A stretch of DNA of 64,000 nt, taken from the UHGV virus genome UHGV-0326727. One strand, given 5' to 3'. Origin of the DNA: a virus. The number at the start of each line of letters is the position of its first letter. Positions within the stretch are counted from its first letter, which is position 1. A model generated the notes under the pieces. The model searched no databases, was not told where the DNA came from, and worked only from the letters and a program-made list of their open reading frames with translations. Shown in pieces: positions 1 to 64,000 of the stretch. Made by a program: the position numbers and the translations under genes.

Positions 1-47
1 CCAGTAGCTGAGAAATCGGTGTACCAGTTCAAGTCTGGTATCTTCCT
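1..47 (+). tRNA. tRNA, 3' portion only (5' part upstream of window); isotype undetermined
   Basis: T-arm ACCAG-TTCAAGT-CTGGT (23-39), acceptor 3' strand ATCTTCC (40-46), discriminator T47, genomic CCA 48-50; anticodon not resolvable from the truncated 5' part. Confidence 0.5.
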
Positions 48-54
48 CCAATTT

Positions 55-127
55 GAATCCGTGACAGAAATGGCTATGTACCTGTCTGCAAAACAGGTTT
101 ATAAGGGTTCGAGTCCCTTCGGATTCT
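55..127 (+). tRNA. tRNA-Cys (anticodon GCA)
   Basis: Perfect 7-bp acceptor stem GAATCCG/CGGATTC; anticodon stem CCTGT/ACAGG with loop CTGCAAA (U33, GCA, A37); T-arm AAGGG-TTCGAGT-CCCTT; 5-nt variable loop; discriminator U73 (typical of tRNA-Cys); genomic CCA at 128-130. Confidence 0.85.
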
Positions 128-167
128 CCAAGTTATTTTACTCTCTCTCAATTAAAATAATAATAAT

Positions 168-227
168 GCCCTGCTATAAGTATTCTTCCTTTCGCTACCG
201 AAGAGTATTTTTAGACAGGGCTTTTTT
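168..227 (+). terminator. Long composite hairpin followed by T6; putative terminator after the tRNA cluster
   Basis: Outer stem GCCCTG(168-173)/CAGGGC(216-221), inner stem TATTCTTC/GAAGAGTA, then TTTTTT 222-227. Confidence 0.45.
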
Positions 228-292
228 ACAGAGTTATACTTTATAAGAAGACTTATACAGTATGTCTCTGACGTACATTGTGGTTTCTCCTT

Positions 293-316
293 GACGGTCT
301 CTGTACCGTCTTTTTT
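293..316 (+). terminator. Rho-independent terminator-like hairpin
   Basis: GACGGT-CTCTGT-ACCGTC followed by TTTTTT (311-316). Confidence 0.55.
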
Positions 317-352
317 AAGGAGAAACATGGTTAATTATTTGGAGAAAACATA

Positions 353-553
353 ATGAGCGAGACCGTTTATAAAGAACTTTATGAAGCTAATAAGAAGCTA
401 GAATTTATGCAGAACACTATCATGGCAATTGCAGACAGATTGTCTGTAGCAACAGGTATTGATATCAAAGAAGCCTCTATGGATGCACTTCTTGATGCTG
501 TTGATGCAAAGTTCGAAGTTAAGAAAGAAGAGACTGCTACAGACTCTGAATAA
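353..553 (+). CDS. Small protein (66 aa) immediately upstream of the large terminase; function unknown (possible DNA-binding/packaging accessory)
   Basis: ORF with GGAG-like RBS upstream; position before terL; no recognisable motif. Confidence 0.4.
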   Translation: MSETVYKELYEANKKLEFMQNTIMAIADRLSVATGIDIKEASMDALLDAVDAKFEVKKEETATDSE

Positions 554-559
554 TTCTAT

Positions 560-2176
560 TTGCGGAGGTGCTTAATGGACTTAAATGCTGTTAAGCAGAA
601 GCGAGTGGAAGATGTTAGGAAAGTCCTAGCTGGAGAGTTGGGGCTTTCTGATGAAGTAAAAGAAATTATCAAATCATTCGGTAAAGACCCCTCTAAATTC
701 CTTCCAACTCAAATTCTGACTTTATTAAGATACACACCAGACCAAGTTAGACTTATCTTCAAATTGATGACTGATAAGAACTATGTAGCCCCTCAGCCGG
801 GTTCTCAAGAGGTGTTTTTAAATACTAATGCTGACTTGGTTCTCTATGGTGGTGCTGCTGGTGCTGGTAAAACTGCTGCATTGTTAATGGACTCTTTAAG
901 GTTTATTGAAGACCCTAACTATAATGCTGTATATTTCCGTCGAAATACAACACAGTTACAAGGTGGTTTATGGCCTGCTGCAAAGAAACTATTTGGTAAG
1001 TTTGGTGGGGTTCCGCACGAGCAGAAGATGACTATCACATTCCCTTCTGGGGCAACTATCAAGTTCACCTACCTAGAACTTGAAAAGCACGCTGAAGGTC
1101 ATCAGGGTATTGAATACTCAGCTATCTATTTTGACGAAGGTACACACTTCTCTGCTTCACAGATTTCATACCTACAGACCCGTCTACGTTCTGGTGCTGA
1201 AGGTGACTCATACATGAAGATTTCTATGAACCCAGATAGAGACCACTTCATTTATGATTGGGTAGAACCATTCTTAGATGAAGAAGGTTACCCAGACCCT
1301 GAGAAGTGCGGTCGTATTCGTTGGTATGTTATGAATGATGGTGTGATGGTTTCTGATTGGGAGAGAGACAAGATTCTTGAAATGTTCCCTCTTGAGATTC
1401 CTCAGACATACACCTTCATCTCTGGTACGATTGATGATAACCCAATTCTTGACTTCTTAGAACCTAAATATCGTGGTAAGCTGGAAAACAACACACCTGT
1501 AAACGTTGCAAGACTTCGTTTCGGTAACTGGAAGGCTCGTGCAGAAGGTTCAAACTATTGGCAAAGACAATGGTGTGAGATTGTTGATTCACTCCCAGAG
1601 GATGTGTTTGATGTCAGAGCATGGGACTTAGCAGCGACTTTACCATCTGAGATTAACCCTAATCCAGACTGGACAGCGGGTGTTAAGATGGGTAAATCTA
1701 AAAAAGACGGTTGCTATTATATCATTGATGTAGTAAGATTTAGAGATAGACCCTCTGGAGTCGAAACACAAATTAATTTGACTGCTGAAAGTGACGGTAA
1801 GCGAACTGGTATTTTTATCCCTCAAGACCCAGGCGCTGCTGGTAAATCCTATGCAACATCCCTCATCAGGAAACTTGCCGAGAAAGGTTATCGCGCAAGA
1901 GCTAAACCAACAAATAAAGATAAAGTTACCCGCTTTGCGGGATTTTCTGCTGCTTCTGAAGCTGGACTTGTAAAAGTCTTGAGAGGTAGTTGGAACGAAG
2001 CTTACTTTCAAGAACTTGAAGGTTTTTGTGGTGATGGTAAAACTAAAGATGACCAAGTGGATGCTACCAGTGATGCTTTCAACAGTCTTAATGAAGTTAA
2101 ATTATTCAAGCCACCATCAATGGGTGCTCACACAGACTTAGTGAGAGGAAACCCATATGAGGGGCTTAGACGTTGA
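560..2176 (+). CDS. terL: Terminase large subunit
   Basis: 538 aa; Walker A-like LVLYGGAAGAGKTAA near N-terminus; Walker B-like IYFDEGTHF; C-terminal nuclease-like region with acidic residues; first gene of the structural operon. Confidence 0.88.
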   Translation: MRRCLMDLNAVKQKRVEDVRKVLAGELGLSDEVKEIIKSFGKDPSKFLPTQILTLLRYTPDQVRLIFKLMTDKNYVAPQPGSQEVFLNTNADLVLYGGAAGAGKTAALLMDSLRFIEDPNYNAVYFRRNTTQLQGGLWPAAKKLFGKFGGVPHEQKMTITFPSGATIKFTYLELEKHAEGHQGIEYSAIYFDEGTHFSASQISYLQTRLRSGAEGDSYMKISMNPDRDHFIYDWVEPFLDEEGYPDPEKCGRIRWYVMNDGVMVSDWERDKILEMFPLEIPQTYTFISGTIDDNPILDFLEPKYRGKLENNTPVNVARLRFGNWKARAEGSNYWQRQWCEIVDSLPEDVFDVRAWDLAATLPSEINPNPDWTAGVKMGKSKKDGCYYIIDVVRFRDRPSGVETQINLTAESDGKRTGIFIPQDPGAAGKSYATSLIRKLAEKGYRARAKPTNKDKVTRFAGFSAASEAGLVKVLRGSWNEAYFQELEGFCGDGKTKDDQVDATSDAFNSLNEVKLFKPPSMGAHTDLVRGNPYEGLRR

Positions 2177-2183
2177 TAGCTAG

Positions 2184-3659
2184 GTGAGAAGAATGGCAGA
2201 TATTACAGAAACACAAGAAAGCTTACCACCATTTAGAATGGGTGAAGTAGGTTCTTTGGGTCTGAAGGTTAAGAATGGTAGAATCTATGAAGAACCTCGT
2301 CAGGCACTAAGGTTCCCTGAAAGTATTAAAACTTTCCAATTAATGATGCGTGACCCTGCTGTAGCAGCATCTGTAAATATTATTAAGATGTTTGTCAGAA
2401 AAGTCAACTGGAGGTTCGTACCTCCAAAGGGAAAAGAGCAAGACCCTAAAATGCTTGAAAGAGCAGACTTCTTTAATTCTTTAATGGATGACATGGAGCA
2501 TGATTGGGCAGATTTTATTAACTCTGTAATGTCATTCTGCACTTATGGGTTCTGTGTTAACGAAAAGGTTTATAAGAAACGTCAGGGTAAAAAAGGAAAG
2601 TATCAGTCAAAATTTGATGATGGTCTAATTGGGTGGGCTAAATTACCAATCAGAAATCAATCAACACTTGATAAGTGGTATTTTGACGAAGACTTTAGAA
2701 AAGTTACTGGTGTTAGACAAAATCTAAGAAATGTTTCACATATTGCTGGAGCAATTAATCTTGGAGAAAGACCACTAACAAGAAAACTTCCACGAGCTAA
2801 ATTCATGCTGTTTAAGTATGATGATGAGTATGGTAACCCAGAAGGTCGTTCACCATTACTTAATGCTTATGTACCGTGGAAGTATAAAGTACAGATTGAA
2901 GAGTATGAAGCTGTTGGTGTTTCAAGAGACTTAGTAGGTATGCCAAAAATTGGTTTACCACCAGATTATCTGGATGAAAATGCAGAACCTGAAAAGAAAG
3001 CTTTCGTACAATACTGCAAAACTGTTGTTAATGATATGATTGCTAATGACAGAGCAGGTTTAATCTGGCCTAGATATATCGACCCAGAAACTAAAGAGGA
3101 TATCTTTGAGTTCTCATTAGTTTCTAGACAGGGTGCTAAAGCATATGACACAGGCTCTATTATTGACAGATATTCCAAGCAAATTATGATGGCATTTATG
3201 TCAGATGTTCTTGCTATGGGTCAGTCAAAATACGGTTCATTCTCTCTTGCAGATTCTAAGACAAGCTTATTAGCAATGTCAGTAGATATTCTGCTGAAGC
3301 AAATTAAGAACGTAATTAACCGTGACTTAGTTGCACAGACTTATGCTCTTAATATGTGGGATGATGAAGAACATGTACAAATCACATATGATGATATCGA
3401 AACTCCAGACCTTGAAGCAATTGGTTCTTATATTCAGAAGACTGTTGCAGTAGGTGCTTTGGAAGTTGACAAAGAGCTATCTAATAAACTTAGAGAGCAT
3501 ATTGGTCTTCCTCCTGCTGATGAGTCTCAGCCAGTATCTGAAAAGCTTTCTCCAAATAGCCAAAGCCGTTCAGGAGATGGTTATAAGACCGCTGGAGAAG
3601 GTACTGCAAAGACACCTTCAGCGAAAGACCCAAGCACAGCAAATAAGGCAAATAAATAA
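2184..3659 (+). CDS. Portal protein
   Basis: 491 aa, directly downstream of terL in the canonical terminase-portal-protease-capsid order; acidic, Ser/Lys-rich C-terminal tail. Confidence 0.75.
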   Translation: MRRMADITETQESLPPFRMGEVGSLGLKVKNGRIYEEPRQALRFPESIKTFQLMMRDPAVAASVNIIKMFVRKVNWRFVPPKGKEQDPKMLERADFFNSLMDDMEHDWADFINSVMSFCTYGFCVNEKVYKKRQGKKGKYQSKFDDGLIGWAKLPIRNQSTLDKWYFDEDFRKVTGVRQNLRNVSHIAGAINLGERPLTRKLPRAKFMLFKYDDEYGNPEGRSPLLNAYVPWKYKVQIEEYEAVGVSRDLVGMPKIGLPPDYLDENAEPEKKAFVQYCKTVVNDMIANDRAGLIWPRYIDPETKEDIFEFSLVSRQGAKAYDTGSIIDRYSKQIMMAFMSDVLAMGQSKYGSFSLADSKTSLLAMSVDILLKQIKNVINRDLVAQTYALNMWDDEEHVQITYDDIETPDLEAIGSYIQKTVAVGALEVDKELSNKLREHIGLPPADESQPVSEKLSPNSQSRSGDGYKTAGEGTAKTPSAKDPSTANKANK

Positions 3660-4159
3660 TGGCTGAAGTTATCTCTATTTCAAATGCTACACGAGTGCAT
3701 TCGTATAGAGGTGTCCTTATCATTACTGATAAGCTATCTGTAGAGGCTGGCTCAAGGGTCAGCCTTTCAGGTTATGTTAGTGATGGTGGAATCTCTGACG
3801 TTTTCACTATTTGTAGGTTACTTGATGCACCAATGAGTGGAAAACCGTTTATTTCAGGAAATTGTAGTGAAATTGTTAAAATTCCATTTGACAGTTCATG
3901 CCTTTTGGGTGTAAAGTTATATAACTGCGAGAATAAACGTATCAATGTTAATAGCATTGAAGCCGCTTTCATTACCCTCGACACTGCATTTCAATCTCCA
4001 ATGACAGTTAATAAAGAAACAAACAGACTTGAATACATTTTTTCACAAAATGATTACAAAGTACTTGTCAAAGGTAAAGTATATGATATGATTGTAAATG
4101 TGGTAGATGAATCTGGTAACCATTCAACAGTCCTTAAACAAAAAGTAAGGTTTAATTAA
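3659..4159 (+). CDS. Hypothetical protein (166 aa) between portal and protease
   Basis: Start overlaps portal stop; no recognisable motif. Confidence 0.4.
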   Translation: MAEVISISNATRVHSYRGVLIITDKLSVEAGSRVSLSGYVSDGGISDVFTICRLLDAPMSGKPFISGNCSEIVKIPFDSSCLLGVKLYNCENKRINVNSIEAAFITLDTAFQSPMTVNKETNRLEYIFSQNDYKVLVKGKVYDMIVNVVDESGNHSTVLKQKVRFN

Positions 4160-4491
4160 TGGGAACATTAACTATTGATGGTAAGAATAAAATCCTCGCC
4201 ACGCTAACCCCAACGACTATTATTTTACACAATGTAGACCCAACGGCAGACCCTACAGCAAATAAGGTTACTCAGCCAGTGGCTATTTATTTTTCTGAAC
4301 CGGATAATGGCTTAATTGCCTCAGAAGACACAGTTAATATTACTGTTCCAGCTTCTGCAACGGTCTCACACTATAGCTTGTGGGATGCTAACGATAAATG
4401 CGTGGCAACTGGTGCTCTTAGCAAACCTCAATTCTTTGCTGAAGAAGGTATCTATGTTATCTCTTCAGTCTCTGTAGATTTAAACAAATAG
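4159..4491 (+). CDS. Hypothetical protein (110 aa)
   Basis: Start overlaps upstream stop; no motif. Confidence 0.4.
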   Translation: MGTLTIDGKNKILATLTPTTIILHNVDPTADPTANKVTQPVAIYFSEPDNGLIASEDTVNITVPASATVSHYSLWDANDKCVATGALSKPQFFAEEGIYVISSVSVDLNK

Positions 4492-4502
4492 GGTGAGTAA
4501 AA

Positions 4503-5849
4503 ATGAGTTCGAATATCTTCAGACTTGCTGATAGATTATTCAACCAACCTTTACTAGCCACTGAATCATTAGCTCACTCAGCAGCAACTTATGTGAATAA
4601 CAGATTGCTGGGTGATGTCCAAGCAGCAGTAAACTTTGATAAACCCAAAGGTGATGCAAGAAGTCTTTTAAAAGTAAAAGATGACATTGCTATTATCCCT
4701 ATTATGGGTGGTTTAACTCATCGTATGACATTCATTGATGCAATGTGTACAGGTGGTTTAAGCTCTTATGAAGGTTTACGCAGAGGCTTTGACGAAGCTT
4801 TAGCAGATGAGTCAATCAAGACTATTGTTCTGCATATTGATTCTGGTGGTGGTGAAGCTTCAGGTTGCTTTGAATTAGCACGTCACATTATGGCTTCAAG
4901 AGGCCAAAAGAAAATTATTGCTTATGTAGATGAGTTCGCTTGTTCCGCTGCATATGCCCTTGCATCTTCTGCTGAAGAAATTATTGCATCACCAGATGCA
5001 GATGTTGGTTCTATTGGTGTAATCATGGTTCATCAGGAATTAACTAAGGCATTTGAAAAGAATGGCGTAACAATTAACGTCATCAAAGCTGGTGAGTTTA
5101 AAGGTATGGGTTCACCATTCCAAGCACTTTCAGAAGAAAGCAAAGAAAGACTTCAAAAGAGAATTAATGATACCTACGCAACTTTTACAGGTTTTGTAGC
5201 TGAATCTCGTAATCTCTCTGAAGAAGCTGTAAAGAATACTGAGGCGAATGTTTATTCTGCTCAGGAAGCTCTTGAACTTGGTTTAATTAACTCAATCATG
5301 TCTCAAGATGATTTCTTAAATTACTTACAAGGTTCTGAAGAGGCTCCTGTAAGTTTAAACGTTAACAATTCAGGTGAAGAAATGACTGAACAAGAAAAGC
5401 AAGAACTAGAAGCTTTGCGTCTTCAGGTTGCTCAAATGAAAGCTAAAGAACAGGAAGCTGCTTTGTCAGATTTGACTAATAAGATTTCTGCTTCTGCTGA
5501 AGCTTTTGGATTTGATGCAAAAGAAGCTGCAACGACTATTTTAGGTGCTGGTCTTGATAACCCTCTGAGCGTTCTGTTTATGAATGCTATGGAAGGTGCT
5601 AACCAGAAACTTAATGAAACTATCGCGTCCCATGCTTCTGCAATGGAAGAAAAAGAATCAGAAATTACCAAGCTGAAAGAAACTGCTGGTGCTGTTCTTG
5701 AACATTCCAACGCTATGGAAGAAGTGGGTAATGACGGCGAAGCTGATTTGGTTGAAGAAGAAAAAGAACCAGCTAAGAATGCTTCCGAAGACACCGCTGA
5801 ACAACGCAAACTGGCTCTCCAGAATGCTCTAAAATCTCTTATCAAATAA
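4503..5849 (+). CDS. Prohead protease (S49/ClpP-like serine peptidase) fused to a C-terminal coiled-coil, scaffold-like domain
   Basis: N-terminal half has SppA/ClpP-like signature (IIPIMGG..., HIDSGGGEASG, FACSAAYALAS, GSIGVIM); C-terminal ~170 aa are Ala/Glu/Lys-rich with heptad character. Confidence 0.78.
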   Translation: MSSNIFRLADRLFNQPLLATESLAHSAATYVNNRLLGDVQAAVNFDKPKGDARSLLKVKDDIAIIPIMGGLTHRMTFIDAMCTGGLSSYEGLRRGFDEALADESIKTIVLHIDSGGGEASGCFELARHIMASRGQKKIIAYVDEFACSAAYALASSAEEIIASPDADVGSIGVIMVHQELTKAFEKNGVTINVIKAGEFKGMGSPFQALSEESKERLQKRINDTYATFTGFVAESRNLSEEAVKNTEANVYSAQEALELGLINSIMSQDDFLNYLQGSEEAPVSLNVNNSGEEMTEQEKQELEALRLQVAQMKAKEQEAALSDLTNKISASAEAFGFDAKEAATTILGAGLDNPLSVLFMNAMEGANQKLNETIASHASAMEEKESEITKLKETAGAVLEHSNAMEEVGNDGEADLVEEEKEPAKNASEDTAEQRKLALQNALKSLIK

Positions 5850-5860
5850 GGAACACAACA

Positions 5861-6238
5861 ATGGCATATCAAGGTTTTACTAAGTTAGGTAAAAGAGAAC
5901 CTCTGAATGATATCATTCTTTGGGAACAGGTTACCCCAACAGGCCACTCTCGTAAAGAGTACACTCCAGTTGCTTCAACAGAATACCGTGTAGGTGAAGT
6001 TCTGAAAGCAGATGGTACTAAGGTACAAGCTGGGGAAGAAACTCAGGCTGATTCTGTATGTATCGTTAACTTTTATGCAGACCTGCAACTGTCTTACCAC
6101 GGTCAGTTGAAAGTTGTTGGTATTTACCGTGATGCAGAATTAAAAGACATGCTAACTCTTGAATCAAGCGTCGATGCTGATGCAGTCAAGAAAGCTCTGG
6201 CTGCTAAAGGTATTGATTTCGTACCAACTGGCCTGTAA
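5861..6238 (+). CDS. Hypothetical head protein (125 aa), possible decoration/accessory capsid protein
   Basis: Located between protease and major capsid gene; highly expressed-type codon usage. Confidence 0.4.
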   Translation: MAYQGFTKLGKREPLNDIILWEQVTPTGHSRKEYTPVASTEYRVGEVLKADGTKVQAGEETQADSVCIVNFYADLQLSYHGQLKVVGIYRDAELKDMLTLESSVDADAVKKALAAKGIDFVPTGL

Positions 6239-6271
6239 TAACAATAATAAGACATTCTGGAGAATTTTACA

Positions 6272-7384
6272 ATGTTGACTAATTCTGAAAAAAGCAGATT
6301 TTTCCTTGCTGACCTGACTGGTGAAGTCCAGTCTATCCCAAATACTTATGGGTATATTTCCAACTTAGGTCTGTTCCGTTCAGCACCAATCACCCAAACT
6401 ACTTTCCTTATGGACTTGACTGATTGGGATGTTAGCTTGCTTGATGCGGTAGACCGTGATAGCCGTAAAGCAGAGACTAGCGCACCTGAGCGTGTTCGTC
6501 AAATCAGCTTCCCAATGATGTACTTCAAAGAAGTTGAAAGCATCACTCCTGATGAAATTCAGGGTGTACGTCAGCCAGGCACTGCAAACGAGCTTACTAC
6601 TGAAGCTGTAGTACGTGCTAAGAAGCTGATGAAGATTCGTACCAAGTTCGATATTACTCGTGAGTTCCTGTTTATGCAAGCTCTGAAGGGTAAAGTTGTT
6701 GATGCTCGTGGTACTCTGTACGCTGACCTGTACAAGCAGTTCGACGTTGAGAAGAAGACTATTCACTTCGACCTTGACAATCCTAATGCTGACATCGACG
6801 CTGCTATTGAAGAACTGCGTATGCACATGGAAGACGAAGCTAAGACTGGCACTGTAATCAACGGTGAAGAAATTCACGTAGTCGTTGACCGTGTATTCTT
6901 CAGCAAACTGGTTAAGCATCCTAAGATTCGTGACGCTTATCTTGCACAGCAGACTCCGCTGGCTTGGCAACAGATTACTGGTTCTCTGAGAACTGGTGGT
7001 ACTGACGGCGTTCAGGCTCACATGAACACTTTCTACTACGGTGGTGTTAAGTTTGTCCAGTACAACGGTAAGTTCAAGGACAAGCGTGGTAAGGTTCACA
7101 CTCTGGTTAGCATTGATGGTGTTACTCAGGATGGAACTGTAGGTGTAGGACACGCTTTCCCTAACGTTGCTATGCTGGGTGAAGCAAACAACATCTTCGA
7201 AGTGGCATATGGTCCATGTCCTAAGATGGGTTATGCAAATACACTTGGTCAGGAACTGTACGTATTCGAATACGAAAAAGACCGTGACGAAGGTATCGAC
7301 TTTGAAGCTCACTCTTACATGCTGCCATACTGTACTCGTCCTCAGTTGCTGGTAGATGTTCGTTCTGACGCTAAAGGTGGCTGA
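6272..7384 (+). CDS. Major capsid protein
   Basis: 370 aa, immediately after protease/scaffold; strongly biased codon usage (CGT/CTG/GGT/AAG) typical of the most highly expressed virion gene. Confidence 0.75.
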   Translation: MLTNSEKSRFFLADLTGEVQSIPNTYGYISNLGLFRSAPITQTTFLMDLTDWDVSLLDAVDRDSRKAETSAPERVRQISFPMMYFKEVESITPDEIQGVRQPGTANELTTEAVVRAKKLMKIRTKFDITREFLFMQALKGKVVDARGTLYADLYKQFDVEKKTIHFDLDNPNADIDAAIEELRMHMEDEAKTGTVINGEEIHVVVDRVFFSKLVKHPKIRDAYLAQQTPLAWQQITGSLRTGGTDGVQAHMNTFYYGGVKFVQYNGKFKDKRGKVHTLVSIDGVTQDGTVGVGHAFPNVAMLGEANNIFEVAYGPCPKMGYANTLGQELYVFEYEKDRDEGIDFEAHSYMLPYCTRPQLLVDVRSDAKGG

Positions 7385-7404
7385 TAAACTTAGGAGGGTT
7401 ATGA

Positions 7405-7854
7405 ATGTGTTATACAGGCGACCCAGCCAATAACCCTCTTGATAGAGTAAGAATCCTCTGCACAGACACCAATAATGATGAAATTCTTATTGAGCAGTCT
7501 GTGCTAGAGTGGTTCTATCTAGAATCTGGAAAGGATGAAAAGAAAGCAGCCATCAAAGCTCTTAAATATTTACTCTTTCAAGTAGCCAAGATGGGAGATG
7601 AGAAGGTTGGTGGTGTTTATTTACGTAACTCTTCCAGATTCAAATCTCTGAAAGCTGTTTATGATGACCTTGTTAAAAGCTCTGTTTCAGGACTGCCCTA
7701 TGCAGGTGGTATTAATCAGTGCGATATTGACATGCGTCGTCAGAATCCTTGCTCTGTCAAGAAATACACAGAATATGGTGATGCTGCCAGATACGAAGGC
7801 AGAGATTACTGCAACCGTGTTAATGGCGTATTTATTATCGAGCGAGATGAATAA
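7405..7854 (+). CDS. Hypothetical head-tail joining protein (149 aa)
   Basis: Position downstream of capsid gene; no motif. Confidence 0.35.
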   Translation: MCYTGDPANNPLDRVRILCTDTNNDEILIEQSVLEWFYLESGKDEKKAAIKALKYLLFQVAKMGDEKVGGVYLRNSSRFKSLKAVYDDLVKSSVSGLPYAGGINQCDIDMRRQNPCSVKKYTEYGDAARYEGRDYCNRVNGVFIIERDE

Positions 7855-8336
7855 TGGTTAAAAGGGTTATTCACCCCGCTAGAGCAAAATTAGTCGGGGC
7901 TATGAAGAACTTGCAAACGGCTAATGCTCAAGTTGGGTATTTTCAAGAACAAGGTCAACATAGCTCTGGTTTTTCTTATCCTGCTTTAATGTATTTACAA
8001 GAAGTTATTGGGGTTCCTTCAGCTTCTGGTAAAGTATATCGTAGGTTGTTTGAAATCACTATGATGCTAAACAGACAGACCTTGTTAGAGCAGACTAAGA
8101 AGAATCTATATAAGCAACTTAGCAGTCTCAACACAGACCCTTCAAATACCTTAGAAGCATTTGCAAAGAATGCTCAGAAGGCAATTAAAAGAGGTTTTGG
8201 TAATTCTGCTATACTCCCTCCTAACGCACCTTCCACAGTCAAGAAAAAAGGCTTTAATGCACCTCTTGTTGAGACAGGTGACTTAAGAGATAACCTTGCT
8301 TATAAAATTTCTACTAAGAAGGGTATTAAAAAATGA
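7854..8336 (+). CDS. Hypothetical head-completion/adaptor protein (160 aa)
   Basis: Overlapping start/stop with neighbours in structural operon. Confidence 0.35.
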   Translation: MVKRVIHPARAKLVGAMKNLQTANAQVGYFQEQGQHSSGFSYPALMYLQEVIGVPSASGKVYRRLFEITMMLNRQTLLEQTKKNLYKQLSSLNTDPSNTLEAFAKNAQKAIKRGFGNSAILPPNAPSTVKKKGFNAPLVETGDLRDNLAYKISTKKGIKK

Positions 8337-8734
8337 GACTCTTAAACAGACACAGCTTTGTAGTAAAGCGTAAAGTCTCTGAAGACGGTTATTATAATGA
8401 TGATGGTGATTGGGTAGCTTCACAAGATATTGTAGAGGTTAACTGTAAAGGTAATATCCAGCCATATATCAAAGGTTCTGTAAAGAATGGTACACAGATT
8501 GCTTTACCGGAAGGTATTAGGCTTACCGATACAAGAATCCTGTATACCACATATAAACTTAGAACTTCAGATGATGTAGAGTGGAATGAGTCTGATATTG
8601 TTATGATTGATGGTCATGAGTATGAAGTATTTATGACTATGGATTGGTCACAGCAATTAGCCCATACGTCCCATTATGAATATATCATTATTAGAAGGGA
8701 TAAAATGAATGCAGTTAGAAACAGCAGAACTTGA
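8333..8734 (+). CDS. Hypothetical structural protein (133 aa)
   Basis: ATGA start/stop overlap with upstream gene. Confidence 0.35.
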   Translation: MRLLNRHSFVVKRKVSEDGYYNDDGDWVASQDIVEVNCKGNIQPYIKGSVKNGTQIALPEGIRLTDTRILYTTYKLRTSDDVEWNESDIVMIDGHEYEVFMTMDWSQQLAHTSHYEYIIIRRDKMNAVRNSRT

Positions 8735-9308
8735 AAAAGGTCTAGTTAGAGCCTTAGTGGATGTTATTGGTCACAGACTAGCTCGTGATAAAAATAATAG
8801 ACCAAATGTAATTAGAGCTTACCCTTCTGATAACTCAAATGACAAAGGTTTAAAACCTGACCAGCCATTTATTACCGTATATTGTCAAGATGCTGCAACA
8901 CCTTATGGTTGGGTTCTTGATAAGTTTGTTGAGGATGATGTAGTTTGCTACAGAATTGCTTTTCAGATTCCAGTATTAATTACGGTGAATGGTAAAGGTG
9001 CTCACAGTATTATGCTTGAGCTTAAACAACGATTAGAGATGAGTTCAGTCAGAGATTTAATTCTTGAAGAGACAGGAGCTACAGTTCTAGATACTGGAGC
9101 TATCCCAAATGACTATACTTATCTTAATACAGATTTCGAAAATTCTGCACCTCTTGTTGTAACTCTTGTAAAAAATTCAGTCCTGAAAGATGAACGTGGA
9201 AGTATTATTGAACGTGTCATTGTTGATGGTGAATTAGTTTACGAAGAAGGACAAGAGCCACCAGAATATACTATCCATCTAGATGTAGACTCCAAAGGGG
9301 TAAAATAA
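8709..9308 (+). CDS. Hypothetical tail-completion/neck protein (199 aa)
   Basis: Immediately precedes putative sheath gene. Confidence 0.35.
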   Translation: MQLETAELEKGLVRALVDVIGHRLARDKNNRPNVIRAYPSDNSNDKGLKPDQPFITVYCQDAATPYGWVLDKFVEDDVVCYRIAFQIPVLITVNGKGAHSIMLELKQRLEMSSVRDLILEETGATVLDTGAIPNDYTYLNTDFENSAPLVVTLVKNSVLKDERGSIIERVIVDGELVYEEGQEPPEYTIHLDVDSKGVK

Positions 9309-10661
9309 ATGTGGAATCCAATTGTTAATGTAGATATTACATTGAACACCGCAGGAACTACAAGAGAAGGTTTTGGGCTACCACTATTTTTAGCTTCAAC
9401 AGATAACTTTGAAGAAAGAGTCCGTGGTTACACTTCCTTAACTGAAGTTGCTGAAGATTTCGATGAAAACTCTGCTGCATATAAGGCTGCTAAACAACTT
9501 TGGAGTCAGACTCCTAAAGTAACCCAGCTTTATATTGGTAGACGTGCTATGCAGTACACTGTATCAATTCCTGACTCTGTTACTGAAAGTACCGATTATT
9601 CTTTAACTGTAGCTGTTAGAGGTGGAGTTTCTCAACCATTCCAGTACACTTCACAGTCAGAAGATACTGCTGAGAAGGTGTTACAGCAGCTTAAAACACA
9701 GATTGAAGCAGAACCTTCTGTAAAAGACCTTGTTACTGTCAATGTAACTGGTACTGGTGGTTCAGCAACAATGGTAATCACCAAAGCTGGTGACAACGAC
9801 TTCGTGAAGGTTACTACTACAGCACAAACAGTGTCAATTGCAAGCACAACTGCTGACACAGCATCGACTGCTCTGGCAGCTATTGAAGCTTATTCAACTG
9901 ACTGGTATTTCATTGCAGCAGAAGACAGAACTCAACAGTTTGTCTTAGCAATGGCTTCTGAGATTCAAGCTCGCAAGAAGATTTTCTTTACAGCTAACTC
10001 TGATGTAACAGCACTGCAAGGTACAGAATTAGCCAGTGCAAATGATGTTCCAGCACAACTTGCTAAGAATAAATACACTCGTACAGTTTGCTTGTGGCAT
10101 CACACAGCAGCAGAAGACTATCCAGAAATGGCATACATTGCTTATGGTGCTCCATATGATGCAGGTTCAATTGCTTGGGGTAACGCACAGTTAACTGGTG
10201 TAGCTGCTTCTCTACAACCATCTAATCATAGACCTCTGACAAGTATTCAGAAGTCAGCTTTAGATGCACGTCACTGTAACTTTATTGACCTTGATGGTGG
10301 TGTTCCAGTGGTTCGTAGAGGGATTACTTCTGGTGGGGAATGGATTGATATCATCCGTGGTGTTGACTGGTTAGAATCAGACCTGAAAACTTCTCTGAGA
10401 GACTTGCTAATTAATCAGAAGGGTGGTAAGATTACTTATGATGATACTGGTATTACCCGTATTCGTCAAGTCATTGAAACCTCTCTACAGAGAGCAGTCA
10501 ACAGAAACTTCCTGTCATCTTACACAGTTAATGTTCCTAAAGCCTCTCAAGTTGCTTTAGCAGACAAGAAAGCTCGTATCCTGAAAGATGTTACCTTCTC
10601 AGGTATCTTAGCAGGGGCTATCTTGGATGTTGACTTGAAAGGTACAGTGGCTTACGAATAA
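9309..10661 (+). CDS. Tail sheath protein (putative)
   Basis: 450 aa, followed by a 148-aa tube-like gene, a chaperone pair and a tape measure gene (contractile-tail order). Confidence 0.6.
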   Translation: MWNPIVNVDITLNTAGTTREGFGLPLFLASTDNFEERVRGYTSLTEVAEDFDENSAAYKAAKQLWSQTPKVTQLYIGRRAMQYTVSIPDSVTESTDYSLTVAVRGGVSQPFQYTSQSEDTAEKVLQQLKTQIEAEPSVKDLVTVNVTGTGGSATMVITKAGDNDFVKVTTTAQTVSIASTTADTASTALAAIEAYSTDWYFIAAEDRTQQFVLAMASEIQARKKIFFTANSDVTALQGTELASANDVPAQLAKNKYTRTVCLWHHTAAEDYPEMAYIAYGAPYDAGSIAWGNAQLTGVAASLQPSNHRPLTSIQKSALDARHCNFIDLDGGVPVVRRGITSGGEWIDIIRGVDWLESDLKTSLRDLLINQKGGKITYDDTGITRIRQVIETSLQRAVNRNFLSSYTVNVPKASQVALADKKARILKDVTFSGILAGAILDVDLKGTVAYE

Positions 10662-10676
10662 TAGAGGTAAATTGGA

Positions 10677-11123
10677 ATGGCTATGTATCAGCAATATTCC
10701 CCTAAAGACGTTGTATGTAGCTGGAATGGCATTGCTATTGAAGGCTTTGCTCCAGATTCATTCTTGCGTCTACAGAGAACATCACCACTTATTACACCAG
10801 TTGTAGGTGCGGGTGGTCAGGTTGCTCTGACAAGAAATGCAGACAAGACAGGTACTATTGAGATTGAGCTAATGCAGACTTCTCTCTCTAATCAGATGCT
10901 TTCTGCAATTCAAGCTAAACAAGACAATATGGAACTTGAAGAAGATATCTCTTCTAACTTCGTAATCTACGACCCATCAGGCTCTGTTCTGGCAACTGGT
11001 ATTAATGCTTGGTTGCAGGAACTACCGCAGATTGAACTTGGTCGTGACCAGAACTCTAAGACTTGGATTTTTGGTTGTGAGAAGCTAGACTACACTTCTA
11101 CAATTCCAGCGTCAAGTGTTTAA
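10677..11123 (+). CDS. Tail tube protein (putative)
   Basis: 148 aa, between sheath and chaperones; followed by a strong terminator. Confidence 0.55.
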   Translation: MAMYQQYSPKDVVCSWNGIAIEGFAPDSFLRLQRTSPLITPVVGAGGQVALTRNADKTGTIEIELMQTSLSNQMLSAIQAKQDNMELEEDISSNFVIYDPSGSVLATGINAWLQELPQIELGRDQNSKTWIFGCEKLDYTSTIPASSV

Positions 11124-11135
11124 TAAATCCTATAA

Positions 11136-11167
11136 GGGGGAGACTTTAAAAGGTCTTCCCCTTTTTT
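11136..11167 (+). terminator. Rho-independent terminator after sheath/tube genes
   Basis: 9-bp stem GGGGGAGAC/GTCTTCCCC (one G-U), loop TTTAAAAG, followed by TTTTTT. Confidence 0.7.
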
Positions 11168-11196
11168 GTTTCTTTTAAAAGTATTAAGGAATCACA

Positions 11197-11595
11197 ATGA
11201 AAACAGAAGCTAGAGTAATTAATGGTAAGAAAGTAAATATCATTCTGCTTGGGGCAAGAGATGGTATTAAGATGTCTATGAAGTTGGGTAAAATTGTTGT
11301 TCCAACTTTTGCACAGATGCTATCAAGTCTGACTGATAAAGATAAGAAAGAAGTTCCAATGGTTCCATTTAAAGAACTTGTTGAGGCTTGTTTTGACAGA
11401 ATTGAAGAAATTAACCTTGAAGAAATGGCTACCCTGCTATTTCAAGGGGCAACTGTTGATGACTTCCCACTTAATATTGATACATACTTCCAAGCAAACT
11501 ATGGCGAATTTATTGATTACTTAGCATTTGCGCTGGAGGCAAACTTCGGAAGTTTTTTCGAAGCAAGCATTTTCAAAAGCCTAACTTCTCAGTAA
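11197..11595 (+). CDS. Tail assembly chaperone (G-like, upstream frame)
   Basis: 132 aa directly upstream of tape measure; contains slippery heptamer T_TTT_TTC near its 3' end. Confidence 0.6.
   Translation: MKTEARVINGKKVNIILLGARDGIKMSMKLGKIVVPTFAQMLSSLTDKDKKEVPMVPFKELVEACFDRIEEINLEEMATLLFQGATVDDFPLNIDTYFQANYGEFIDYLAFALEANFGSFFEASIFKSLTSQ
11553..11559 (+). other. Candidate -1 programmed ribosomal frameshift site (slippery heptamer T TTT TTC)
   Basis: X_XXY_YYZ heptamer in frame of ORF 11197; the -1 frame is open from 11517 through 11837. Confidence 0.5.
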
Positions 11596-11597
11596 AC

Positions 11598-11836
11598 ATG
11601 GGTAACACTCTACAGACACCACTAACTGATGCTGCTGTAGAGGCAACCTATGAAGAAGCAGACGAGATGAAATTTGTGCTTGCTATTTATGGTATGGAAG
11701 GGTGTAAAGAAACACTTGACCAACTCTTTGCTATGACATTCTCTGATTTATTATCATTGAGACAATTTCTTGAAATTCAGAGGTCGTATAAAGAGGAAAT
11801 TGCTTACAACGAACTTAGAAGAGCAGGAAAAATGTA

Positions 11837-11837
<1 letters not shown>
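11598..11837 (+). CDS. Tail assembly chaperone, downstream frame (probable GT-like frameshift extension; frame open back to 11517)
   Basis: 79 aa from first ATG; no clear RBS; overlaps -1 frame of upstream ORF; stop overlaps tape measure start. Confidence 0.5.
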
Positions 11838-17221
<5,384 letters not shown>

Positions 17222-17222
<1 letters not shown>

Positions 17223-18691
17223 TGGCAGGATTAACTACAACAGGATTACAAACTCTAAGATATCAGGAAATTTTTGATAATATCAAATCAAGACTTCTTA
17301 GAGATATTTCACCAAACCTTGACGTTTCTGAAGATAGTCAATTAGGACTCTTCCTAGCTTCAATTGCAAGGTCTTTAGCAGATACCCATGAGATTCTATC
17401 AGAAGTCTATGACGGTGGAACAATTGACAAGGCCGAAGGCTTTAACCTTGATGATATTACAGCTTTAAATGCTGTATATAGATATGTTGCTCAGGCAACA
17501 AGAGGTCAGGTAGAGTTTACTGGAACGACTGGTGCTACCATTCCTTCAACAACAAGATTAAGAAGTACTGCCGGAAATATCTTTTATCCAGTTAACAACA
17601 TTACCCTAACCCCATCATATTGTGTTGAAGCTGTCCTTGAAGTTAACTCTTTACGAACTGATGCAGATTATGTTATTATTATTGATAACGTCATTTTCTC
17701 ATATAAACCAACCTCATCAGACACAATCACCACACTTCTAACAAAATTAGCAGAAGCTATTAATGGTGGTATTGTAGCAAAGGCAGAAGTCATTAATGAT
17801 GGAGCATCATTGAGAGTCTATAAAGATGAGGGTGATATCATTGCCAGAACAAACCCTATGGTTGTCACTGCGACAACATTTCTGACCTTTACAAAAATTA
17901 CAACTATTTCAGATGTAGTAGCTGAAGAGGTGGGTGCTACCCCTGCTTTGGCTGGTACACTTATTGAGATTGAGACAACTGTTGATGGTCTTGACAGTAT
18001 TTATAACAGGTATGACTTAACAACTGGTAGAAATGAAGAAACTGACACAGAACTGAGACAGAGATATTTAGAATCCTTAGCAGTTACTGGTGTGGGGACT
18101 TTAGATGCAATTGTAGCTGCTGTTAAAAGAGTTCAAGGTGTCTCAGATGCTTCAGGTGTTGAAAATGATACTGAAGAGACAAACTCAGAAGGTCTTCCAC
18201 CAAAATCTTTTAAGATTGTCGTAGTTGGTGGTCAAAATGATAATGTAGCTCAGGCAATCTGGGACACAAAACCTGCTGGTATTAGGGCTTATGGTTCAAT
18301 TTTTGGTACAGCCTATGATTTAGGTGGCTTGGCACATAATATTTATTTCAGCAGACCAACACCAAAATACGCATTTGTTAAGGTGTCTTACTCACTATAT
18401 GATGAAGAAAGCTTGACAATCCCTGAAGAGGATATCAGAGACAGTATTGTACAAGGTATTAATGCCTACGGAAGAACTCTTAAGGTTGGTAATGATGTTA
18501 TCCCTAATAGAATCTATGGACATATCTATGACGTAATTAAAGGTATTGAGATTAATGAAGTCAAAGTAGCATTATCAAACAGCCAATCAGTTCCACCTAG
18601 TGACGGGCAGTATACCACAGCAAGAATTACTGTTGACGGTGACCAATATACTGTTTGGGAAAGCAGCCAGTATACCATCACTAAGGAGTAA
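17222..18691 (+). CDS. Baseplate J-like protein (putative)
   Basis: 489 aa, position in baseplate module. Confidence 0.5.
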
Positions 18692-18693
18692 TA

Positions 18694-19548
18694 ATGTTTG
18701 AAAAGATTGATAGTGTTTATTACAAAACACTTGATGAACGAACTGTAACACAGTTTAAAGATAAGTTTATCTACACAAGCATCTTGAAAGCAATCACTGA
18801 TGAGTTACAAACACTAGAGGATGTTTGCTGGCAGATGCACACAGAGAGAAATATCAGGACATCAGTAGGTCAACAACTTGATAATATTGGCTCACTGATT
18901 AAAGTTCCTAGACCTTTAGGTGCTGATGATGAAACATATAGAGCTATGCTTTATATCCAAATCTTCCTAAGACGCTCTGACACTACTCCAACATTCTTGC
19001 AAAAAGCAATTATGACACTATATGGTGCAACTTTCTCTCAGATTTTTGAGCATATTACTCCTAAGACTGGTGGTATCGTTATCCGTATTAACACCAGAAA
19101 AAACGTTCTTGATGCTGCATACACGCTATCAAAGATTTCTGCAACAACAACTGGTTCTGCTGTTATCTTAAGAGATGTTACTTTAAAGGGGACTGCTTGG
19201 ACACCTGTAGAGGTTGCTGATTCAGCACTTGCTATTGTTGATGATAAAGAGAACTGGTTCGTGACTGATGCTAACAGGGGTCTTGTTACAAATAACACTG
19301 GTGGCTCTCTGGAGTCCAACCTAGTAGGGAGTCTTGCAGATGCTGGTGTTATTGATGGTTACTTTAAGGTTGACAGAACAGCAAACTCACAGAGTGATGA
19401 TTACATGGCTGTAGATAGGGCTAATAATAGTGGATATTTCATCGTTGGTAAAGAAGCTGTTGCAGGTGGTGCATACGGAATCATGGCTGAGGTTGCACAA
19501 ATTGTCAAAGGCAGAAAAGATAAATCACAACAAGAAGGAAATTCTTAA
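18694..19548 (+). CDS. Baseplate wedge / tail-fibre attachment protein (putative)
   Basis: 284 aa following J-like gene. Confidence 0.4.
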
Positions 19549-19850
19549 TGGCAGTTTTAAATTGGTCTACAAATGAAGTTGATACTGATGGTAATCAGTT
19601 AAAAGTTTTACCACCACCGGAAATTCAAGAGACAGGTCTTTTAAAGGGTGAACCTATGGGTAGACAGTGGTTCAACTATATTATCAACTACCTGCTGAAT
19701 AAAGTAAACGGCACTGTTGGTGAAGTTCGCTCATATGCAACTGAGCAACCAGATTTAGTGGCTAATGGCTGGAAACTAATTAAGTCTGAGACAGGGACTG
19801 CATCAACAAGCACAAGAAACCTTTACACATATGAATATGTAGGAGCTTAA
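19548..19850 (+). CDS. Hypothetical tail protein (100 aa)
   Basis: ATGA overlap; precedes tail fibre genes. Confidence 0.35.
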
Positions 19851-19852
19851 TA

Positions 19853-21028
19853 ATGGCAGTAGGTGAAATTCAAATTAGTGCCTTGCCACAAGCGGCCTTA
19901 CCAATTGATTTGAGTGATATCTTCCATCTTAAGCAAGGTGTTGAGGATAAAAGATGTACGCTTGAACAGTTGTTAGCACCTCACGCATCTTTGAGGAATA
20001 ATCCTCATGGTGTAACTAAATCACAAGTAGGTCTTGATAATGTTATTAACTCTCTTCAATTAGTTGCAGCTAATAACTTGTCAGATATTGTAAATGTTGC
20101 TGAGGCAAGAGCAAATCTACAAATTATGTCGTCAGAGGAAGTGAATAACTTAATTCAGCAACATATTGACGACAAAAGTAACCCACACAACACAACGAAA
20201 GCACAGGTTGGTTTAAGTAATGTTCAGAACTGGACAACATCCAACCTGTACAATGAAGATGCTGATAAATATGCTACCGCGAGAGCAGTGAATAATCTAT
20301 ACAAAGCTATCCAAGCATCATATCCAGTGGGGACTATTCATCTGTCTGTTAACTCTGCTAACCCATCCACTTACTTGCTTTGTGGAGGTACTTGGGAGTT
20401 GGTTTCTAAAGGTAGGGCGCTTGTTGGTTATGATACAGAAGTTAGACCTGTTGGTTCAACGTTTGGTTCTCAGACTGTAGCATTAACAAATAATAATTTA
20501 CCAGCACACACCCACTCTATCTATTTAACAGGTGGTGGTCACACACACTCTGCAAGCGTATCTATCTCTAGTTTTGATTATGGTTCAAAAAGTACATCAA
20601 CTTTTGATTACGGTACAAAAACGACTAATAGTGCTGGTGCTCACACTCACACGTTTAGCGGCACGACAAGTAATGATGGTAACCATAACCATAGAGTACC
20701 ACTGAGAGGTAATGATAGAAGTGGGGGGGATGCTATTACTGCATCTGCTTATGCTGGGGTTAATAATAATACGTATACTGATTTAGCAGGTGCTCACACC
20801 CATAGCTTCTCAGGCACAACTGCATCATCTGGTGCTCATAACCATACTGTTGCAATTGGTGCTCATAGTCACACTGTTAATATTGGTTCACACAGTCATA
20901 CGGGTACTGTTACTGTCTCTAGCTCTGAACATACACACTCAGGAACATCTGGTTCTGTTGGTGGTGGTCAAGCTTTCAGTGTTGAGCAGCCATCTTTTGT
21001 CGTATATGTATGGCAGAGAACAGCTTAA
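19853..21028 (+). CDS. Tail fibre protein with C-terminal His-x-His repeat (metal-binding tip-like) domain
   Basis: 391 aa; repeated HTHS/HSHT/HNHT motifs and SFDYG(S/T)K repeats in the C-terminal 170 aa. Confidence 0.7.
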   Translation: MAVGEIQISALPQAALPIDLSDIFHLKQGVEDKRCTLEQLLAPHASLRNNPHGVTKSQVGLDNVINSLQLVAANNLSDIVNVAEARANLQIMSSEEVNNLIQQHIDDKSNPHNTTKAQVGLSNVQNWTTSNLYNEDADKYATARAVNNLYKAIQASYPVGTIHLSVNSANPSTYLLCGGTWELVSKGRALVGYDTEVRPVGSTFGSQTVALTNNNLPAHTHSIYLTGGGHTHSASVSISSFDYGSKSTSTFDYGTKTTNSAGAHTHTFSGTTSNDGNHNHRVPLRGNDRSGGDAITASAYAGVNNNTYTDLAGAHTHSFSGTTASSGAHNHTVAIGAHSHTVNIGSHSHTGTVTVSSSEHTHSGTSGSVGGGQAFSVEQPSFVVYVWQRTA

Positions 21029-21037
21029 TTTCTTTAC

Positions 21038-21058
21038 AGGGGCTATAAAGCCCCTTTT
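21038..21058 (+). terminator. Terminator-like hairpin after tail fibre 1
   Basis: AGGGGCT-ATAA-AGCCCCT then TTT. Confidence 0.45.
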
Positions 21059-21074
21059 AAGAGGAAAATTTATA

Positions 21075-23435
21075 ATGGCAGATTACAAATTGAGTCAATT
21101 AAACTCAATCGACACAATTCGTTCAGAAGACCTATTACACATCAGAGTTAAGAAAAGACCTGAAATGTTGGGTGATGAAGACCGTAGAATGACGTATCAA
21201 GACTTCTTAGCTTCCTTCAAACTAGAAAGGTTTGTTCAGATTGCTGGTAGTACTATGGTTGGGGATTTAGGTATTGTCAAGTTACTTTACGGTGGTAAGG
21301 CCATCTTTGACCCTACAGATTCTTCTGAGATTACTATTGGGGATGTTTTAAAGACTTTTAAAATTAACTCAAATGGTCTTAAACTCACTATTGCAGATGC
21401 CACAAGGTCGGCAACTGTTTATCATACTTTGAATAAACCAAGCCCTAATGAACTTGGTATGAGAACTAATGAAGAGAATGATGCAAGATATGCAAGGCTT
21501 GCTGTCACAAATAACTTCAGCATTAGGCAAGCAATTGTAACTGATGGTGAGCAGTTAACTCTTAAGAAGGCAACCAATGCAGGTGCTTCATATATTCAAG
21601 GCAGAGATTCTAATAACCAGCAAACTTGGTATGTTGGACAGGGAAATGCAAACAGTACTAATGTATATTTGTACAATCATGCTACTGGTGCAATGTTAAC
21701 CCTTGATGCAACAGCAGCATTTAATAAGTCACTTAGAATCACTGGTCAAGTCCAACCTTCAGATTTCTCTAACTTAGATGCTAGATACTTTACTCAGACA
21801 GTCGCTAATCAGAGATTTGCACAGTTAGCTGGTAATAACACTTTTACAGGTGCTAATACATTTAGGGCTATGAGTATTATCTCAAATGCTGCTGCTATCA
21901 CACTACAATGTGCATCAGCAAATGAATCTCTGTATCTACTTGCAAAAGATTATCAAGGTGGTAACTTATGGTATGTTGGTAAAGGTAGCTCATGTGATGG
22001 TGTAACTATCTACAACTACACCACTAACACCTCTTTGGTCTTAGATGCTGCTGGAGTATCAGCAAATAAAAATGTCAGAATCACTGGTCAAGTTCAACCT
22101 TCAGATTGGGCTAACATCGACTCTAGATATATTCCGGCAGCAACATTAAGTACGATTGCAAGAACTAATGGAAGTAACACGTTCACTGCAAAGCAGGTTA
22201 TTAACACTAATGGTGAAGCTCTCGTGTTACAAGGAAAATCAACCGCCGCACTTTACATTAGGGGTAAGGATTATGATGGAACGAATAGGTGGTATGTTGG
22301 CAATGACGACGGTAGTGACACTGTTAGTTTGTATAACTATAAAACTGGTAAAAGCCTAAGCATTGGTTCCGAAGTATCAATTAACGCAAACTTAGTAATT
22401 GGTGGTCAAGTACAACCTAGCAACTTCACAAACTTTGATGCAAGGTATTACGGTAAAGCTGAAGCCGATTCAAAGTATATCTGGTCAGCAGCCAGAGGCA
22501 CAGTAAGAGAAGAAGATGGTGGCGTAGCTTGGAATCAACCTTCAGGAATCTATATTGAGACAATCAAAGGTGGTGGGGCAAGCCGTTTAGTTTCGCACAT
22601 GTTCGTTAATTCATTGTCATCAACACCTGCTGCACAATTAATGTTTGATTACAAAAATGGTGGGATGTGGTACAGAACAGCCAGAGACAGACTTGGTTTT
22701 GAGGCTGGATGGTCTAAGGTTTACAACGAAGCTCAGAAACCAACCCCTTCAGAAATTGGTGCATACACTAAAGCTGAAACTGACCAGAAGATTGCAGAAG
22801 CAATTAGTGACTCTACAGACCTGAATAAAATCTATCCAGTAGGTATTGTAACGTGGTTTAACAGCAATGTTAACCCTAATACAGCACTTCCTGGTCTAAC
22901 TTGGACGTACCTGAATAATGGTGTTGGCAGAACTATTAGAATTGCAGCAGCAAATGGTTCAGATGTTGCTACAACTGGTGGTTCAGACTCTGTAACGTTA
23001 TCTGTTGGTAACTTACCTTCACACACACATAGTTTCTCTGCGACCACTTCATCATTTGATTATGGTACTAAGACGACAAATACGACTGGCAACCATGCTC
23101 ACAATAGGGGTAACATGGAAATTTCTGGTGTGGTTGGTTGGTTCAGAAGTGATAACAGTGCATTCTACACTGCGAGCGGTGCGTTTCAGATGGGTAGTTC
23201 TCAGGCTTCACATGGATTCACAGGCTCTAACTTCACTTACGGTGCTGCTGCTGATTTCCACGCGTCAAGAACTTGGACAGGTGTAACCAACACAACTGGC
23301 AACCACGCGCACACTGTTGGTATTGGTGCTCACAGCCACACAGTTAGCGGTAACACAGGTGGTACTGGTTCTGGTTCAGCATTTAGCGTCACTAACCAGT
23401 TCTACAAGTTAATGGCTTGGGTAAGGACTGCTTAA
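21075..23435 (+). CDS. Long tail fibre protein (786 aa) with three internal ~135-aa repeats and C-terminal HxH tip domain
   Basis: Start at ATG 21075 (ORF track start 20790 lies inside fibre 1); triplicated motif (I/V)xGQVQPS(D/N)(F/W)xNxD(A/S)RY; C-terminal SFDYGTKTTNTTGNHAHN and GAHSHTV similar to fibre 1. Confidence 0.75.
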   Translation: MADYKLSQLNSIDTIRSEDLLHIRVKKRPEMLGDEDRRMTYQDFLASFKLERFVQIAGSTMVGDLGIVKLLYGGKAIFDPTDSSEITIGDVLKTFKINSNGLKLTIADATRSATVYHTLNKPSPNELGMRTNEENDARYARLAVTNNFSIRQAIVTDGEQLTLKKATNAGASYIQGRDSNNQQTWYVGQGNANSTNVYLYNHATGAMLTLDATAAFNKSLRITGQVQPSDFSNLDARYFTQTVANQRFAQLAGNNTFTGANTFRAMSIISNAAAITLQCASANESLYLLAKDYQGGNLWYVGKGSSCDGVTIYNYTTNTSLVLDAAGVSANKNVRITGQVQPSDWANIDSRYIPAATLSTIARTNGSNTFTAKQVINTNGEALVLQGKSTAALYIRGKDYDGTNRWYVGNDDGSDTVSLYNYKTGKSLSIGSEVSINANLVIGGQVQPSNFTNFDARYYGKAEADSKYIWSAARGTVREEDGGVAWNQPSGIYIETIKGGGASRLVSHMFVNSLSSTPAAQLMFDYKNGGMWYRTARDRLGFEAGWSKVYNEAQKPTPSEIGAYTKAETDQKIAEAISDSTDLNKIYPVGIVTWFNSNVNPNTALPGLTWTYLNNGVGRTIRIAAANGSDVATTGGSDSVTLSVGNLPSHTHSFSATTSSFDYGTKTTNTTGNHAHNRGNMEISGVVGWFRSDNSAFYTASGAFQMGSSQASHGFTGSNFTYGAAADFHASRTWTGVTNTTGNHAHTVGIGAHSHTVSGNTGGTGSGSAFSVTNQFYKLMAWVRTA

Positions 23436-23442
23436 TCCCTTG

Positions 23443-23471
23443 TTGACTGATTGTTAAGATGGTGTTAATAT
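23443..23471 (+). promoter_or_regulatory. Sigma70-like promoter (TTGACT-N17-TAATAT) with a 9-bp inverted repeat overlapping the spacer
   Basis: TTGACT 23443-23448, TAATAT 23466-23471; inverted repeat AAGATGGTG...CACCATCTT spanning the -10. Confidence 0.45.
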
Positions 23472-23514
23472 TCTTTATGGGTATTCTCACCATCTTGGCT
23501 GATGAGGTGATTAA

Positions 23515-23712
23515 ATGCCTACAATCCTAGCAATTCTTCTAAAAAATCTAGGTAGCTTCTTCTGGAAACTCATTTTATCCCTTCTAAGTGAATACATGAT
23601 TGAGAAAGTGTTCTTTAGGCTTGCAAGATACCTTGCAAGTAAGACAGACACACCTATTGATGATGAGTTCGTAGATAACTTAGAAAAAGCTTTTAAGGGG
23701 GAGAATAAATGA
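23515..23712 (+). CDS. Small hydrophobic protein (65 aa)
   Basis: N-terminal hydrophobic segment ILAILLKNLGSFFWKLILSLL. Confidence 0.4.
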   Translation: MPTILAILLKNLGSFFWKLILSLLSEYMIEKVFFRLARYLASKTDTPIDDEFVDNLEKAFKGENK

Positions 23713-24080
23713 AGTGGCTAGAGGAAGCTTTTAAAAATAATATTGGTGCAATTGTAGTTGGTATTTTTAGTGTTATTGGGATGTATACCACCATGCAAGT
23801 CTCGGAAGGTAAACAAGAAGTGTCTATCACAACAAAATTACAGCAGTTAGATAATTATTCCAAAAGTAATTATTCAGCTATTCGTGATTTACAGTCTGAT
23901 ATGAGGCTGCTTCAGCTAGGGATGGAGAACCAGAAAGTCCAGTTAGAGAATGTTAAGGGTGAGAACGCAAAACTTACTAAGACTCTTGATAAATTCTCTG
24001 ATAGTGTGAACAATCTGGCTCAATCAGTATCAGCCCTCCAAGCTATTACTGAAAAGAACACAAAGAATACTGAAAAGTAA
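23709..24080 (+). CDS. Membrane-anchored coiled-coil protein (123 aa)
   Basis: N-terminal TM helix IGAIVVGIFSVIGMY followed by Gln/Leu/Lys-rich heptad region. Confidence 0.4.
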   Translation: MKWLEEAFKNNIGAIVVGIFSVIGMYTTMQVSEGKQEVSITTKLQQLDNYSKSNYSAIRDLQSDMRLLQLGMENQKVQLENVKGENAKLTKTLDKFSDSVNNLAQSVSALQAITEKNTKNTEK

Positions 24081-24086
24081 AGTTTA

Positions 24087-24117
24087 AGGCTCCTTTTTAC
24101 GGGAGCCTTTTTGTTTT
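24087..24117. terminator. Bidirectional terminator between convergent + and - strand blocks
   Basis: AGGCTCC-TTTTTACG-GGAGCCT, T-rich tract 3' on + strand; lies between stop 24080 (+) and stop 24116 (-). Confidence 0.6.
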
Positions 24118-25015
24118 ATTTACCTACTGATAAAGGTGCTTCAATCTTTCCTGCATGTTGGTAATTATTAATACCACCTATAAAATCACTTGCAGTGAGA
24201 TGTTTTAAGTCACTTAAAGTGTTAAGTGGGATACCAATCTCAAAAGTTGGTGCATGGAACTCTTCATTGTTCATCAGTTCATAAACCTGTTTCATATGGT
24301 TCTGATAAATCTGAGTATCTCCAAAGACACCTATCAAGTACCGTGGAGTGTATCCAGTCATCTTACAAAGAACTTCCAGAATAAAACCGTAAGATGCAAT
24401 ATTAAATGGAAGTCCTAAAAAGGTGTCTACTGAACGCTGATACCATTGTAAGTCAACTTCACCCTCGTTAGTAATATAAATCTGAAACAGAACATGACAA
24501 GGTGCTAGAGCCATTGAGTTTGCTGCAATATCTGCTGCATTCCAAGAATTAACAAGCATGTAACGGTCTGTAATATCACCCTTCATCTTCGTTACTAAGG
24601 TCTCTAACTGGTCTACAACGCAACCATTATGACCTTCAAAGTTTCTCCACTGAACCCCGTAGATTCTTCCACCTGCATCTTCTAACCAATCTTGTTCAGA
24701 AGAATAATTAGAGCTTAACCAGCGTTTAAAATCATCTGACCAGATAGTCCAACGTTCTCCGTCATTTTCACCCCAAGTGCGGAAACGGAGTTCACCAAGC
24801 TTATTCTCTCCGTTCAGGAACCATAAAGCTTCCCCAATAACTTGCCGTGTAAACACCTGTTTAGATGTTAAGAGTGGGAAACCAGTTCGCATATCAAAAC
24901 GAAACTGAGGTGGAGCAAATGCAGAGATAACATCTCCAGTTCGTGTAGTACGCAGTTCACCAACGGATAGAACATGGTTCAGGATATTTTTGTAACTTGA
25001 GTCTGCTTGTGACAT
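24116..25015 (-). CDS. thyA: Thymidylate synthase (ThyA family)
   Basis: 299 aa; catalytic-Cys motif ALAPCH and ThyA-like core (dUMP-binding arginines); adjacent to DHFR. Confidence 0.82.
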   Translation of the reverse strand: MSQADSSYKNILNHVLSVGELRTTRTGDVISAFAPPQFRFDMRTGFPLLTSKQVFTRQVIGEALWFLNGENKLGELRFRTWGENDGERWTIWSDDFKRWLSSNYSSEQDWLEDAGGRIYGVQWRNFEGHNGCVVDQLETLVTKMKGDITDRYMLVNSWNAADIAANSMALAPCHVLFQIYITNEGEVDLQWYQRSVDTFLGLPFNIASYGFILEVLCKMTGYTPRYLIGVFGDTQIYQNHMKQVYELMNNEEFHAPTFEIGIPLNTLSDLKHLTASDFIGGINNYQHAGKIEAPLSVGK

Positions 25016-25016
25016 A

Positions 25017-25562
25017 TCAAAAGTGTCCTTTTACTTGTGGAACATAAATTTCAAAAGTTGCTTTACCATCCTCTGATGGTTTTGACTGTACCTTTGTAAA
25101 TACACGGTTATCATACAACTTCTCGAAGAAGTTTTCAAAAGGTAAATGCACAGTGGCCTCTTCAGTAACTTTATGAAAGACTGTATGGAACACTACATCA
25201 GCATACGGTAAAGCATTGACAAGGACACCTGCACCACCAATTACAAAGACATCTTCATCAATAGAGCTATCAAGATATTTCAAAAATGCTCCAAATGACT
25301 CTTTACTGGCTTTTGCATACATTACATCATCTTTGCCAAAGTCTATGCCTAAGTATGGTACAGAATTTGTTAAGATTAGGTTTGCACGTTCTGGTAAAGG
25401 TTTACTACCCAGAGTCTTAAAAGTCTCATTCCCCATCACTACTAAGTTGTTTTTAGTGAGTCTCTTAAACTCTTGCATATCCTGTTTATGTCGAGGCCAC
25501 GGCATACCAGTTGGAGTACCAAACTCCCCATTTTCACCACTTGCAAAGATTAGTTTAATCAT
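25017..25562 (-). CDS. folA: Dihydrofolate reductase
   Basis: 181 aa; N-terminal IFA...G..PW motif (LIFASGENGEFG...MPWP), VIGGAGV glycine motif. Confidence 0.82.
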   Translation of the reverse strand: MIKLIFASGENGEFGTPTGMPWPRHKQDMQEFKRLTKNNLVVMGNETFKTLGSKPLPERANLILTNSVPYLGIDFGKDDVMYAKASKESFGAFLKYLDSSIDEDVFVIGGAGVLVNALPYADVVFHTVFHKVTEEATVHLPFENFFEKLYDNRVFTKVQSKPSEDGKATFEIYVPQVKGHF

Positions 25563-25819
25563 TTTATAAATCCTTTCTTAATGAACCAGTTGATAACATT
25601 CTTCACAGCTTTATTGCTATGGTAGATTAAGTGTGGTGTAGGCTGGTATGAGCCATAGGCCCAGAATGATAGATGCTCACCACAACCAACACATGTAGTA
25701 CTTTCTTCAGCTATATGACCATTAACAATCACATGAACTTCACCTTGCAAGTCTGTACACCCACAATGTGGACAACGGATAGGTGTTCCATCAGACTCAT
25801 AGCAGTGTTCAATTTTCAT
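25559..25819 (-). CDS. Small Cys-rich (zinc-ribbon-like) protein
   Basis: 86 aa with CPHCGC ... CVGCGEH pairs. Confidence 0.45.
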   Translation of the reverse strand: MKIEHCYESDGTPIRCPHCGCTDLQGEVHVIVNGHIAEESTTCVGCGEHLSFWAYGSYQPTPHLIYHSNKAVKNVINWFIKKGFIK

Positions 25820-26335
25820 TTATTTAACCTCAAAAACTGGTTCAAGAACCAATATAAAGTCTACACAGTCATCTTCTTCATCCAGAATACCATCAAAGTT
25901 CTTAGGAACGAAGTCGAAGAGGCTCATAACAAAACAGTCAGAAGTAACCCTAATAGTGCCTCCCATATTCTCTACAGTCAACACTGTACGACTTTCTTTT
26001 ACCTCTCGCAGAAGATTGCTCACAAAGTCATCTAAGAAGTACTTCATCAGTGACTTAAAACCTTTAGGATAATCTGTACCAGAGTATGTTTCAATCTGAG
26101 GTACAAGCTTAACATTTATACTAGTCTTTGCTAAGAACGTGCTAGAGAACATACTATCAGGTAACTTACAAACAGTCTTTCCAGTACCTTCATGTTCAAT
26201 CTCAACAAAACCAGCTTCGTCGCCACATGTAACTATTTTAAAAGATGCTTCATTCTCATACTGTGAAGCCATAAACTTTTTAAGCATGACTTTAAGGAAA
26301 TCTGCATGAGCATCTTGTAAGTAGATATCAATCAT
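25820..26335 (-). CDS. Hypothetical protein (171 aa)
   Basis: ORF in co-directional early block; no motif. Confidence 0.4.
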   Translation of the reverse strand: MIDIYLQDAHADFLKVMLKKFMASQYENEASFKIVTCGDEAGFVEIEHEGTGKTVCKLPDSMFSSTFLAKTSINVKLVPQIETYSGTDYPKGFKSLMKYFLDDFVSNLLREVKESRTVLTVENMGGTIRVTSDCFVMSLFDFVPKNFDGILDEEDDCVDFILVLEPVFEVK

Positions 26336-26348
26336 AGTTAATCACCTA

Positions 26349-26708
26349 TTATGGGAACAGACACTTGATGTCATCATTTTTGAAAACAAAACTTGTGTAG
26401 TTGTGACCATCAACATCCAGCCAAACAGCCTGAACATCTACACCATCAAGATTCTGGTAAAGCTCTTTGATGAAGTGGTCTTTTACAACCTGACTGCTAG
26501 TTGTTTCCAGCTTAATGTTAGAGATTGCTGAACCTACAGCCATATAACCCATGACACGTTTCTTCTCAGTATGCTTAATCTTACCATCTTTGTAAGCCAT
26601 AATGAGATTGGAAAGAATCTTCACACCATAATACTTTTCAAGGTGAGTAGGTACACCATAAAAGCCTAATGCGAAGTTTTCAGAGTGGATAATGTTTTCA
26701 CGTTTCAT
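26349..26708 (-). CDS. Hypothetical protein (119 aa)
   Basis: ORF in early block. Confidence 0.4.
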   Translation of the reverse strand: MKRENIIHSENFALGFYGVPTHLEKYYGVKILSNLIMAYKDGKIKHTEKKRVMGYMAVGSAISNIKLETTSSQVVKDHFIKELYQNLDGVDVQAVWLDVDGHNYTSFVFKNDDIKCLFP

Positions 26709-26709
26709 A

Positions 26710-27039
26710 TTAATCTGCCAGCCTTAAATTAAAGTTAACACCAAATTTTTCACATACTTCCAACATAAACTCAAGGGAGACATTACCAGTGAGATTGATT
26801 ATGTTGGATACACGAGCCTGAGAGATACCACAAATTTTAGCAACTTGCTCTTGAGAAAGACCTCTGGATTTAATCTCTCTCTTAAAACGATGTGCAACGA
26901 AATCTCTCATTTCGTCTACATCCATTGGACAAATATAACTCTCCATTTCAGCCTCTCTGTCAGCCTCCCAATCATCTTGTGGAGCATAAGGGTCAAAAAC
27001 CTCATTCATCTTTCTTCCTCCGTTTGCGTGGAGTGTCAA
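26710..27039 (-). CDS. HTH (XRE-like) DNA-binding protein
   Basis: 109 aa; helix-turn-helix signature LSQEQVAKICGISQARVSNI in C-terminal half, acidic N-terminus. Confidence 0.55.
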   Translation of the reverse strand: MTLHANGGRKMNEVFDPYAPQDDWEADREAEMESYICPMDVDEMRDFVAHRFKREIKSRGLSQEQVAKICGISQARVSNIINLTGNVSLEFMLEVCEKFGVNFNLRLAD

Positions 27040-27214
27040 TCAATGAATCTATGTTTGTAGCCCTAACCTTTTCACGTTCATCGTTAAGGTAATCATCAAG
27101 AGCCTTTTCAATCTGTGAATCATCTTGACAGATAACTGTAAAGACTGTAAAGCCATCTGTATCATCAATTATCTTACCATAACCGCTTCTGGGATGTAAC
27201 TTTTTAAGAGCCAT
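27002..27214 (-). CDS. Hypothetical small protein (70 aa)
   Basis: Short ORF overlapping next gene by 38 nt; basic C-terminus. Confidence 0.3.
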   Translation of the reverse strand: MALKKLHPRSGYGKIIDDTDGFTVFTVICQDDSQIEKALDDYLNDEREKVRATNIDSLIDTPRKRRKKDE

Positions 27215-27215
27215 A

Positions 27216-27599
27216 TCAAATACCTGTGCAGCTTCTGTTTTCTAAGAAATACTCAACACCATACATAGCTTTTTGCATCAAATCTTCTTTAAACTGAATA
27301 CGATGATTAAGCATAGCCTGTACATCAATATCATCATGGTGCTTCTCTTTAATATTTGCAGATTGCAGGAAATACTCTGCAAGAACACGATACTGATAGT
27401 CAGTTACCTTGTCAGTCATCTCTGTTAAAGATTCTTCAGAGATTGGTTTAAGTAACTCACCATTAGCCAAAGCAACACCTTTAACAATCTGACAAGTGTC
27501 TTCTGGAACACCTGATAAGTCCACATTTGGAAGTTCTGTTGCATTGACTGGTAAATTCATTGCCATAACCATTGCAGCGGCTAATAAAATCTTTTTCAT
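27216..27599 (-). CDS. Secreted/periplasmic protein with N-terminal signal peptide (127 aa)
   Basis: MKKILLAAAMVMAMNLPVNA signal-like N-terminus (AxA-type cleavage site). Confidence 0.5.
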   Translation of the reverse strand: MKKILLAAAMVMAMNLPVNATELPNVDLSGVPEDTCQIVKGVALANGELLKPISEESLTEMTDKVTDYQYRVLAEYFLQSANIKEKHHDDIDVQAMLNHRIQFKEDLMQKAMYGVEYFLENRSCTGI

Positions 27600-27642
27600 A
27601 ATGACCTCAAAGTTATATTAAATTTTGTATTACATTGAGTAT

Positions 27643-27672
27643 AAAAATAAGCTATAACACCTGACTTGTCAA
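27643..27672 (-). promoter_or_regulatory. Sigma70-like promoter on - strand upstream of 27216..27599
   Basis: On - strand: TTGACA (27672-27667), 16-17 nt spacer, TTATTT/TATTTT -10; about 40 nt upstream of ATG at 27599. Confidence 0.4.
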
Positions 27673-27708
27673 CAGATTTTATAGCTTATTTGGCAGATTT
27701 TTTATAAG

Positions 27709-27960
27709 GCTACTGCCATCCTTCCATACATTACCTTACCTTACCTCACCTGACCTGACCTGACCCTACCTAACATTACCGTGCCACACCTCACTTAAAA
27801 ACCCTCTTAAAAGACTCTTAAGTGATGTAAGTCTCATTTTAATGTAGCTGAGACTAACTACCCATACCTGACCGAACATTACTAGGCCTTACCAGACACT
27901 ACAGAACAGGACAGCACCGCACCTTATTAAAAGACCCTGTTTAAAGACCTTTTAAAAAGG
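27709..27960. repeat. Repeat array A: CA-rich (+ strand) modular repeats with elements X, Y, Z
   Basis: X 27789-27827, Y 27828-27868, Z 27921-27960; each recurs in array B (29.1-29.4 kb) with different order. Confidence 0.8.
27731..27780. repeat. Tandem pentamer tract (NNACC)x10
   Basis: TTACC TTACC TTACC TCACC TGACC TGACC TGACC CTACC TAACA TTACC read directly. Confidence 0.85.
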
Positions 27961-27976
27961 AGCCTCCGAAGAGGCT
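27948..27976 (-). terminator. Rho-independent terminator on - strand after 27988..28428
   Basis: Hairpin AGCCTC-CGAA-GAGGCT (27961-27976); on the - strand followed by CC then TTTTT. Confidence 0.6.
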
Positions 27977-27987
27977 ACCTAGTCAAC

Positions 27988-28428
27988 TTAGAAAGGTTTT
28001 CTACGTTGCTTGTTAATGTTAGCTTTCATAGCAGCTAAGTGGTTTTGCTGTTCAATCAGTCGTGAGCGTTCTTGATGGCTAAGTTCCATAGTGTTCACAT
28101 TCTCAATAGCTTGAGTGGCTTGCTTTAAAGCTCGACCAATCTTACCAGACATTTTACGTTTTGCAATAGTTGCTTGATGTTTAGGTTCAACCACACGATA
28201 ACCAACACCCATTGAAGCAACCAGATAAATCTTCTCTTCTTTAAGAAGCTTCTCAATAAACTTCTCAAGTCGGTTTAGACGTGTAAGTGCATAAGCCTTC
28301 ATTTCATCTTCGTACTTAACAATGTCGCCTTGATAAGTTGGCTTCATAATACCTAAGAAGGTGTCCATCTCAGAATGTGATACAGTGTCACCGTAACTAA
28401 ACTTTGCTGCTAATGCTTTTGTATTCAT
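27988..28428 (-). CDS. Hypothetical protein (146 aa), second gene of repeat-flanked cassette
   Basis: ORF; start overlaps stop region of upstream gene; basic C-terminus. Confidence 0.45.
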   Translation of the reverse strand: MNTKALAAKFSYGDTVSHSEMDTFLGIMKPTYQGDIVKYEDEMKAYALTRLNRLEKFIEKLLKEEKIYLVASMGVGYRVVEPKHQATIAKRKMSGKIGRALKQATQAIENVNTMELSHQERSRLIEQQNHLAAMKANINKQRRKPF

Positions 28429-28430
28429 AA

Positions 28431-29036
<606 letters not shown>

Positions 29037-29110
29037 TTAGTTGATTGTTAAGTTGTTTGTAAAGAACCCTCAACAGAAGACTCTTTAGAAACTTGGTAGA
29101 TTTTTAACGT

Positions 29111-29382
29111 GGCTACTACCATCCACCCATACCGTGCCACACCACACCGGACTATACCATGCCCAACCCTACTACACCAGACCTTATTAAAAAACCCTCT
29201 TAAAGACCTTTTAAAAAGGTAAGTCTCATTTTAATGTAGCTGAGACTAACTACCCATACCTTACCGCACCGGACATTACCGGACCGCACATCACCGCACC
29301 AAACCAAACATCACATTACCTGACCTCACCGCGCCTTACCATACCTCACTTAAAAACCCCTCTTAAAGATTCTTAAGTGATG
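29111..29382. repeat. Repeat array B: CA-rich modular repeats with elements Z', Y, X'
   Basis: Z' 29181-29219, Y 29220-29260 (identical 41-mer to 27828-27868), X' 29344-29382; strongly G-poor on + strand. Confidence 0.8.
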
Positions 29383-29446
29383 CTGGTGAGTACCCGTTGG
29401 TTTATGCTGCTCAGTATACTCACCAAATTTTCTATGTCAACAACTT

Positions 29447-30586
29447 TTATTCATAATCTCGTATAACGAGGCCAACAGGGAACTGTAAAGAACCTTTACG
29501 AGTCATCTTCTGGAACTGAACCGTCAAAGGTTTCCCGATAAACTCTTCAGGATGTTCAGCAAGATACTGTTTCTTCTCATGAGTAGTCTTCCATGAGACA
29601 TCTACAAAGACGTTAGGAAGAGTCTCTACAACGAACTTGCCATGACCACGCTTATCAGTCTTTACACCAGTCACTTTAAACTCTTCAGTGTGCATCTTCT
29701 TGTGCTTAATCAAGAAGTATGAACGGTGACAACACTCATAGAAGGAGTCTTCAGAGATTGAACGGTACATTGCACCTTCAAACTTGGCTTCAACCCACTT
29801 ATCATGAGCTTCATCAAACTCTTCCCAAGAATTTACACGACGAGACTTAACAGGAACAACTTTACAGCCGTCTCTAAAGTCATTCAATGGTGAAGTCTCA
29901 ATAATATCTCTACGCTCAGGCCACGTCTTAGTACTGTCACAGATATCGTACCAGTAAAACTTGAGCAAGTGTCTGTCAGGATTGTCTTCATTTTTAATCA
30001 TGGAGACGATATCTTCTAAGTCCCACCCATGAGCATAAATCTCTCCATCAAATTCATCAACATCTTTGTGGAGCCTTAACATTGCCATAATGTCAGGTAT
30101 TAGTTCAGTAGGGATTTTATAAACAGTATTCTCACGAGAGTATGCTGTAAATACACTACCAATGCTTAAGTGCCTCGAAATCCTACAACGGACACCATCA
30201 AGCTTCGGTTGAGCATCAGCAGGGAATTTCAAATACTTTGCATGACTAACCTTTGCAGCATCATGAGCAAGCTGCACACCTACCTTCTCAGTATTCTGTG
30301 CAGACTCTTTTGTGTAAGCATAGCCTTTGCGGTCAACTTGCTTTTTATACTTAGCAGCAACTTCAAAGAGAGCTTGCTGTTCAGCGTTACGCTCATTCTT
30401 TTTACCGATGTTTTTCGGTTCTGCTGTGTACTCTTCAAACATCATCTTGCCATTTTCTTTACCGTAGGTTGTAATAACTTTGTCACCTACAGCAACGCAT
30501 GACCAGACGTTAAAAGAGCCGTCTTTATTTTGTTTGTACAGTATTGTCATTTTATTCCTCTGAGTGATACCAAGTATTGCAAGCAT
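29447..30586 (-). CDS. ATP-dependent DNA ligase
   Basis: 379 aa; nucleotidyltransferase motif I KLDGVR, motif III FDGEIY, motif IV EGAMYRS, motif V LIKHK. Confidence 0.85.
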   Translation of the reverse strand: MLAILGITQRNKMTILYKQNKDGSFNVWSCVAVGDKVITTYGKENGKMMFEEYTAEPKNIGKKNERNAEQQALFEVAAKYKKQVDRKGYAYTKESAQNTEKVGVQLAHDAAKVSHAKYLKFPADAQPKLDGVRCRISRHLSIGSVFTAYSRENTVYKIPTELIPDIMAMLRLHKDVDEFDGEIYAHGWDLEDIVSMIKNEDNPDRHLLKFYWYDICDSTKTWPERRDIIETSPLNDFRDGCKVVPVKSRRVNSWEEFDEAHDKWVEAKFEGAMYRSISEDSFYECCHRSYFLIKHKKMHTEEFKVTGVKTDKRGHGKFVVETLPNVFVDVSWKTTHEKKQYLAEHPEEFIGKPLTVQFQKMTRKGSLQFPVGLVIRDYE

Positions 30587-30743
30587 TACATGCGTAAAGC
30601 TCTAAGTCATTTTTATCTGGTTTATGAAAACAGTTTGCTCCGCAGTGGCAACGAAACGGCTTTCCACCAACTGTCAGGATGAAGGATTGAACCTTTCCAT
30701 CAGGAGTTCGTACAGCATTTTTATGCTTGTCTTCTTTGTTCAT
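30552..30743 (-). CDS. Small zinc-ribbon-like protein (63 aa)
   Basis: CHC...C and C..C pairs (FRCHCGANCF ... YACNACN). Confidence 0.4.
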   Translation of the reverse strand: MNKEDKHKNAVRTPDGKVQSFILTVGGKPFRCHCGANCFHKPDKNDLELYACNACNTWYHSEE

Positions 30744-30946
30744 TTTCTCTTACCACCAATCTCTACGTCGATAACTTGAACATCACCAGCAACATCAAAC
30801 TTATGAATGATGCTTCCCACAGTGTAAGTCCAACCCTCGATGCGAACCAACTCACCTTCTCGTGGGACGATTGGATTACGTTGAGCTACGGTTGTAGTGG
30901 AGTGAACAACATCATAACAATAGATATAGTTTACTAGGACTTCCAT
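30740..30946 (-). CDS. Hypothetical small protein (68 aa; trimmed from ORF-track 30740..31045)
   Basis: Longest ORF overlaps the lipoprotein gene by 89 nt; internal Met at 30946 removes the overlap. Confidence 0.35.
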   Translation of the reverse strand: MEVLVNYIYCYDVVHSTTTVAQRNPIVPREGELVRIEGWTYTVGSIIHKFDVAGDVQVIDVEIGGKRK

Positions 30947-30956
30947 CTTGAAAACC

Positions 30957-31193
30957 TCACTCAATAACAGTAGTGTGTGATTGACCATTTTTGCCATAGC
31001 TATAAGATGTTGTTGTTTGAGAGTTTGGACATCTGACAACAACAATATCTCTGCTTATGGCATCACCATGTAACTTATAGACCTTACAATCTTGCATTTC
31101 TGGTGGGAGGCTATAAGAAGCATTCTTATCTTCATAAGAAGGGTTGCAGCCAGTTAGAAAAATAACACCAAGTGTAATTACTGCTTTCCACAT
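30957..31193 (-). CDS. Putative lipoprotein (78 aa)
   Basis: N-terminus MWKAVITLGVIFLTGC: hydrophobic signal plus lipobox L-T-G-C. Confidence 0.5.
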   Translation of the reverse strand: MWKAVITLGVIFLTGCNPSYEDKNASYSLPPEMQDCKVYKLHGDAISRDIVVVRCPNSQTTTSYSYGKNGQSHTTVIE

Positions 31194-31208
31194 AACACAT
31201 CTCCTGTT

Positions 31209-31364
31209 TTATTGTTCACGATGTTCTACTTCTCTGTATGTACGCCGGTAGTTTATGATGAGTTGTGCTAATTCGTTGCTTTTAACATCTGAACGTAGCA
31301 GTTGCCAATCAAAACCTTTACCGACTCTCCCATATAAACTAAATAATTTTACTTTGCGTTTCAT
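31209..31364 (-). CDS. Small basic protein (51 aa), not in ORF track (below 60 aa)
   Basis: Hand-translated: MKRKVKLFSLYGRVGKGFDWQLLRSDVKSNELAQLIINYRRTYREVEHREQ; fills gap between flanking genes. Confidence 0.3.
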   Translation of the reverse strand: MKRKVKLFSLYGRVGKGFDWQLLRSDVKSNELAQLIINYRRTYREVEHREQ

Positions 31365-31381
31365 TTTGGTGTTCCCAATAC

Positions 31382-31609
31382 TCAGAGGTCAATACTGATA
31401 CGTTCACCCTTAAGGACTCCTGTGCGGTCTCTTGCAATCTTACCGTCAACAATAAGGATATGCGCAGACTTTAAAGATTCACTATTAAAACCTTTTACGA
31501 ACTTACTAGGCATCACCACAATAAGCATCTCTTGAATCAACTCTGGAGTGTAGCAATTATCGTGAAGTTGCTGAATAACGTCTGCAAGTGTCATTTTTGA
31601 TGTCTCCAA
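31382..31609 (-). CDS. Small protein, paralog B of duplicated family (75 aa)
   Basis: Shares conserved core with 31797..32015 (DGKIARDRTGVLKGERISI vs GGKIAKDKTGYLKGERVNI). Confidence 0.45.
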   Translation of the reverse strand: METSKMTLADVIQQLHDNCYTPELIQEMLIVVMPSKFVKGFNSESLKSAHILIVDGKIARDRTGVLKGERISIDL

Positions 31610-31800
31610 TATTCAATATCAATAAGTTCTTGTGCAATGCTTTTCAGATTACCTTTCAAGAAAACCTTCTCAGAACCTGAAAGAGATGAATTGTCAATTA
31701 GCCTGTTCATTCTCTCAAACAACTTCTGCTTACGGTTCTTGATAGTTTCCTTTGAAGCACCTTTCATCATTGCTGCATGGGTTCTTCCACGGTGGCTCAT
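31591..31800 (-). CDS. Small basic protein (69 aa) between the two paralogs
   Basis: ORF with overlapping start/stop to both neighbours. Confidence 0.4.
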   Translation of the reverse strand: MSHRGRTHAAMMKGASKETIKNRKQKLFERMNRLIDNSSLSGSEKVFLKGNLKSIAQELIDIEYWRHQK

Positions 31801-32015
31801 AGTAAACTCTCAATATTTACACGCTCACCTTTTAAGTAGCCTGTCTTATCTTTTGCGATTTTACCTCCAGCAATAAAGATATCTACTCTACGTAGAACTT
31901 CAGGGTTTACCTTCAAATTCCTACAGCTACTGCAAAGAACAATAAACATCCCTTCAATCTCTTTTTGAGAATAACCTGCACATTGCAACTGAACTTCAAT
32001 CTCTGAAAGTGTCAT
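31797..32015 (-). CDS. Small protein, paralog A of duplicated family (72 aa)
   Basis: Alignable over full length with 31382..31609. Confidence 0.45.
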   Translation of the reverse strand: MTLSEIEVQLQCAGYSQKEIEGMFIVLCSSCRNLKVNPEVLRRVDIFIAGGKIAKDKTGYLKGERVNIESLL

Positions 32016-32066
32016 ATGTCCTCCTATACAAGATATTGTATAAGGTACTCTTCCATGAGCACCTTG

Positions 32067-32630
32067 TCAAGATAGTTTTGCGAACTCTCCGTGTAGTTTT
32101 ATAGCAGCTTCACAGTAAGCTTTATGGGCTTCTTCTGGTGTGTCAAACATACCAAGATGATAGTTTTTACCCTGTAAACGAATCATTGCTCTAAACCTTT
32201 TACTTATTTTCTGTACACCTTTTGGCAATCCAGATAGGGACTTTCTTGACCGATTACAAGAGTTTTGTGAGGCTGTACAAACCCTCAAATTCAAGTATCT
32301 ATTATCCCAACCATCTCCATTCTTATGGTCAACCTGTAAGGTTTTATCAGGTAGATACCCATCCATGTATAGTATTACTAAACGGTTAGCTTGGTAGCCT
32401 TTACCATCAAGCAACAACTGAACAGACTTGTGACCATCTGTATTTATCCTATAATTACCTGCCTTTTTACCTCCAAAACGAGAGTTGAAGTTCCTATTAC
32501 CTCGTGATATTGGCTCTCTAAACTTCCAAGTAAAGACCCCTGTTTCGGGGTCGTAGTCCAGTAGTTCCTTAAGACGAATTTCTGTAATCATTTCAATACC
32601 ATCAATGCACTTCCAACCAGCTCTTACCAA
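32067..32630 (-). CDS. HNH homing endonuclease with AP2-type DNA-binding domain
   Basis: 187 aa; HNH core VDHKNGDGWDNRYLNLRVCTASQN; C-terminal AP2-like GVQKISKRFRAMIRLQGKNYHLGMFDTPEEAHKAY. Confidence 0.75.
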   Translation of the reverse strand: MVRAGWKCIDGIEMITEIRLKELLDYDPETGVFTWKFREPISRGNRNFNSRFGGKKAGNYRINTDGHKSVQLLLDGKGYQANRLVILYMDGYLPDKTLQVDHKNGDGWDNRYLNLRVCTASQNSCNRSRKSLSGLPKGVQKISKRFRAMIRLQGKNYHLGMFDTPEEAHKAYCEAAIKLHGEFAKLS

Positions 32631-35331
32631 CCTTACCAGTGCCAGTTACAAGCGTCTCTCTCTTCAAACCCAAATTCTGAGATGCCTGACCATACATCCA
32701 GTCAGTTATAGCTTTAACCTCTTGAGTCATACTTTCTGGGCATTCCCAACTGTTTTCATCGTGGTATGCCAGCAAAAGTCTAGCACCGATTGCTGGTTTT
32801 CGTCCATTTAATTTTGTCAACCCTTCTTCACATGCCCTTCTACAAGCAAGGTTAATTGCCTCATTTTGAATCTGAGCCTCTGAACCCATCAAAAGATAGT
32901 TCAACAGTTTGTGTGGAGATTTACACCACAACCAAGCTCCAGCAACCCTTACAAAACCCCCTTTAGAGATTGCAGCAGTCTTACCAAACACCTCTTCAAG
33001 TGCCTTTTTAGTCGCTTTGTAGTCAGCTTCCAAGTCATCTAGCAGCTTCTTAATCTTAGGCAAACGGATAAAGTAAGTCTGTTTAGTCAGTGCACCTTCC
33101 TGAGTAGTTGCAGCTTTAATTGTCTTAGCAAACTTCTCATCACCTGCACCAAACAGTAGTGCATAGATGCCATTCTTAGCTTTCTTACGACCCTTGCTAA
33201 TCTCATGAAGAAGGTTCTCATCCTGAGTAGCTCGACAAGTCAAGATATCCTGCTCATCATTCAAGCTAAAGTAAATACTATTCAGTGTGTGTGCATCAGT
33301 CCCTGAATAGACAACGTAAAGGTCATTCTCAGAGTCATAACGCAGATACTTGTCAACTTCTGGGTTAAGGTACTCATCAAAATGTTTGCAGTAATAGCGT
33401 CCGTCTTCTTGACGAATAAATTCAATCTCTTCTTTACCTTGCGTTACCGCTTTGGTGAAGTCTTTGTCACCCATGAAGTTACAAAGAAGAACTAGCTGGG
33501 CTGAGTTCATGTCTACAGAGACAACGTTAGTACCTTCTTCACAAATCCACACTGCCCTCATTGGTTCCCCATAGACAGCAGCACCAGACGGTACGTTTAC
33601 AATACCATATTGTGTCATACGTCCAGTTGAAGTACCAAATACCATTGCACCAGCACTAAGGCGACCATCTGGACGAATCTGGTTCAACCAACCTTTTTCA
33701 TCATCCTTTGAGTTCTCAATAGTTCTGCGTCTGTGCATCAAAGTATAGTACTTAGCAATCTTCTGTCCAAGCTCACCTTCAATCGTATCATAAGATGATT
33801 CAGTAAGCTTTGGTGAAGTCCTAATCAGACAAGGTTCAAGTAAATCTGTGTACTTCTTAACAGACCAGTTATGCTCAATGTACTGGACACCTTCATGTTC
33901 AACATAACTCAAACCACACCGTTCAACCATCTCCTGCCACTTAGGATGCTTGGTAATCATCTTTTTGTTGTCTTTGAAACGACAAACCTTAACAGGACGA
34001 CCATCTGAGTCTTTCTTGTAGTTCCAGTCATCTGGAATCCAACCAACTGATTTCAAGTAGTCTTTAACAACTGCTACCTGAGTCATACGAGAAACTTCGA
34101 ACTCAATTGGTGTATATGGTGCATCAATCAAACCTGTGTAGCGACTTGACTCAAGCTCAAAGTGGTTAACAACATGGCTGTTATAGTACTTCACAGTCTT
34201 AACTGTTTTTACTGGCTTCCAGTCTTTGCACTTCTTACCAATCTTTGCATTCAACTCATTGCAAATTGCACGAGCATCCTTCATTGCTACAAAGCCTTCA
34301 TTGTACTCTTCACCAGTTACAGAGTTGGTTGGTGTATAGCAATTCCGCTTTTCAATGTTAAAAATCTTTGTAGTTGGCTTACCAAATGGCTTGATTTCAT
34401 ATGTCTGCATTTCACCATTACGTACCTGCTGACGATACTTTGTCTTAGGGTACTTGGTAATTCTCTTCAGTCCATCTGCATGACCGAATGCTTCAACATA
34501 CTCATTCCAAGCTTTTGCAAATTCTTCTCCAGTGACTTTACCTTTGGTCTTAATAGTTGGTGGAAGGTGTGGTTCAACTTCTGAAGCAAGCTCATTAGTC
34601 AACTTGTCAAGTTCCTTTGCATGGAACTCCATAAGCTCTTTATCAGCTTTCCAACCATTGATAGCCTGTTGACTCATCCAGAAAGATGTTTCTTTAGCTC
34701 GCATATAGGTTTCATAAGTATCTATGCCACACTTCTTCAGCTTGAGATATTCATTATCCAGTGCACGTTTAGTTTTGGCGTTAATACGGATATCTTCTAC
34801 AACACGAGTGAAGATTTCTGCATTCCACACACCCCAATGTTCAATCTCTGGTTTACGTACACCAACACGAGCACCCCATGCTGCCAAGCCATGAGCACCT
34901 TTATAACCTTTTGGAGTTGGTCTATCCATCCACTGAACACGAGACTGGATAAGAGAATCCTGAAAGAAATTACTCCACGGCTTACACTTTGGATTATCAA
35001 AGTTCCACAAATCAGGTGCAATGTGATTGAAAACCCACCAGTCATACCCCAGACCATTATGGATGCAGAGTCGTTTTGCCTTTAACGCAAACTCAATGCC
35101 TTCACGTAAGCCACCCTTAATGTACTTGGTATACTTGTGACCGAGGATAGGTTCATCTGTAAAGACCCATACAGGCGGCTCTTCATCGTCAGATTTATAG
35201 TCTGCGAAAGCCATTACGTGCACTTTAGTGAACTCAAGGAGTAAACCATCAGTTTCTGTATCACCAACTAAATGTAAGTTTTTAAAATCTACGTTTTCCA
35301 TTTTTACTCCCTCTAAAATCATTAACCTCAT
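32602..35331 (-). CDS. DNA polymerase, family A, with 3'-5' exonuclease domain
   Basis: 909 aa; Exo I motif GDTETDG; motif A VSVDMNSAQLVLL; motif B RKKAKNGIYALLFGAG; motif C LAYHDE. Confidence 0.9.
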   Translation of the reverse strand: MRLMILEGVKMENVDFKNLHLVGDTETDGLLLEFTKVHVMAFADYKSDDEEPPVWVFTDEPILGHKYTKYIKGGLREGIEFALKAKRLCIHNGLGYDWWVFNHIAPDLWNFDNPKCKPWSNFFQDSLIQSRVQWMDRPTPKGYKGAHGLAAWGARVGVRKPEIEHWGVWNAEIFTRVVEDIRINAKTKRALDNEYLKLKKCGIDTYETYMRAKETSFWMSQQAINGWKADKELMEFHAKELDKLTNELASEVEPHLPPTIKTKGKVTGEEFAKAWNEYVEAFGHADGLKRITKYPKTKYRQQVRNGEMQTYEIKPFGKPTTKIFNIEKRNCYTPTNSVTGEEYNEGFVAMKDARAICNELNAKIGKKCKDWKPVKTVKTVKYYNSHVVNHFELESSRYTGLIDAPYTPIEFEVSRMTQVAVVKDYLKSVGWIPDDWNYKKDSDGRPVKVCRFKDNKKMITKHPKWQEMVERCGLSYVEHEGVQYIEHNWSVKKYTDLLEPCLIRTSPKLTESSYDTIEGELGQKIAKYYTLMHRRRTIENSKDDEKGWLNQIRPDGRLSAGAMVFGTSTGRMTQYGIVNVPSGAAVYGEPMRAVWICEEGTNVVSVDMNSAQLVLLCNFMGDKDFTKAVTQGKEEIEFIRQEDGRYYCKHFDEYLNPEVDKYLRYDSENDLYVVYSGTDAHTLNSIYFSLNDEQDILTCRATQDENLLHEISKGRKKAKNGIYALLFGAGDEKFAKTIKAATTQEGALTKQTYFIRLPKIKKLLDDLEADYKATKKALEEVFGKTAAISKGGFVRVAGAWLWCKSPHKLLNYLLMGSEAQIQNEAINLACRRACEEGLTKLNGRKPAIGARLLLAYHDENSWECPESMTQEVKAITDWMYGQASQNLGLKRETLVTGTGKVGKSWLEVH

Positions 35332-35361
35332 ACATTACTGCAAAAAATTATAAAAAGCAAG

Positions 35362-35391
35362 TTGACAATGTGCTTGACAAGGTGTTAATCT
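35362..35391 (+). promoter_or_regulatory. Sigma70-like promoter region with two TTGACA boxes (second inside CTTGACAAGGTG 12-mer)
   Basis: TTGACA 35362-35367 and 35374-35379; TAATCT -10-like at 35386-35391; divergent region between DNA pol (-) and 35559 (+). Confidence 0.4.
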
Positions 35392-35473
35392 TTGCGAAGT
35401 GGGTTTTTACTTAAAAGGTTACTTAACAGTTTAACTATACAGATACTTTAAAACTCTTAAAAGATTATTTAAT

Positions 35474-35513
35474 AGCTTTTAAAAAGCTTTAAAGTATAAC
35501 GTATAGAATACGT
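35474..35513. promoter_or_regulatory. Two near-palindromic operator-like sites in divergent intergenic region
   Basis: AGCTTTTAAAAAGCT (35474-35488) and ACGTAT-AGA-ATACGT (35499-35513). Confidence 0.35.
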
Positions 35514-35558
35514 TAAGATAAAAGATTAAAACTTAATAGTTACTTAAAAGAGGCTTAC

Positions 35559-35981
35559 ATGCAGAAAATGTTTGTTCACCCAGACATAGCTGACTTTGTT
35601 AGAGCTTTGCAGAAGTTGGAAGAACTTGACATTGCTGCTCAACGGGAATATGCTCACCATCACAGGAGAATGGTTGATATACAACATGAAATAGAGTTGT
35701 CTGAAAACTATGAAGATGACTTAAAATGCTCTGTGTTTGAGCATATGAAAGATGTTGCTACAGCGAGACGTAAAGCTAAAGACACAGTTGCTTTACTAGA
35801 TTCTCTTAAAAAGAGGTTGCAAAGTGGTACAGACCTGTGTAATCTAGCGTCACTGATTAACGATGTTGAAACTTCTTGGGATAGACATTACTATCCACGT
35901 TCTGAAAAGACACTTGACTTTTCTTCATCAGAAAACTTAAAATGTTCTAGAAAGAAACTTAACCAACTGAGAGAGAAATAA
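35559..35981 (+). CDS. Hypothetical protein (140 aa)
   Basis: First gene of + strand early block. Confidence 0.4.
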   Translation: MQKMFVHPDIADFVRALQKLEELDIAAQREYAHHHRRMVDIQHEIELSENYEDDLKCSVFEHMKDVATARRKAKDTVALLDSLKKRLQSGTDLCNLASLINDVETSWDRHYYPRSEKTLDFSSSENLKCSRKKLNQLREK

Positions 35982-35982
35982 T

Positions 35983-36795
35983 ATGAATACTACTGTAGAC
36001 CAGATGCTTGAAGAAAAAGGTATTGACGAAGCATTCTTAATCAATGCCGTAGAAAGCATGGCTATGATTCTTCGTGGAAACAACTACACAGAACAGTTTA
36101 TGCCTGCAAGCTATAACTTGCCTAAAGACAAGTCTGATAACGGTGCTTTTGCAGAACAGGTTAATATGATGCTGTGTGATAAAACACTTGCTTTAGCATC
36201 TATCGTTGTAGGTGTTGATGCTCTTGCAGAGTTCATTTTCTATGAGATGCAGAAAAATGACTATATTGCCATGACCTCTGAAGAAAAAGACTCGCTACTG
36301 CTCTTAGGTTATGATGAGCTAGTTGACCTGTTAATTTCGTCAACAAGTGCTGTTATGGCTGCTCTTGAGAAGCGAATGGAAGAGAAGCTGTCACGATATG
36401 AAAAACTTGATTGGGGTGTAGAAGAGTTAAACCCACGAATCAAAGAGATTATCCAGCAAACTAAAGACTCTTTAGCAGAAGCTGTGAAAGATGATTCTGT
36501 AGCTGATGTAGAACCACTACAGGTGAAGGTTGCTCTGATGATTCCAGCTATCTCTACAATGATGAATATCGTTGCACTAATCCAACTTTCTCAGATGTTG
36601 GGTGTAACCATTGAGTTCGTTGAGGAGATGACTGGTGGTGTCAGTATGCAAGCAATCAATGATGTTTTGGTAAACATTGGCGCTTCAATCATTGAAGAGA
36701 AGCTACGTATCAACTTCGGTGATGATTTTGTGAAGCAAATCTCAGCTATTGCTGAAAAAGAGCACTCACAAATTACTAGTGACCAACTGCACTAA
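35983..36795 (+). CDS. Hypothetical protein (270 aa)
   Basis: ORF; followed by terminator. Confidence 0.4.
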   Translation: MNTTVDQMLEEKGIDEAFLINAVESMAMILRGNNYTEQFMPASYNLPKDKSDNGAFAEQVNMMLCDKTLALASIVVGVDALAEFIFYEMQKNDYIAMTSEEKDSLLLLGYDELVDLLISSTSAVMAALEKRMEEKLSRYEKLDWGVEELNPRIKEIIQQTKDSLAEAVKDDSVADVEPLQVKVALMIPAISTMMNIVALIQLSQMLGVTIEFVEEMTGGVSMQAINDVLVNIGASIIEEKLRINFGDDFVKQISAIAEKEHSQITSDQLH

Positions 36796-36812
36796 GTCTT
36801 TATAAATCTTAC

Positions 36813-36837
36813 AAGCCTCCTTAATTGGGGGCTTTTT
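36813..36837 (+). terminator. Rho-independent terminator
   Basis: AAGCCTCC-TTAATT-GGGGGCTT (one G-U) followed by TTTTT. Confidence 0.55.
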
Positions 36838-36856
36838 AGTAATTAATGGAGATAAA

Positions 36857-37600
36857 ATGAGTAATATTATCGCGTTTACTGGAAAAGCACGTTCTGGAAA
36901 GGATACCTCATGTTCTATTGTCAAGAATATCTTAGAAGATGAGTATGGTTACAATGTTGCAGTAATGGCCTATGCAGACAATCTTAAGCTATCTGCATCA
37001 AGGATATTTGACTTGACATGGAATGACCTGTACGGTGAAACTAAAGAGACTCCACAGGTTTTTGATTTATCATACTCTGAACTGATGTTCAAAGTTACAG
37101 AAGCTATGGAGTTCACCTTCAGAGATGAACGTTACCATATGGATTTTAAGCTTATGTCGGAGTTAACCGGACGATTAATCATGGAACTTAAGAAGGTTGC
37201 TAAGCCAACTCTATTGACACGTCTGGGATTTAGCAAGAAGTATAAATTCTCATCAAGACAAATTCAACAGATTTGGGGTACTGAAGTTGTCCGTAAAGTT
37301 ATGGGTGACAAGTTCTGGGCTAAAGACCTTGAAAAAAGAATGGTAAACTTCTTTGACGTTTGCTCACTTAGGAATCAAGAAGGTGTTGTTTTAATCAGTG
37401 ACTTAAGGTTTGACTCTGAAGCTGAGTGGCTGAGTAGGTTTGCACACCAGATTATTGAAGTAAAAAGAGACAATGTGAACAAGGTTTCATCACATGTTTC
37501 AGAAAATGGAATTTCTACCAAATATGCGCGTGACATTATCCATAATAATGGTACTCTTGCAGACCTTGAAAGTAAGCTGAGAGCTATCCTGAAAATTTAA
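36857..37600 (+). CDS. Deoxynucleoside monophosphate kinase (T4 gp1-like)
   Basis: 247 aa; N-terminal P-loop IIAFTGKARSGKDT. Confidence 0.65.
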   Translation: MSNIIAFTGKARSGKDTSCSIVKNILEDEYGYNVAVMAYADNLKLSASRIFDLTWNDLYGETKETPQVFDLSYSELMFKVTEAMEFTFRDERYHMDFKLMSELTGRLIMELKKVAKPTLLTRLGFSKKYKFSSRQIQQIWGTEVVRKVMGDKFWAKDLEKRMVNFFDVCSLRNQEGVVLISDLRFDSEAEWLSRFAHQIIEVKRDNVNKVSSHVSENGISTKYARDIIHNNGTLADLESKLRAILKI

Positions 37601-37608
37601 AAGAGAGA

Positions 37609-37809
37609 ATGAAGATGAGAGTAAAAGATAATTTTAAGGTTATTGACCATCGTTTAGTGGAACTCTCATCTCTTTCCAATGAGGTAATGATTGAACGTCT
37701 TAAGAGAGTTGAATCACGAAGGAAAGAGATTGCAGATGAAATTCATGAACTGGACAAGATTGAAAATGGATTGAAGGCAGAACTACAACGAAGAGGTGCT
37801 AATGTCTAA
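37609..37809 (+). CDS. Small coiled-coil protein (66 aa)
   Basis: ORF overlapping primase-helicase start. Confidence 0.35.
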   Translation: MKMRVKDNFKVIDHRLVELSSLSNEVMIERLKRVESRRKEIADEIHELDKIENGLKAELQRRGANV

Positions 37810-39787
37810 AGGTCGTAAATTAAAAGAGGCTGGTCAGTTTATTGGTCATTGTGCATGTCCACGTTGTGGTTCATCAGATGCTGGTTCAATCTACCATCAT
37901 GACGATGATTCTTATTCAATGACTTGCTTTAGCTGTAACAAAGGTTTCCCAGAGTGGGATTTTGATAAAGGACAAATCGTGAGCACTTATTCTACTGGTT
38001 CAGATAATAAAAACCGTACTTTCCGTGGAATGGATTTAGACGATGTAAAAGAAAACCTAGAAGCAATGGACTTGAAAGACAGGAAGATTCCTGCAAAAGT
38101 CCTTGAACGTTTAGGTATCAAGGTTGACATTGATAGTGACGGTGAAATTGATGCACATTTCTATCCAACTTACAAACGTAATGAAGATGGCAAGCTAGAA
38201 CATGTTGGTTATCGTGTTCGTCACCGTTACCCAGAAGACCATCCAAAAGAACACCTACGTGGTAAGCTAAAAGACTTTTCAGGTGGTGTTGGAGATATTA
38301 AAGGTGAACTGGCAATGTTCGGTTCATGGATTGCTCCAGAAGGTGGGAACCGACTGTTCATCTGGGAAGGTGAGATGGAATGTGCGACAGCTATCTACAT
38401 GACTTCTTTGGCGATTAAAGATAAGTCTCGTCGTAAGAATTACTGTCACGTATCTGTTCCATCAGGTGCAAACATTAAGTCTATCAAAGACAACTATCAG
38501 TACATCACATCATTTGATGAGATTTACTTGTGCTTTGATAACGATGAAGCAGGTGCTAAAGCTACCAAAGAAGCTGCTGGTATCCTACCTATTGAAAAGG
38601 TTCGTTTATTCCAGTATCCAGAAGGTGTAAAAGACCTTAACGAATGGTGGACAAAGTTCTATAAAGAGAAAGACACAGTTCTGGAAGGATTTAAACAGCG
38701 TATCTACAACGCACCTCGTTACTGCCCTGCTGGTATCAAGAACTTCGCAGATGGTTTTGAGGCAATGAAGAATCGTGGTCAGATTCCATTGATTCCTTTC
38801 CCAGAATCTTTCGGTGATTTGAACAGGTTGACTTATGGTGGTTACGGTTTAGGTGAGATTACGACTATTGCAGCACCATCTTCAGTAGGTAAGTCAGCTT
38901 ACACCCGTGAGATGATTTATTCAGCTTGGAAAGAAACTGATTATAATATCGGTGTAATTCCTGTAGAGGATACCTATGAAGAGTTGATGGAGATGCTCTG
39001 TGCAATCCACCTAAGCAAGCAGATTTCTGAGATTCCTTATGATGAACGAGATTGGGATGAATTAAAGGGAGCACACGCCGAGCTTTCAAAAGGTCGTCGC
39101 ATTCATATCGTTGACCATCAAGGGGCAATTGACCAAGATAACCTGCTGGAGTTTGTTGACTATCTTGTTAATAGTTTAGACTGTAAGATTATCATTCTTG
39201 ACCCTATTACGTTGGCTCTGTCACGTTCAGATACGGATGAAGAGGAAGTTTTGTCTGAGCTATTACGTCGTTGCAAACGCTACCAGTATGCACAGGTAAA
39301 CGTCTGCCACGTTCGTAAGAGTGCAGGTGGTCAGAAAGCTAACTCTGAAGGTGGAGATATCTCTGAAGAGGATATTAAGGGTTCTGGTGCATACTTCCAG
39401 ATTTCCATGAACAACATTCTGTTAATGCGTAACAAGGTTGACCCAGACCCTGTTAAGAAAAACTTGACAAAAATCAAGTTAACTAAGTGTCGTCGTCATG
39501 GTAAGTCAACAGGTATCGCTGGTCATACTTGGTACAATCCAGACACAGGGCGTCTTATCAAAGCTTCTGGGTGTGGTGTTGACATTGATGGTGCAGCAGA
39601 AAATATCCGTCAACAGTTTGGTATTGGTGAAGCTGAAGACCATTATGATGACTCTTTACCTCATTATGAGGATGAAGTGTTTGACCGTGAGACTGGTGAA
39701 GTTTATACTGAAGAACAGCGTCAAAGCTCAACGATTCCACCTGTATTAAGTGAGGATGCAGATGACTGCCCATTCGAAACTGAGTGA
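37796..39787 (+). CDS. Bifunctional DNA primase-helicase (T7 gp4-like)
   Basis: 663 aa; N-terminal zinc finger CPRCGS...CFSCN; TOPRIM acidic motifs (IWEGEMECA, CFDNDEAG); DnaB-type Walker A APSSVGKSAYT and Walker B IIILDP. Confidence 0.9.
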   Translation: MLMSKGRKLKEAGQFIGHCACPRCGSSDAGSIYHHDDDSYSMTCFSCNKGFPEWDFDKGQIVSTYSTGSDNKNRTFRGMDLDDVKENLEAMDLKDRKIPAKVLERLGIKVDIDSDGEIDAHFYPTYKRNEDGKLEHVGYRVRHRYPEDHPKEHLRGKLKDFSGGVGDIKGELAMFGSWIAPEGGNRLFIWEGEMECATAIYMTSLAIKDKSRRKNYCHVSVPSGANIKSIKDNYQYITSFDEIYLCFDNDEAGAKATKEAAGILPIEKVRLFQYPEGVKDLNEWWTKFYKEKDTVLEGFKQRIYNAPRYCPAGIKNFADGFEAMKNRGQIPLIPFPESFGDLNRLTYGGYGLGEITTIAAPSSVGKSAYTREMIYSAWKETDYNIGVIPVEDTYEELMEMLCAIHLSKQISEIPYDERDWDELKGAHAELSKGRRIHIVDHQGAIDQDNLLEFVDYLVNSLDCKIIILDPITLALSRSDTDEEEVLSELLRRCKRYQYAQVNVCHVRKSAGGQKANSEGGDISEEDIKGSGAYFQISMNNILLMRNKVDPDPVKKNLTKIKLTKCRRHGKSTGIAGHTWYNPDTGRLIKASGCGVDIDGAAENIRQQFGIGEAEDHYDDSLPHYEDEVFDRETGEVYTEEQRQSSTIPPVLSEDADDCPFETE

Positions 39788-40039
39788 TAGTTATAAAAGA
39801 GAGGGGTTCATACCCTTCTTTGAAGAAAAAAGTTTAAATGAATTTCAGGAAGAGTGTTTGACAAAGGTTGATAGGTTCTATAGAATGCTCTACATGAAAT
39901 GTGATGGAGGCGTTGAGGTAGAAAAAAAGTTCCATCACAACATAATCACAATCATTATTACTATACCTGAACATAATATTGGTTGGCTGTTTGTAATAAA
40001 AGAAAATGTGTTTGAATATCAAGTATATCGGAGAATATC

Positions 40040-40189
40040 ATGAAACACTCTAAAGCATTTGAAAAAGTTTTTGGGGATTCCTTAAAAGCCACTGCTGGCA
40101 AACCAGCAAAATACTATGAAGAGAAGCGTGTAAGAACTGGAAAAACTGCACGCAAAGCAGCTTCTAAAGATAAGCACAACTTCCAGTAA
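40040..40189 (+). CDS. Small basic protein (49 aa), not in ORF track
   Basis: Hand-translated MKHSKAFEKVFGDSLKATAGKPAKYYEEKRVRTGKTARKAASKDKHNFQ; lies upstream of the 40197 promoter. Confidence 0.25.
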   Translation: MKHSKAFEKVFGDSLKATAGKPAKYYEEKRVRTGKTARKAASKDKHNFQ

Positions 40190-40196
40190 TTAATGT

Positions 40197-40225
40197 TTGA
40201 CAATAGAGTATCAACAAATTAGAAT
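40197..40225 (+). promoter_or_regulatory. Sigma70-like promoter TTGACA-N17-TAGAAT upstream of SSB-like gene
   Basis: TTGACA 40197-40202; TAGAAT 40220-40225. Confidence 0.55.
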
Positions 40226-40261
40226 TGGTACTCTTCATAAATTGAGATAGAGGTTTAAATA

Positions 40262-41119
40262 ATGTCTAAAGTTGTTAAAATGAAAGCTCCGGTAGAGAAG
40301 TACAATGGTACTGAACGTCAAACTCTGCGTTACCTGCTAAAAGATGTTTGGTTTTATTACCTGAACACTTCACCACGTCCGGGAAAAGGTAAGTCCATTG
40401 ATAAGAAATTCCCAGGAAAAGACTGCAACTACAGTGTTTCAATTCTGGCAGAAGACGGTAACAAGCTGTTTAAAGAGTTCACTAAGTCTAAGAAAAACCC
40501 AGAAGGTTGGGATAAAGTTACTACTGAAGCAGTTGATGCAGATGACTTCGAAGAGAAGTTTGGTTGCAAACCACCTTTTGAAGCAGACACTTACTACATC
40601 TTGAAAGTAAGTCGTGCAGCAGCTTATAAAGATGGTGCTGTGTGGACAGCTAAACAGTCATTCCCTGTAATGCTGATTGAAGAAGTAAATGGTAAGCGTG
40701 TAGCTGTTAAGCAGCCGATGAAGAAAATCAAAGCTCAAGCATCTGATAAGCATGAAGATGACAAGAACTATGATGTAATTCATCCAGATATCGCAGTCGG
40801 TAACGGTTCTTTTGGTAGTGTGATTCTTTCTACTCACTTCTACACTTTTGAGAACAATGTTCTGACAAAACCTATTCAGGAACAGTTTATCATTGATACT
40901 CTTGTACCTTACACTGGTGGTAATGGTGCTAATGGCGAACCTGAACTGGATGAAGACGAACTGGCTATGCTTGGTCTTGATGGTGTTGAAGATAACGGTG
41001 AAATCACTGAAGAGGATGCAACAGACCACAAACCTTCGAATGATTCTGATGATGGCGACGATGAAGACTTGCCAGACCCAGATGATGAAGAAGATGAAGA
41101 CTTCGATACAGAAGACTAA
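40262..41119 (+). CDS. Single-stranded DNA-binding protein (T7 gp2.5-like, putative)
   Basis: 285 aa; extremely acidic C-terminal tail ending ...DEDFDTED, hallmark of gp2.5-type SSBs; sits within replication module. Confidence 0.5.
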   Translation: MSKVVKMKAPVEKYNGTERQTLRYLLKDVWFYYLNTSPRPGKGKSIDKKFPGKDCNYSVSILAEDGNKLFKEFTKSKKNPEGWDKVTTEAVDADDFEEKFGCKPPFEADTYYILKVSRAAAYKDGAVWTAKQSFPVMLIEEVNGKRVAVKQPMKKIKAQASDKHEDDKNYDVIHPDIAVGNGSFGSVILSTHFYTFENNVLTKPIQEQFIIDTLVPYTGGNGANGEPELDEDELAMLGLDGVEDNGEITEEDATDHKPSNDSDDGDDEDLPDPDDEEDEDFDTED

Positions 41120-41136
41120 TCTCTAAAAGTTACTTT

Positions 41137-41165
41137 AAAGCCCTGTACTTAGTATGGGGCTTTTT
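41137..41165 (+). terminator. Terminator-like hairpin after SSB gene
   Basis: AAAGCCC ... GGGCTTT stem with 13-nt loop, then TT. Confidence 0.4.
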
Positions 41166-41181
41166 CATATGGAGAGTCACA

Positions 41182-42222
41182 ATGGAGAAGTATACGCTAA
41201 CAAAACTTCCCGATTCAGTTACACATGTCTTTATTGACTCTGATAGTATTGCCTATAAAGGTGCTTGTGTAGTTGAGAAAGCAAAATATAAATACGTCAA
41301 TAAACTCACAGCAGAAGAATCTGAACCATTTGATAATGCAAAAGATGCTGCAAGATGGTTAGCAGACCAGAGAATCCTTGTAGAAGAGCTTGGCCTGACA
41401 TTTGATGAAGATGAATGGGAAAGACAGACTTGGAAAGAAGCTAAGAGTGAAAAAGAAGCTATCATGGCTACTCAGCAGGTTCTTCAGGAATGGCTTAAGG
41501 TTGTTGGTAAAGAAAGAACTTGGGTAGGTTACTTAACAGAGAAGGGCGTACATAAACATAAAGATATTAAAGGTCTTGAGCACCAATATCAAGGTAACCG
41601 TAAAGAGGCTGTCACACCAACACACTTAGTTGCTTGTCGTGAATATCTTTTATCCAGACCAGAGTTCAAACTCTTAAAGGGTGGATTCGAAGCTGATTCA
41701 ATCGTAATTGCTAAAGCTGAAAAGATGGGTAAGAAAGCTGCTCTTATGAGTATTGACAAAGACCTTCGACAAGCTGAAGGGACTTATTGTATTGATATGA
41801 CTTATGAAAAGTCACCACTAATTTTTATTGCTGATAATAATGTTGGTGATATCTGGGATTGTCCTATCAAATCAAAACCAAAAGCTGCAAAAACAGTTGG
41901 TGTAGGTTTTAAATTCTTGTGTTATCAGGCTGTTGCTGGAGATAATGCAGACAACTACTTCGGCCTCAAAGGTGCTGGCAAAGTAGCTGTGATGAAGGCT
42001 TTAGATGGTAAAGAGACTTATAAAGAGTGTCTTGATGCTATCTATGAACTTTATGCTAAAAAAGAATCTTACACCTATGTGTCATGGGATGGACAGACTG
42101 TTACCAAAACACCGTTAGAGTTAATGGAACAGCATTTCTTCCTAGCTTATCAAGAGAGAAATCCAAAAGATAATTTCTCTTTTAAGAAATATAATTGGGA
42201 GCCGTGTATGAATGAAGATTAA
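41182..42222 (+). CDS. 5'-3' exonuclease / flap endonuclease (FEN family)
   Basis: 346 aa; H3TH-type motif AGDNADNYFGLKGAGKVA; N-terminal acidic cluster VFIDSDSIAYK. Confidence 0.65.
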   Translation: MEKYTLTKLPDSVTHVFIDSDSIAYKGACVVEKAKYKYVNKLTAEESEPFDNAKDAARWLADQRILVEELGLTFDEDEWERQTWKEAKSEKEAIMATQQVLQEWLKVVGKERTWVGYLTEKGVHKHKDIKGLEHQYQGNRKEAVTPTHLVACREYLLSRPEFKLLKGGFEADSIVIAKAEKMGKKAALMSIDKDLRQAEGTYCIDMTYEKSPLIFIADNNVGDIWDCPIKSKPKAAKTVGVGFKFLCYQAVAGDNADNYFGLKGAGKVAVMKALDGKETYKECLDAIYELYAKKESYTYVSWDGQTVTKTPLELMEQHFFLAYQERNPKDNFSFKKYNWEPCMNED

Positions 42223-42709
42223 AGGATTTGGCAATTGTCCTACCTATGGTCATTGGGTATCTTTATGTGGGGAAGTTGACCCCACTAAACATTTTGGCTT
42301 TGTCTATTTAGTATACTGTAAGAAAACCGGACAATATTATATCGGAAAGAAACAGCTTAATAGCGTGACCAAAAGAAAAGTTGCTGGCAAGACTCGGAAG
42401 AAGGTAGTCACTAAGGAGAGTGATTGGATGACTTATGAGACTTCTTCTGAGTATATTAAAAAAGATATTGAGAGCTTTGGAAAAGAATTTTTTGACTTTT
42501 ACATTATCCAAACCTACTACACGAAAGGTGGTCTAGTTTATGGTGAAGCAAACCTCCAACATAAATTCGATGTAATGACAAAAAGGATTGACTCTAAGCT
42601 CAGACTCTTCTATAATGCCAATATTGCAGCAATTAAGTTTATCACTAAAGAAACTTATGAAGATGCTGAAAAAAGAATCCATAAGGTAATGAAAGCAAAT
42701 TGTGCTTGA
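42212..42709 (+). CDS. GIY-YIG family nuclease (small, stand-alone)
   Basis: 165 aa; GIY-YIG core FVYLVYCKKTGQYYIGKK near N-terminus. Confidence 0.6.
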   Translation: MKIKGFGNCPTYGHWVSLCGEVDPTKHFGFVYLVYCKKTGQYYIGKKQLNSVTKRKVAGKTRKKVVTKESDWMTYETSSEYIKKDIESFGKEFFDFYIIQTYYTKGGLVYGEANLQHKFDVMTKRIDSKLRLFYNANIAAIKFITKETYEDAEKRIHKVMKANCA

Positions 42710-42715
42710 TAACTA

Positions 42716-42961
42716 TTGAGAGAGAATAAAATGTTTAACAAAAGTAAAGCTGTGAGTCATGTAGCAAAGGTTGACAGCAAGATTGAAGAACTTGAGCGCA
42801 TTCTTGCAAATGCCAGAGAGTCAATAATTAAAGAAGTTGAAGCTGTTGAATCTCAAATGCAGCACCTAATGCTTAAACGTCAAGAGTTACGTGAGCATCT
42901 GGAATATATTGAAACACGAGAGCTAAAAGTTAACAGATTTTTAAGGAGTCCGAATGTTTAA
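42716..42961 (+). CDS. Small coiled-coil protein (81 aa)
   Basis: ORF; Glu/Lys/Leu-rich. Confidence 0.35.
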   Translation: MRENKMFNKSKAVSHVAKVDSKIEELERILANARESIIKEVEAVESQMQHLMLKRQELREHLEYIETRELKVNRFLRSPNV

Positions 42962-43709
42962 CTCAAGAGAATCAGTAAAAAACTGGAATCTTCGTTGCGG
43001 AAACACCCAAAAGCAACCTTACAGTGATGAGTATTGGGAATCTTTGAAATCCCAGTCTCTGTGTATGCTTGAAGAAGCAAAAGAGCTTGTAAAAGCAATT
43101 GAAGAGAAAGACCCCATTGAGACATTGGATGCTCAGGCAGATTTGCAATATGTTCTTGACGGTCTGATTTACCTGTCACAACATGACCACAATGGCGCTA
43201 TGGAAGCTGTTTGCCATAATAATGACCTGAAGTATACAGACAACTATGAAGAAGCTTTAAAGCGTCTTGCAGATGTTGAGAAGCGTACTGGTCAAGAGTG
43301 TATCATCAGAATGTCAGTGGTTGATGGTAAAGAGTGGTATGCGATTGTCCGTGCAGCCGATGGGAAGATTATGAAGCAATCAAATCTCCCTAAAGTACAA
43401 CTTGGTGAATACATTGTAGAACTTGAAAGCCAAGAACTTTTTGTGGTAGTATCTGAGACATGCGTTATCTGCAAAGGTATTGTATGTAGCTTAAAGGATT
43501 TGGGTGTAGATGGTTTTGTAGAAGTTAATCCAATTACCTCTAAAGCAGATAAAGATTTCTGTAAAGAGAATGGATTATGGATTGCAGATATTGTCTACTA
43601 CGATGGTGAGCAGTTCCATGTAACCTCATACCCGAAACTGAATTATGATGCTAATAACCTAAAGTGCTGGTTAAAAGGGGTTGGTTATAATGGATTCACA
43701 GAACATTAA
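42954..43709 (+). CDS. MazG-like nucleotide pyrophosphohydrolase domain protein with extra C-terminal domain
   Basis: 251 aa; N-terminal EExxE ... D motifs (MLEEAKELVKAIEE, DAQADLQYVLDGL). Confidence 0.45.
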   Translation: MFNSRESVKNWNLRCGNTQKQPYSDEYWESLKSQSLCMLEEAKELVKAIEEKDPIETLDAQADLQYVLDGLIYLSQHDHNGAMEAVCHNNDLKYTDNYEEALKRLADVEKRTGQECIIRMSVVDGKEWYAIVRAADGKIMKQSNLPKVQLGEYIVELESQELFVVVSETCVICKGIVCSLKDLGVDGFVEVNPITSKADKDFCKENGLWIADIVYYDGEQFHVTSYPKLNYDANNLKCWLKGVGYNGFTEH

Positions 43710-44013
43710 TAAAGAAGGTGTGGCTCAGAAGAGCCACTTCTCAAACTACAATATTTCTATGACGGTGTTTATGAATGACCCGTTACTTGAGAAGTATGGT
43801 GAGACTCCAGATACACTTCTGGATAATGAACAAGTTTTAAAAGCAGTTCTGTACAAATACGGAATTGATATTGAGAAAGAGTATTCTTTTGAAATCTGTC
43901 AACACAGGAATACTTTTGGTAAAGTTGTAATGGCTCCACTCTTCATGGGTGTAGAAAGAACTGACTATGGTTGGTTATATCTAAAAAGAAACTTGGAGAA
44001 ATACCGTGTCTAA
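43681..44013 (+). CDS. Hypothetical protein (110 aa)
   Basis: ORF. Confidence 0.35.
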   Translation: MVIMDSQNINKEGVAQKSHFSNYNISMTVFMNDPLLEKYGETPDTLLDNEQVLKAVLYKYGIDIEKEYSFEICQHRNTFGKVVMAPLFMGVERTDYGWLYLKRNLEKYRV

Positions 44014-44347
44014 AGCCAAAAAGTTATCTTATGATGACATTATCTCAGGTGCTAAGTTAGGTGTTGATAGTATCGGACAAGACGTTAAGCACGGAGACAC
44101 AGTTATGTACTGTGATGACCGAAGAGGGAGAAGTGCAATCTTGTTTGGAAGAATTGTTTGCAAGATGCGAGGTAATTACGTTGTTGCAGACATGGATGTG
44201 AACGTTACACAAAAACTTGAAACACTTATGGATGATAATTCATCATCATCATGGTTCTTCCTGAATTGTATGCACACTTCTTCAGTCACAAAAGTAAGTG
44301 ATAAGTTTTACGATATGTGGCAGAATGAGCAAATTTTCAAGATTTAA
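44006..44347 (+). CDS. Hypothetical protein (113 aa)
   Basis: ORF; followed by terminator. Confidence 0.35.
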   Translation: MSKAKKLSYDDIISGAKLGVDSIGQDVKHGDTVMYCDDRRGRSAILFGRIVCKMRGNYVVADMDVNVTQKLETLMDDNSSSSWFFLNCMHTSSVTKVSDKFYDMWQNEQIFKI

Positions 44348-44354
44348 ACTAGGG

Positions 44355-44376
44355 GAGCCTCTTCGGAGGCTCTTTT
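44355..44376 (+). terminator. Rho-independent terminator (UUCG tetraloop)
   Basis: GAGCCTC-TTCG-GAGGCTC followed by TTTT. Confidence 0.7.
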
Positions 44377-44394
44377 CATCTGTAGGATTTAAAA

Positions 44395-46629
44395 ATGATT
44401 AAGACAATTAAAAAATCAAACGGTACAGTAGTAAACTTTGACCCAGAAAGACTGAATAAGTGGGCATCATGGGCAGATAAGCGTGGTATTATCTGGTCAG
44501 AAGTCACTATGGAAGCTATGAAACGTGTCTATGAAGGTTGCACTACAAAAGAGATGCACCAAGCCATGATTGATGTTTGTGTTGATAAACAAACTCAAGA
44601 GTACTCAGATATGGCTGGACGGCTACTTCTGGGAATTATCTACAAAGAAGCCTTTGGAGGCTTTACTAAGGTTCCTACGCTGGTTACCTTCGTTAAAAAT
44701 ATGGAGAGAGCAGGACTTTGGGAGAAGATGGACTATTCTCAGGAAGAGCTTGAATATCTGCAAGGGTACATTGTACACTCAAAAGATATCTCTTACGGTT
44801 ATGCAGTCCTGAAACAGTTCAGAGACAAGTATGGTATCCGTGATATTAAAACGGGAAGACTTTTTGAGTCACCGCAGTTTATGTTTATGGGTATGGCTAT
44901 GAAAGCCTTCGAGAAGCAACCAAAGCACCGTAGACTGCAAGATGTTATCAAGCTGTACACTTACCTATCTGACCTGAAGATTAACGCTCCTACGCCTTAT
45001 CTGAATGGTTTAAGAGCTACTAAATCAGGTTATGCGTCATGCTGTTTGATTAAGGCAAATGATACTGCTGAATCACTCGGTATTGCTGCAAAGGTTGCTT
45101 ATGATATGACTACAAAGCAAGCTGGTATTGGTATGTTGATGGAGACTCGCACTATTGGTGATGGTATTCGTCAAAATACTATTGAGCACATGGGTAAACT
45201 ACCTTATTACAAGCTTGTACGTTCATCTGTAGAGGCAAACAAACAGAAGAGTCGTGGTGGTTCAGCTAACAACTTCTACACTGCTCTAGACCCGCAGATT
45301 GAAGATTTACTACGTTTGAAGCACCCTACAACGGTTCCTTCAAAACGTATTAACGAGATGGACTACTCATTCGGCACAAATGATTATTTCTGGCAGTGTG
45401 TTCAATATGATACAGACTGGTTGCTATTCTCTTACAAGGATGCACCAAAACTCTATGACATGTTTTACACAGCATCTGCTGATGAGTTTGCTATGGCAGT
45501 TGGTCACGCAGTACATTCAGGCGTTAAGCACAGACGGGTGAAGGCTCGTGAAATTGCTAAACTGTTTATCCAGCAGCGTTATGCAACAGGCCGTGTGTAT
45601 CCATTCTTTACGAATAATGCAAACACACATACACCATTTAAAGAGCCTTTGAAGATGTCAAATCTTTGTATGGAAATTGTGTTGCCAGTGTATGGGTTTG
45701 AGAAAGAGACAGACCTTTACAGAGATGATGCTGTGAAAGAGGATGGTGAGGTAGCTCTTTGCTTCCTAGCTAGTTTGGTTGCAGGGAGAATTTCAGAAGA
45801 TGAATACGCTGACGTTGCTTATTATGCTCTTGCAATGGTTGACTCCGTTATTGACCTTATGGATTATCCGTATCCGTCGATGCGTAACCATGTTCAGAAG
45901 CGTCGTTCTGTTGGTATTGGCCTTACAAATGTGGCTCATTACCTTGCAAAAAATTACGTGAACTACTCTTCAAGAGCAGGTAAGACGAAGCTTCATGAGC
46001 TTGCTGAAATGCACTCTTACTACTTACACGAAGCTTCTTTAAGACTTGCTAAAGAACGTGGTGTACCTGAGTATATGCAGTTCACTAAGTATCCTGAAGG
46101 TTGGGTTCCTCCGAAGACAGCTAACAGTAAGATTGATGAGAAGCATGATGCAAAACTTCGTTATGATTGGGATGACTTAGCACAACGTATTAAAGAAAAT
46201 GGTGGAATCCGTAACTCTGTATTAGAAGCTTACATGCCTAATGAGAGTTCTTCACTGGCAACTAATACGACAAATGGCTTGTATCCAATTCGTGACTTTA
46301 TTTTAACTAAAAAGTCTGCAACTGGTAACGTACTGTTTATTGTTCCAGATTACGAAGAGTTGAAGTATGTCTATGAAATTGCTTGGGATATTGACACCTT
46401 TGACCTGATTGATTGCTATGCAATTGTTCAAAAGTTCACTGGTCAAGCTATCTCTTCAGATTTCTATGTTGACTACGCAAAAGCTAAGAAGGTATCATTG
46501 GCTCAAGCTTTGAAGTACATGATTTATGCCAACTCAGTAGGTATGAAAACCATGTACTACCTTAACAGTCGCATCGGTGTAGGTAAATCTGCACTGCAAG
46601 ATGCTTATTGCGAGGGTTGTGGTGTTTAG
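44395..46629 (+). CDS. nrdA: Ribonucleotide reductase class Ia large subunit
   Basis: 744 aa; N-terminal ATP-cone-like region; C-terminal Cys pair (YCEGCGV); followed by nrdB. Confidence 0.88.
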   Translation: MIKTIKKSNGTVVNFDPERLNKWASWADKRGIIWSEVTMEAMKRVYEGCTTKEMHQAMIDVCVDKQTQEYSDMAGRLLLGIIYKEAFGGFTKVPTLVTFVKNMERAGLWEKMDYSQEELEYLQGYIVHSKDISYGYAVLKQFRDKYGIRDIKTGRLFESPQFMFMGMAMKAFEKQPKHRRLQDVIKLYTYLSDLKINAPTPYLNGLRATKSGYASCCLIKANDTAESLGIAAKVAYDMTTKQAGIGMLMETRTIGDGIRQNTIEHMGKLPYYKLVRSSVEANKQKSRGGSANNFYTALDPQIEDLLRLKHPTTVPSKRINEMDYSFGTNDYFWQCVQYDTDWLLFSYKDAPKLYDMFYTASADEFAMAVGHAVHSGVKHRRVKAREIAKLFIQQRYATGRVYPFFTNNANTHTPFKEPLKMSNLCMEIVLPVYGFEKETDLYRDDAVKEDGEVALCFLASLVAGRISEDEYADVAYYALAMVDSVIDLMDYPYPSMRNHVQKRRSVGIGLTNVAHYLAKNYVNYSSRAGKTKLHELAEMHSYYLHEASLRLAKERGVPEYMQFTKYPEGWVPPKTANSKIDEKHDAKLRYDWDDLAQRIKENGGIRNSVLEAYMPNESSSLATNTTNGLYPIRDFILTKKSATGNVLFIVPDYEELKYVYEIAWDIDTFDLIDCYAIVQKFTGQAISSDFYVDYAKAKKVSLAQALKYMIYANSVGMKTMYYLNSRIGVGKSALQDAYCEGCGV

Positions 46630-46684
46630 TTTTAATAACTATGAGGGTCGTAAAAGACCCTCTAAAATTAACTTTGGAGAAACT

Positions 46685-46942
46685 ATGAAAGACCTAATAG
46701 AAAAACATGAGAGACCCATATACTTGTTCTACAAACCCCGCAAAACATTATACTACGTGAGCAGCACAGGCATCATGATAAAGCAGAATGATGACTTATG
46801 GGTCACTGGAGCCTCTTACATCTCTACAGCAGATGGTAAAATCTACGCAAGACCTTATGAGATGTTCAATGAAGAAAATTGGGAAGTTTTAGACAGAAAA
46901 CAAGCCTTAGAGATGATAAAGAAAGGAGAAATCACACTATGA
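46685..46942 (+). CDS. Hypothetical small protein between nrdA and nrdB (85 aa; start trimmed to ATG 46685 with GGAG RBS)
   Basis: ORF-track start 46601 lies inside nrdA; stop overlaps nrdB start (ATGA). Confidence 0.4.
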   Translation: MKDLIEKHERPIYLFYKPRKTLYYVSSTGIMIKQNDDLWVTGASYISTADGKIYARPYEMFNEENWEVLDRKQALEMIKKGEITL

Positions 46943-48012
46943 TTAACCAACACCCAATCTTTTTAGGATGTGAGAGAAAAACATTTGACTCACTTAATAA
47001 GCACTACCCAAAAATCTTTGAACTATATAAACAACAAAAAGCACAAGACTGGTCAGAAGATGAGTTCCCTTTTGAACAATCACGTCTTGATTTTGAGAGT
47101 GTGCCAGCATCAATGTCAGGTGTAATGCTTGAGATTCTTAAGTGGCAGTGGGAAGCAGACACCCAAGTTGCTAAGAGCTTAGCGTTTGCCTTTGCACCAT
47201 TCATCTCTGATGACATTTATGCAACTGCAATTGTGAAGCAGACTGAGATTGAAAACCTACATGCTCTCACTTACTCAGAGATTGTAAGGCAATGTATTAA
47301 AAATCCTGAAACAATCTTAGATGAGATTAACCAGAACATTGCTGTACAAGACCGATTAAAAACTGTGAATCGTGTTCTTGAAGAATTACTAGATGAAGGC
47401 ATAAACTATCGTCTGAGTTATGTCCGTGACTCTCTTCTGGACAAAGACCCTTTACACTTCCATAAAGTGGTTCTGAAAGGTCTATTTGCAGTGACTGCAC
47501 TTGAAGGTATCTCTTTCATGGCATCCTTTGCATGTACTTTTGCACTTGATGCTCAAGATAAATTTCAAGGTATTGCTCAAGCTGTCCAGAAAATTATGCT
47601 TGACGAAATCCTTCACACTAAAATTGATATTGAAGTTTTAAAAGAAACTTTAAGAGATGATGAGTGGCAAAAAGCTTTCCAACAAATTCTTCCAGAGATT
47701 AAAGTAATCTTAGATGAAGTAGTTGAAAGTGAAGAGAAATGGTCGTATTATATCTTCTCCGAAGGACGTGCTGTAGTTGGGTTAAATACAAAGCTTCTTC
47801 ATGAGTGGGTTTACTATAATGCTGCCCCACTGTATGATATGTTTGGCATTCCCAGAGATTTTGTAGCTCCTAAAGAACCACCTTTGAAGTATATGATTAA
47901 GAAGATGGAAATTGATAAAGAGCAGAATGCTAATCAGGAGCAACAGAACGGTGCGTATTTATTGAATACTGTTGTAGATGATTTGAATAGTGGATTTTTA
48001 GAGGTTCCTTAA
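46939..48012 (+). CDS. nrdB: Ribonucleotide reductase class Ia small subunit
   Basis: 357 aa from ATG 46939 (AAGGAG RBS); ferritin-like di-iron ligand pattern E...H spaced as in R2 proteins. Confidence 0.8.
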   Translation: MINQHPIFLGCERKTFDSLNKHYPKIFELYKQQKAQDWSEDEFPFEQSRLDFESVPASMSGVMLEILKWQWEADTQVAKSLAFAFAPFISDDIYATAIVKQTEIENLHALTYSEIVRQCIKNPETILDEINQNIAVQDRLKTVNRVLEELLDEGINYRLSYVRDSLLDKDPLHFHKVVLKGLFAVTALEGISFMASFACTFALDAQDKFQGIAQAVQKIMLDEILHTKIDIEVLKETLRDDEWQKAFQQILPEIKVILDEVVESEEKWSYYIFSEGRAVVGLNTKLLHEWVYYNAAPLYDMFGIPRDFVAPKEPPLKYMIKKMEIDKEQNANQEQQNGAYLLNTVVDDLNSGFLEVP

Positions 48013-48254
48013 TGACTTATGTAATTTACTCCAAAACTGGATGCCCTCAATGTGAGACTGCAAAGAATTTTGCAAAAGCTCGTGGTATTGACCATGTTGT
48101 GAGAATGTTAGGACAGGATTATGAACTGTCAGACCTGATGGATATTGCACAGATGCCAGTTCGTCAGATGCCATTCATCATGAAAACTGATGGTCAAAAT
48201 CTAAAACCTGTTGGAACGCTACAGAATTTTATGGCAGAGGTGAATAATGCTTAA
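48012..48254 (+). CDS. Glutaredoxin/NrdH-like redoxin
   Basis: 80 aa; N-terminal beta-strand plus CPQC active-site motif (VIYSKTGCPQCE). Confidence 0.65.
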   Translation: MTYVIYSKTGCPQCETAKNFAKARGIDHVVRMLGQDYELSDLMDIAQMPVRQMPFIMKTDGQNLKPVGTLQNFMAEVNNA

Positions 48255-48453
48255 ACGCCTTTGGGAAGGTTTGGTTGTTGATGCACCAGCTATTGTGATT
48301 GGTATGCTTGTTGTTAACCTATTTACTGATTTTGAACAAGGTTCATTGTTTGGAGCCATGTTACTATGGGTTATCTTTGAAATATTAGAAATACAGTTAG
48401 GCATCACTGAAAAACTAAGAGAACTCTTTTCGAAGTTTTCTAAAAAGATTTAA
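48247..48453 (+). CDS. Small membrane protein (68 aa, two predicted TM segments)
   Basis: Hydrophobic stretches AIVIGMLVVNLF and LFGAMLLWVIF. Confidence 0.4.
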   Translation: MLKRLWEGLVVDAPAIVIGMLVVNLFTDFEQGSLFGAMLLWVIFEILEIQLGITEKLRELFSKFSKKI

Positions 48454-48461
48454 AATGAAAG

Positions 48462-48482
48462 GGTCTCTTCGGAGACCTTTTT
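48462..48482 (+). terminator. Rho-independent terminator (UUCG tetraloop)
   Basis: GGTCTC-TTCG-GAGACC followed by TTTTT. Confidence 0.65.
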
Positions 48483-48501
48483 AGCATGTAAAGGGGCAAT
48501 A

Positions 48502-50646
48502 ATGAACAAAGTACAAATTATTAAAAAGAATGGCTCACTTGAAGAACCGGATATCAAAAAAGTTTTAGCAGCAGTAACTAAGTCAGCTAACAGGGTTGGA
48601 TATAAAGAACTTCCACCAGATGTTACCCAAGCTCTTGAGTCAGCATTTATGAGGATTCTGGTGAAGTCCACTAAGCAGAATAATTTGCTCATCTCAGTAA
48701 ACGATATTCACAGCATTGTTGAGGGTGCTTTGGCAGAAGTAAATCACGAGATTTATGAGTCTTACTCAACATACAGAAATTACCGTAAAGAGGTTGCTCA
48801 AAATTGGGATGAGCTTTACCAAAAGACCAGAGACACACTCTTCTTAGGTGACCGTGAAAATGCTAACTTTGACAGCAGTTTAATTTCTACAAAAGGCTCA
48901 ATTATTCGTGGTTACTTGACTAAAGAAATCTTTAAACAGTACCATTTAACACCAGAGGAACTCGAAGCCATTGAAAAAGGGTTTATCTACATCCATGACT
49001 TAAGAGACCTAATTTTTGGTGGGATTAACTGTTGCTTGTTTGACATTGGTAAAGTACTGAAAGGTGGCTTTGAAATGTCTGGCATCGAATACTGTGAACC
49101 GAAGTCTGTACTGTCAGCCTTACAAGTTATCGGTGATGTAGTTCTTTCAGCAACTGCACAGCAATTTGGTGGATTTACTTTAGCAGAGATTGATAAGGTA
49201 CTTGTACCGTATGCTAAGAAGTCTCTACGCTATCATGCTGAGAAAGCAGCATCTTATGGTATTCCTAAAGAACATTACCATAATTATGTCATGGAGCAGC
49301 TACAGATTGAATTAACTCAAGGTTTCCAGTCACTAGAGATGAAGCTAAATACTGTACCTTGTAGCCGTGGTGATTTCGCATTCACAACTTTAACATTTGG
49401 TTTACTTGACTCAGACATGTCTAATGAAGACAACCGACTACAATACATGATTGCAAACACCATTCTTGATGTTCGCATGAATGGACAAGGTAAGAGCAAG
49501 AAGCCTGTTGTATTCCCTAAACTGGTTTATATTCATGACCAGAAGAGACACGATGAGAATATCTGTCAAGGTCAACTGTACAGTAAAGCTATTGAGTGTT
49601 GCTCTAAAGCTATGTATCCAGATTTCTTAAGTGTATCTGGTCATGGTGCTGTAGCAGAGGCTTTTGAGCGTTCTGGCAAGGTAATTTCACCGATGGGTTG
49701 CAGAGCTTTCTTATCCCCATATCTTAACGAGAATGGAGAAGAGTTCTACGTTGGTCGTGCTAATATTGGTGCTGTATCTTTGAACTTACCTATGATTTAC
49801 CAGTATTCTAAAGAGAATGGTTTAGATTTCTGGAAAGAACTTGATAAGTACCTAGAGATGATTCGCAGCTTCCACAAGAAACGCTACGAAATGATTGCTA
49901 ATATGCCAGCAAGTTCTAACCCTCTTGCATTCACACAAGGTGGTTTGTACAAAGGAACTAAAAAACCTACCGACAAGGTTGGTTGGGATATCGTGAAGTC
50001 CTTCACAGCTTCTTTTGGGGTTACTGCGCTTGATGAGTTGTCTGTTCTTGCTGAAGGTAAACGACTCCATGAAGTTGGAAGTTCTAGTTTTGCATACGAT
50101 GTTCTGGCATACATTAACATGAAAACTGAAGAGTTTAAGAATGAAGATGGCTTCCTGTATGCAGTATATGGCACTCCAGCAGAGTCATTGTGTGGAACTC
50201 AGCTAAAACAGTTCAGAGATATGTTTGGTGTTATCAAAGGCGTTTCTGACAAGGAATACTTTACAAACAGTTTCCATATGAATGTTGCAGCAAACATTTC
50301 ACCATTTGAGAAGCAGGACTTAGAAGAGCCATTCTTCCACATCTGTAGAGGTGGCAGAATCCAGTATGTAAGGGTAGCTAACCCAGAAAACTTAACAGCA
50401 CTTAAAAGTTGTATTACCAGAGGGATGTTGAAAGGTTTTTATCAGGGGCTTAACTTTGACTTAGCAATCTGTGAGCATTGTGGTAACAGACCAAAGGCTG
50501 ATGTTGAAGAATGTGAGGTTTGCCATTCACATGATATCTCTGTGATTAACAGGGTGTGTGGTTATCTTGGATGGACTAAGATTAAAGGTGAATCCCGAAT
50601 GAATGATGCAAAAATTGCTGAGATTCGTGACAGAGTTTCTATGTAA
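48502..50646 (+). CDS. nrdD: Anaerobic ribonucleoside-triphosphate reductase (class III)
   Basis: 714 aa; C-terminal glycyl-radical motif RVCGYLG preceded by Cys-rich zinc site (CEHCGN...CEVCH). Confidence 0.88.
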   Translation: MNKVQIIKKNGSLEEPDIKKVLAAVTKSANRVGYKELPPDVTQALESAFMRILVKSTKQNNLLISVNDIHSIVEGALAEVNHEIYESYSTYRNYRKEVAQNWDELYQKTRDTLFLGDRENANFDSSLISTKGSIIRGYLTKEIFKQYHLTPEELEAIEKGFIYIHDLRDLIFGGINCCLFDIGKVLKGGFEMSGIEYCEPKSVLSALQVIGDVVLSATAQQFGGFTLAEIDKVLVPYAKKSLRYHAEKAASYGIPKEHYHNYVMEQLQIELTQGFQSLEMKLNTVPCSRGDFAFTTLTFGLLDSDMSNEDNRLQYMIANTILDVRMNGQGKSKKPVVFPKLVYIHDQKRHDENICQGQLYSKAIECCSKAMYPDFLSVSGHGAVAEAFERSGKVISPMGCRAFLSPYLNENGEEFYVGRANIGAVSLNLPMIYQYSKENGLDFWKELDKYLEMIRSFHKKRYEMIANMPASSNPLAFTQGGLYKGTKKPTDKVGWDIVKSFTASFGVTALDELSVLAEGKRLHEVGSSSFAYDVLAYINMKTEEFKNEDGFLYAVYGTPAESLCGTQLKQFRDMFGVIKGVSDKEYFTNSFHMNVAANISPFEKQDLEEPFFHICRGGRIQYVRVANPENLTALKSCITRGMLKGFYQGLNFDLAICEHCGNRPKADVEECEVCHSHDISVINRVCGYLGWTKIKGESRMNDAKIAEIRDRVSM

Positions 50647-50648
50647 AA

Positions 50649-50697
50649 CTTGACAAGGTGGTGTGAGTCTTGATAGGCTTACATCACCTTTTTTTAT
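50649..50697 (+). terminator. Terminator hairpin (8-bp stem, 19-nt loop, T8) whose 5' arm is the recurring CTTGACAAGGTG 12-mer
   Basis: AGGTGGTG/CATCACCT stem then TTTTTTTT; 12-mer identical to 35373-35384. Confidence 0.5.
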
Positions 50698-50801
50698 TGG
50701 ATGTTAGATATGGCAGAGAGTATTATTGGGTTGTTCATAGGTTCTGTCTTACTAGGGTTCTTTTTAGGACTCTCTTATTGTGAATTGAGAGATAAGTTAA
50801 A

Positions 50802-51002
50802 ATGTTTAAAATATCAAAAACGTTGATATACATACTCCACATTCTAATCTTCTTCTTTGGGGTTAGTGTTATGGTATGGGGTTTTTCAGACCCACAATGG
50901 AGTTTATCATATCATGGACAAATGGATTTATGGTCATGCTTCAAACCATTTTTAGGGTTAGCTATAGCATTCAGTGCATTACCAACTAGGGTGAAATTAT
51001 GA
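50802..51002 (+). CDS. Small membrane protein (66 aa)
   Basis: Two hydrophobic segments (LIYILHILIFFFGVSVMVWGF; FLGLAIAFSAL). Confidence 0.4.
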   Translation: MFKISKTLIYILHILIFFFGVSVMVWGFSDPQWSLSYHGQMDLWSCFKPFLGLAIAFSALPTRVKL

Positions 51003-51394
51003 TTAAGTTGAACCAAAAACAGTTAGAGTGGATTAAAGACTACGCCTCAGAGTGTGGCTCTTGCGAAAAGAATCACGTAAAATACTCAACATTCCATACA
51101 GTCTTCACATTGTACATCAGCGACAATGTTCTAAGTGATTCCGTGGAAGACGGTGTAGCGTTACCTAATGAGTTACTTGATAAACTAGCTGTAGTCACTG
51201 GAACTTGGTCTGAAGAAGACGGTCATGAATTATCTGATGATGTTGTCTTCTACACTCTTGAAAACATCATGAATCCAGAGTACATTATGCTAATGACTTG
51301 TGCACAAGACTGTGTGCCATTACAAAACTTCATTAAAGAACACTGTGAAGAATTTATTACTAAACAGGTTCCTTGTCAGGTAGTGTTTGAATAA
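50999..51394 (+). CDS. Hypothetical protein (131 aa)
   Basis: ATGA overlap with upstream ORF. Confidence 0.4.
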   Translation: MIKLNQKQLEWIKDYASECGSCEKNHVKYSTFHTVFTLYISDNVLSDSVEDGVALPNELLDKLAVVTGTWSEEDGHELSDDVVFYTLENIMNPEYIMLMTCAQDCVPLQNFIKEHCEEFITKQVPCQVVFE

Positions 51395-51429
51395 GTAAAA
51401 CAATTAAATAATATTGGTGAGGTAACTAG

Positions 51430-51915
51430 ATGAATTACATGGAGATTCGACCATTTGACACAGCTAATGGTGAAGGGGTTCGTGTAAGCCTCTTCGTAGC
51501 TGGCTGTAAACATCACTGTGAAGGCTGCTTTAACAGGGAGTCTTGGAAGTTTAATGCTGGTAAAGAGTTTACTTATGCAAACCTCTACGGCATCATTAAG
51601 TTAATGGATGATAATGCTATCAGTGGGCTGTCAATACTTGGTGGGGAACCTCTGGATGACAGAAACATTCAAGAGGTCACCAACATATGCAAGCGTATTA
51701 AAACTGTTTATCCAGAAAAGTCTATATGGCTTTGGACAGGTTTTCAACTACACGAAAAAATTCATCTAGATGTGATGAAATATGTTGACGTGGTAATTGA
51801 TGGTAAGTATGATTCTTCTAAACCAACAGTTAAACCATACCGTGGCTCTGATAACCAAAACCTCTGGAGAAAAGAATATGGGTGGCAAGGCGATTGTCAA
51901 TGGCGAGCAGAATGA
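51430..51915 (+). CDS. nrdG: Anaerobic RNR activating enzyme (radical SAM)
   Basis: 161 aa; CxxxCxxC cluster motif VAGCKHHCEGCFN. Confidence 0.82.
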   Translation: MNYMEIRPFDTANGEGVRVSLFVAGCKHHCEGCFNRESWKFNAGKEFTYANLYGIIKLMDDNAISGLSILGGEPLDDRNIQEVTNICKRIKTVYPEKSIWLWTGFQLHEKIHLDVMKYVDVVIDGKYDSSKPTVKPYRGSDNQNLWRKEYGWQGDCQWRAE

Positions 51916-52153
51916 TTATTCTGGCAAGTGGACTTATGACATCAACAAGTTAGATGCCTGGATTATTTATACAAGAGAAAAATTTGGTGCACATTCATTA
52001 TGTGCTCTTGCAACGATTGTAAAGAATGTCACCTTTGTCATACACGAGTCAGATAAATTTGGAGACTTCTACAGGATTCAAAACATGAGAGAGGGTATCA
52101 CTCCAATAGGAATCACTGAAGAAGAACTTCATAAGTTCTGCATTAAACTTTAA
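51878..52153 (+). CDS. Hypothetical protein (91 aa; start trimmed to internal ATG)
   Basis: ORF overlapping 3' end of nrdG. Confidence 0.3.
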   Translation: MGGKAIVNGEQNDYSGKWTYDINKLDAWIIYTREKFGAHSLCALATIVKNVTFVIHESDKFGDFYRIQNMREGITPIGITEEELHKFCIKL

Positions 52154-52168
52154 TGAGAGAGACTAAAA

Positions 52169-52435
52169 ATGGGAATTTTAGGTAATATGAAGGCTGGCTT
52201 CTTGAAGGCACTGGCAAAAGCAGCAGCAATCATTTCTATGACTGGAAAGCAGGTTGGTGTAGATGCTTCAGCAGTTGCACAAGTTCTTGCAAGCCAAATT
52301 GAACAGCAGCCTTACATCCACGTAGGTCGTGGCAAAGGTGGTAAAAAACAAGCACATCGACCAACTGGTGCAGCAGCAATTAAACGTGCAGCTAAGAAAG
52401 CTCGTAACCGTAAACGTAACAAGAAGGCTAAATAA
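52169..52435 (+). CDS. Small protein with very basic C-terminal tail (88 aa)
   Basis: C-terminus GRGKGGKKQAHRP...KRAAKKARNRKRNKKAK. Confidence 0.4.
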   Translation: MGILGNMKAGFLKALAKAAAIISMTGKQVGVDASAVAQVLASQIEQQPYIHVGRGKGGKKQAHRPTGAAAIKRAAKKARNRKRNKKAK

Positions 52436-52437
52436 TC

Positions 52438-52758
52438 ATGAACAAAGTTTATAATACTCGTAAATTACAGATTTTCGTACTGTGCCAGTTTATGGCTAAA
52501 GAGTATAACTACTACTATTGTGGTACAGGGTTCATTAGTGACAATGACGGCTCATATCTACCATTTAAAGAGGCTGTAAAACTCTTCAATGAAGAGAAAA
52601 GCTCTAAGAAAGATATTGAAAAGGTTAAGCTAACCTACAGCAAGAAAGATAAGAAGATTATCTGCCTAGATAACTTTGTCAAAGTTACTGGAGAAGCAAA
52701 AGAGTTTATGGATGAGAGTGAAATCTCATTCACAAGCATCTTGAAAGTAGCTCAGTAA
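52438..52758 (+). CDS. Hypothetical protein (106 aa)
   Basis: ORF; followed by terminator-like hairpin. Confidence 0.35.
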   Translation: MNKVYNTRKLQIFVLCQFMAKEYNYYYCGTGFISDNDGSYLPFKEAVKLFNEEKSSKKDIEKVKLTYSKKDKKIICLDNFVKVTGEAKEFMDESEISFTSILKVAQ

Positions 52759-52770
52759 ACAGATACTATA

Positions 52771-52799
52771 AGGGGACTGTAAAGGTTCCCTTTTTATTT
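52771..52799 (+). terminator. Terminator-like hairpin followed by T-run
   Basis: AGGGGA...TCCCTT stem then TTTTTATTTT. Confidence 0.45.
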
Positions 52800-52809
52800 T
52801 GGAGATAAC

Positions 52810-53325
52810 ATGTATCTGTCAAATCTGAAACGTTCGGTTGCAATGTCAGTTCTAAGACTGAGCTTTGAGGAACGTCAAGAGTTCATTGACTCCCACCAAT
52901 ACGACCCTTCTAACTCAAATCACATGATTCTCTGGAATCGTGACAGTACTCGTGAAAGAGCACTATTCCGCTATTACCCACATTACACCATAGATAATCT
53001 GTATGAATGCTTTGTTGTGAAGAACACCATTGCAGTGCTCAATAAGCTTTGTAGATACAAAGGTAACCAGTCCTTCACACTAGGCCACCATAAACCTGTT
53101 ACAAAAGGTGGTGAGCATCACTGTGCGAACTGGTTTATCCAAACTAAAGCTGATAATCAGAAGCAAGGAGATAATCTTTTAAGCACCTCTAAGATGACCT
53201 ATGAAGAGCAAGAGAAATATATCAAAAATAATATGCCAGATGTGCTTGACAACAACTATACAGATTTGGCAATATCTCTCCTGTTGAAGTTCGAGACAGT
53301 TTATAGGGCAACTTACAATGGCTAA
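52810..53325 (+). CDS. HNH-family nuclease (putative)
   Basis: 171 aa; HNH-like core LGHHKPVTKGGEHHCANWFIQTKADNQKQGDN. Confidence 0.45.
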   Translation: MYLSNLKRSVAMSVLRLSFEERQEFIDSHQYDPSNSNHMILWNRDSTRERALFRYYPHYTIDNLYECFVVKNTIAVLNKLCRYKGNQSFTLGHHKPVTKGGEHHCANWFIQTKADNQKQGDNLLSTSKMTYEEQEKYIKNNMPDVLDNNYTDLAISLLLKFETVYRATYNG

Positions 53326-53596
53326 AGGGAAGTGGGAGATTTTACCACTAGTTAGTGAGGGTGGTAATGGTTGTGAAATGTACATGATACGTGGTCATGT
53401 TCCAGAACCAATTGCACTTGAGATGATAAACAATTTTACAGATGGTTCTTACAAAGACTTAGGAGAACCAACTGTCAAGCAACAATGGGTTAAACCTGTA
53501 CCAGACAGCACAGGTAACTGTAGTGTACTTTATCACGTTGTAGACCCTGCAAAATGCAAATCTGCAATGGCAGTAACAAACGTAACTTTTGATTGA
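53318..53596 (+). CDS. Hypothetical protein (92 aa)
   Basis: ORF with overlapping start/stop. Confidence 0.35.
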   Translation: MAKGKWEILPLVSEGGNGCEMYMIRGHVPEPIALEMINNFTDGSYKDLGEPTVKQQWVKPVPDSTGNCSVLYHVVDPAKCKSAMAVTNVTFD

Positions 53597-54489
53597 GAGA
53601 GAAAACCATGAAAACATCTATCCGTGTTACAGTTCATTCACCAACTAAAGGAACTCATGAAGAAGAGTTTAACATCATCCAATTCCCTTCTGGTGAGATT
53701 GGTGGAAACTTTTCACCAGAGTTTGTTGATTTTACTGCTTATGCAGCATCATCTATCAACAATGTGATTATGATTGTAAAAGGTTATGATAAAGATACAT
53801 TGTTTGCTGTGGCACTTGCTAAAGAGGCGGTGGACAACTTAGTACCTCATAAGTTTGCTATGAAGACCATTATCTTTTACTATTTGCCAAATGCACGTTA
53901 TGACCGTCACATGTTTAAAGGTGATGCAGCAGCTTTGAAAGTGTTTGCACAACAGGTTAATGCAATGGGTTTTGATGCAGTCTGTGCAGTTGACCCTCAC
54001 AGCTATGTACCAGATAACCTGTTTAACTGCTTCCAGAGTATTCCTCAAAAGGAAATTGCAGTCCACTATGCAAATGACCCACTAGTTGATTACTTAGTAG
54101 CCCCAGATGCAGGTGCTGCTAAGAAGATTGCAGAGACTGCTAAAGAGGTGGATAAACCATACATCACAATGTCTAAAGTGCGTAACCTTAAGACTGGTGA
54201 GATTACCGGTATGCGAATCCTTGATGATGTTGATTTGACAGATAAAACCGTTATGATTCTGGATGATATTTGTGATGGAGGTCGTACCTTTATAGAGGCA
54301 GCTAAACATCTTCGTGAAGCAGGTGCAAAACGTGTGGAACTTTATGTAACACATGGTATCTTCTCTAAAGGTGTTGAAAACCTTCTTGACAATGGTATTG
54401 ACCACATCTACACTACAAACTCTTTAGGGGAAGCTAAAGACCGTGGTTTAACACATTATGGTCAAGTTACTGTAGCAAACCTTGATTAA
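53593..54489 (+). CDS. prs: Ribose-phosphate pyrophosphokinase-like protein (Prs family; possible ADPR-PP synthetase)
   Basis: 298 aa; PRPP-binding loop VMILDDICDGGRTF; immediately upstream of NAMPT-like gene. Confidence 0.78.
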   Translation: MREKTMKTSIRVTVHSPTKGTHEEEFNIIQFPSGEIGGNFSPEFVDFTAYAASSINNVIMIVKGYDKDTLFAVALAKEAVDNLVPHKFAMKTIIFYYLPNARYDRHMFKGDAAALKVFAQQVNAMGFDAVCAVDPHSYVPDNLFNCFQSIPQKEIAVHYANDPLVDYLVAPDAGAAKKIAETAKEVDKPYITMSKVRNLKTGEITGMRILDDVDLTDKTVMILDDICDGGRTFIEAAKHLREAGAKRVELYVTHGIFSKGVENLLDNGIDHIYTTNSLGEAKDRGLTHYGQVTVANLD

Positions 54490-54499
54490 AACTTTATAG

Positions 54500-54520
54500 G
54501 GGGCTTTTAAGCCCCATTTT
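54500..54520 (+). terminator. Hairpin with T-run between prs-like and NAMPT-like genes (possible attenuator)
   Basis: GGGGCT-TTTA-AGCCCC then ATTTT. Confidence 0.5.
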
Positions 54521-54535
54521 GAGAGAGATTAAAAG

Positions 54536-56317
54536 ATGACTAAATCACTTTATGCAGTACCAGCAGGTTTAAACGCAGATGCTTACAAATCTGGTCACAT
54601 TTACCAGTATCCTAGTGCAACAGAATACTTGATGTTCAACCTGACACCACGTAGTGATAAATGGTTTAACAGTCCTTTAGCAATTGACGGTGTAGTGGCT
54701 TTTGGTATTCAACGTTTTATTAAAGACTACTTAATAGACCACTGGAACGCCACCTTCTTCGAACGTGACAAAGAAGAAGCAATTGACGAAATCTTAGAAG
54801 TCATGAACGGTGTTCTGGGTAAAGATGCTATTGGTCGTGAACATTGGGAAGCACTTCACGACTTAGGTTATCTACCAGTTGAAGTATACGCTGTAGAAGA
54901 AGGCACAGTTGTTCCTATGCGTGTACCAATGATTGTCTTCCAGAACACTGTTTCAGGTTTCCATTGGGTAGCGGGGTATCTGGAAGATGCTTTCTCTGCT
55001 GAGATTTGGAAGGCTTGTACCATTGCAACTATTGCATTGCACTACAAACGTATCTGTAAGAAGTGGTCTGACCTTACTTGTGATAACGACTTACATTTGC
55101 CTTATCAGTGTCATGACTTTGCTATGCGTGGTATGTCCGGCTTTACTGATGACGCATTTAACGCTGTAGGACACTTAACCAGCTTTAAAGGAACTGATAG
55201 CTTCCCTGCTGTATATACAGCTAAACGCATCTATGGACAGTCCTACCCAATCTCTGATATTGGTAGTTCTGTACCAGCCACTGAACACTCTGTAATGTGT
55301 GCAAACATTGCTTGGGAAGGTGGTAATGAGTTGATTGAAGAAGAAAGACGCTTTAAAGGTGAGTTACAAACTTTCCGTCGTTTCTTAACAGAAACTTACC
55401 CAACTGGTATTGCAAGTGTTGTTTCAGACACTTATAATTTCTGGAGAACTGTATCAGAAATCTTACCAGCACTTCGTAAAGAGATTATGGAACGTGACGG
55501 CAAACTGGTAATTCGTCCTGACTCTGGTGACCCTGTACATATTGTCACAGGTTATAAAGCAATCCACTTAGAGTGTGCTAAAAAGGCTTATTACGAACAC
55601 CTAAGCAAGCTGGAAGCCAGTGACACAATGCTGAATGCTGTTCTGAACATGAAGCTTGAAAACATCAACTATGGTATTGCTGGATGGCTATTGTCAGAAG
55701 GCTACGAAATGGTTGTTGACAGAGAAGACTTTGAAGTTGCTGATACAGTGCTGTTGAAAAATGCTTATATGGTTGGCTCTGCAAACGTTGTAACACGTCC
55801 TGTAGCAGAGATTGATGGGGCTATTAAGACCCTGTATAACATCTTTGGAGGGACTATCAACTCTAAAGGTTTTAAGGTACTGGATGAGCACATTGGCCTT
55901 ATTTATGGTGACTCTATCACGTTGGAACGTGCAAACGAAATCCTGAAACGTTTGTATGAAATGGGTTTTGCAAGCTCTAACGTAGTGTTTGGTGTAGGTT
56001 CTTATACTTACCAGTACATGACTCGTGACACCTTTGCATTTGCTGTCAAAGCAACTCTTGCAAGTATTGGTGGTAAAGAGATTATGCTTGCAAAAGACCC
56101 TAAAACAGATAGCGGTGTTAAGAAGTCTGCTTTTGGTGGTGTAGCACCCATGTGGGATGGTGATAAGCTGAAAGCTGTAGATGGCTATGGATTCCAGAGC
56201 TTTGCAGATGTGCTTGAACATCCAGCTTGTGCTTTACGTTTAGTCTTTAGTGACTCTGAGCAGTTCGGTTACACAACTCTTGGTGATATTCGAAATAATA
56301 TTGACAAGCAACTTTAA
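54536..56317 (+). CDS. nadV: Nicotinamide phosphoribosyltransferase-like protein (NAMPT/NadV family)
   Basis: 593 aa; N-terminal NAMPT-type motif DAYKSGHIYQYP and overall type II PRTase length. Confidence 0.75.
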   Translation: MTKSLYAVPAGLNADAYKSGHIYQYPSATEYLMFNLTPRSDKWFNSPLAIDGVVAFGIQRFIKDYLIDHWNATFFERDKEEAIDEILEVMNGVLGKDAIGREHWEALHDLGYLPVEVYAVEEGTVVPMRVPMIVFQNTVSGFHWVAGYLEDAFSAEIWKACTIATIALHYKRICKKWSDLTCDNDLHLPYQCHDFAMRGMSGFTDDAFNAVGHLTSFKGTDSFPAVYTAKRIYGQSYPISDIGSSVPATEHSVMCANIAWEGGNELIEEERRFKGELQTFRRFLTETYPTGIASVVSDTYNFWRTVSEILPALRKEIMERDGKLVIRPDSGDPVHIVTGYKAIHLECAKKAYYEHLSKLEASDTMLNAVLNMKLENINYGIAGWLLSEGYEMVVDREDFEVADTVLLKNAYMVGSANVVTRPVAEIDGAIKTLYNIFGGTINSKGFKVLDEHIGLIYGDSITLERANEILKRLYEMGFASSNVVFGVGSYTYQYMTRDTFAFAVKATLASIGGKEIMLAKDPKTDSGVKKSAFGGVAPMWDGDKLKAVDGYGFQSFADVLEHPACALRLVFSDSEQFGYTTLGDIRNNIDKQL

Positions 56318-56328
56318 AAGTATATGAT
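56301..56328 (+). promoter_or_regulatory. Sigma70-like promoter TTGACA-N16-TATGAT overlapping 3' end of NAMPT-like gene
   Basis: TTGACA 56301-56306, TATGAT 56323-56328. Confidence 0.4.
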
Positions 56329-56331
56329 AAG

Positions 56332-56354
56332 AGGCTCCTACGGGAGCCTTTTTA
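56332..56354 (+). terminator. Rho-independent terminator
   Basis: AGGCTCC-TACG-GGAGCCT followed by TTTTT. Confidence 0.65.
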
Positions 56355-56370
56355 ATTTCTGGAGAAGATT

Positions 56371-56706
56371 ATGAAAATCAAAGAAATGAACATCAACATT
56401 GTCTTAGAAGAACGTTGGGAGAACATCAAGAGGTCTGAAAATGGTCATAAGTTCCTCAACAAAATCTTAGTGGCAGCTAAAGAAGAACTGACTGGCAAGG
56501 TTGCAGCAGCAATCACAATAAAGGTGTGTGTAAAAGGTCTTCCAGACAATCACCAATTTGCACTTGACGAGTTTAAAGAAAGCTTCTACAATCCAAACAA
56601 ACAGATGCTTGAAAGTAACTTTGCAGTATCTACAAGTATCGTTCATGACAGAAGCTTTATCCTTTACAAGAATATGAGAGGTGAGTCATGCAAGCATATT
56701 GGATAG
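56371..56706 (+). CDS. Hypothetical protein (111 aa)
   Basis: ORF. Confidence 0.4.
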   Translation: MKIKEMNINIVLEERWENIKRSENGHKFLNKILVAAKEELTGKVAAAITIKVCVKGLPDNHQFALDEFKESFYNPNKQMLESNFAVSTSIVHDRSFILYKNMRGESCKHIG

Positions 56707-56864
56707 AAATTTTACTGTCACTTGGTAGTGTAGCAGTGTTCGTTTACCTTCTTTGCAAGTACTATGCAGAGCACAAAAAATGTGACTTCTGTGACGGAGA
56801 AGGTTATACAAGAGCAGGTTGTTGCCCTATGTGTGGCGGTTCTGGTAAAATGTTTAATAAGTAA
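56688..56864 (+). CDS. Small membrane-anchored protein with DnaJ-type zinc-finger repeats (58 aa), not in ORF track
   Basis: Hand-translated MQAYWIEILLSLGSVAVFVYLLCKYYAEHKKCDFCDGEGYTRAGCCPMCGGSGKMFNK: N-terminal TM helix then CxxCxGxG ... CxxCxGxG. Confidence 0.35.
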   Translation: MQAYWIEILLSLGSVAVFVYLLCKYYAEHKKCDFCDGEGYTRAGCCPMCGGSGKMFNK

Positions 56865-56892
56865 TTTAACAGTAAACTAAGAGGAAAGTATT

Positions 56893-59259
56893 ATGCGCAT
56901 GGTAAATGACCACGCAGAAGTGATTAAGAGTTCAACTTCTTTAGAGACGTCTCAAGCACAGATTACAATGACACCTGAAATGTTCAGCCTTTTGAGTTCT
57001 GGTGTATATACCTTTAAAGAAAGGGCAGTTATTCGTGAACTGTCATGTAACGCAGTAGATGCTCAGAAAGAAGCTGGAAAAGAGAACATCCCGTTCCATG
57101 TGCATTTACCTACTCGTTTTGAGCCTTACTTTGAAGTTCGTGATTTTGGAACTGGATTGACTCATGATAAAGTTATGAGTTTGTATCTAAATTACGGGGC
57201 TTCTACGAAGAATGACTCTAATGACTACATTGGTGCAATGGGTATCGGCTCAAAATCCCCATTTGCAATTGCTCAGTCATTCACAGTATCTAGCTATGTT
57301 GATGGTGTTGTCAATAAGTACTCTGTTTACCTTGAGAATGGTATCCCTCAAGTAACTAAGCTGACCACTAACCCAACAAAAGAACCTAATGGTTTAGCTG
57401 TACGTGTAGCAGTTGCTGACCACCGTATTTCAAAGTTCTTTGAAGAAGCTGGTCACGTATACTCATACTTTGCTGTAAAACCAGAAAGTAATATCGAGTA
57501 CGACGATATATTAGCAGACATGAATGTCATTGCCCGTGAAGAAGGTGTTTATGATGCCATGATTCATAAGCAAAGCTGGCGCTCTAGTGGTAACAGGACA
57601 GAGTTTAATGTGGTGATGGGTAACATCGCCTACCCTGTTAACATGGAAGCACTACTTGGTGATGATTTCTTCAAAGTCTTGCCAGAGTTTTTCCGTAGGA
57701 GCGTAGACCTTGTAAACATCTATATGCCTATTGGTTCAGTTGCTATTGCAGCTTCTCGTGAAGCATTGCAGATGAATGATACAACAAAAAATGTTATCAT
57801 TGAGGCTACTAAAAAGATAACTGAAGCAATTACAAAGGATGTTATCAAGAAAGTTAATAGCCAACCTACACTCATGGATGCTGCACAGGCTTATGCTGAG
57901 TTACGTTTAAACTCACGAGAGATGTTTAATGCTGTGTGTCCAAAACTAGAGTGGGGAGGCGTTAAGCTTGATTCTTTGGAAGAAGAATTGCTAAACATTC
58001 GTCGTGGAATTATCTACGCAGAAGACGGCTCAGTTATCTATGAACGTGACGGCAAAGGTAATATTAAGGTTGATAGGAACGGGAACAACATCCCTAAAGT
58101 AGATTATCTTTATAATCCAGTTGCTTATGTTAAGTTTAACTCTTTAGAGAGTAAGATTCGTGCAACAGCGCTTTCCTACACTCAAGAGGCAAGTATGTTC
58201 AATATCTTTGGCGCAATGCGTAAAAGTCAAATTGAGCAGTTTTTGTTTGTTATAAATGACCGTCGCAATAAAAATGGTACTGAGAAGACTGTAGGACGCA
58301 ATCAGATTCTGCGTGGTGCATGTCGAGACTATGCCAGTGAATCCAGTCTGTTTCACAGATACAATGGTATTGTCTTTGTATTCTCGACTGAAAAAGAGCT
58401 AGATGATTTAATCAATCTTCACAAACTTGATAAAAGCTTGTTAAAGATTGTGAAGATGTCTGATAAGGAACATCATTATCAGCGTAAAGAAGCTGTAAGA
58501 GGTGTTGTAAAACTTTGGAAAGCTGTTCCAGCAGAAGGTGTAGCTTCATACAAAGAGGTGTCAGAAGACTTAGATACGATTGAAGAGCCTCAGCTTTATA
58601 TTAAGGCAGTAGGCGACACAGTTGATGGCGAATGTTTTTGCTCATCTCCAGAAGATGTAGCTAAGTCAGTTGCCAATGTCATTGGAAAGACAGTATATGT
58701 TTTCCGAAAAGCAAATTGGAAAAAGATACCAGAAGACTGGATTGAAGTAGATGAGAAGCTCTTGAACGACAGCTTAACTGATGTTCACTGGATTAATCAT
58801 AATAGGTATATGACACGTATCTATATGAATGGTGTCCTTGACCTTACAAGCAGTTGGATTATTGCCAGAAACTTTACGTTCAATAACAGGAAGATTTCTC
58901 GTGGCTATTGCTATTCACGAGACACAAACAAAACTATCTTCTTAGAAGGTAATGAAGATGCTGTTGAGGCAATGTTTGGTAAAATCCAATACGTTGCTGC
59001 ACCGTTTGCATACACTTACACTGTTAGTCGGTTGCAAACTTTGAAAGAATGCCTTGACAATGACACAAAGTTGTACAAGAAAATTAAGAAAGCTGGTGAC
59101 CGTATGGTTATTAAGGTGACAAACTATCTTTTAAAAAGAAAACAAGAAAACTTCTTGCTTTCTCATTTAGATTGGAATAAAGTGTCACCCATCGAAGTAA
59201 GTAAGTTCTTAGGCTTTGATGTGAAGTGTGTTCCAGAAGGGACTACAATTTACGATTAA
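56893..59259 (+). CDS. rIIA: rIIA-like protein with N-terminal GHKL (histidine-kinase/HSP90-like) ATPase fold
   Basis: 788 aa; Bergerat-fold motifs N-box ELSCNAVDA, G1 RDFGTGL, G2 GAMGIGSKS; size and pairing with downstream gene resemble T4 rIIA/rIIB. Confidence 0.55.
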   Translation: MRMVNDHAEVIKSSTSLETSQAQITMTPEMFSLLSSGVYTFKERAVIRELSCNAVDAQKEAGKENIPFHVHLPTRFEPYFEVRDFGTGLTHDKVMSLYLNYGASTKNDSNDYIGAMGIGSKSPFAIAQSFTVSSYVDGVVNKYSVYLENGIPQVTKLTTNPTKEPNGLAVRVAVADHRISKFFEEAGHVYSYFAVKPESNIEYDDILADMNVIAREEGVYDAMIHKQSWRSSGNRTEFNVVMGNIAYPVNMEALLGDDFFKVLPEFFRRSVDLVNIYMPIGSVAIAASREALQMNDTTKNVIIEATKKITEAITKDVIKKVNSQPTLMDAAQAYAELRLNSREMFNAVCPKLEWGGVKLDSLEEELLNIRRGIIYAEDGSVIYERDGKGNIKVDRNGNNIPKVDYLYNPVAYVKFNSLESKIRATALSYTQEASMFNIFGAMRKSQIEQFLFVINDRRNKNGTEKTVGRNQILRGACRDYASESSLFHRYNGIVFVFSTEKELDDLINLHKLDKSLLKIVKMSDKEHHYQRKEAVRGVVKLWKAVPAEGVASYKEVSEDLDTIEEPQLYIKAVGDTVDGECFCSSPEDVAKSVANVIGKTVYVFRKANWKKIPEDWIEVDEKLLNDSLTDVHWINHNRYMTRIYMNGVLDLTSSWIIARNFTFNNRKISRGYCYSRDTNKTIFLEGNEDAVEAMFGKIQYVAAPFAYTYTVSRLQTLKECLDNDTKLYKKIKKAGDRMVIKVTNYLLKRKQENFLLSHLDWNKVSPIEVSKFLGFDVKCVPEGTTIYD

Positions 59260-59264
59260 AGTGT

Positions 59265-59294
59265 TTGACAAGGGGCTTTGAAGCCCCTTAGAAT
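59265..59294 (+). promoter_or_regulatory. Sigma70-like promoter TTGACA-N18-TAGAAT with a 6-bp hairpin inside the spacer
   Basis: TTGACA 59265-59270; hairpin GGGGCT-TTGA-AGCCCC 59272-59287; TAGAAT 59289-59294. Confidence 0.45.
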
Positions 59295-59338
59295 ATCCTT
59301 ACAAAATGATTTATTAACTGACAAGAGAGAGTAATAAG

Positions 59339-60448
59339 ATGACTACTAAAACTAAAGCACAGATTGACGCAGAAATTTACAAACTGGTTAAAGAAGGTAA
59401 GCTGACTAAAACAGCTATTGCACAGAAGTTCAATACTTCAACCCGTTCAGTTGGTCGTGCTGTAGAGCGTCATGAAGCAACCTTAAAAGGTAAGAAAAAG
59501 GTAGCTTCTAAACCAGCTAAGAAGACTTTGAAGCAAGTTGCTAAGTCAGTTAAAAAGAAAGCTGGCAAACCAGTTGAAAAGGTTGTTAAAGAGGCTGTAC
59601 AGAAAGCTCCAGTAAATAAACTACACGAAGCTATGCAGAATGGTGACCGAATTGAGTATATGATTACTGGCGATTCTGTTATCATGACTTTCGGTGCAGA
59701 TTCTGAAATCGTTGAGTCTACCCATCCGAACTACAAAGAAATCGTAATGGCTGTTGTAGGTGGTGAGTACAAGAAAGCTTTCGAACTGATGAACATTCGT
59801 AAGTCTATCGAAAACTTCACTCAGGGTGCTATCACAATCAAAGGTGATAAGTTATTCTACGGTGCTGTTGAGATGCGTTCTACTCTGGTTGACCGTATCC
59901 TTCACATGATGAAGACTGGTGATAAAGGTTTTGAACGACTTGTAATGTTCTTCGAAAAACTGATGGAAAACCCATCTAAAGACTCTGTAGAACAACTTTG
60001 GGGATTCGTATCTCATCTTGATGTTGAAATTGATGAAGAAGGTTACATCATTGGTTGGAAGAAAGTCTCTACTCGTGAAGGCAAGCTGGTTGACTCTCAC
60101 ACCTACAAAGTACCTAATGATTTGGGTAACATTGTAGAGATGCCACGTTGGATGGTTGATAACAACCGTAACGTAACTTGCTCTCAAGGTCTTCATGTTG
60201 GTGCTTGGGATTATGTTCGTTGCTTCTCAGGTGATACCATCCTGAAGGTTCGTGTCCATCCACGAGATGTTGTATCTGTTCCAACTGATTACAACGATAT
60301 GAAGATGCGTTCCTCTCGTTATGAAGTTGCAGCAATCGTTGATAATCAACGTAAAGTGCTGAAAGCATGGGATGGTAAGACTGAAGCTTTGCATGTCATC
60401 GTTGGCACTGCTGGTGAACTCATCTCTCAACGTAAACGTGAAATCTAA
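59339..60448 (+). CDS. rIIB: rIIB-like protein (putative) with N-terminal HTH
   Basis: 369 aa directly after rIIA-like gene; N-terminal HTH-like LTKTAIAQKFNTSTRSVGRAVERH followed by Lys/Ala-rich linker. Confidence 0.4.
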   Translation: MTTKTKAQIDAEIYKLVKEGKLTKTAIAQKFNTSTRSVGRAVERHEATLKGKKKVASKPAKKTLKQVAKSVKKKAGKPVEKVVKEAVQKAPVNKLHEAMQNGDRIEYMITGDSVIMTFGADSEIVESTHPNYKEIVMAVVGGEYKKAFELMNIRKSIENFTQGAITIKGDKLFYGAVEMRSTLVDRILHMMKTGDKGFERLVMFFEKLMENPSKDSVEQLWGFVSHLDVEIDEEGYIIGWKKVSTREGKLVDSHTYKVPNDLGNIVEMPRWMVDNNRNVTCSQGLHVGAWDYVRCFSGDTILKVRVHPRDVVSVPTDYNDMKMRSSRYEVAAIVDNQRKVLKAWDGKTEALHVIVGTAGELISQRKREI

Positions 60449-60463
60449 TAAGTAATTTCTTAA

Positions 60464-60487
60464 AAGGCTGCTTCGGCGGCCTTTTTT
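60464..60487 (+). terminator. Rho-independent terminator (UUCG tetraloop)
   Basis: AAGGCTGC-TTCG-GCGGCCTT (one G-U) followed by TTTTTT. Confidence 0.65.
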
Positions 60488-60488
60488 A

Positions 60489-60517
60489 TTTGTATTTTGT
60501 GCAGAGTGCTGTATAAT
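60489..60517 (+). promoter_or_regulatory. Sigma70-like promoter with consensus -10 TATAAT
   Basis: TTGTAT/TTTGTA -35-like, TATAAT 60512-60517 preceded by TG. Confidence 0.45.
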
Positions 60518-60548
60518 TGTGGTCACGATAAACTAAACAGGAGAACCA

Positions 60549-61097
60549 ATGAAGAAGTTGATTCTAGGTTTGTGCTTAATGTTTACAGCACACTTATCTT
60601 ATGCAGTTGACTGCCCAGAGCTATCAATTAGCCAAAAAGTAAACATGTTAAAAGCTTACCAGTATGGTGAGAATAATATGGGGAAGGGCTGGGGTATTAC
60701 TCTAGCAGCTATAGCCTTACAAGAGTCAGAGTTAGGTCTGAAGGTAGAGAATAAAAAGACCCATGACTATGGTATTTTCCAGAATCACTTGAAGACTGTT
60801 GTAAAGCGTAACAAAATTAGTCCTAATGTGGCTAAAAAGAAACTCTTAAAAGATTTTGACTATGCAGCAAAAGAGACGCATAAAGAGCTTGAGTTTTGGA
60901 CGAAGGTACATGGTCAACCAAAGTCAAAGAAGACTTTACAAAAAGTTTTAGCATCATATAATGCTGGGTATTCGTACAAAATTCCTAAAGCTAAGAAATA
61001 CTCTCAAGATGTCTACAACAATATGAAAGTTATTGCTCAATGTGAATTTGCAACAAACATTTCTAAGGTAAATCATGAAAAAATTAAGAAAGTCTGA
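60549..61097 (+). CDS. Lytic transglycosylase-like endolysin with N-terminal signal peptide
   Basis: 182 aa; signal-like N-terminus MKKLILGLCLMFTAHLSYA; SLT-type catalytic region AIALQESELG and YNAG motif. Confidence 0.6.
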   Translation: MKKLILGLCLMFTAHLSYAVDCPELSISQKVNMLKAYQYGENNMGKGWGITLAAIALQESELGLKVENKKTHDYGIFQNHLKTVVKRNKISPNVAKKKLLKDFDYAAKETHKELEFWTKVHGQPKSKKTLQKVLASYNAGYSYKIPKAKKYSQDVYNNMKVIAQCEFATNISKVNHEKIKKV

Positions 61098-61770
61098 TGA
61101 AGTACTGTGTCATGCTTATGACTTACATCCTCATGAGTTAGGTCTTGATTCCTGTGTATGGACCCCAGAACAGTGCAGAGATTTTGAAGATACTGCAAGA
61201 GAGGTTGTATGCTCACTTGAAGAGTTCCACACATCAGAATCAATTGTGAACGTTGTGGACAAAGAGACTGGACAATCTATAGGTGTAAGACGTGACAGTT
61301 TAGTCATAGTCAATAAAGACCTTGTAGAAAAAGGTAACCTTATCTTAGCAGACATTGATGGTGTTCTTACAAATTTTAATCACGAAGATTTCTCAACGGA
61401 ATTGATTGATGGGTCATTTTCACAGTACACTAATTTACTTGACTCTGTAAGTGCAAAGCCAACGTATGTTTTCAATATTATTGATGCAATCTCTAATCAT
61501 GCTGCCATTGGACTCTTGACAGCGAGGGGTGAATCTCAGAGAATACCTACTGAGATGTTTTTAAGGCATTACATAGAGCATGATTACATGCTTTTTATGC
61601 GTGGTTTTGGAACTAATTCTATAAGTGCAGAAAGTTTGAAAGTGAGGATGATTCAGTCTTGCATTCTGCCTTACTTTAATATAGTATGTTTTATAGAAGA
61701 TACAGAGAAGAATGTTCAGAAGGTAAACAGAATCCTTCCACACATTAAAACCATGTTAGTTAAACATTGA
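61075..61770 (+). CDS. HAD-superfamily phosphatase-like protein
   Basis: 231 aa; HAD motif I ILADIDGVLT (after ~85-aa N-terminal extension). Confidence 0.5.
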   Translation: MKKLRKSDEVLCHAYDLHPHELGLDSCVWTPEQCRDFEDTAREVVCSLEEFHTSESIVNVVDKETGQSIGVRRDSLVIVNKDLVEKGNLILADIDGVLTNFNHEDFSTELIDGSFSQYTNLLDSVSAKPTYVFNIIDAISNHAAIGLLTARGESQRIPTEMFLRHYIEHDYMLFMRGFGTNSISAESLKVRMIQSCILPYFNIVCFIEDTEKNVQKVNRILPHIKTMLVKH

Positions 61771-62246
61771 GAGAAAAACTTATGAACAATATCATTACGG
61801 TAGCACTGGACGATACGACAAACAAATCTGTAGTAGTTCGTAAAATGATTCAAGGTAACTTTGAAGGTAAAATTTTTCGTGCTGTTAATGTAAAAGCTGA
61901 TGGCAGTATTCGTGAATATCGTGCATTGTTGAATGTTAAAAAGCACGTAAAAGGTGCTGGTTCAACGACTGCACACAAAGAAAACCTGATGACTATTTAT
62001 GATATGGGTAAGGCTTCAGAGTTAGGTGCTGAAGGTATCGTTAAAGAAGGTGCTCCGTATCGCTCTTTCAATCTGGAAACTACTCTTATGCTTTCCTTTA
62101 CAAGTGGTTCTAAAACAATCACTTACCTCTTTACTGATGCTGCAACGGTATCTGCTATCAAGGATAGCACTGTCAAAGCTGGCGTAGTTGCTGCTGCAAA
62201 AGCTTCTTCGATGGCTGCAAATATCCTTGCTAAAGTCCTCGGTTAA
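61767..62246 (+). CDS. Hypothetical protein (159 aa)
   Basis: ATGA overlap; followed by terminator. Confidence 0.4.
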   Translation: MREKLMNNIITVALDDTTNKSVVVRKMIQGNFEGKIFRAVNVKADGSIREYRALLNVKKHVKGAGSTTAHKENLMTIYDMGKASELGAEGIVKEGAPYRSFNLETTLMLSFTSGSKTITYLFTDAATVSAIKDSTVKAGVVAAAKASSMAANILAKVLG

Positions 62247-62257
62247 GGTTAAGATAC

Positions 62258-62279
62258 AGGCTCCTTCGGGAGCCTTTTT
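62258..62279 (+). terminator. Rho-independent terminator (UUCG tetraloop)
   Basis: AGGCTCC-TTCG-GGAGCCT followed by TTTTT. Confidence 0.7.
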
Positions 62280-62298
62280 CATTTCAGGAGATTGTTAA

Positions 62299-62646
62299 AT
62301 GACATTTAAAGAGTTCTGTCAAGCCACTTTCATAATTGTTTTCTTAGTTGGAGCAGGTGTCTGGGGAGGATACTCTTACAGAGACTATCAAGTTGCTGAA
62401 GCTGAGCTAAATAATGAGAAACTAATAAGTGTTGCTAAAGATGCTTATCAGGAAGGTTTAGCCACACTCAGCACCAATTACAAAAATGATTTGAAAGATG
62501 TGCTTGCTAAGAATAAGCATACAAAAGAGGTACTAACATATGAAAAAACTAAGCCAGAGTTTTATAATGTTTGTGTTACTGATAATTATGTCAGGGTGTT
62601 CAACGAACAAAGTGAACAGTACATTCAAAAACTCCCAAGTAAGTGA
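62299..62646 (+). CDS. Inner-membrane spanin (Rz-like, putative)
   Basis: 115 aa; N-terminal TM helix FIIVFLVGAGVWGGY then charged coiled-coil-like region; overlapped by a lipoprotein ORF in another frame. Confidence 0.55.
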   Translation: MTFKEFCQATFIIVFLVGAGVWGGYSYRDYQVAEAELNNEKLISVAKDAYQEGLATLSTNYKNDLKDVLAKNKHTKEVLTYEKTKPEFYNVCVTDNYVRVFNEQSEQYIQKLPSK

Positions 62647-62809
62647 GAGTGACAAGTACACTCAAGAAGAGACAAGATTCATTGTCAAAGGTAATACTGG
62701 CAGTGATGTGGCAGCAGCCCTTGAGTTTTATCGTGATGGTTTTTACCAGTGCACAATAAAAGCTAATAACCTTATTGATATGATTTTATTAGGAAACAAA
62801 CAGCAATGA
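62540..62809 (+). CDS. Outer-membrane spanin lipoprotein (Rz1-like, putative), overlapping the i-spanin gene
   Basis: 89 aa; signal plus lipobox FVLLIIMSGC; starts inside 62299..62646 in a different frame (overlapped architecture). Confidence 0.55.
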   Translation: MKKLSQSFIMFVLLIIMSGCSTNKVNSTFKNSQVSESDKYTQEETRFIVKGNTGSDVAAALEFYRDGFYQCTIKANNLIDMILLGNKQQ

Positions 62810-63075
62810 CAGAGAATGAAGACACTTTCTATGTAGAAGGGTACTTACTGCTACCACGACCAAAAGAAACTTATATGCGGTTTGATTTCTCACCAACCAT
62901 TATGGATAATGTGATGTGTCATATCTTTATGCAAGGTGTCACAGCACAGCTTAAGCATGTTGGTAAAGAGTGCAAAATAAAGGTTGACACTCATCCAGAA
63001 ATCAAAGAGAATCACTACGCATGGTTCTTACCAGACTCTAAAGAAATCTTAGCAGTTCTAAAAACGAGGAAATGA
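62806..63075 (+). CDS. Hypothetical protein (89 aa)
   Basis: ATGA overlap with upstream gene. Confidence 0.35.
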   Translation: MTENEDTFYVEGYLLLPRPKETYMRFDFSPTIMDNVMCHIFMQGVTAQLKHVGKECKIKVDTHPEIKENHYAWFLPDSKEILAVLKTRK

Positions 63076-63386
63076 TTATGCAATTCCAGCCAACAAATCG
63101 TGGATTTTCTTATGCAGAATTTAAAGATGCTAAAGGAGAGATTTGTACTTTACAAGAAAGTTCATCATATGAACCATGTATCTGGTTAGGTGCTAAAGAG
63201 GTCTCTGTTCAGTACCTAGATGGTGGCTGGAAAACACTTGATATCCCAGCATTAGTAGGCAAAGATTTTGTAGGTAACCAAAGAATGAAACTCAATCAAG
63301 AACAGGTAAAAGAACTGTTGCCGTACCTCCAATACTTTGCTGAAAATGGTGAATTACCAACAGAGGAACTTACAAATGCAGATTAA
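63072..63386 (+). CDS. Hypothetical protein (104 aa)
   Basis: ATGA overlap. Confidence 0.35.
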   Translation: MIMQFQPTNRGFSYAEFKDAKGEICTLQESSSYEPCIWLGAKEVSVQYLDGGWKTLDIPALVGKDFVGNQRMKLNQEQVKELLPYLQYFAENGELPTEELTNAD

Positions 63387-63702
63387 CGGAAGAGATTTTG
63401 TAGCCGTTTACTACGAGAAAGATAAAGAAGTTGGCGTAGCACAAGTATCTTATGGTAATGGTAAGTGGTTGTATGGGACAATCGCAGTAGTCGGAACAAG
63501 AAGTGATACAAAAACTTTTAAAGACTGTGTTGACCTTCTTGAGGAATCCATCCATAATCATTGGTGTCTGATATGGATGACTGACAACGAAGTGATAGAA
63601 CGCTTCAAAAAGATTGGTATCAACATTGATAGCATTGAGCATGTTGACTTGTATGAGCTAACTGAGAAGGTAAACTATGAAAGTAATACTAGCCAGAGAT
63701 AA
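63337..63702 (+). CDS. Hypothetical protein (121 aa)
   Basis: ORF overlapping neighbours. Confidence 0.35.
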   Translation: MLKMVNYQQRNLQMQINGRDFVAVYYEKDKEVGVAQVSYGNGKWLYGTIAVVGTRSDTKTFKDCVDLLEESIHNHWCLIWMTDNEVIERFKKIGINIDSIEHVDLYELTEKVNYESNTSQR

Positions 63703-63910
63703 AAAGACCCGCAAGATTGTACGTTCAGCAGTATTCATAGGGAGAGATGAAGTCGTCCCGTTTGCAGGGGAAGATGTGCTAACTTATAAGAAGGGTTTAA
63801 AACGTAAATTCAGTGACCGTTTACGCGGCTTCATCTCTGAACCATTAGAAGATTTCAAAAGTCGCTGTGGCAAAGGCATCATCATTCAAGAGGCAATTAT
63901 TCATGGCTGA
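63677..63910 (+). CDS. Hypothetical protein (77 aa)
   Basis: ORF. Confidence 0.3.
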   Translation: MKVILARDKKTRKIVRSAVFIGRDEVVPFAGEDVLTYKKGLKRKFSDRLRGFISEPLEDFKSRCGKGIIIQEAIIHG

Positions 63911-64000
63911 TTTCTGCAAAGATTGTGCTATCGAAATGTTTGGACGTGATACAGGTGACTTAAAAGGTCTTATCACTGAAGATGACTTTAAAGCTGGCTA
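63903..64000 (+). CDS. Hypothetical protein, 5' fragment (runs off window end)
   Basis: ATG 63903 opens frame MADFCKDCAIEMFGRDTGDLKG... to window end. Confidence 0.3.
   Translation, partial: MADFCKDCAIEMFGRDTGDLKGLITEDDFKAG

Follow-up and report, generated by a model that had tools for sequence, protein, structure and literature searches.

The block at positions 60549-62809 of the window (the whole stretch of viral DNA that was analysed, 64,000 nucleotides) is probably not a lysis cassette around a secreted endolysin, and the spanin pair is the one part of it that belongs to the established lysis pathway. The gene order (rIIA and rIIB, then a Vs.1-like enzyme, a phosphatase and a hypothetical protein, then the spanins) is likely that of an early-region block of a Felix O1-like myovirus. 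The SLT-like protein that had been taken for the endolysin is, judged by sequence, an ortholog of T4 Vs.1, and we favour with some confidence an accessory periplasmic wall enzyme over an endolysin controlled by a pinholin.

Genome context and layout of the block

The window belongs to a Felixounavirus, collinear with phage EC6 and ~97% identical to it. It contains real genes and not chance ORFs, the block being shared by 258 phage records. The features of the region are:

56893-59259, plus strand: rIIA (phrog_612, E = 1e-189)
59339-60448, plus strand: rIIB (phrog_609, E = 7e-88)
60462-60495, plus strand: hairpin resembling a Rho-independent terminator, downstream of rIIB (stem of 10 bp with 5 G-C pairs, then a T-run; phage AYO145A has a terminator annotated at this site)
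60490-60517, plus strand: candidate sigma-70-like promoter read from the sequence (weak -35 TTGTAT at 60490-60495, perfect -10 TATAAT at 60512-60517)
60549-61097, plus strand: Vs.1-family secreted lytic transglycosylase-like (SLT-like) protein, 182 aa (phrog_600, E = 1e-57 over aa 1-170)
60549-60605, plus strand: predicted Sec-type signal peptide of the SLT-like protein, aa 1-19
61075-61770, plus strand: PNK-like protein, 231 aa (phrog_3970, E = 8e-134), with a 23-nt overlap with the 3' end of the SLT gene
61782-62246, plus strand: conserved hypothetical protein of 154 aa if read from its ATG (phrog_2267; 159 aa if translation began at the TTG further upstream, 61767)
62258-62284, plus strand: terminator-like hairpin at the junction of the hypothetical and i-spanin genes (AGGCTCC-TTCG-GGAGCCT plus T-run; annotated as a terminator in AYO145A)
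62299-62646, plus strand: predicted i-spanin, 115 aa (phrog_1152 'Rz-like spanin', E = 9e-42; Shine-Dalgarno AGGAG)
62540-62809, plus strand: predicted o-spanin, 89 aa (phrog_4180, E = 2e-50; phrog_456 'Rz-like spanin', E = 2e-4)

The initial annotation had picked out the reading frames, SLT motifs, leader, lipobox, spanin overlap and two intervening genes, and all of them lie where it put them. The two genes that separate the SLT gene from the spanins are the PNK-like gene (phrog_3970) and the phrog_2267 gene. Only a HAD-type phosphatase is recognisable in the former; other PNK profiles match just aa 84-219, and searches of Pfam, PDB and NCBIfam with this protein gave no match. The annotated start of EC6 gp119 maps to 61782, the ATG of the phrog_2267 gene. 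Directly upstream of the SLT-like gene, rIIA and rIIB mark an early/host-interaction region. Beyond the Ounavirinae, in the Ackermannviridae phage Se-B, rIIA/rIIB do not adjoin the SLT-like homolog.

Is the block a single lysis unit? Terminator-like hairpins part rIIB from the SLT gene and the hypothetical gene from the spanins, which argues that it is not. Of the 'split lysis cassette' proposed earlier, the dispersal of lysis genes holds, but the block as one lysis unit does not. The candidate promoter is annotated in AYO145A as a promoter with 3 mismatches and falls under the promoter-scan threshold in the window. Shine-Dalgarno sites precede all three of the SLT-like, i-spanin and o-spanin genes, that of the SLT-like gene being GGAG at 60540-60543. 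At the junction of the hypothetical and i-spanin genes, record MG065668 has an insertion of ~1.7 kb.

Active site and fold of the SLT-like protein

The catalytic motifs previously noted, QESELG and YNAG, are intact. QESELG occupies aa 58-63 (nt 60720-60737), with the catalytic Glu59 at nt 60723-60725 and Ser60 after it; GIFQ follows at aa 75-78 (G75, Q78) and YNAG, preceded by S136, at aa 137-140 (nt 60957-60968). Glu59, Tyr137, Gly140 and Tyr151 are invariant across the family (170/170 members), and the residue after the catalytic Glu is Ser or Thr in the same 170/170. The Pfam SLT profile PF01464 gives the window protein 18.8 bits, under its gathering cut-off of 21.3, and T4 Vs.1 25.1 bits, above it.

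Structure prediction agrees with the motifs. The core of the AF2 model has pLDDT >90, and Foldseek searches of the PDB with it return goose-type lysozymes with probability 1.0 and Cj0843, MltF and MltE with 0.98-0.99. These fold matches (goose-type lysozyme, Slt, MltF, MltE) are modest, the best reaching E = 8e-3 and a TM of ~0.5, and models of small phage SLT proteins are matched at E = 8e-9 and TM 0.7. The best PDB sequence-profile match is EtgA (E = 2.5e-4); single-sequence PDB searches with the SLT-like, PNK-like and both spanin proteins returned nothing meaningful. The gene is under very strong purifying selection (dN/dS <=0.01 against three relatives). In all likelihood its product is a single domain of the lytic transglycosylase/goose-lysozyme fold with the Glu intact, and it would be enzymatically active.

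The protein contains Cys22 (60612-60614) and Cys165 (61041-61043), which probably form a disulfide. Among 166 family members, 81 have both cysteines, 65 neither and 20 the N-terminal one only (counts without correction for phylogeny); the C-terminal cysteine never occurs without its N-terminal partner.

Leader and predicted export

How would such a protein reach the wall? A cleavable signal peptide or a SAR anchor had been suggested, and the export signal is borne out while the SAR anchor is not. The leader, MKKLILGLCLMFTAHLSYA followed by VD, divides by rule-based analysis into an n-region (MKK), an h-region (LILGLCLMFTA) and a c-region (HLSYA), with predicted cleavage between A19 and V20. 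Its core of 11 residues, made up largely of Leu, Ile, Phe and Met with one Gly, precedes an S-Y-A↓V site. An equivalent leader is present in 151 of the 166 family members (91%), with a hydrophobic core of mostly 9-14 residues. These predictions point to Sec export and cleavage, the leader having the length of a signal peptide rather than that of a SAR domain.

A SAR domain would tether the enzyme, inactive, in the inner membrane until depolarisation freed it, as with P1 Lyz and phage 21 R. Two observations fit this idea: the uncharged N-terminal stretch (aa 4-20, between K3 and D21) is 17 residues long, and hydropathy barely gets to 1.64 in a window of 19 residues. Given this stretch the N-terminus might conceivably act as a signal anchor. 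We nevertheless consider the SAR reading highly improbable: the core is only 11 residues long and Leu/Ile/Phe/Met-rich rather than Gly/Ala-rich, a canonical signal peptidase I site comes after it, core length is similarly short across the family, and the probable Cys22-Cys165 disulfide suits a free, folded periplasmic domain. A rule-based test for SAR endolysins (weakly hydrophobic, Gly/Ala-rich domain of TM length, no cleavage site) found no such domain and a predicted cleavage site. A lipoprotein reading of the leader was also discarded, since L-G-L-C9 does not fit a lipobox. So was the assignment as a virion-associated lysin, by inference, because a Sec leader exports the protein and virions assemble in the cytoplasm.

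The Vs.1 family

T4 Vs.1 (NP_049725) matches phrog_600 over its full length (E = 2e-68), as the window protein does. BLASTP aligns the two at 32% identity (E = 3e-16), leader included; they have 181 and 182 aa, both with a cleavable-looking leader, and they have the ES, G-x-F-Q and Y-N-x-G motifs in common. T4 Vs.1 differs in lacking the Cys22/Cys165 pair and in gene position: vs.1 lies between regB and vs, as does the homolog in pSs-1, whereas the window gene follows rIIB. The family comprises 1,301 clusters at 50% identity and is found in >2,000 phage records. Most of its carriers are large, virulent and infect Gram-negative hosts; they range from T4-like, Felix O1-like, Vi1-like and KVP40-like phages to one apparent jumbo phage contig. 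A homolog labelled 'Campylobacter coli' was not accepted as bacterial, its contig having a chimallin gene and looking like a jumbo phage.

What is Vs.1 doing in infection? The literature found on its function consists of a remark in 2006 on weak SLT similarity (PMC1524935) and omics timing tables, with no functional study. In T4, Vs.1 is classed as early RNA and middle protein (PMC9697503 supplement). The T4 spanins also fall in the early class (same supplement), and early expression alone is thus no argument against a role in lysis.

Could the enzyme have a dedicated role outside lysis, such as local opening of the murein, superinfection exclusion or cell enlargement in a prolonged infection? 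Specialised lytic transglycosylases of secretion systems include IpgF, IagB, VirB1 and P19. EtgA of the EPEC T3SS (PDB 8urn), the top profile match, has a signal peptide and a single small SLT/goose-lysozyme-like periplasmic domain, the build predicted for the window protein, and this likeness speaks for a dedicated role. So do the early to mid-infection synthesis of the T4 ortholog and the separate canonical endolysin always found alongside the Vs.1-family gene in the phages examined (T4 and, for the Felix O1-like phages, EC6). But the relationship to EtgA-type enzymes is weak, and the window gene is phage-borne, with rIIB and the phosphatase gene as neighbours and no genetic linkage to any apparatus, whether for secretion or for conjugation. 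No envelope-spanning phage structure that needs such an enzyme is known. BLAST-level searches found no plasmid relatives, so there is no direct tie to the transglycosylases of conjugation systems. The proposal also overlaps with that of an accessory wall enzyme, from which it differs just by assigning the enzyme one particular, hypothetical task. We judge it improbable.

The spanin pair

The overlapped i-/o-spanin pair with a lipobox, as first annotated, is supported by its TMD, Cys20, phrog_1152 and membership of the JH2 families. The i-spanin has a single N-terminal TMD by hydropathy, at aa 6-24 or about aa 9-27 (nt 62323-62379 for the latter), and none elsewhere. Its sole periplasmic cysteine is C92, within the conserved motif EKTKP-FYNVC-D-YVRVFNE; the AF2 model is mostly helical, with a mean pLDDT of only 50.6 that makes it unreliable. 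The o-spanin, annotated as such in many records, has the lipobox IMSGC (nt 62585-62599) with Cys20 followed by S-T, so that Ser and not Asp is at +2. This lipobox fits a PROSITE PS51257-type pattern and not the strict L-x-x-C form. A further cysteine, C71, lies in the conserved motif EFYRD-FYQC. The two genes have the overlapped architecture: the o-spanin reading frame opens within the i-spanin gene, shifted to +1, and extends beyond the i-spanin stop codon.

The TMD is kept in four divergent orthologs. Divergent relatives (phiEa104, SarahDanielle, NJ01) keep the lipobox with C-S-T, the motifs and the overlapped layout, and both C92 and C71 are conserved in 4/4 compared pairs. Comparison with three relatives gives a dN/dS of 0.03-0.05 in the i-spanin gene and of 0.1-0.35 in the o-spanin gene. 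The window spanins are ~97-98% identical in nucleotides to the EC6 pair. EC6 and Felix O1 were placed in the JH2 i-/o-spanin families, and the Felix01 pair among the overlapped ones, by Kongari et al. (2018; PMC6139136). Going by these features, the genes starting at 62299 and 62540 encode an i-spanin and an o-spanin of the JH2 families in overlapped arrangement, a pair already catalogued. Lambda Rz/Rz1 and T4 PseT.3/PseT.2 would be functional equivalents, with other architectures: embedded in lambda and separated in T4, as against overlapped here. The window o-spanin is without any proline, whereas lambda Rz1 is proline-rich. BLASTP and phmmer comparisons of the window spanins and PNK-like protein with T4 PseT.3, PseT.2, PseT.1 and PseT found nothing significant, and the adjacency of PNK and spanin genes is all that these genes share with their T4 counterparts.

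Where are the endolysin and the holin?

EC6 gp016, the annotated endolysin, is a soluble, cytoplasmic GH24 muramidase that matches PF00959 at E = 5e-41 and phrog_7 at E = 1e-58. A tblastn search of the window with gp016 found nothing, which places the endolysin gene of the genus outside the window; its misassignment to the SLT-like protein could therefore not have been caught from the window itself. Soluble GH24 endolysins from the Felixounaviruses C600M2 and CL1 are lytic in assays (PMC9156722).

The initial annotation was right that no holin-like gene lies beside the block and that small membrane ORFs exist at 23515, 48247 and 50802. Pfam and PHROG scans of six small membrane ORFs of the window gave no holin match. 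The putative holin of the genus is found elsewhere:

23709-24080, plus strand: putative holin, 123 aa, ~93% identical to the Moogle 'putative holin' CPT_Moogle54

It has one N-terminal TMD and a long helical C-terminal domain, closes the tail-fibre operon ~36.5 kb from the block, and matches no holin-family HMM; many records of Felixounavirus genomes label its counterparts 'holin' or 'putative holin'. Scattered lysis genes are a published trait of Felix O1-like phages such as Moogle (PMC4319497) and Meda (PMC6486253).

Might the SLT-like protein still be a true Sec-exported endolysin, independent of a holin, restrained in the periplasm and triggered by pinholin-like depolarisation at the time of lysis? 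Lys44 of Oenococcus phage fOg44 is a signal-peptide endolysin, and in it, as in SAR endolysins (P1 Lyz, phage 21 R), the muralytic domain reaches the wall without a hole-forming holin, as that of the window protein would. The muralytic-type domain with its intact Glu, the predicted export and the very strong selection are all as expected of an endolysin; a validated holin is not known for the genus, and some records and UniRef call the protein 'lysin' or 'putative lysin'. Yet the leader is signal-peptide-like and not SAR-like, and, unlike the phages with exported endolysins, this one has another, canonical endolysin, of a GH24 type with measured lytic activity. The SLT-like gene sits in a unit of its own, with a terminator-like hairpin before the spanins, and there is no pinholin-like gene in the vicinity. 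In T4 the e/t/spanin system is complete. T4 carries Vs.1 as well, but its e mutants stay unlysed, with virions trapped in the dead cell, and a current T4 paper recognises just two lysozyme genes, e and 5 (PMC7650644). That T4 e mutants fail to lyse despite vs.1, together with the early to mid-infection appearance of Vs.1, argues for an accessory protein. We regard an exported endolysin as unlikely; the earlier assignment as endolysin is not upheld, and with it falls the deduction that release must be pinholin-type or holin-independent.

A proposed sequence of events

The N-terminal TMD would hold the i-spanin in the inner membrane, and the o-spanin would be sent as a lipoprotein to the outer membrane. 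Together they would form a complex across the periplasm, probably through homotypic disulfides of the single conserved periplasmic cysteine in each. Intact murein would restrain this complex, which would disrupt the outer membrane once the murein is destroyed by the soluble GH24 endolysin of the genus, released by a holin (putatively that at 23709-24080).

The accessory wall enzyme would take another route. Its gene probably has a host-type promoter to itself, with timing that may resemble that in T4, and the product would be exported by Sec, lose its 19-residue leader and fold in the periplasm, probably stabilised by its disulfide. There it would cut glycan strands without any holin, at a level that the cell tolerates, much like the cell's own periplasmic transglycosylases. 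Our best guess is that it conditions or remodels the sacculus in the latent period. The enzyme may also have a part in lysis timing in Felix O1-like phages, the holin of the genus being only putative.

Implications

Three traits seen here (the spanin pair, the dispersal of the lysis genes and the missing holin) are already on record for Felix O1-like phages, and in this respect the finding is ordinary and largely known. The labelling of the SLT-like protein as a 'lysin' has a practical side, as endolysin mining of phages could pick the wrong gene. The Vs.1 relatives are a highly conserved and strongly constrained family of predicted exported wall-cleaving proteins in many well-studied virulent phages. 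It is conceivable, although we hold this tentatively and lean against it, that the family plays an additional, so far overlooked part in the infection cycle, as a Sec-exported, holin-independent murein cleaver that pre-conditions or remodels the sacculus in early to mid infection. If so, the enzyme might let cells enlarge and give larger bursts, hasten the final collapse after arrival of the endolysin, or deal with kinds of wall against which the GH24 endolysin performs poorly, and the Vs.1 family could add a component to the textbook scheme of lysis and infection.

Organisation and conservation of the rIIB-spanin region

In a megablast search, 60400-63100 matched 258 phage records, with query coverage of 80% or more in 256. 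Almost all the matches belong to Felixounavirus, the Felix O1-like myoviruses that infect Escherichia, Salmonella, Shigella and Citrobacter, and identity in the best of them is ~97-98%. Escherichia phage EC6 (NC_027369) is collinear with the window from ~17.0 to 80.3 kb. The region carries the following features.

Features of the region between rIIB and the end of the spanin genes
60462-60485: strong terminator-like hairpin after rIIB
60512-60517: -10 element TATAAT with a weak -35, followed by a GGAG Shine-Dalgarno site
60549-61097 (+): SLT-like (lytic transglycosylase-like) protein, 182 aa; N-terminus MKKLILGLCLMFTAHLSYA/VDC, the slash marking the predicted cut; QESELG at aa 58-63, YNAG at aa 137-140
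61075-61770 and 61767/61782-62246: two genes (PNK-like and hyp154) between the SLT-like gene and the spanins
62258-62275: second hairpin, between hyp154 and the spanins
62299-62646: i-spanin, 115 aa, single N-terminal hydrophobic segment
62540-62809: o-spanin, 89 aa; starts in the +1 frame inside the i-spanin gene and ends beyond its stop; lipobox I-M-S-G-C20

The initial annotation had described the first ORF with its leader and both motifs, as well as the two genes separating it from the spanins, and all are present. Both hairpins and the -10 element are also annotated in the relative AYO145A, and the SLT-like gene has its own unit in the window. Are these ORFs real genes? Shine-Dalgarno sites precede all three (SLT-like, i-spanin and o-spanin). 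Compared with EC6, AYO145A and MG065668, the SLT-like gene has 16-26 synonymous and 0-1 non-synonymous differences (dN/dS at most 0.01), with dN/dS of 0.03-0.05 for the i-spanin and 0.1-0.35 for the o-spanin. The three are real genes.

Some records of these relatives deserve comment. The rIIA gene (56893-59259) is a single intact 788-aa ORF in the window. RefSeq EC6 divides it between the overlapping CDSs gp114, named 'RIIA lysis inhibitor', and gp115, named 'hypothetical protein', a split that points to a frameshift or to a sequencing error in the EC6 record. MG065668 ('UNVERIFIED: Campylobacter phage A126') is an Ounavirinae contig ~94% identical to window 54549-64000, with an SLT-like protein 100% identical to the window's; its Campylobacter host label looks doubtful. 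It has a ~1.7 kb insertion (7746-9454 of its locus; window 62250-62293) precisely at the junction of the hyp154 terminator with the i-spanin gene.

The distantly related Hafnia phage SarahDanielle has the same gene order: rIIB - transglycosylase - PNK-like - ... - spanins - ... - macro-domain phosphatase. The neighbourhood also echoes that of T4. Spanins lie beside the PNK gene in T4 (pseT.3-pseT.2-pseT.1-pseT; 134002-135781) and likewise in Ounavirinae, and the T4 order regB-vs.1-vs-tk.4 (A1pp/macro phosphatase) resembles the Ounavirinae order (RegB or rIIB)-Vs.1-like-PNK-...-spanins-...-macro-domain phosphatase. These echoes occur without sequence similarity of the spanins, none being detectable between the window pair and T4 PseT.3/PseT.2. 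The 'polynucleotide kinase' gene 61075-61770 shares 23 nt with the SLT-like gene. PNK profiles match its product only over aa 84-219, a HAD-type phosphatase portion that includes a DIDGV motif; the product lacks a P-loop kinase domain and gives no Pfam match.

The SLT-like protein is a member of the Vs.1 family

Gene identity, homology, motifs, fold, leader and conservation of the SLT-like protein were all computed here. It matches phrog_600 ('unknown function') over its full length (1e-57). By tblastn, a relative spanning aa 1-155, and with it the leader, occurs in 2,129 phage records, among them those of T4-like phages, Ackermannviridae, KVP40-like Vibrio phages and the T4-likes of Aeromonas and Acinetobacter. 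In T4 and the T4-like phage pSs-1 the homolog lies between regB and vs, which makes the T4 homolog gene vs.1. T4 Vs.1 is 32% identical to the window protein (BLASTP, E = 3e-16) and matches the same PHROG (2e-68); it passes Pfam SLT with 25.1 bits, the window protein reaching 18.8 bits against a cut-off of 21.3. A literature search found no functional study of Vs.1.

The AF2 model has pLDDT above 90 over most of aa ~30-160, with a disordered leader. Its fold matches goose-type lysozymes, Cj0843, MltF, MltE, Slt and phiKZ gp144 (probability 0.95-1.0, best E = 8e-3, TM about 0.5), and small phage SLT proteins with E = 8e-9 and TM 0.7. An exhaustive profile search gathered 1,301 clusters at 50% identity, mostly of 160-195 aa. 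Glu59, Tyr137, Gly140 and Tyr151 are invariant in 170/170 aligned members, all of which have Ser or Thr at position 60. Relatives on plasmids were sought and none found. A single homolog carries a bacterial name, 'Campylobacter coli transglycosylase SLT domain-containing protein'; on its 214-kb contig a PhiKZ-type chimallin gene is two genes away (contig locus 6001-6582 and 8019-9953), so its source appears to be a jumbo phage. The Vs.1 family would extend to chimalliviruses if that contig is a nucleus-forming jumbo phage.

Probable export and disulfide

Is the N-terminus a signal peptide or a SAR anchor, the two options that the initial annotation had left side by side? A hydrophobic leader is found in 151/166 members with a complete N-terminus, preceded by Lys or Arg in 143 of the 151, and its hydrophobic run is mostly 9-14 residues. 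Judged by these alignments, the leader is of signal-peptide length, not of transmembrane or SAR length. The first option is the better fit, and a SAR endolysin is highly improbable given so short a run.

A cysteine at the C165 position occurs only where there is another after the leader (both in 81 members, neither in 65, N-terminal only in 20, C-terminal only in 0; Fisher p = 2e-28, a statistic that ignores phylogeny). Such co-occurrence would be expected of a disulfide and hence of a periplasmic protein, in which a C22-C165 bond is probable.

The endolysin and a candidate holin

Which gene, then, encodes the endolysin? EC6 gp016 (record 7180-7644) is annotated as such and is a Phage_lysozyme/GH24 protein (PF00959, 5e-41; phrog_7, 1e-58) in which inspection of the sequence finds no N-terminal hydrophobic segment. 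No trace of gp016 is found in the window by tblastn, as its gene lies in the part of the genome outside the window. The lysin of Felixounaviruses C600M2 and CL1, expressed and found to be lytic, is an N-acetylmuramidase with a cd00737 domain (PMC9156722). Both phages are among the megablast matches to 60400-63100, and their lysin is of the gp016 type, not the SLT-like protein. In T4, only e and 5 are counted as lysozyme genes (PMC7650644), and Vs.1 is detected in the early RNA/middle protein class, long before lysis (time-resolved omics, PMC9697503 supplement); expression this early does not settle the matter by itself, the T4 spanins being early-class as well. The SLT-like protein is most probably not the endolysin: on this point the initial annotation, which had made it the endolysin candidate, is opposed by the GH24 endolysin known from the genus, by the gene's own unit, set apart from the spanins, and by its membership of the Vs.1 family. 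A true exported endolysin under pinholin-like control is unlikely on the same grounds.

The announcement of the relative Meda annotates spanins and endolysin and identifies no holin (PMC6486253). Many Felixounavirus records name the counterpart of 23709-24080 'holin' or 'putative holin', as in Moogle (CPT_Moogle54). This gene, at the end of the tail-fibre operon, encodes a 123-aa product in which one N-terminal TMD precedes a long helical C-terminal domain, and matches no holin HMM; its topology also resembles that of an i-spanin. Among the scattered small membrane ORFs listed in the initial annotation, 23515-23712 (65 aa, conserved, phrog_402) proved to be its upstream neighbour, with a stop overlapping its start; neither matches a known family. 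The other two, 48247 and 50802, do appear in a hydropathy census of the window, which adds only 50701 and 56688, but none of the four matches a holin family. Shortly before rIIA, the ORF at 56688-56864 (58 aa) combines an N-terminal transmembrane segment with a zinc-ribbon-like CxxCxGxG motif at its C-terminus and gives weak matches to DnaJ_CXXCXGXG and Lar.

The spanin pair

The overlapped spanin pair with its lipobox is borne out. The i-spanin matches PHROG 1152 'Rz-like spanin' (9e-42); the o-spanin has a strong match to the unnamed phrog_4180 and a weak one to a spanin PHROG. The AF2 model of the i-spanin (pLDDT 51) is unusable. The pair was compared with those of Erwinia phage phiEa104, Hafnia phage SarahDanielle and podovirus NJ01, three divergent phages, and all three keep the overlapped arrangement and the TMD, and a lipobox followed by C-S-T, so that the o-spanins have no Asp at +2. 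Common to all compared phages are the i-spanin C-terminal motif EKTKP-FYNVC-D-YVRMFNE and the o-spanin motif EFYRD-FYQC, with one Cys each. One periplasmic Cys per subunit would fit homotypic intermolecular disulfides, a general rule for spanins (Kongari et al. 2018, PMC6139136). Unlike lambda Rz1, the window o-spanin is without any proline.

The pair is genuine and has been catalogued before: EC6, Felix01, FO1a, Moogle, wV8 and UAB_Phi87 are listed in the JH2 families of i-spanins and o-spanins, and the same census places the Felix01, FO1a and UAB_phi87 pairs among the overlapped ones (PMC6139136). RefSeq EC6 gp121 and AYO145A gp007 start the o-spanin at a GTG (window 62612; 65 aa, 'hypothetical protein'), which removes signal peptide and lipobox. 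With a Shine-Dalgarno site of its own, the ATG at 62540 is the plausible start; under-annotation of overlapped o-spanins of this kind has been described (Kongari et al. 2018, PMC6139136).

A possible role for the SLT-like protein

How might such a protein act in the infected cell? Cells tolerate their own periplasmic transglycosylases. The SLT-like protein would be exported by Sec and cut after A19, fold in the periplasm, probably with the C22-C165 disulfide, and cleave glycan strands without a holin at a level that the cell tolerates, serving as an accessory in conditioning or remodelling of the sacculus. Lysis itself would take the standard three steps, from the holin (candidate 23709-24080) to the GH24 endolysin, outside the window, and the spanins (62299-62809). 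In a profile search against solved structures the family's best match is EtgA (E = 2.5e-4), the T3SS-specialised transglycosylase, followed by goose lysozyme. A specific non-lysis role analogous to that of specialised transglycosylases is quite unlikely as a separate explanation and overlaps with the accessory role.

The initial observation is thus confirmed and its interpretation upheld in part. Spanins and split layout had both been described before, and the 'endolysin' belongs to the long-noticed, uncharacterised Vs.1 family. The remaining interest lies in the general question of what Vs.1-family enzymes do.
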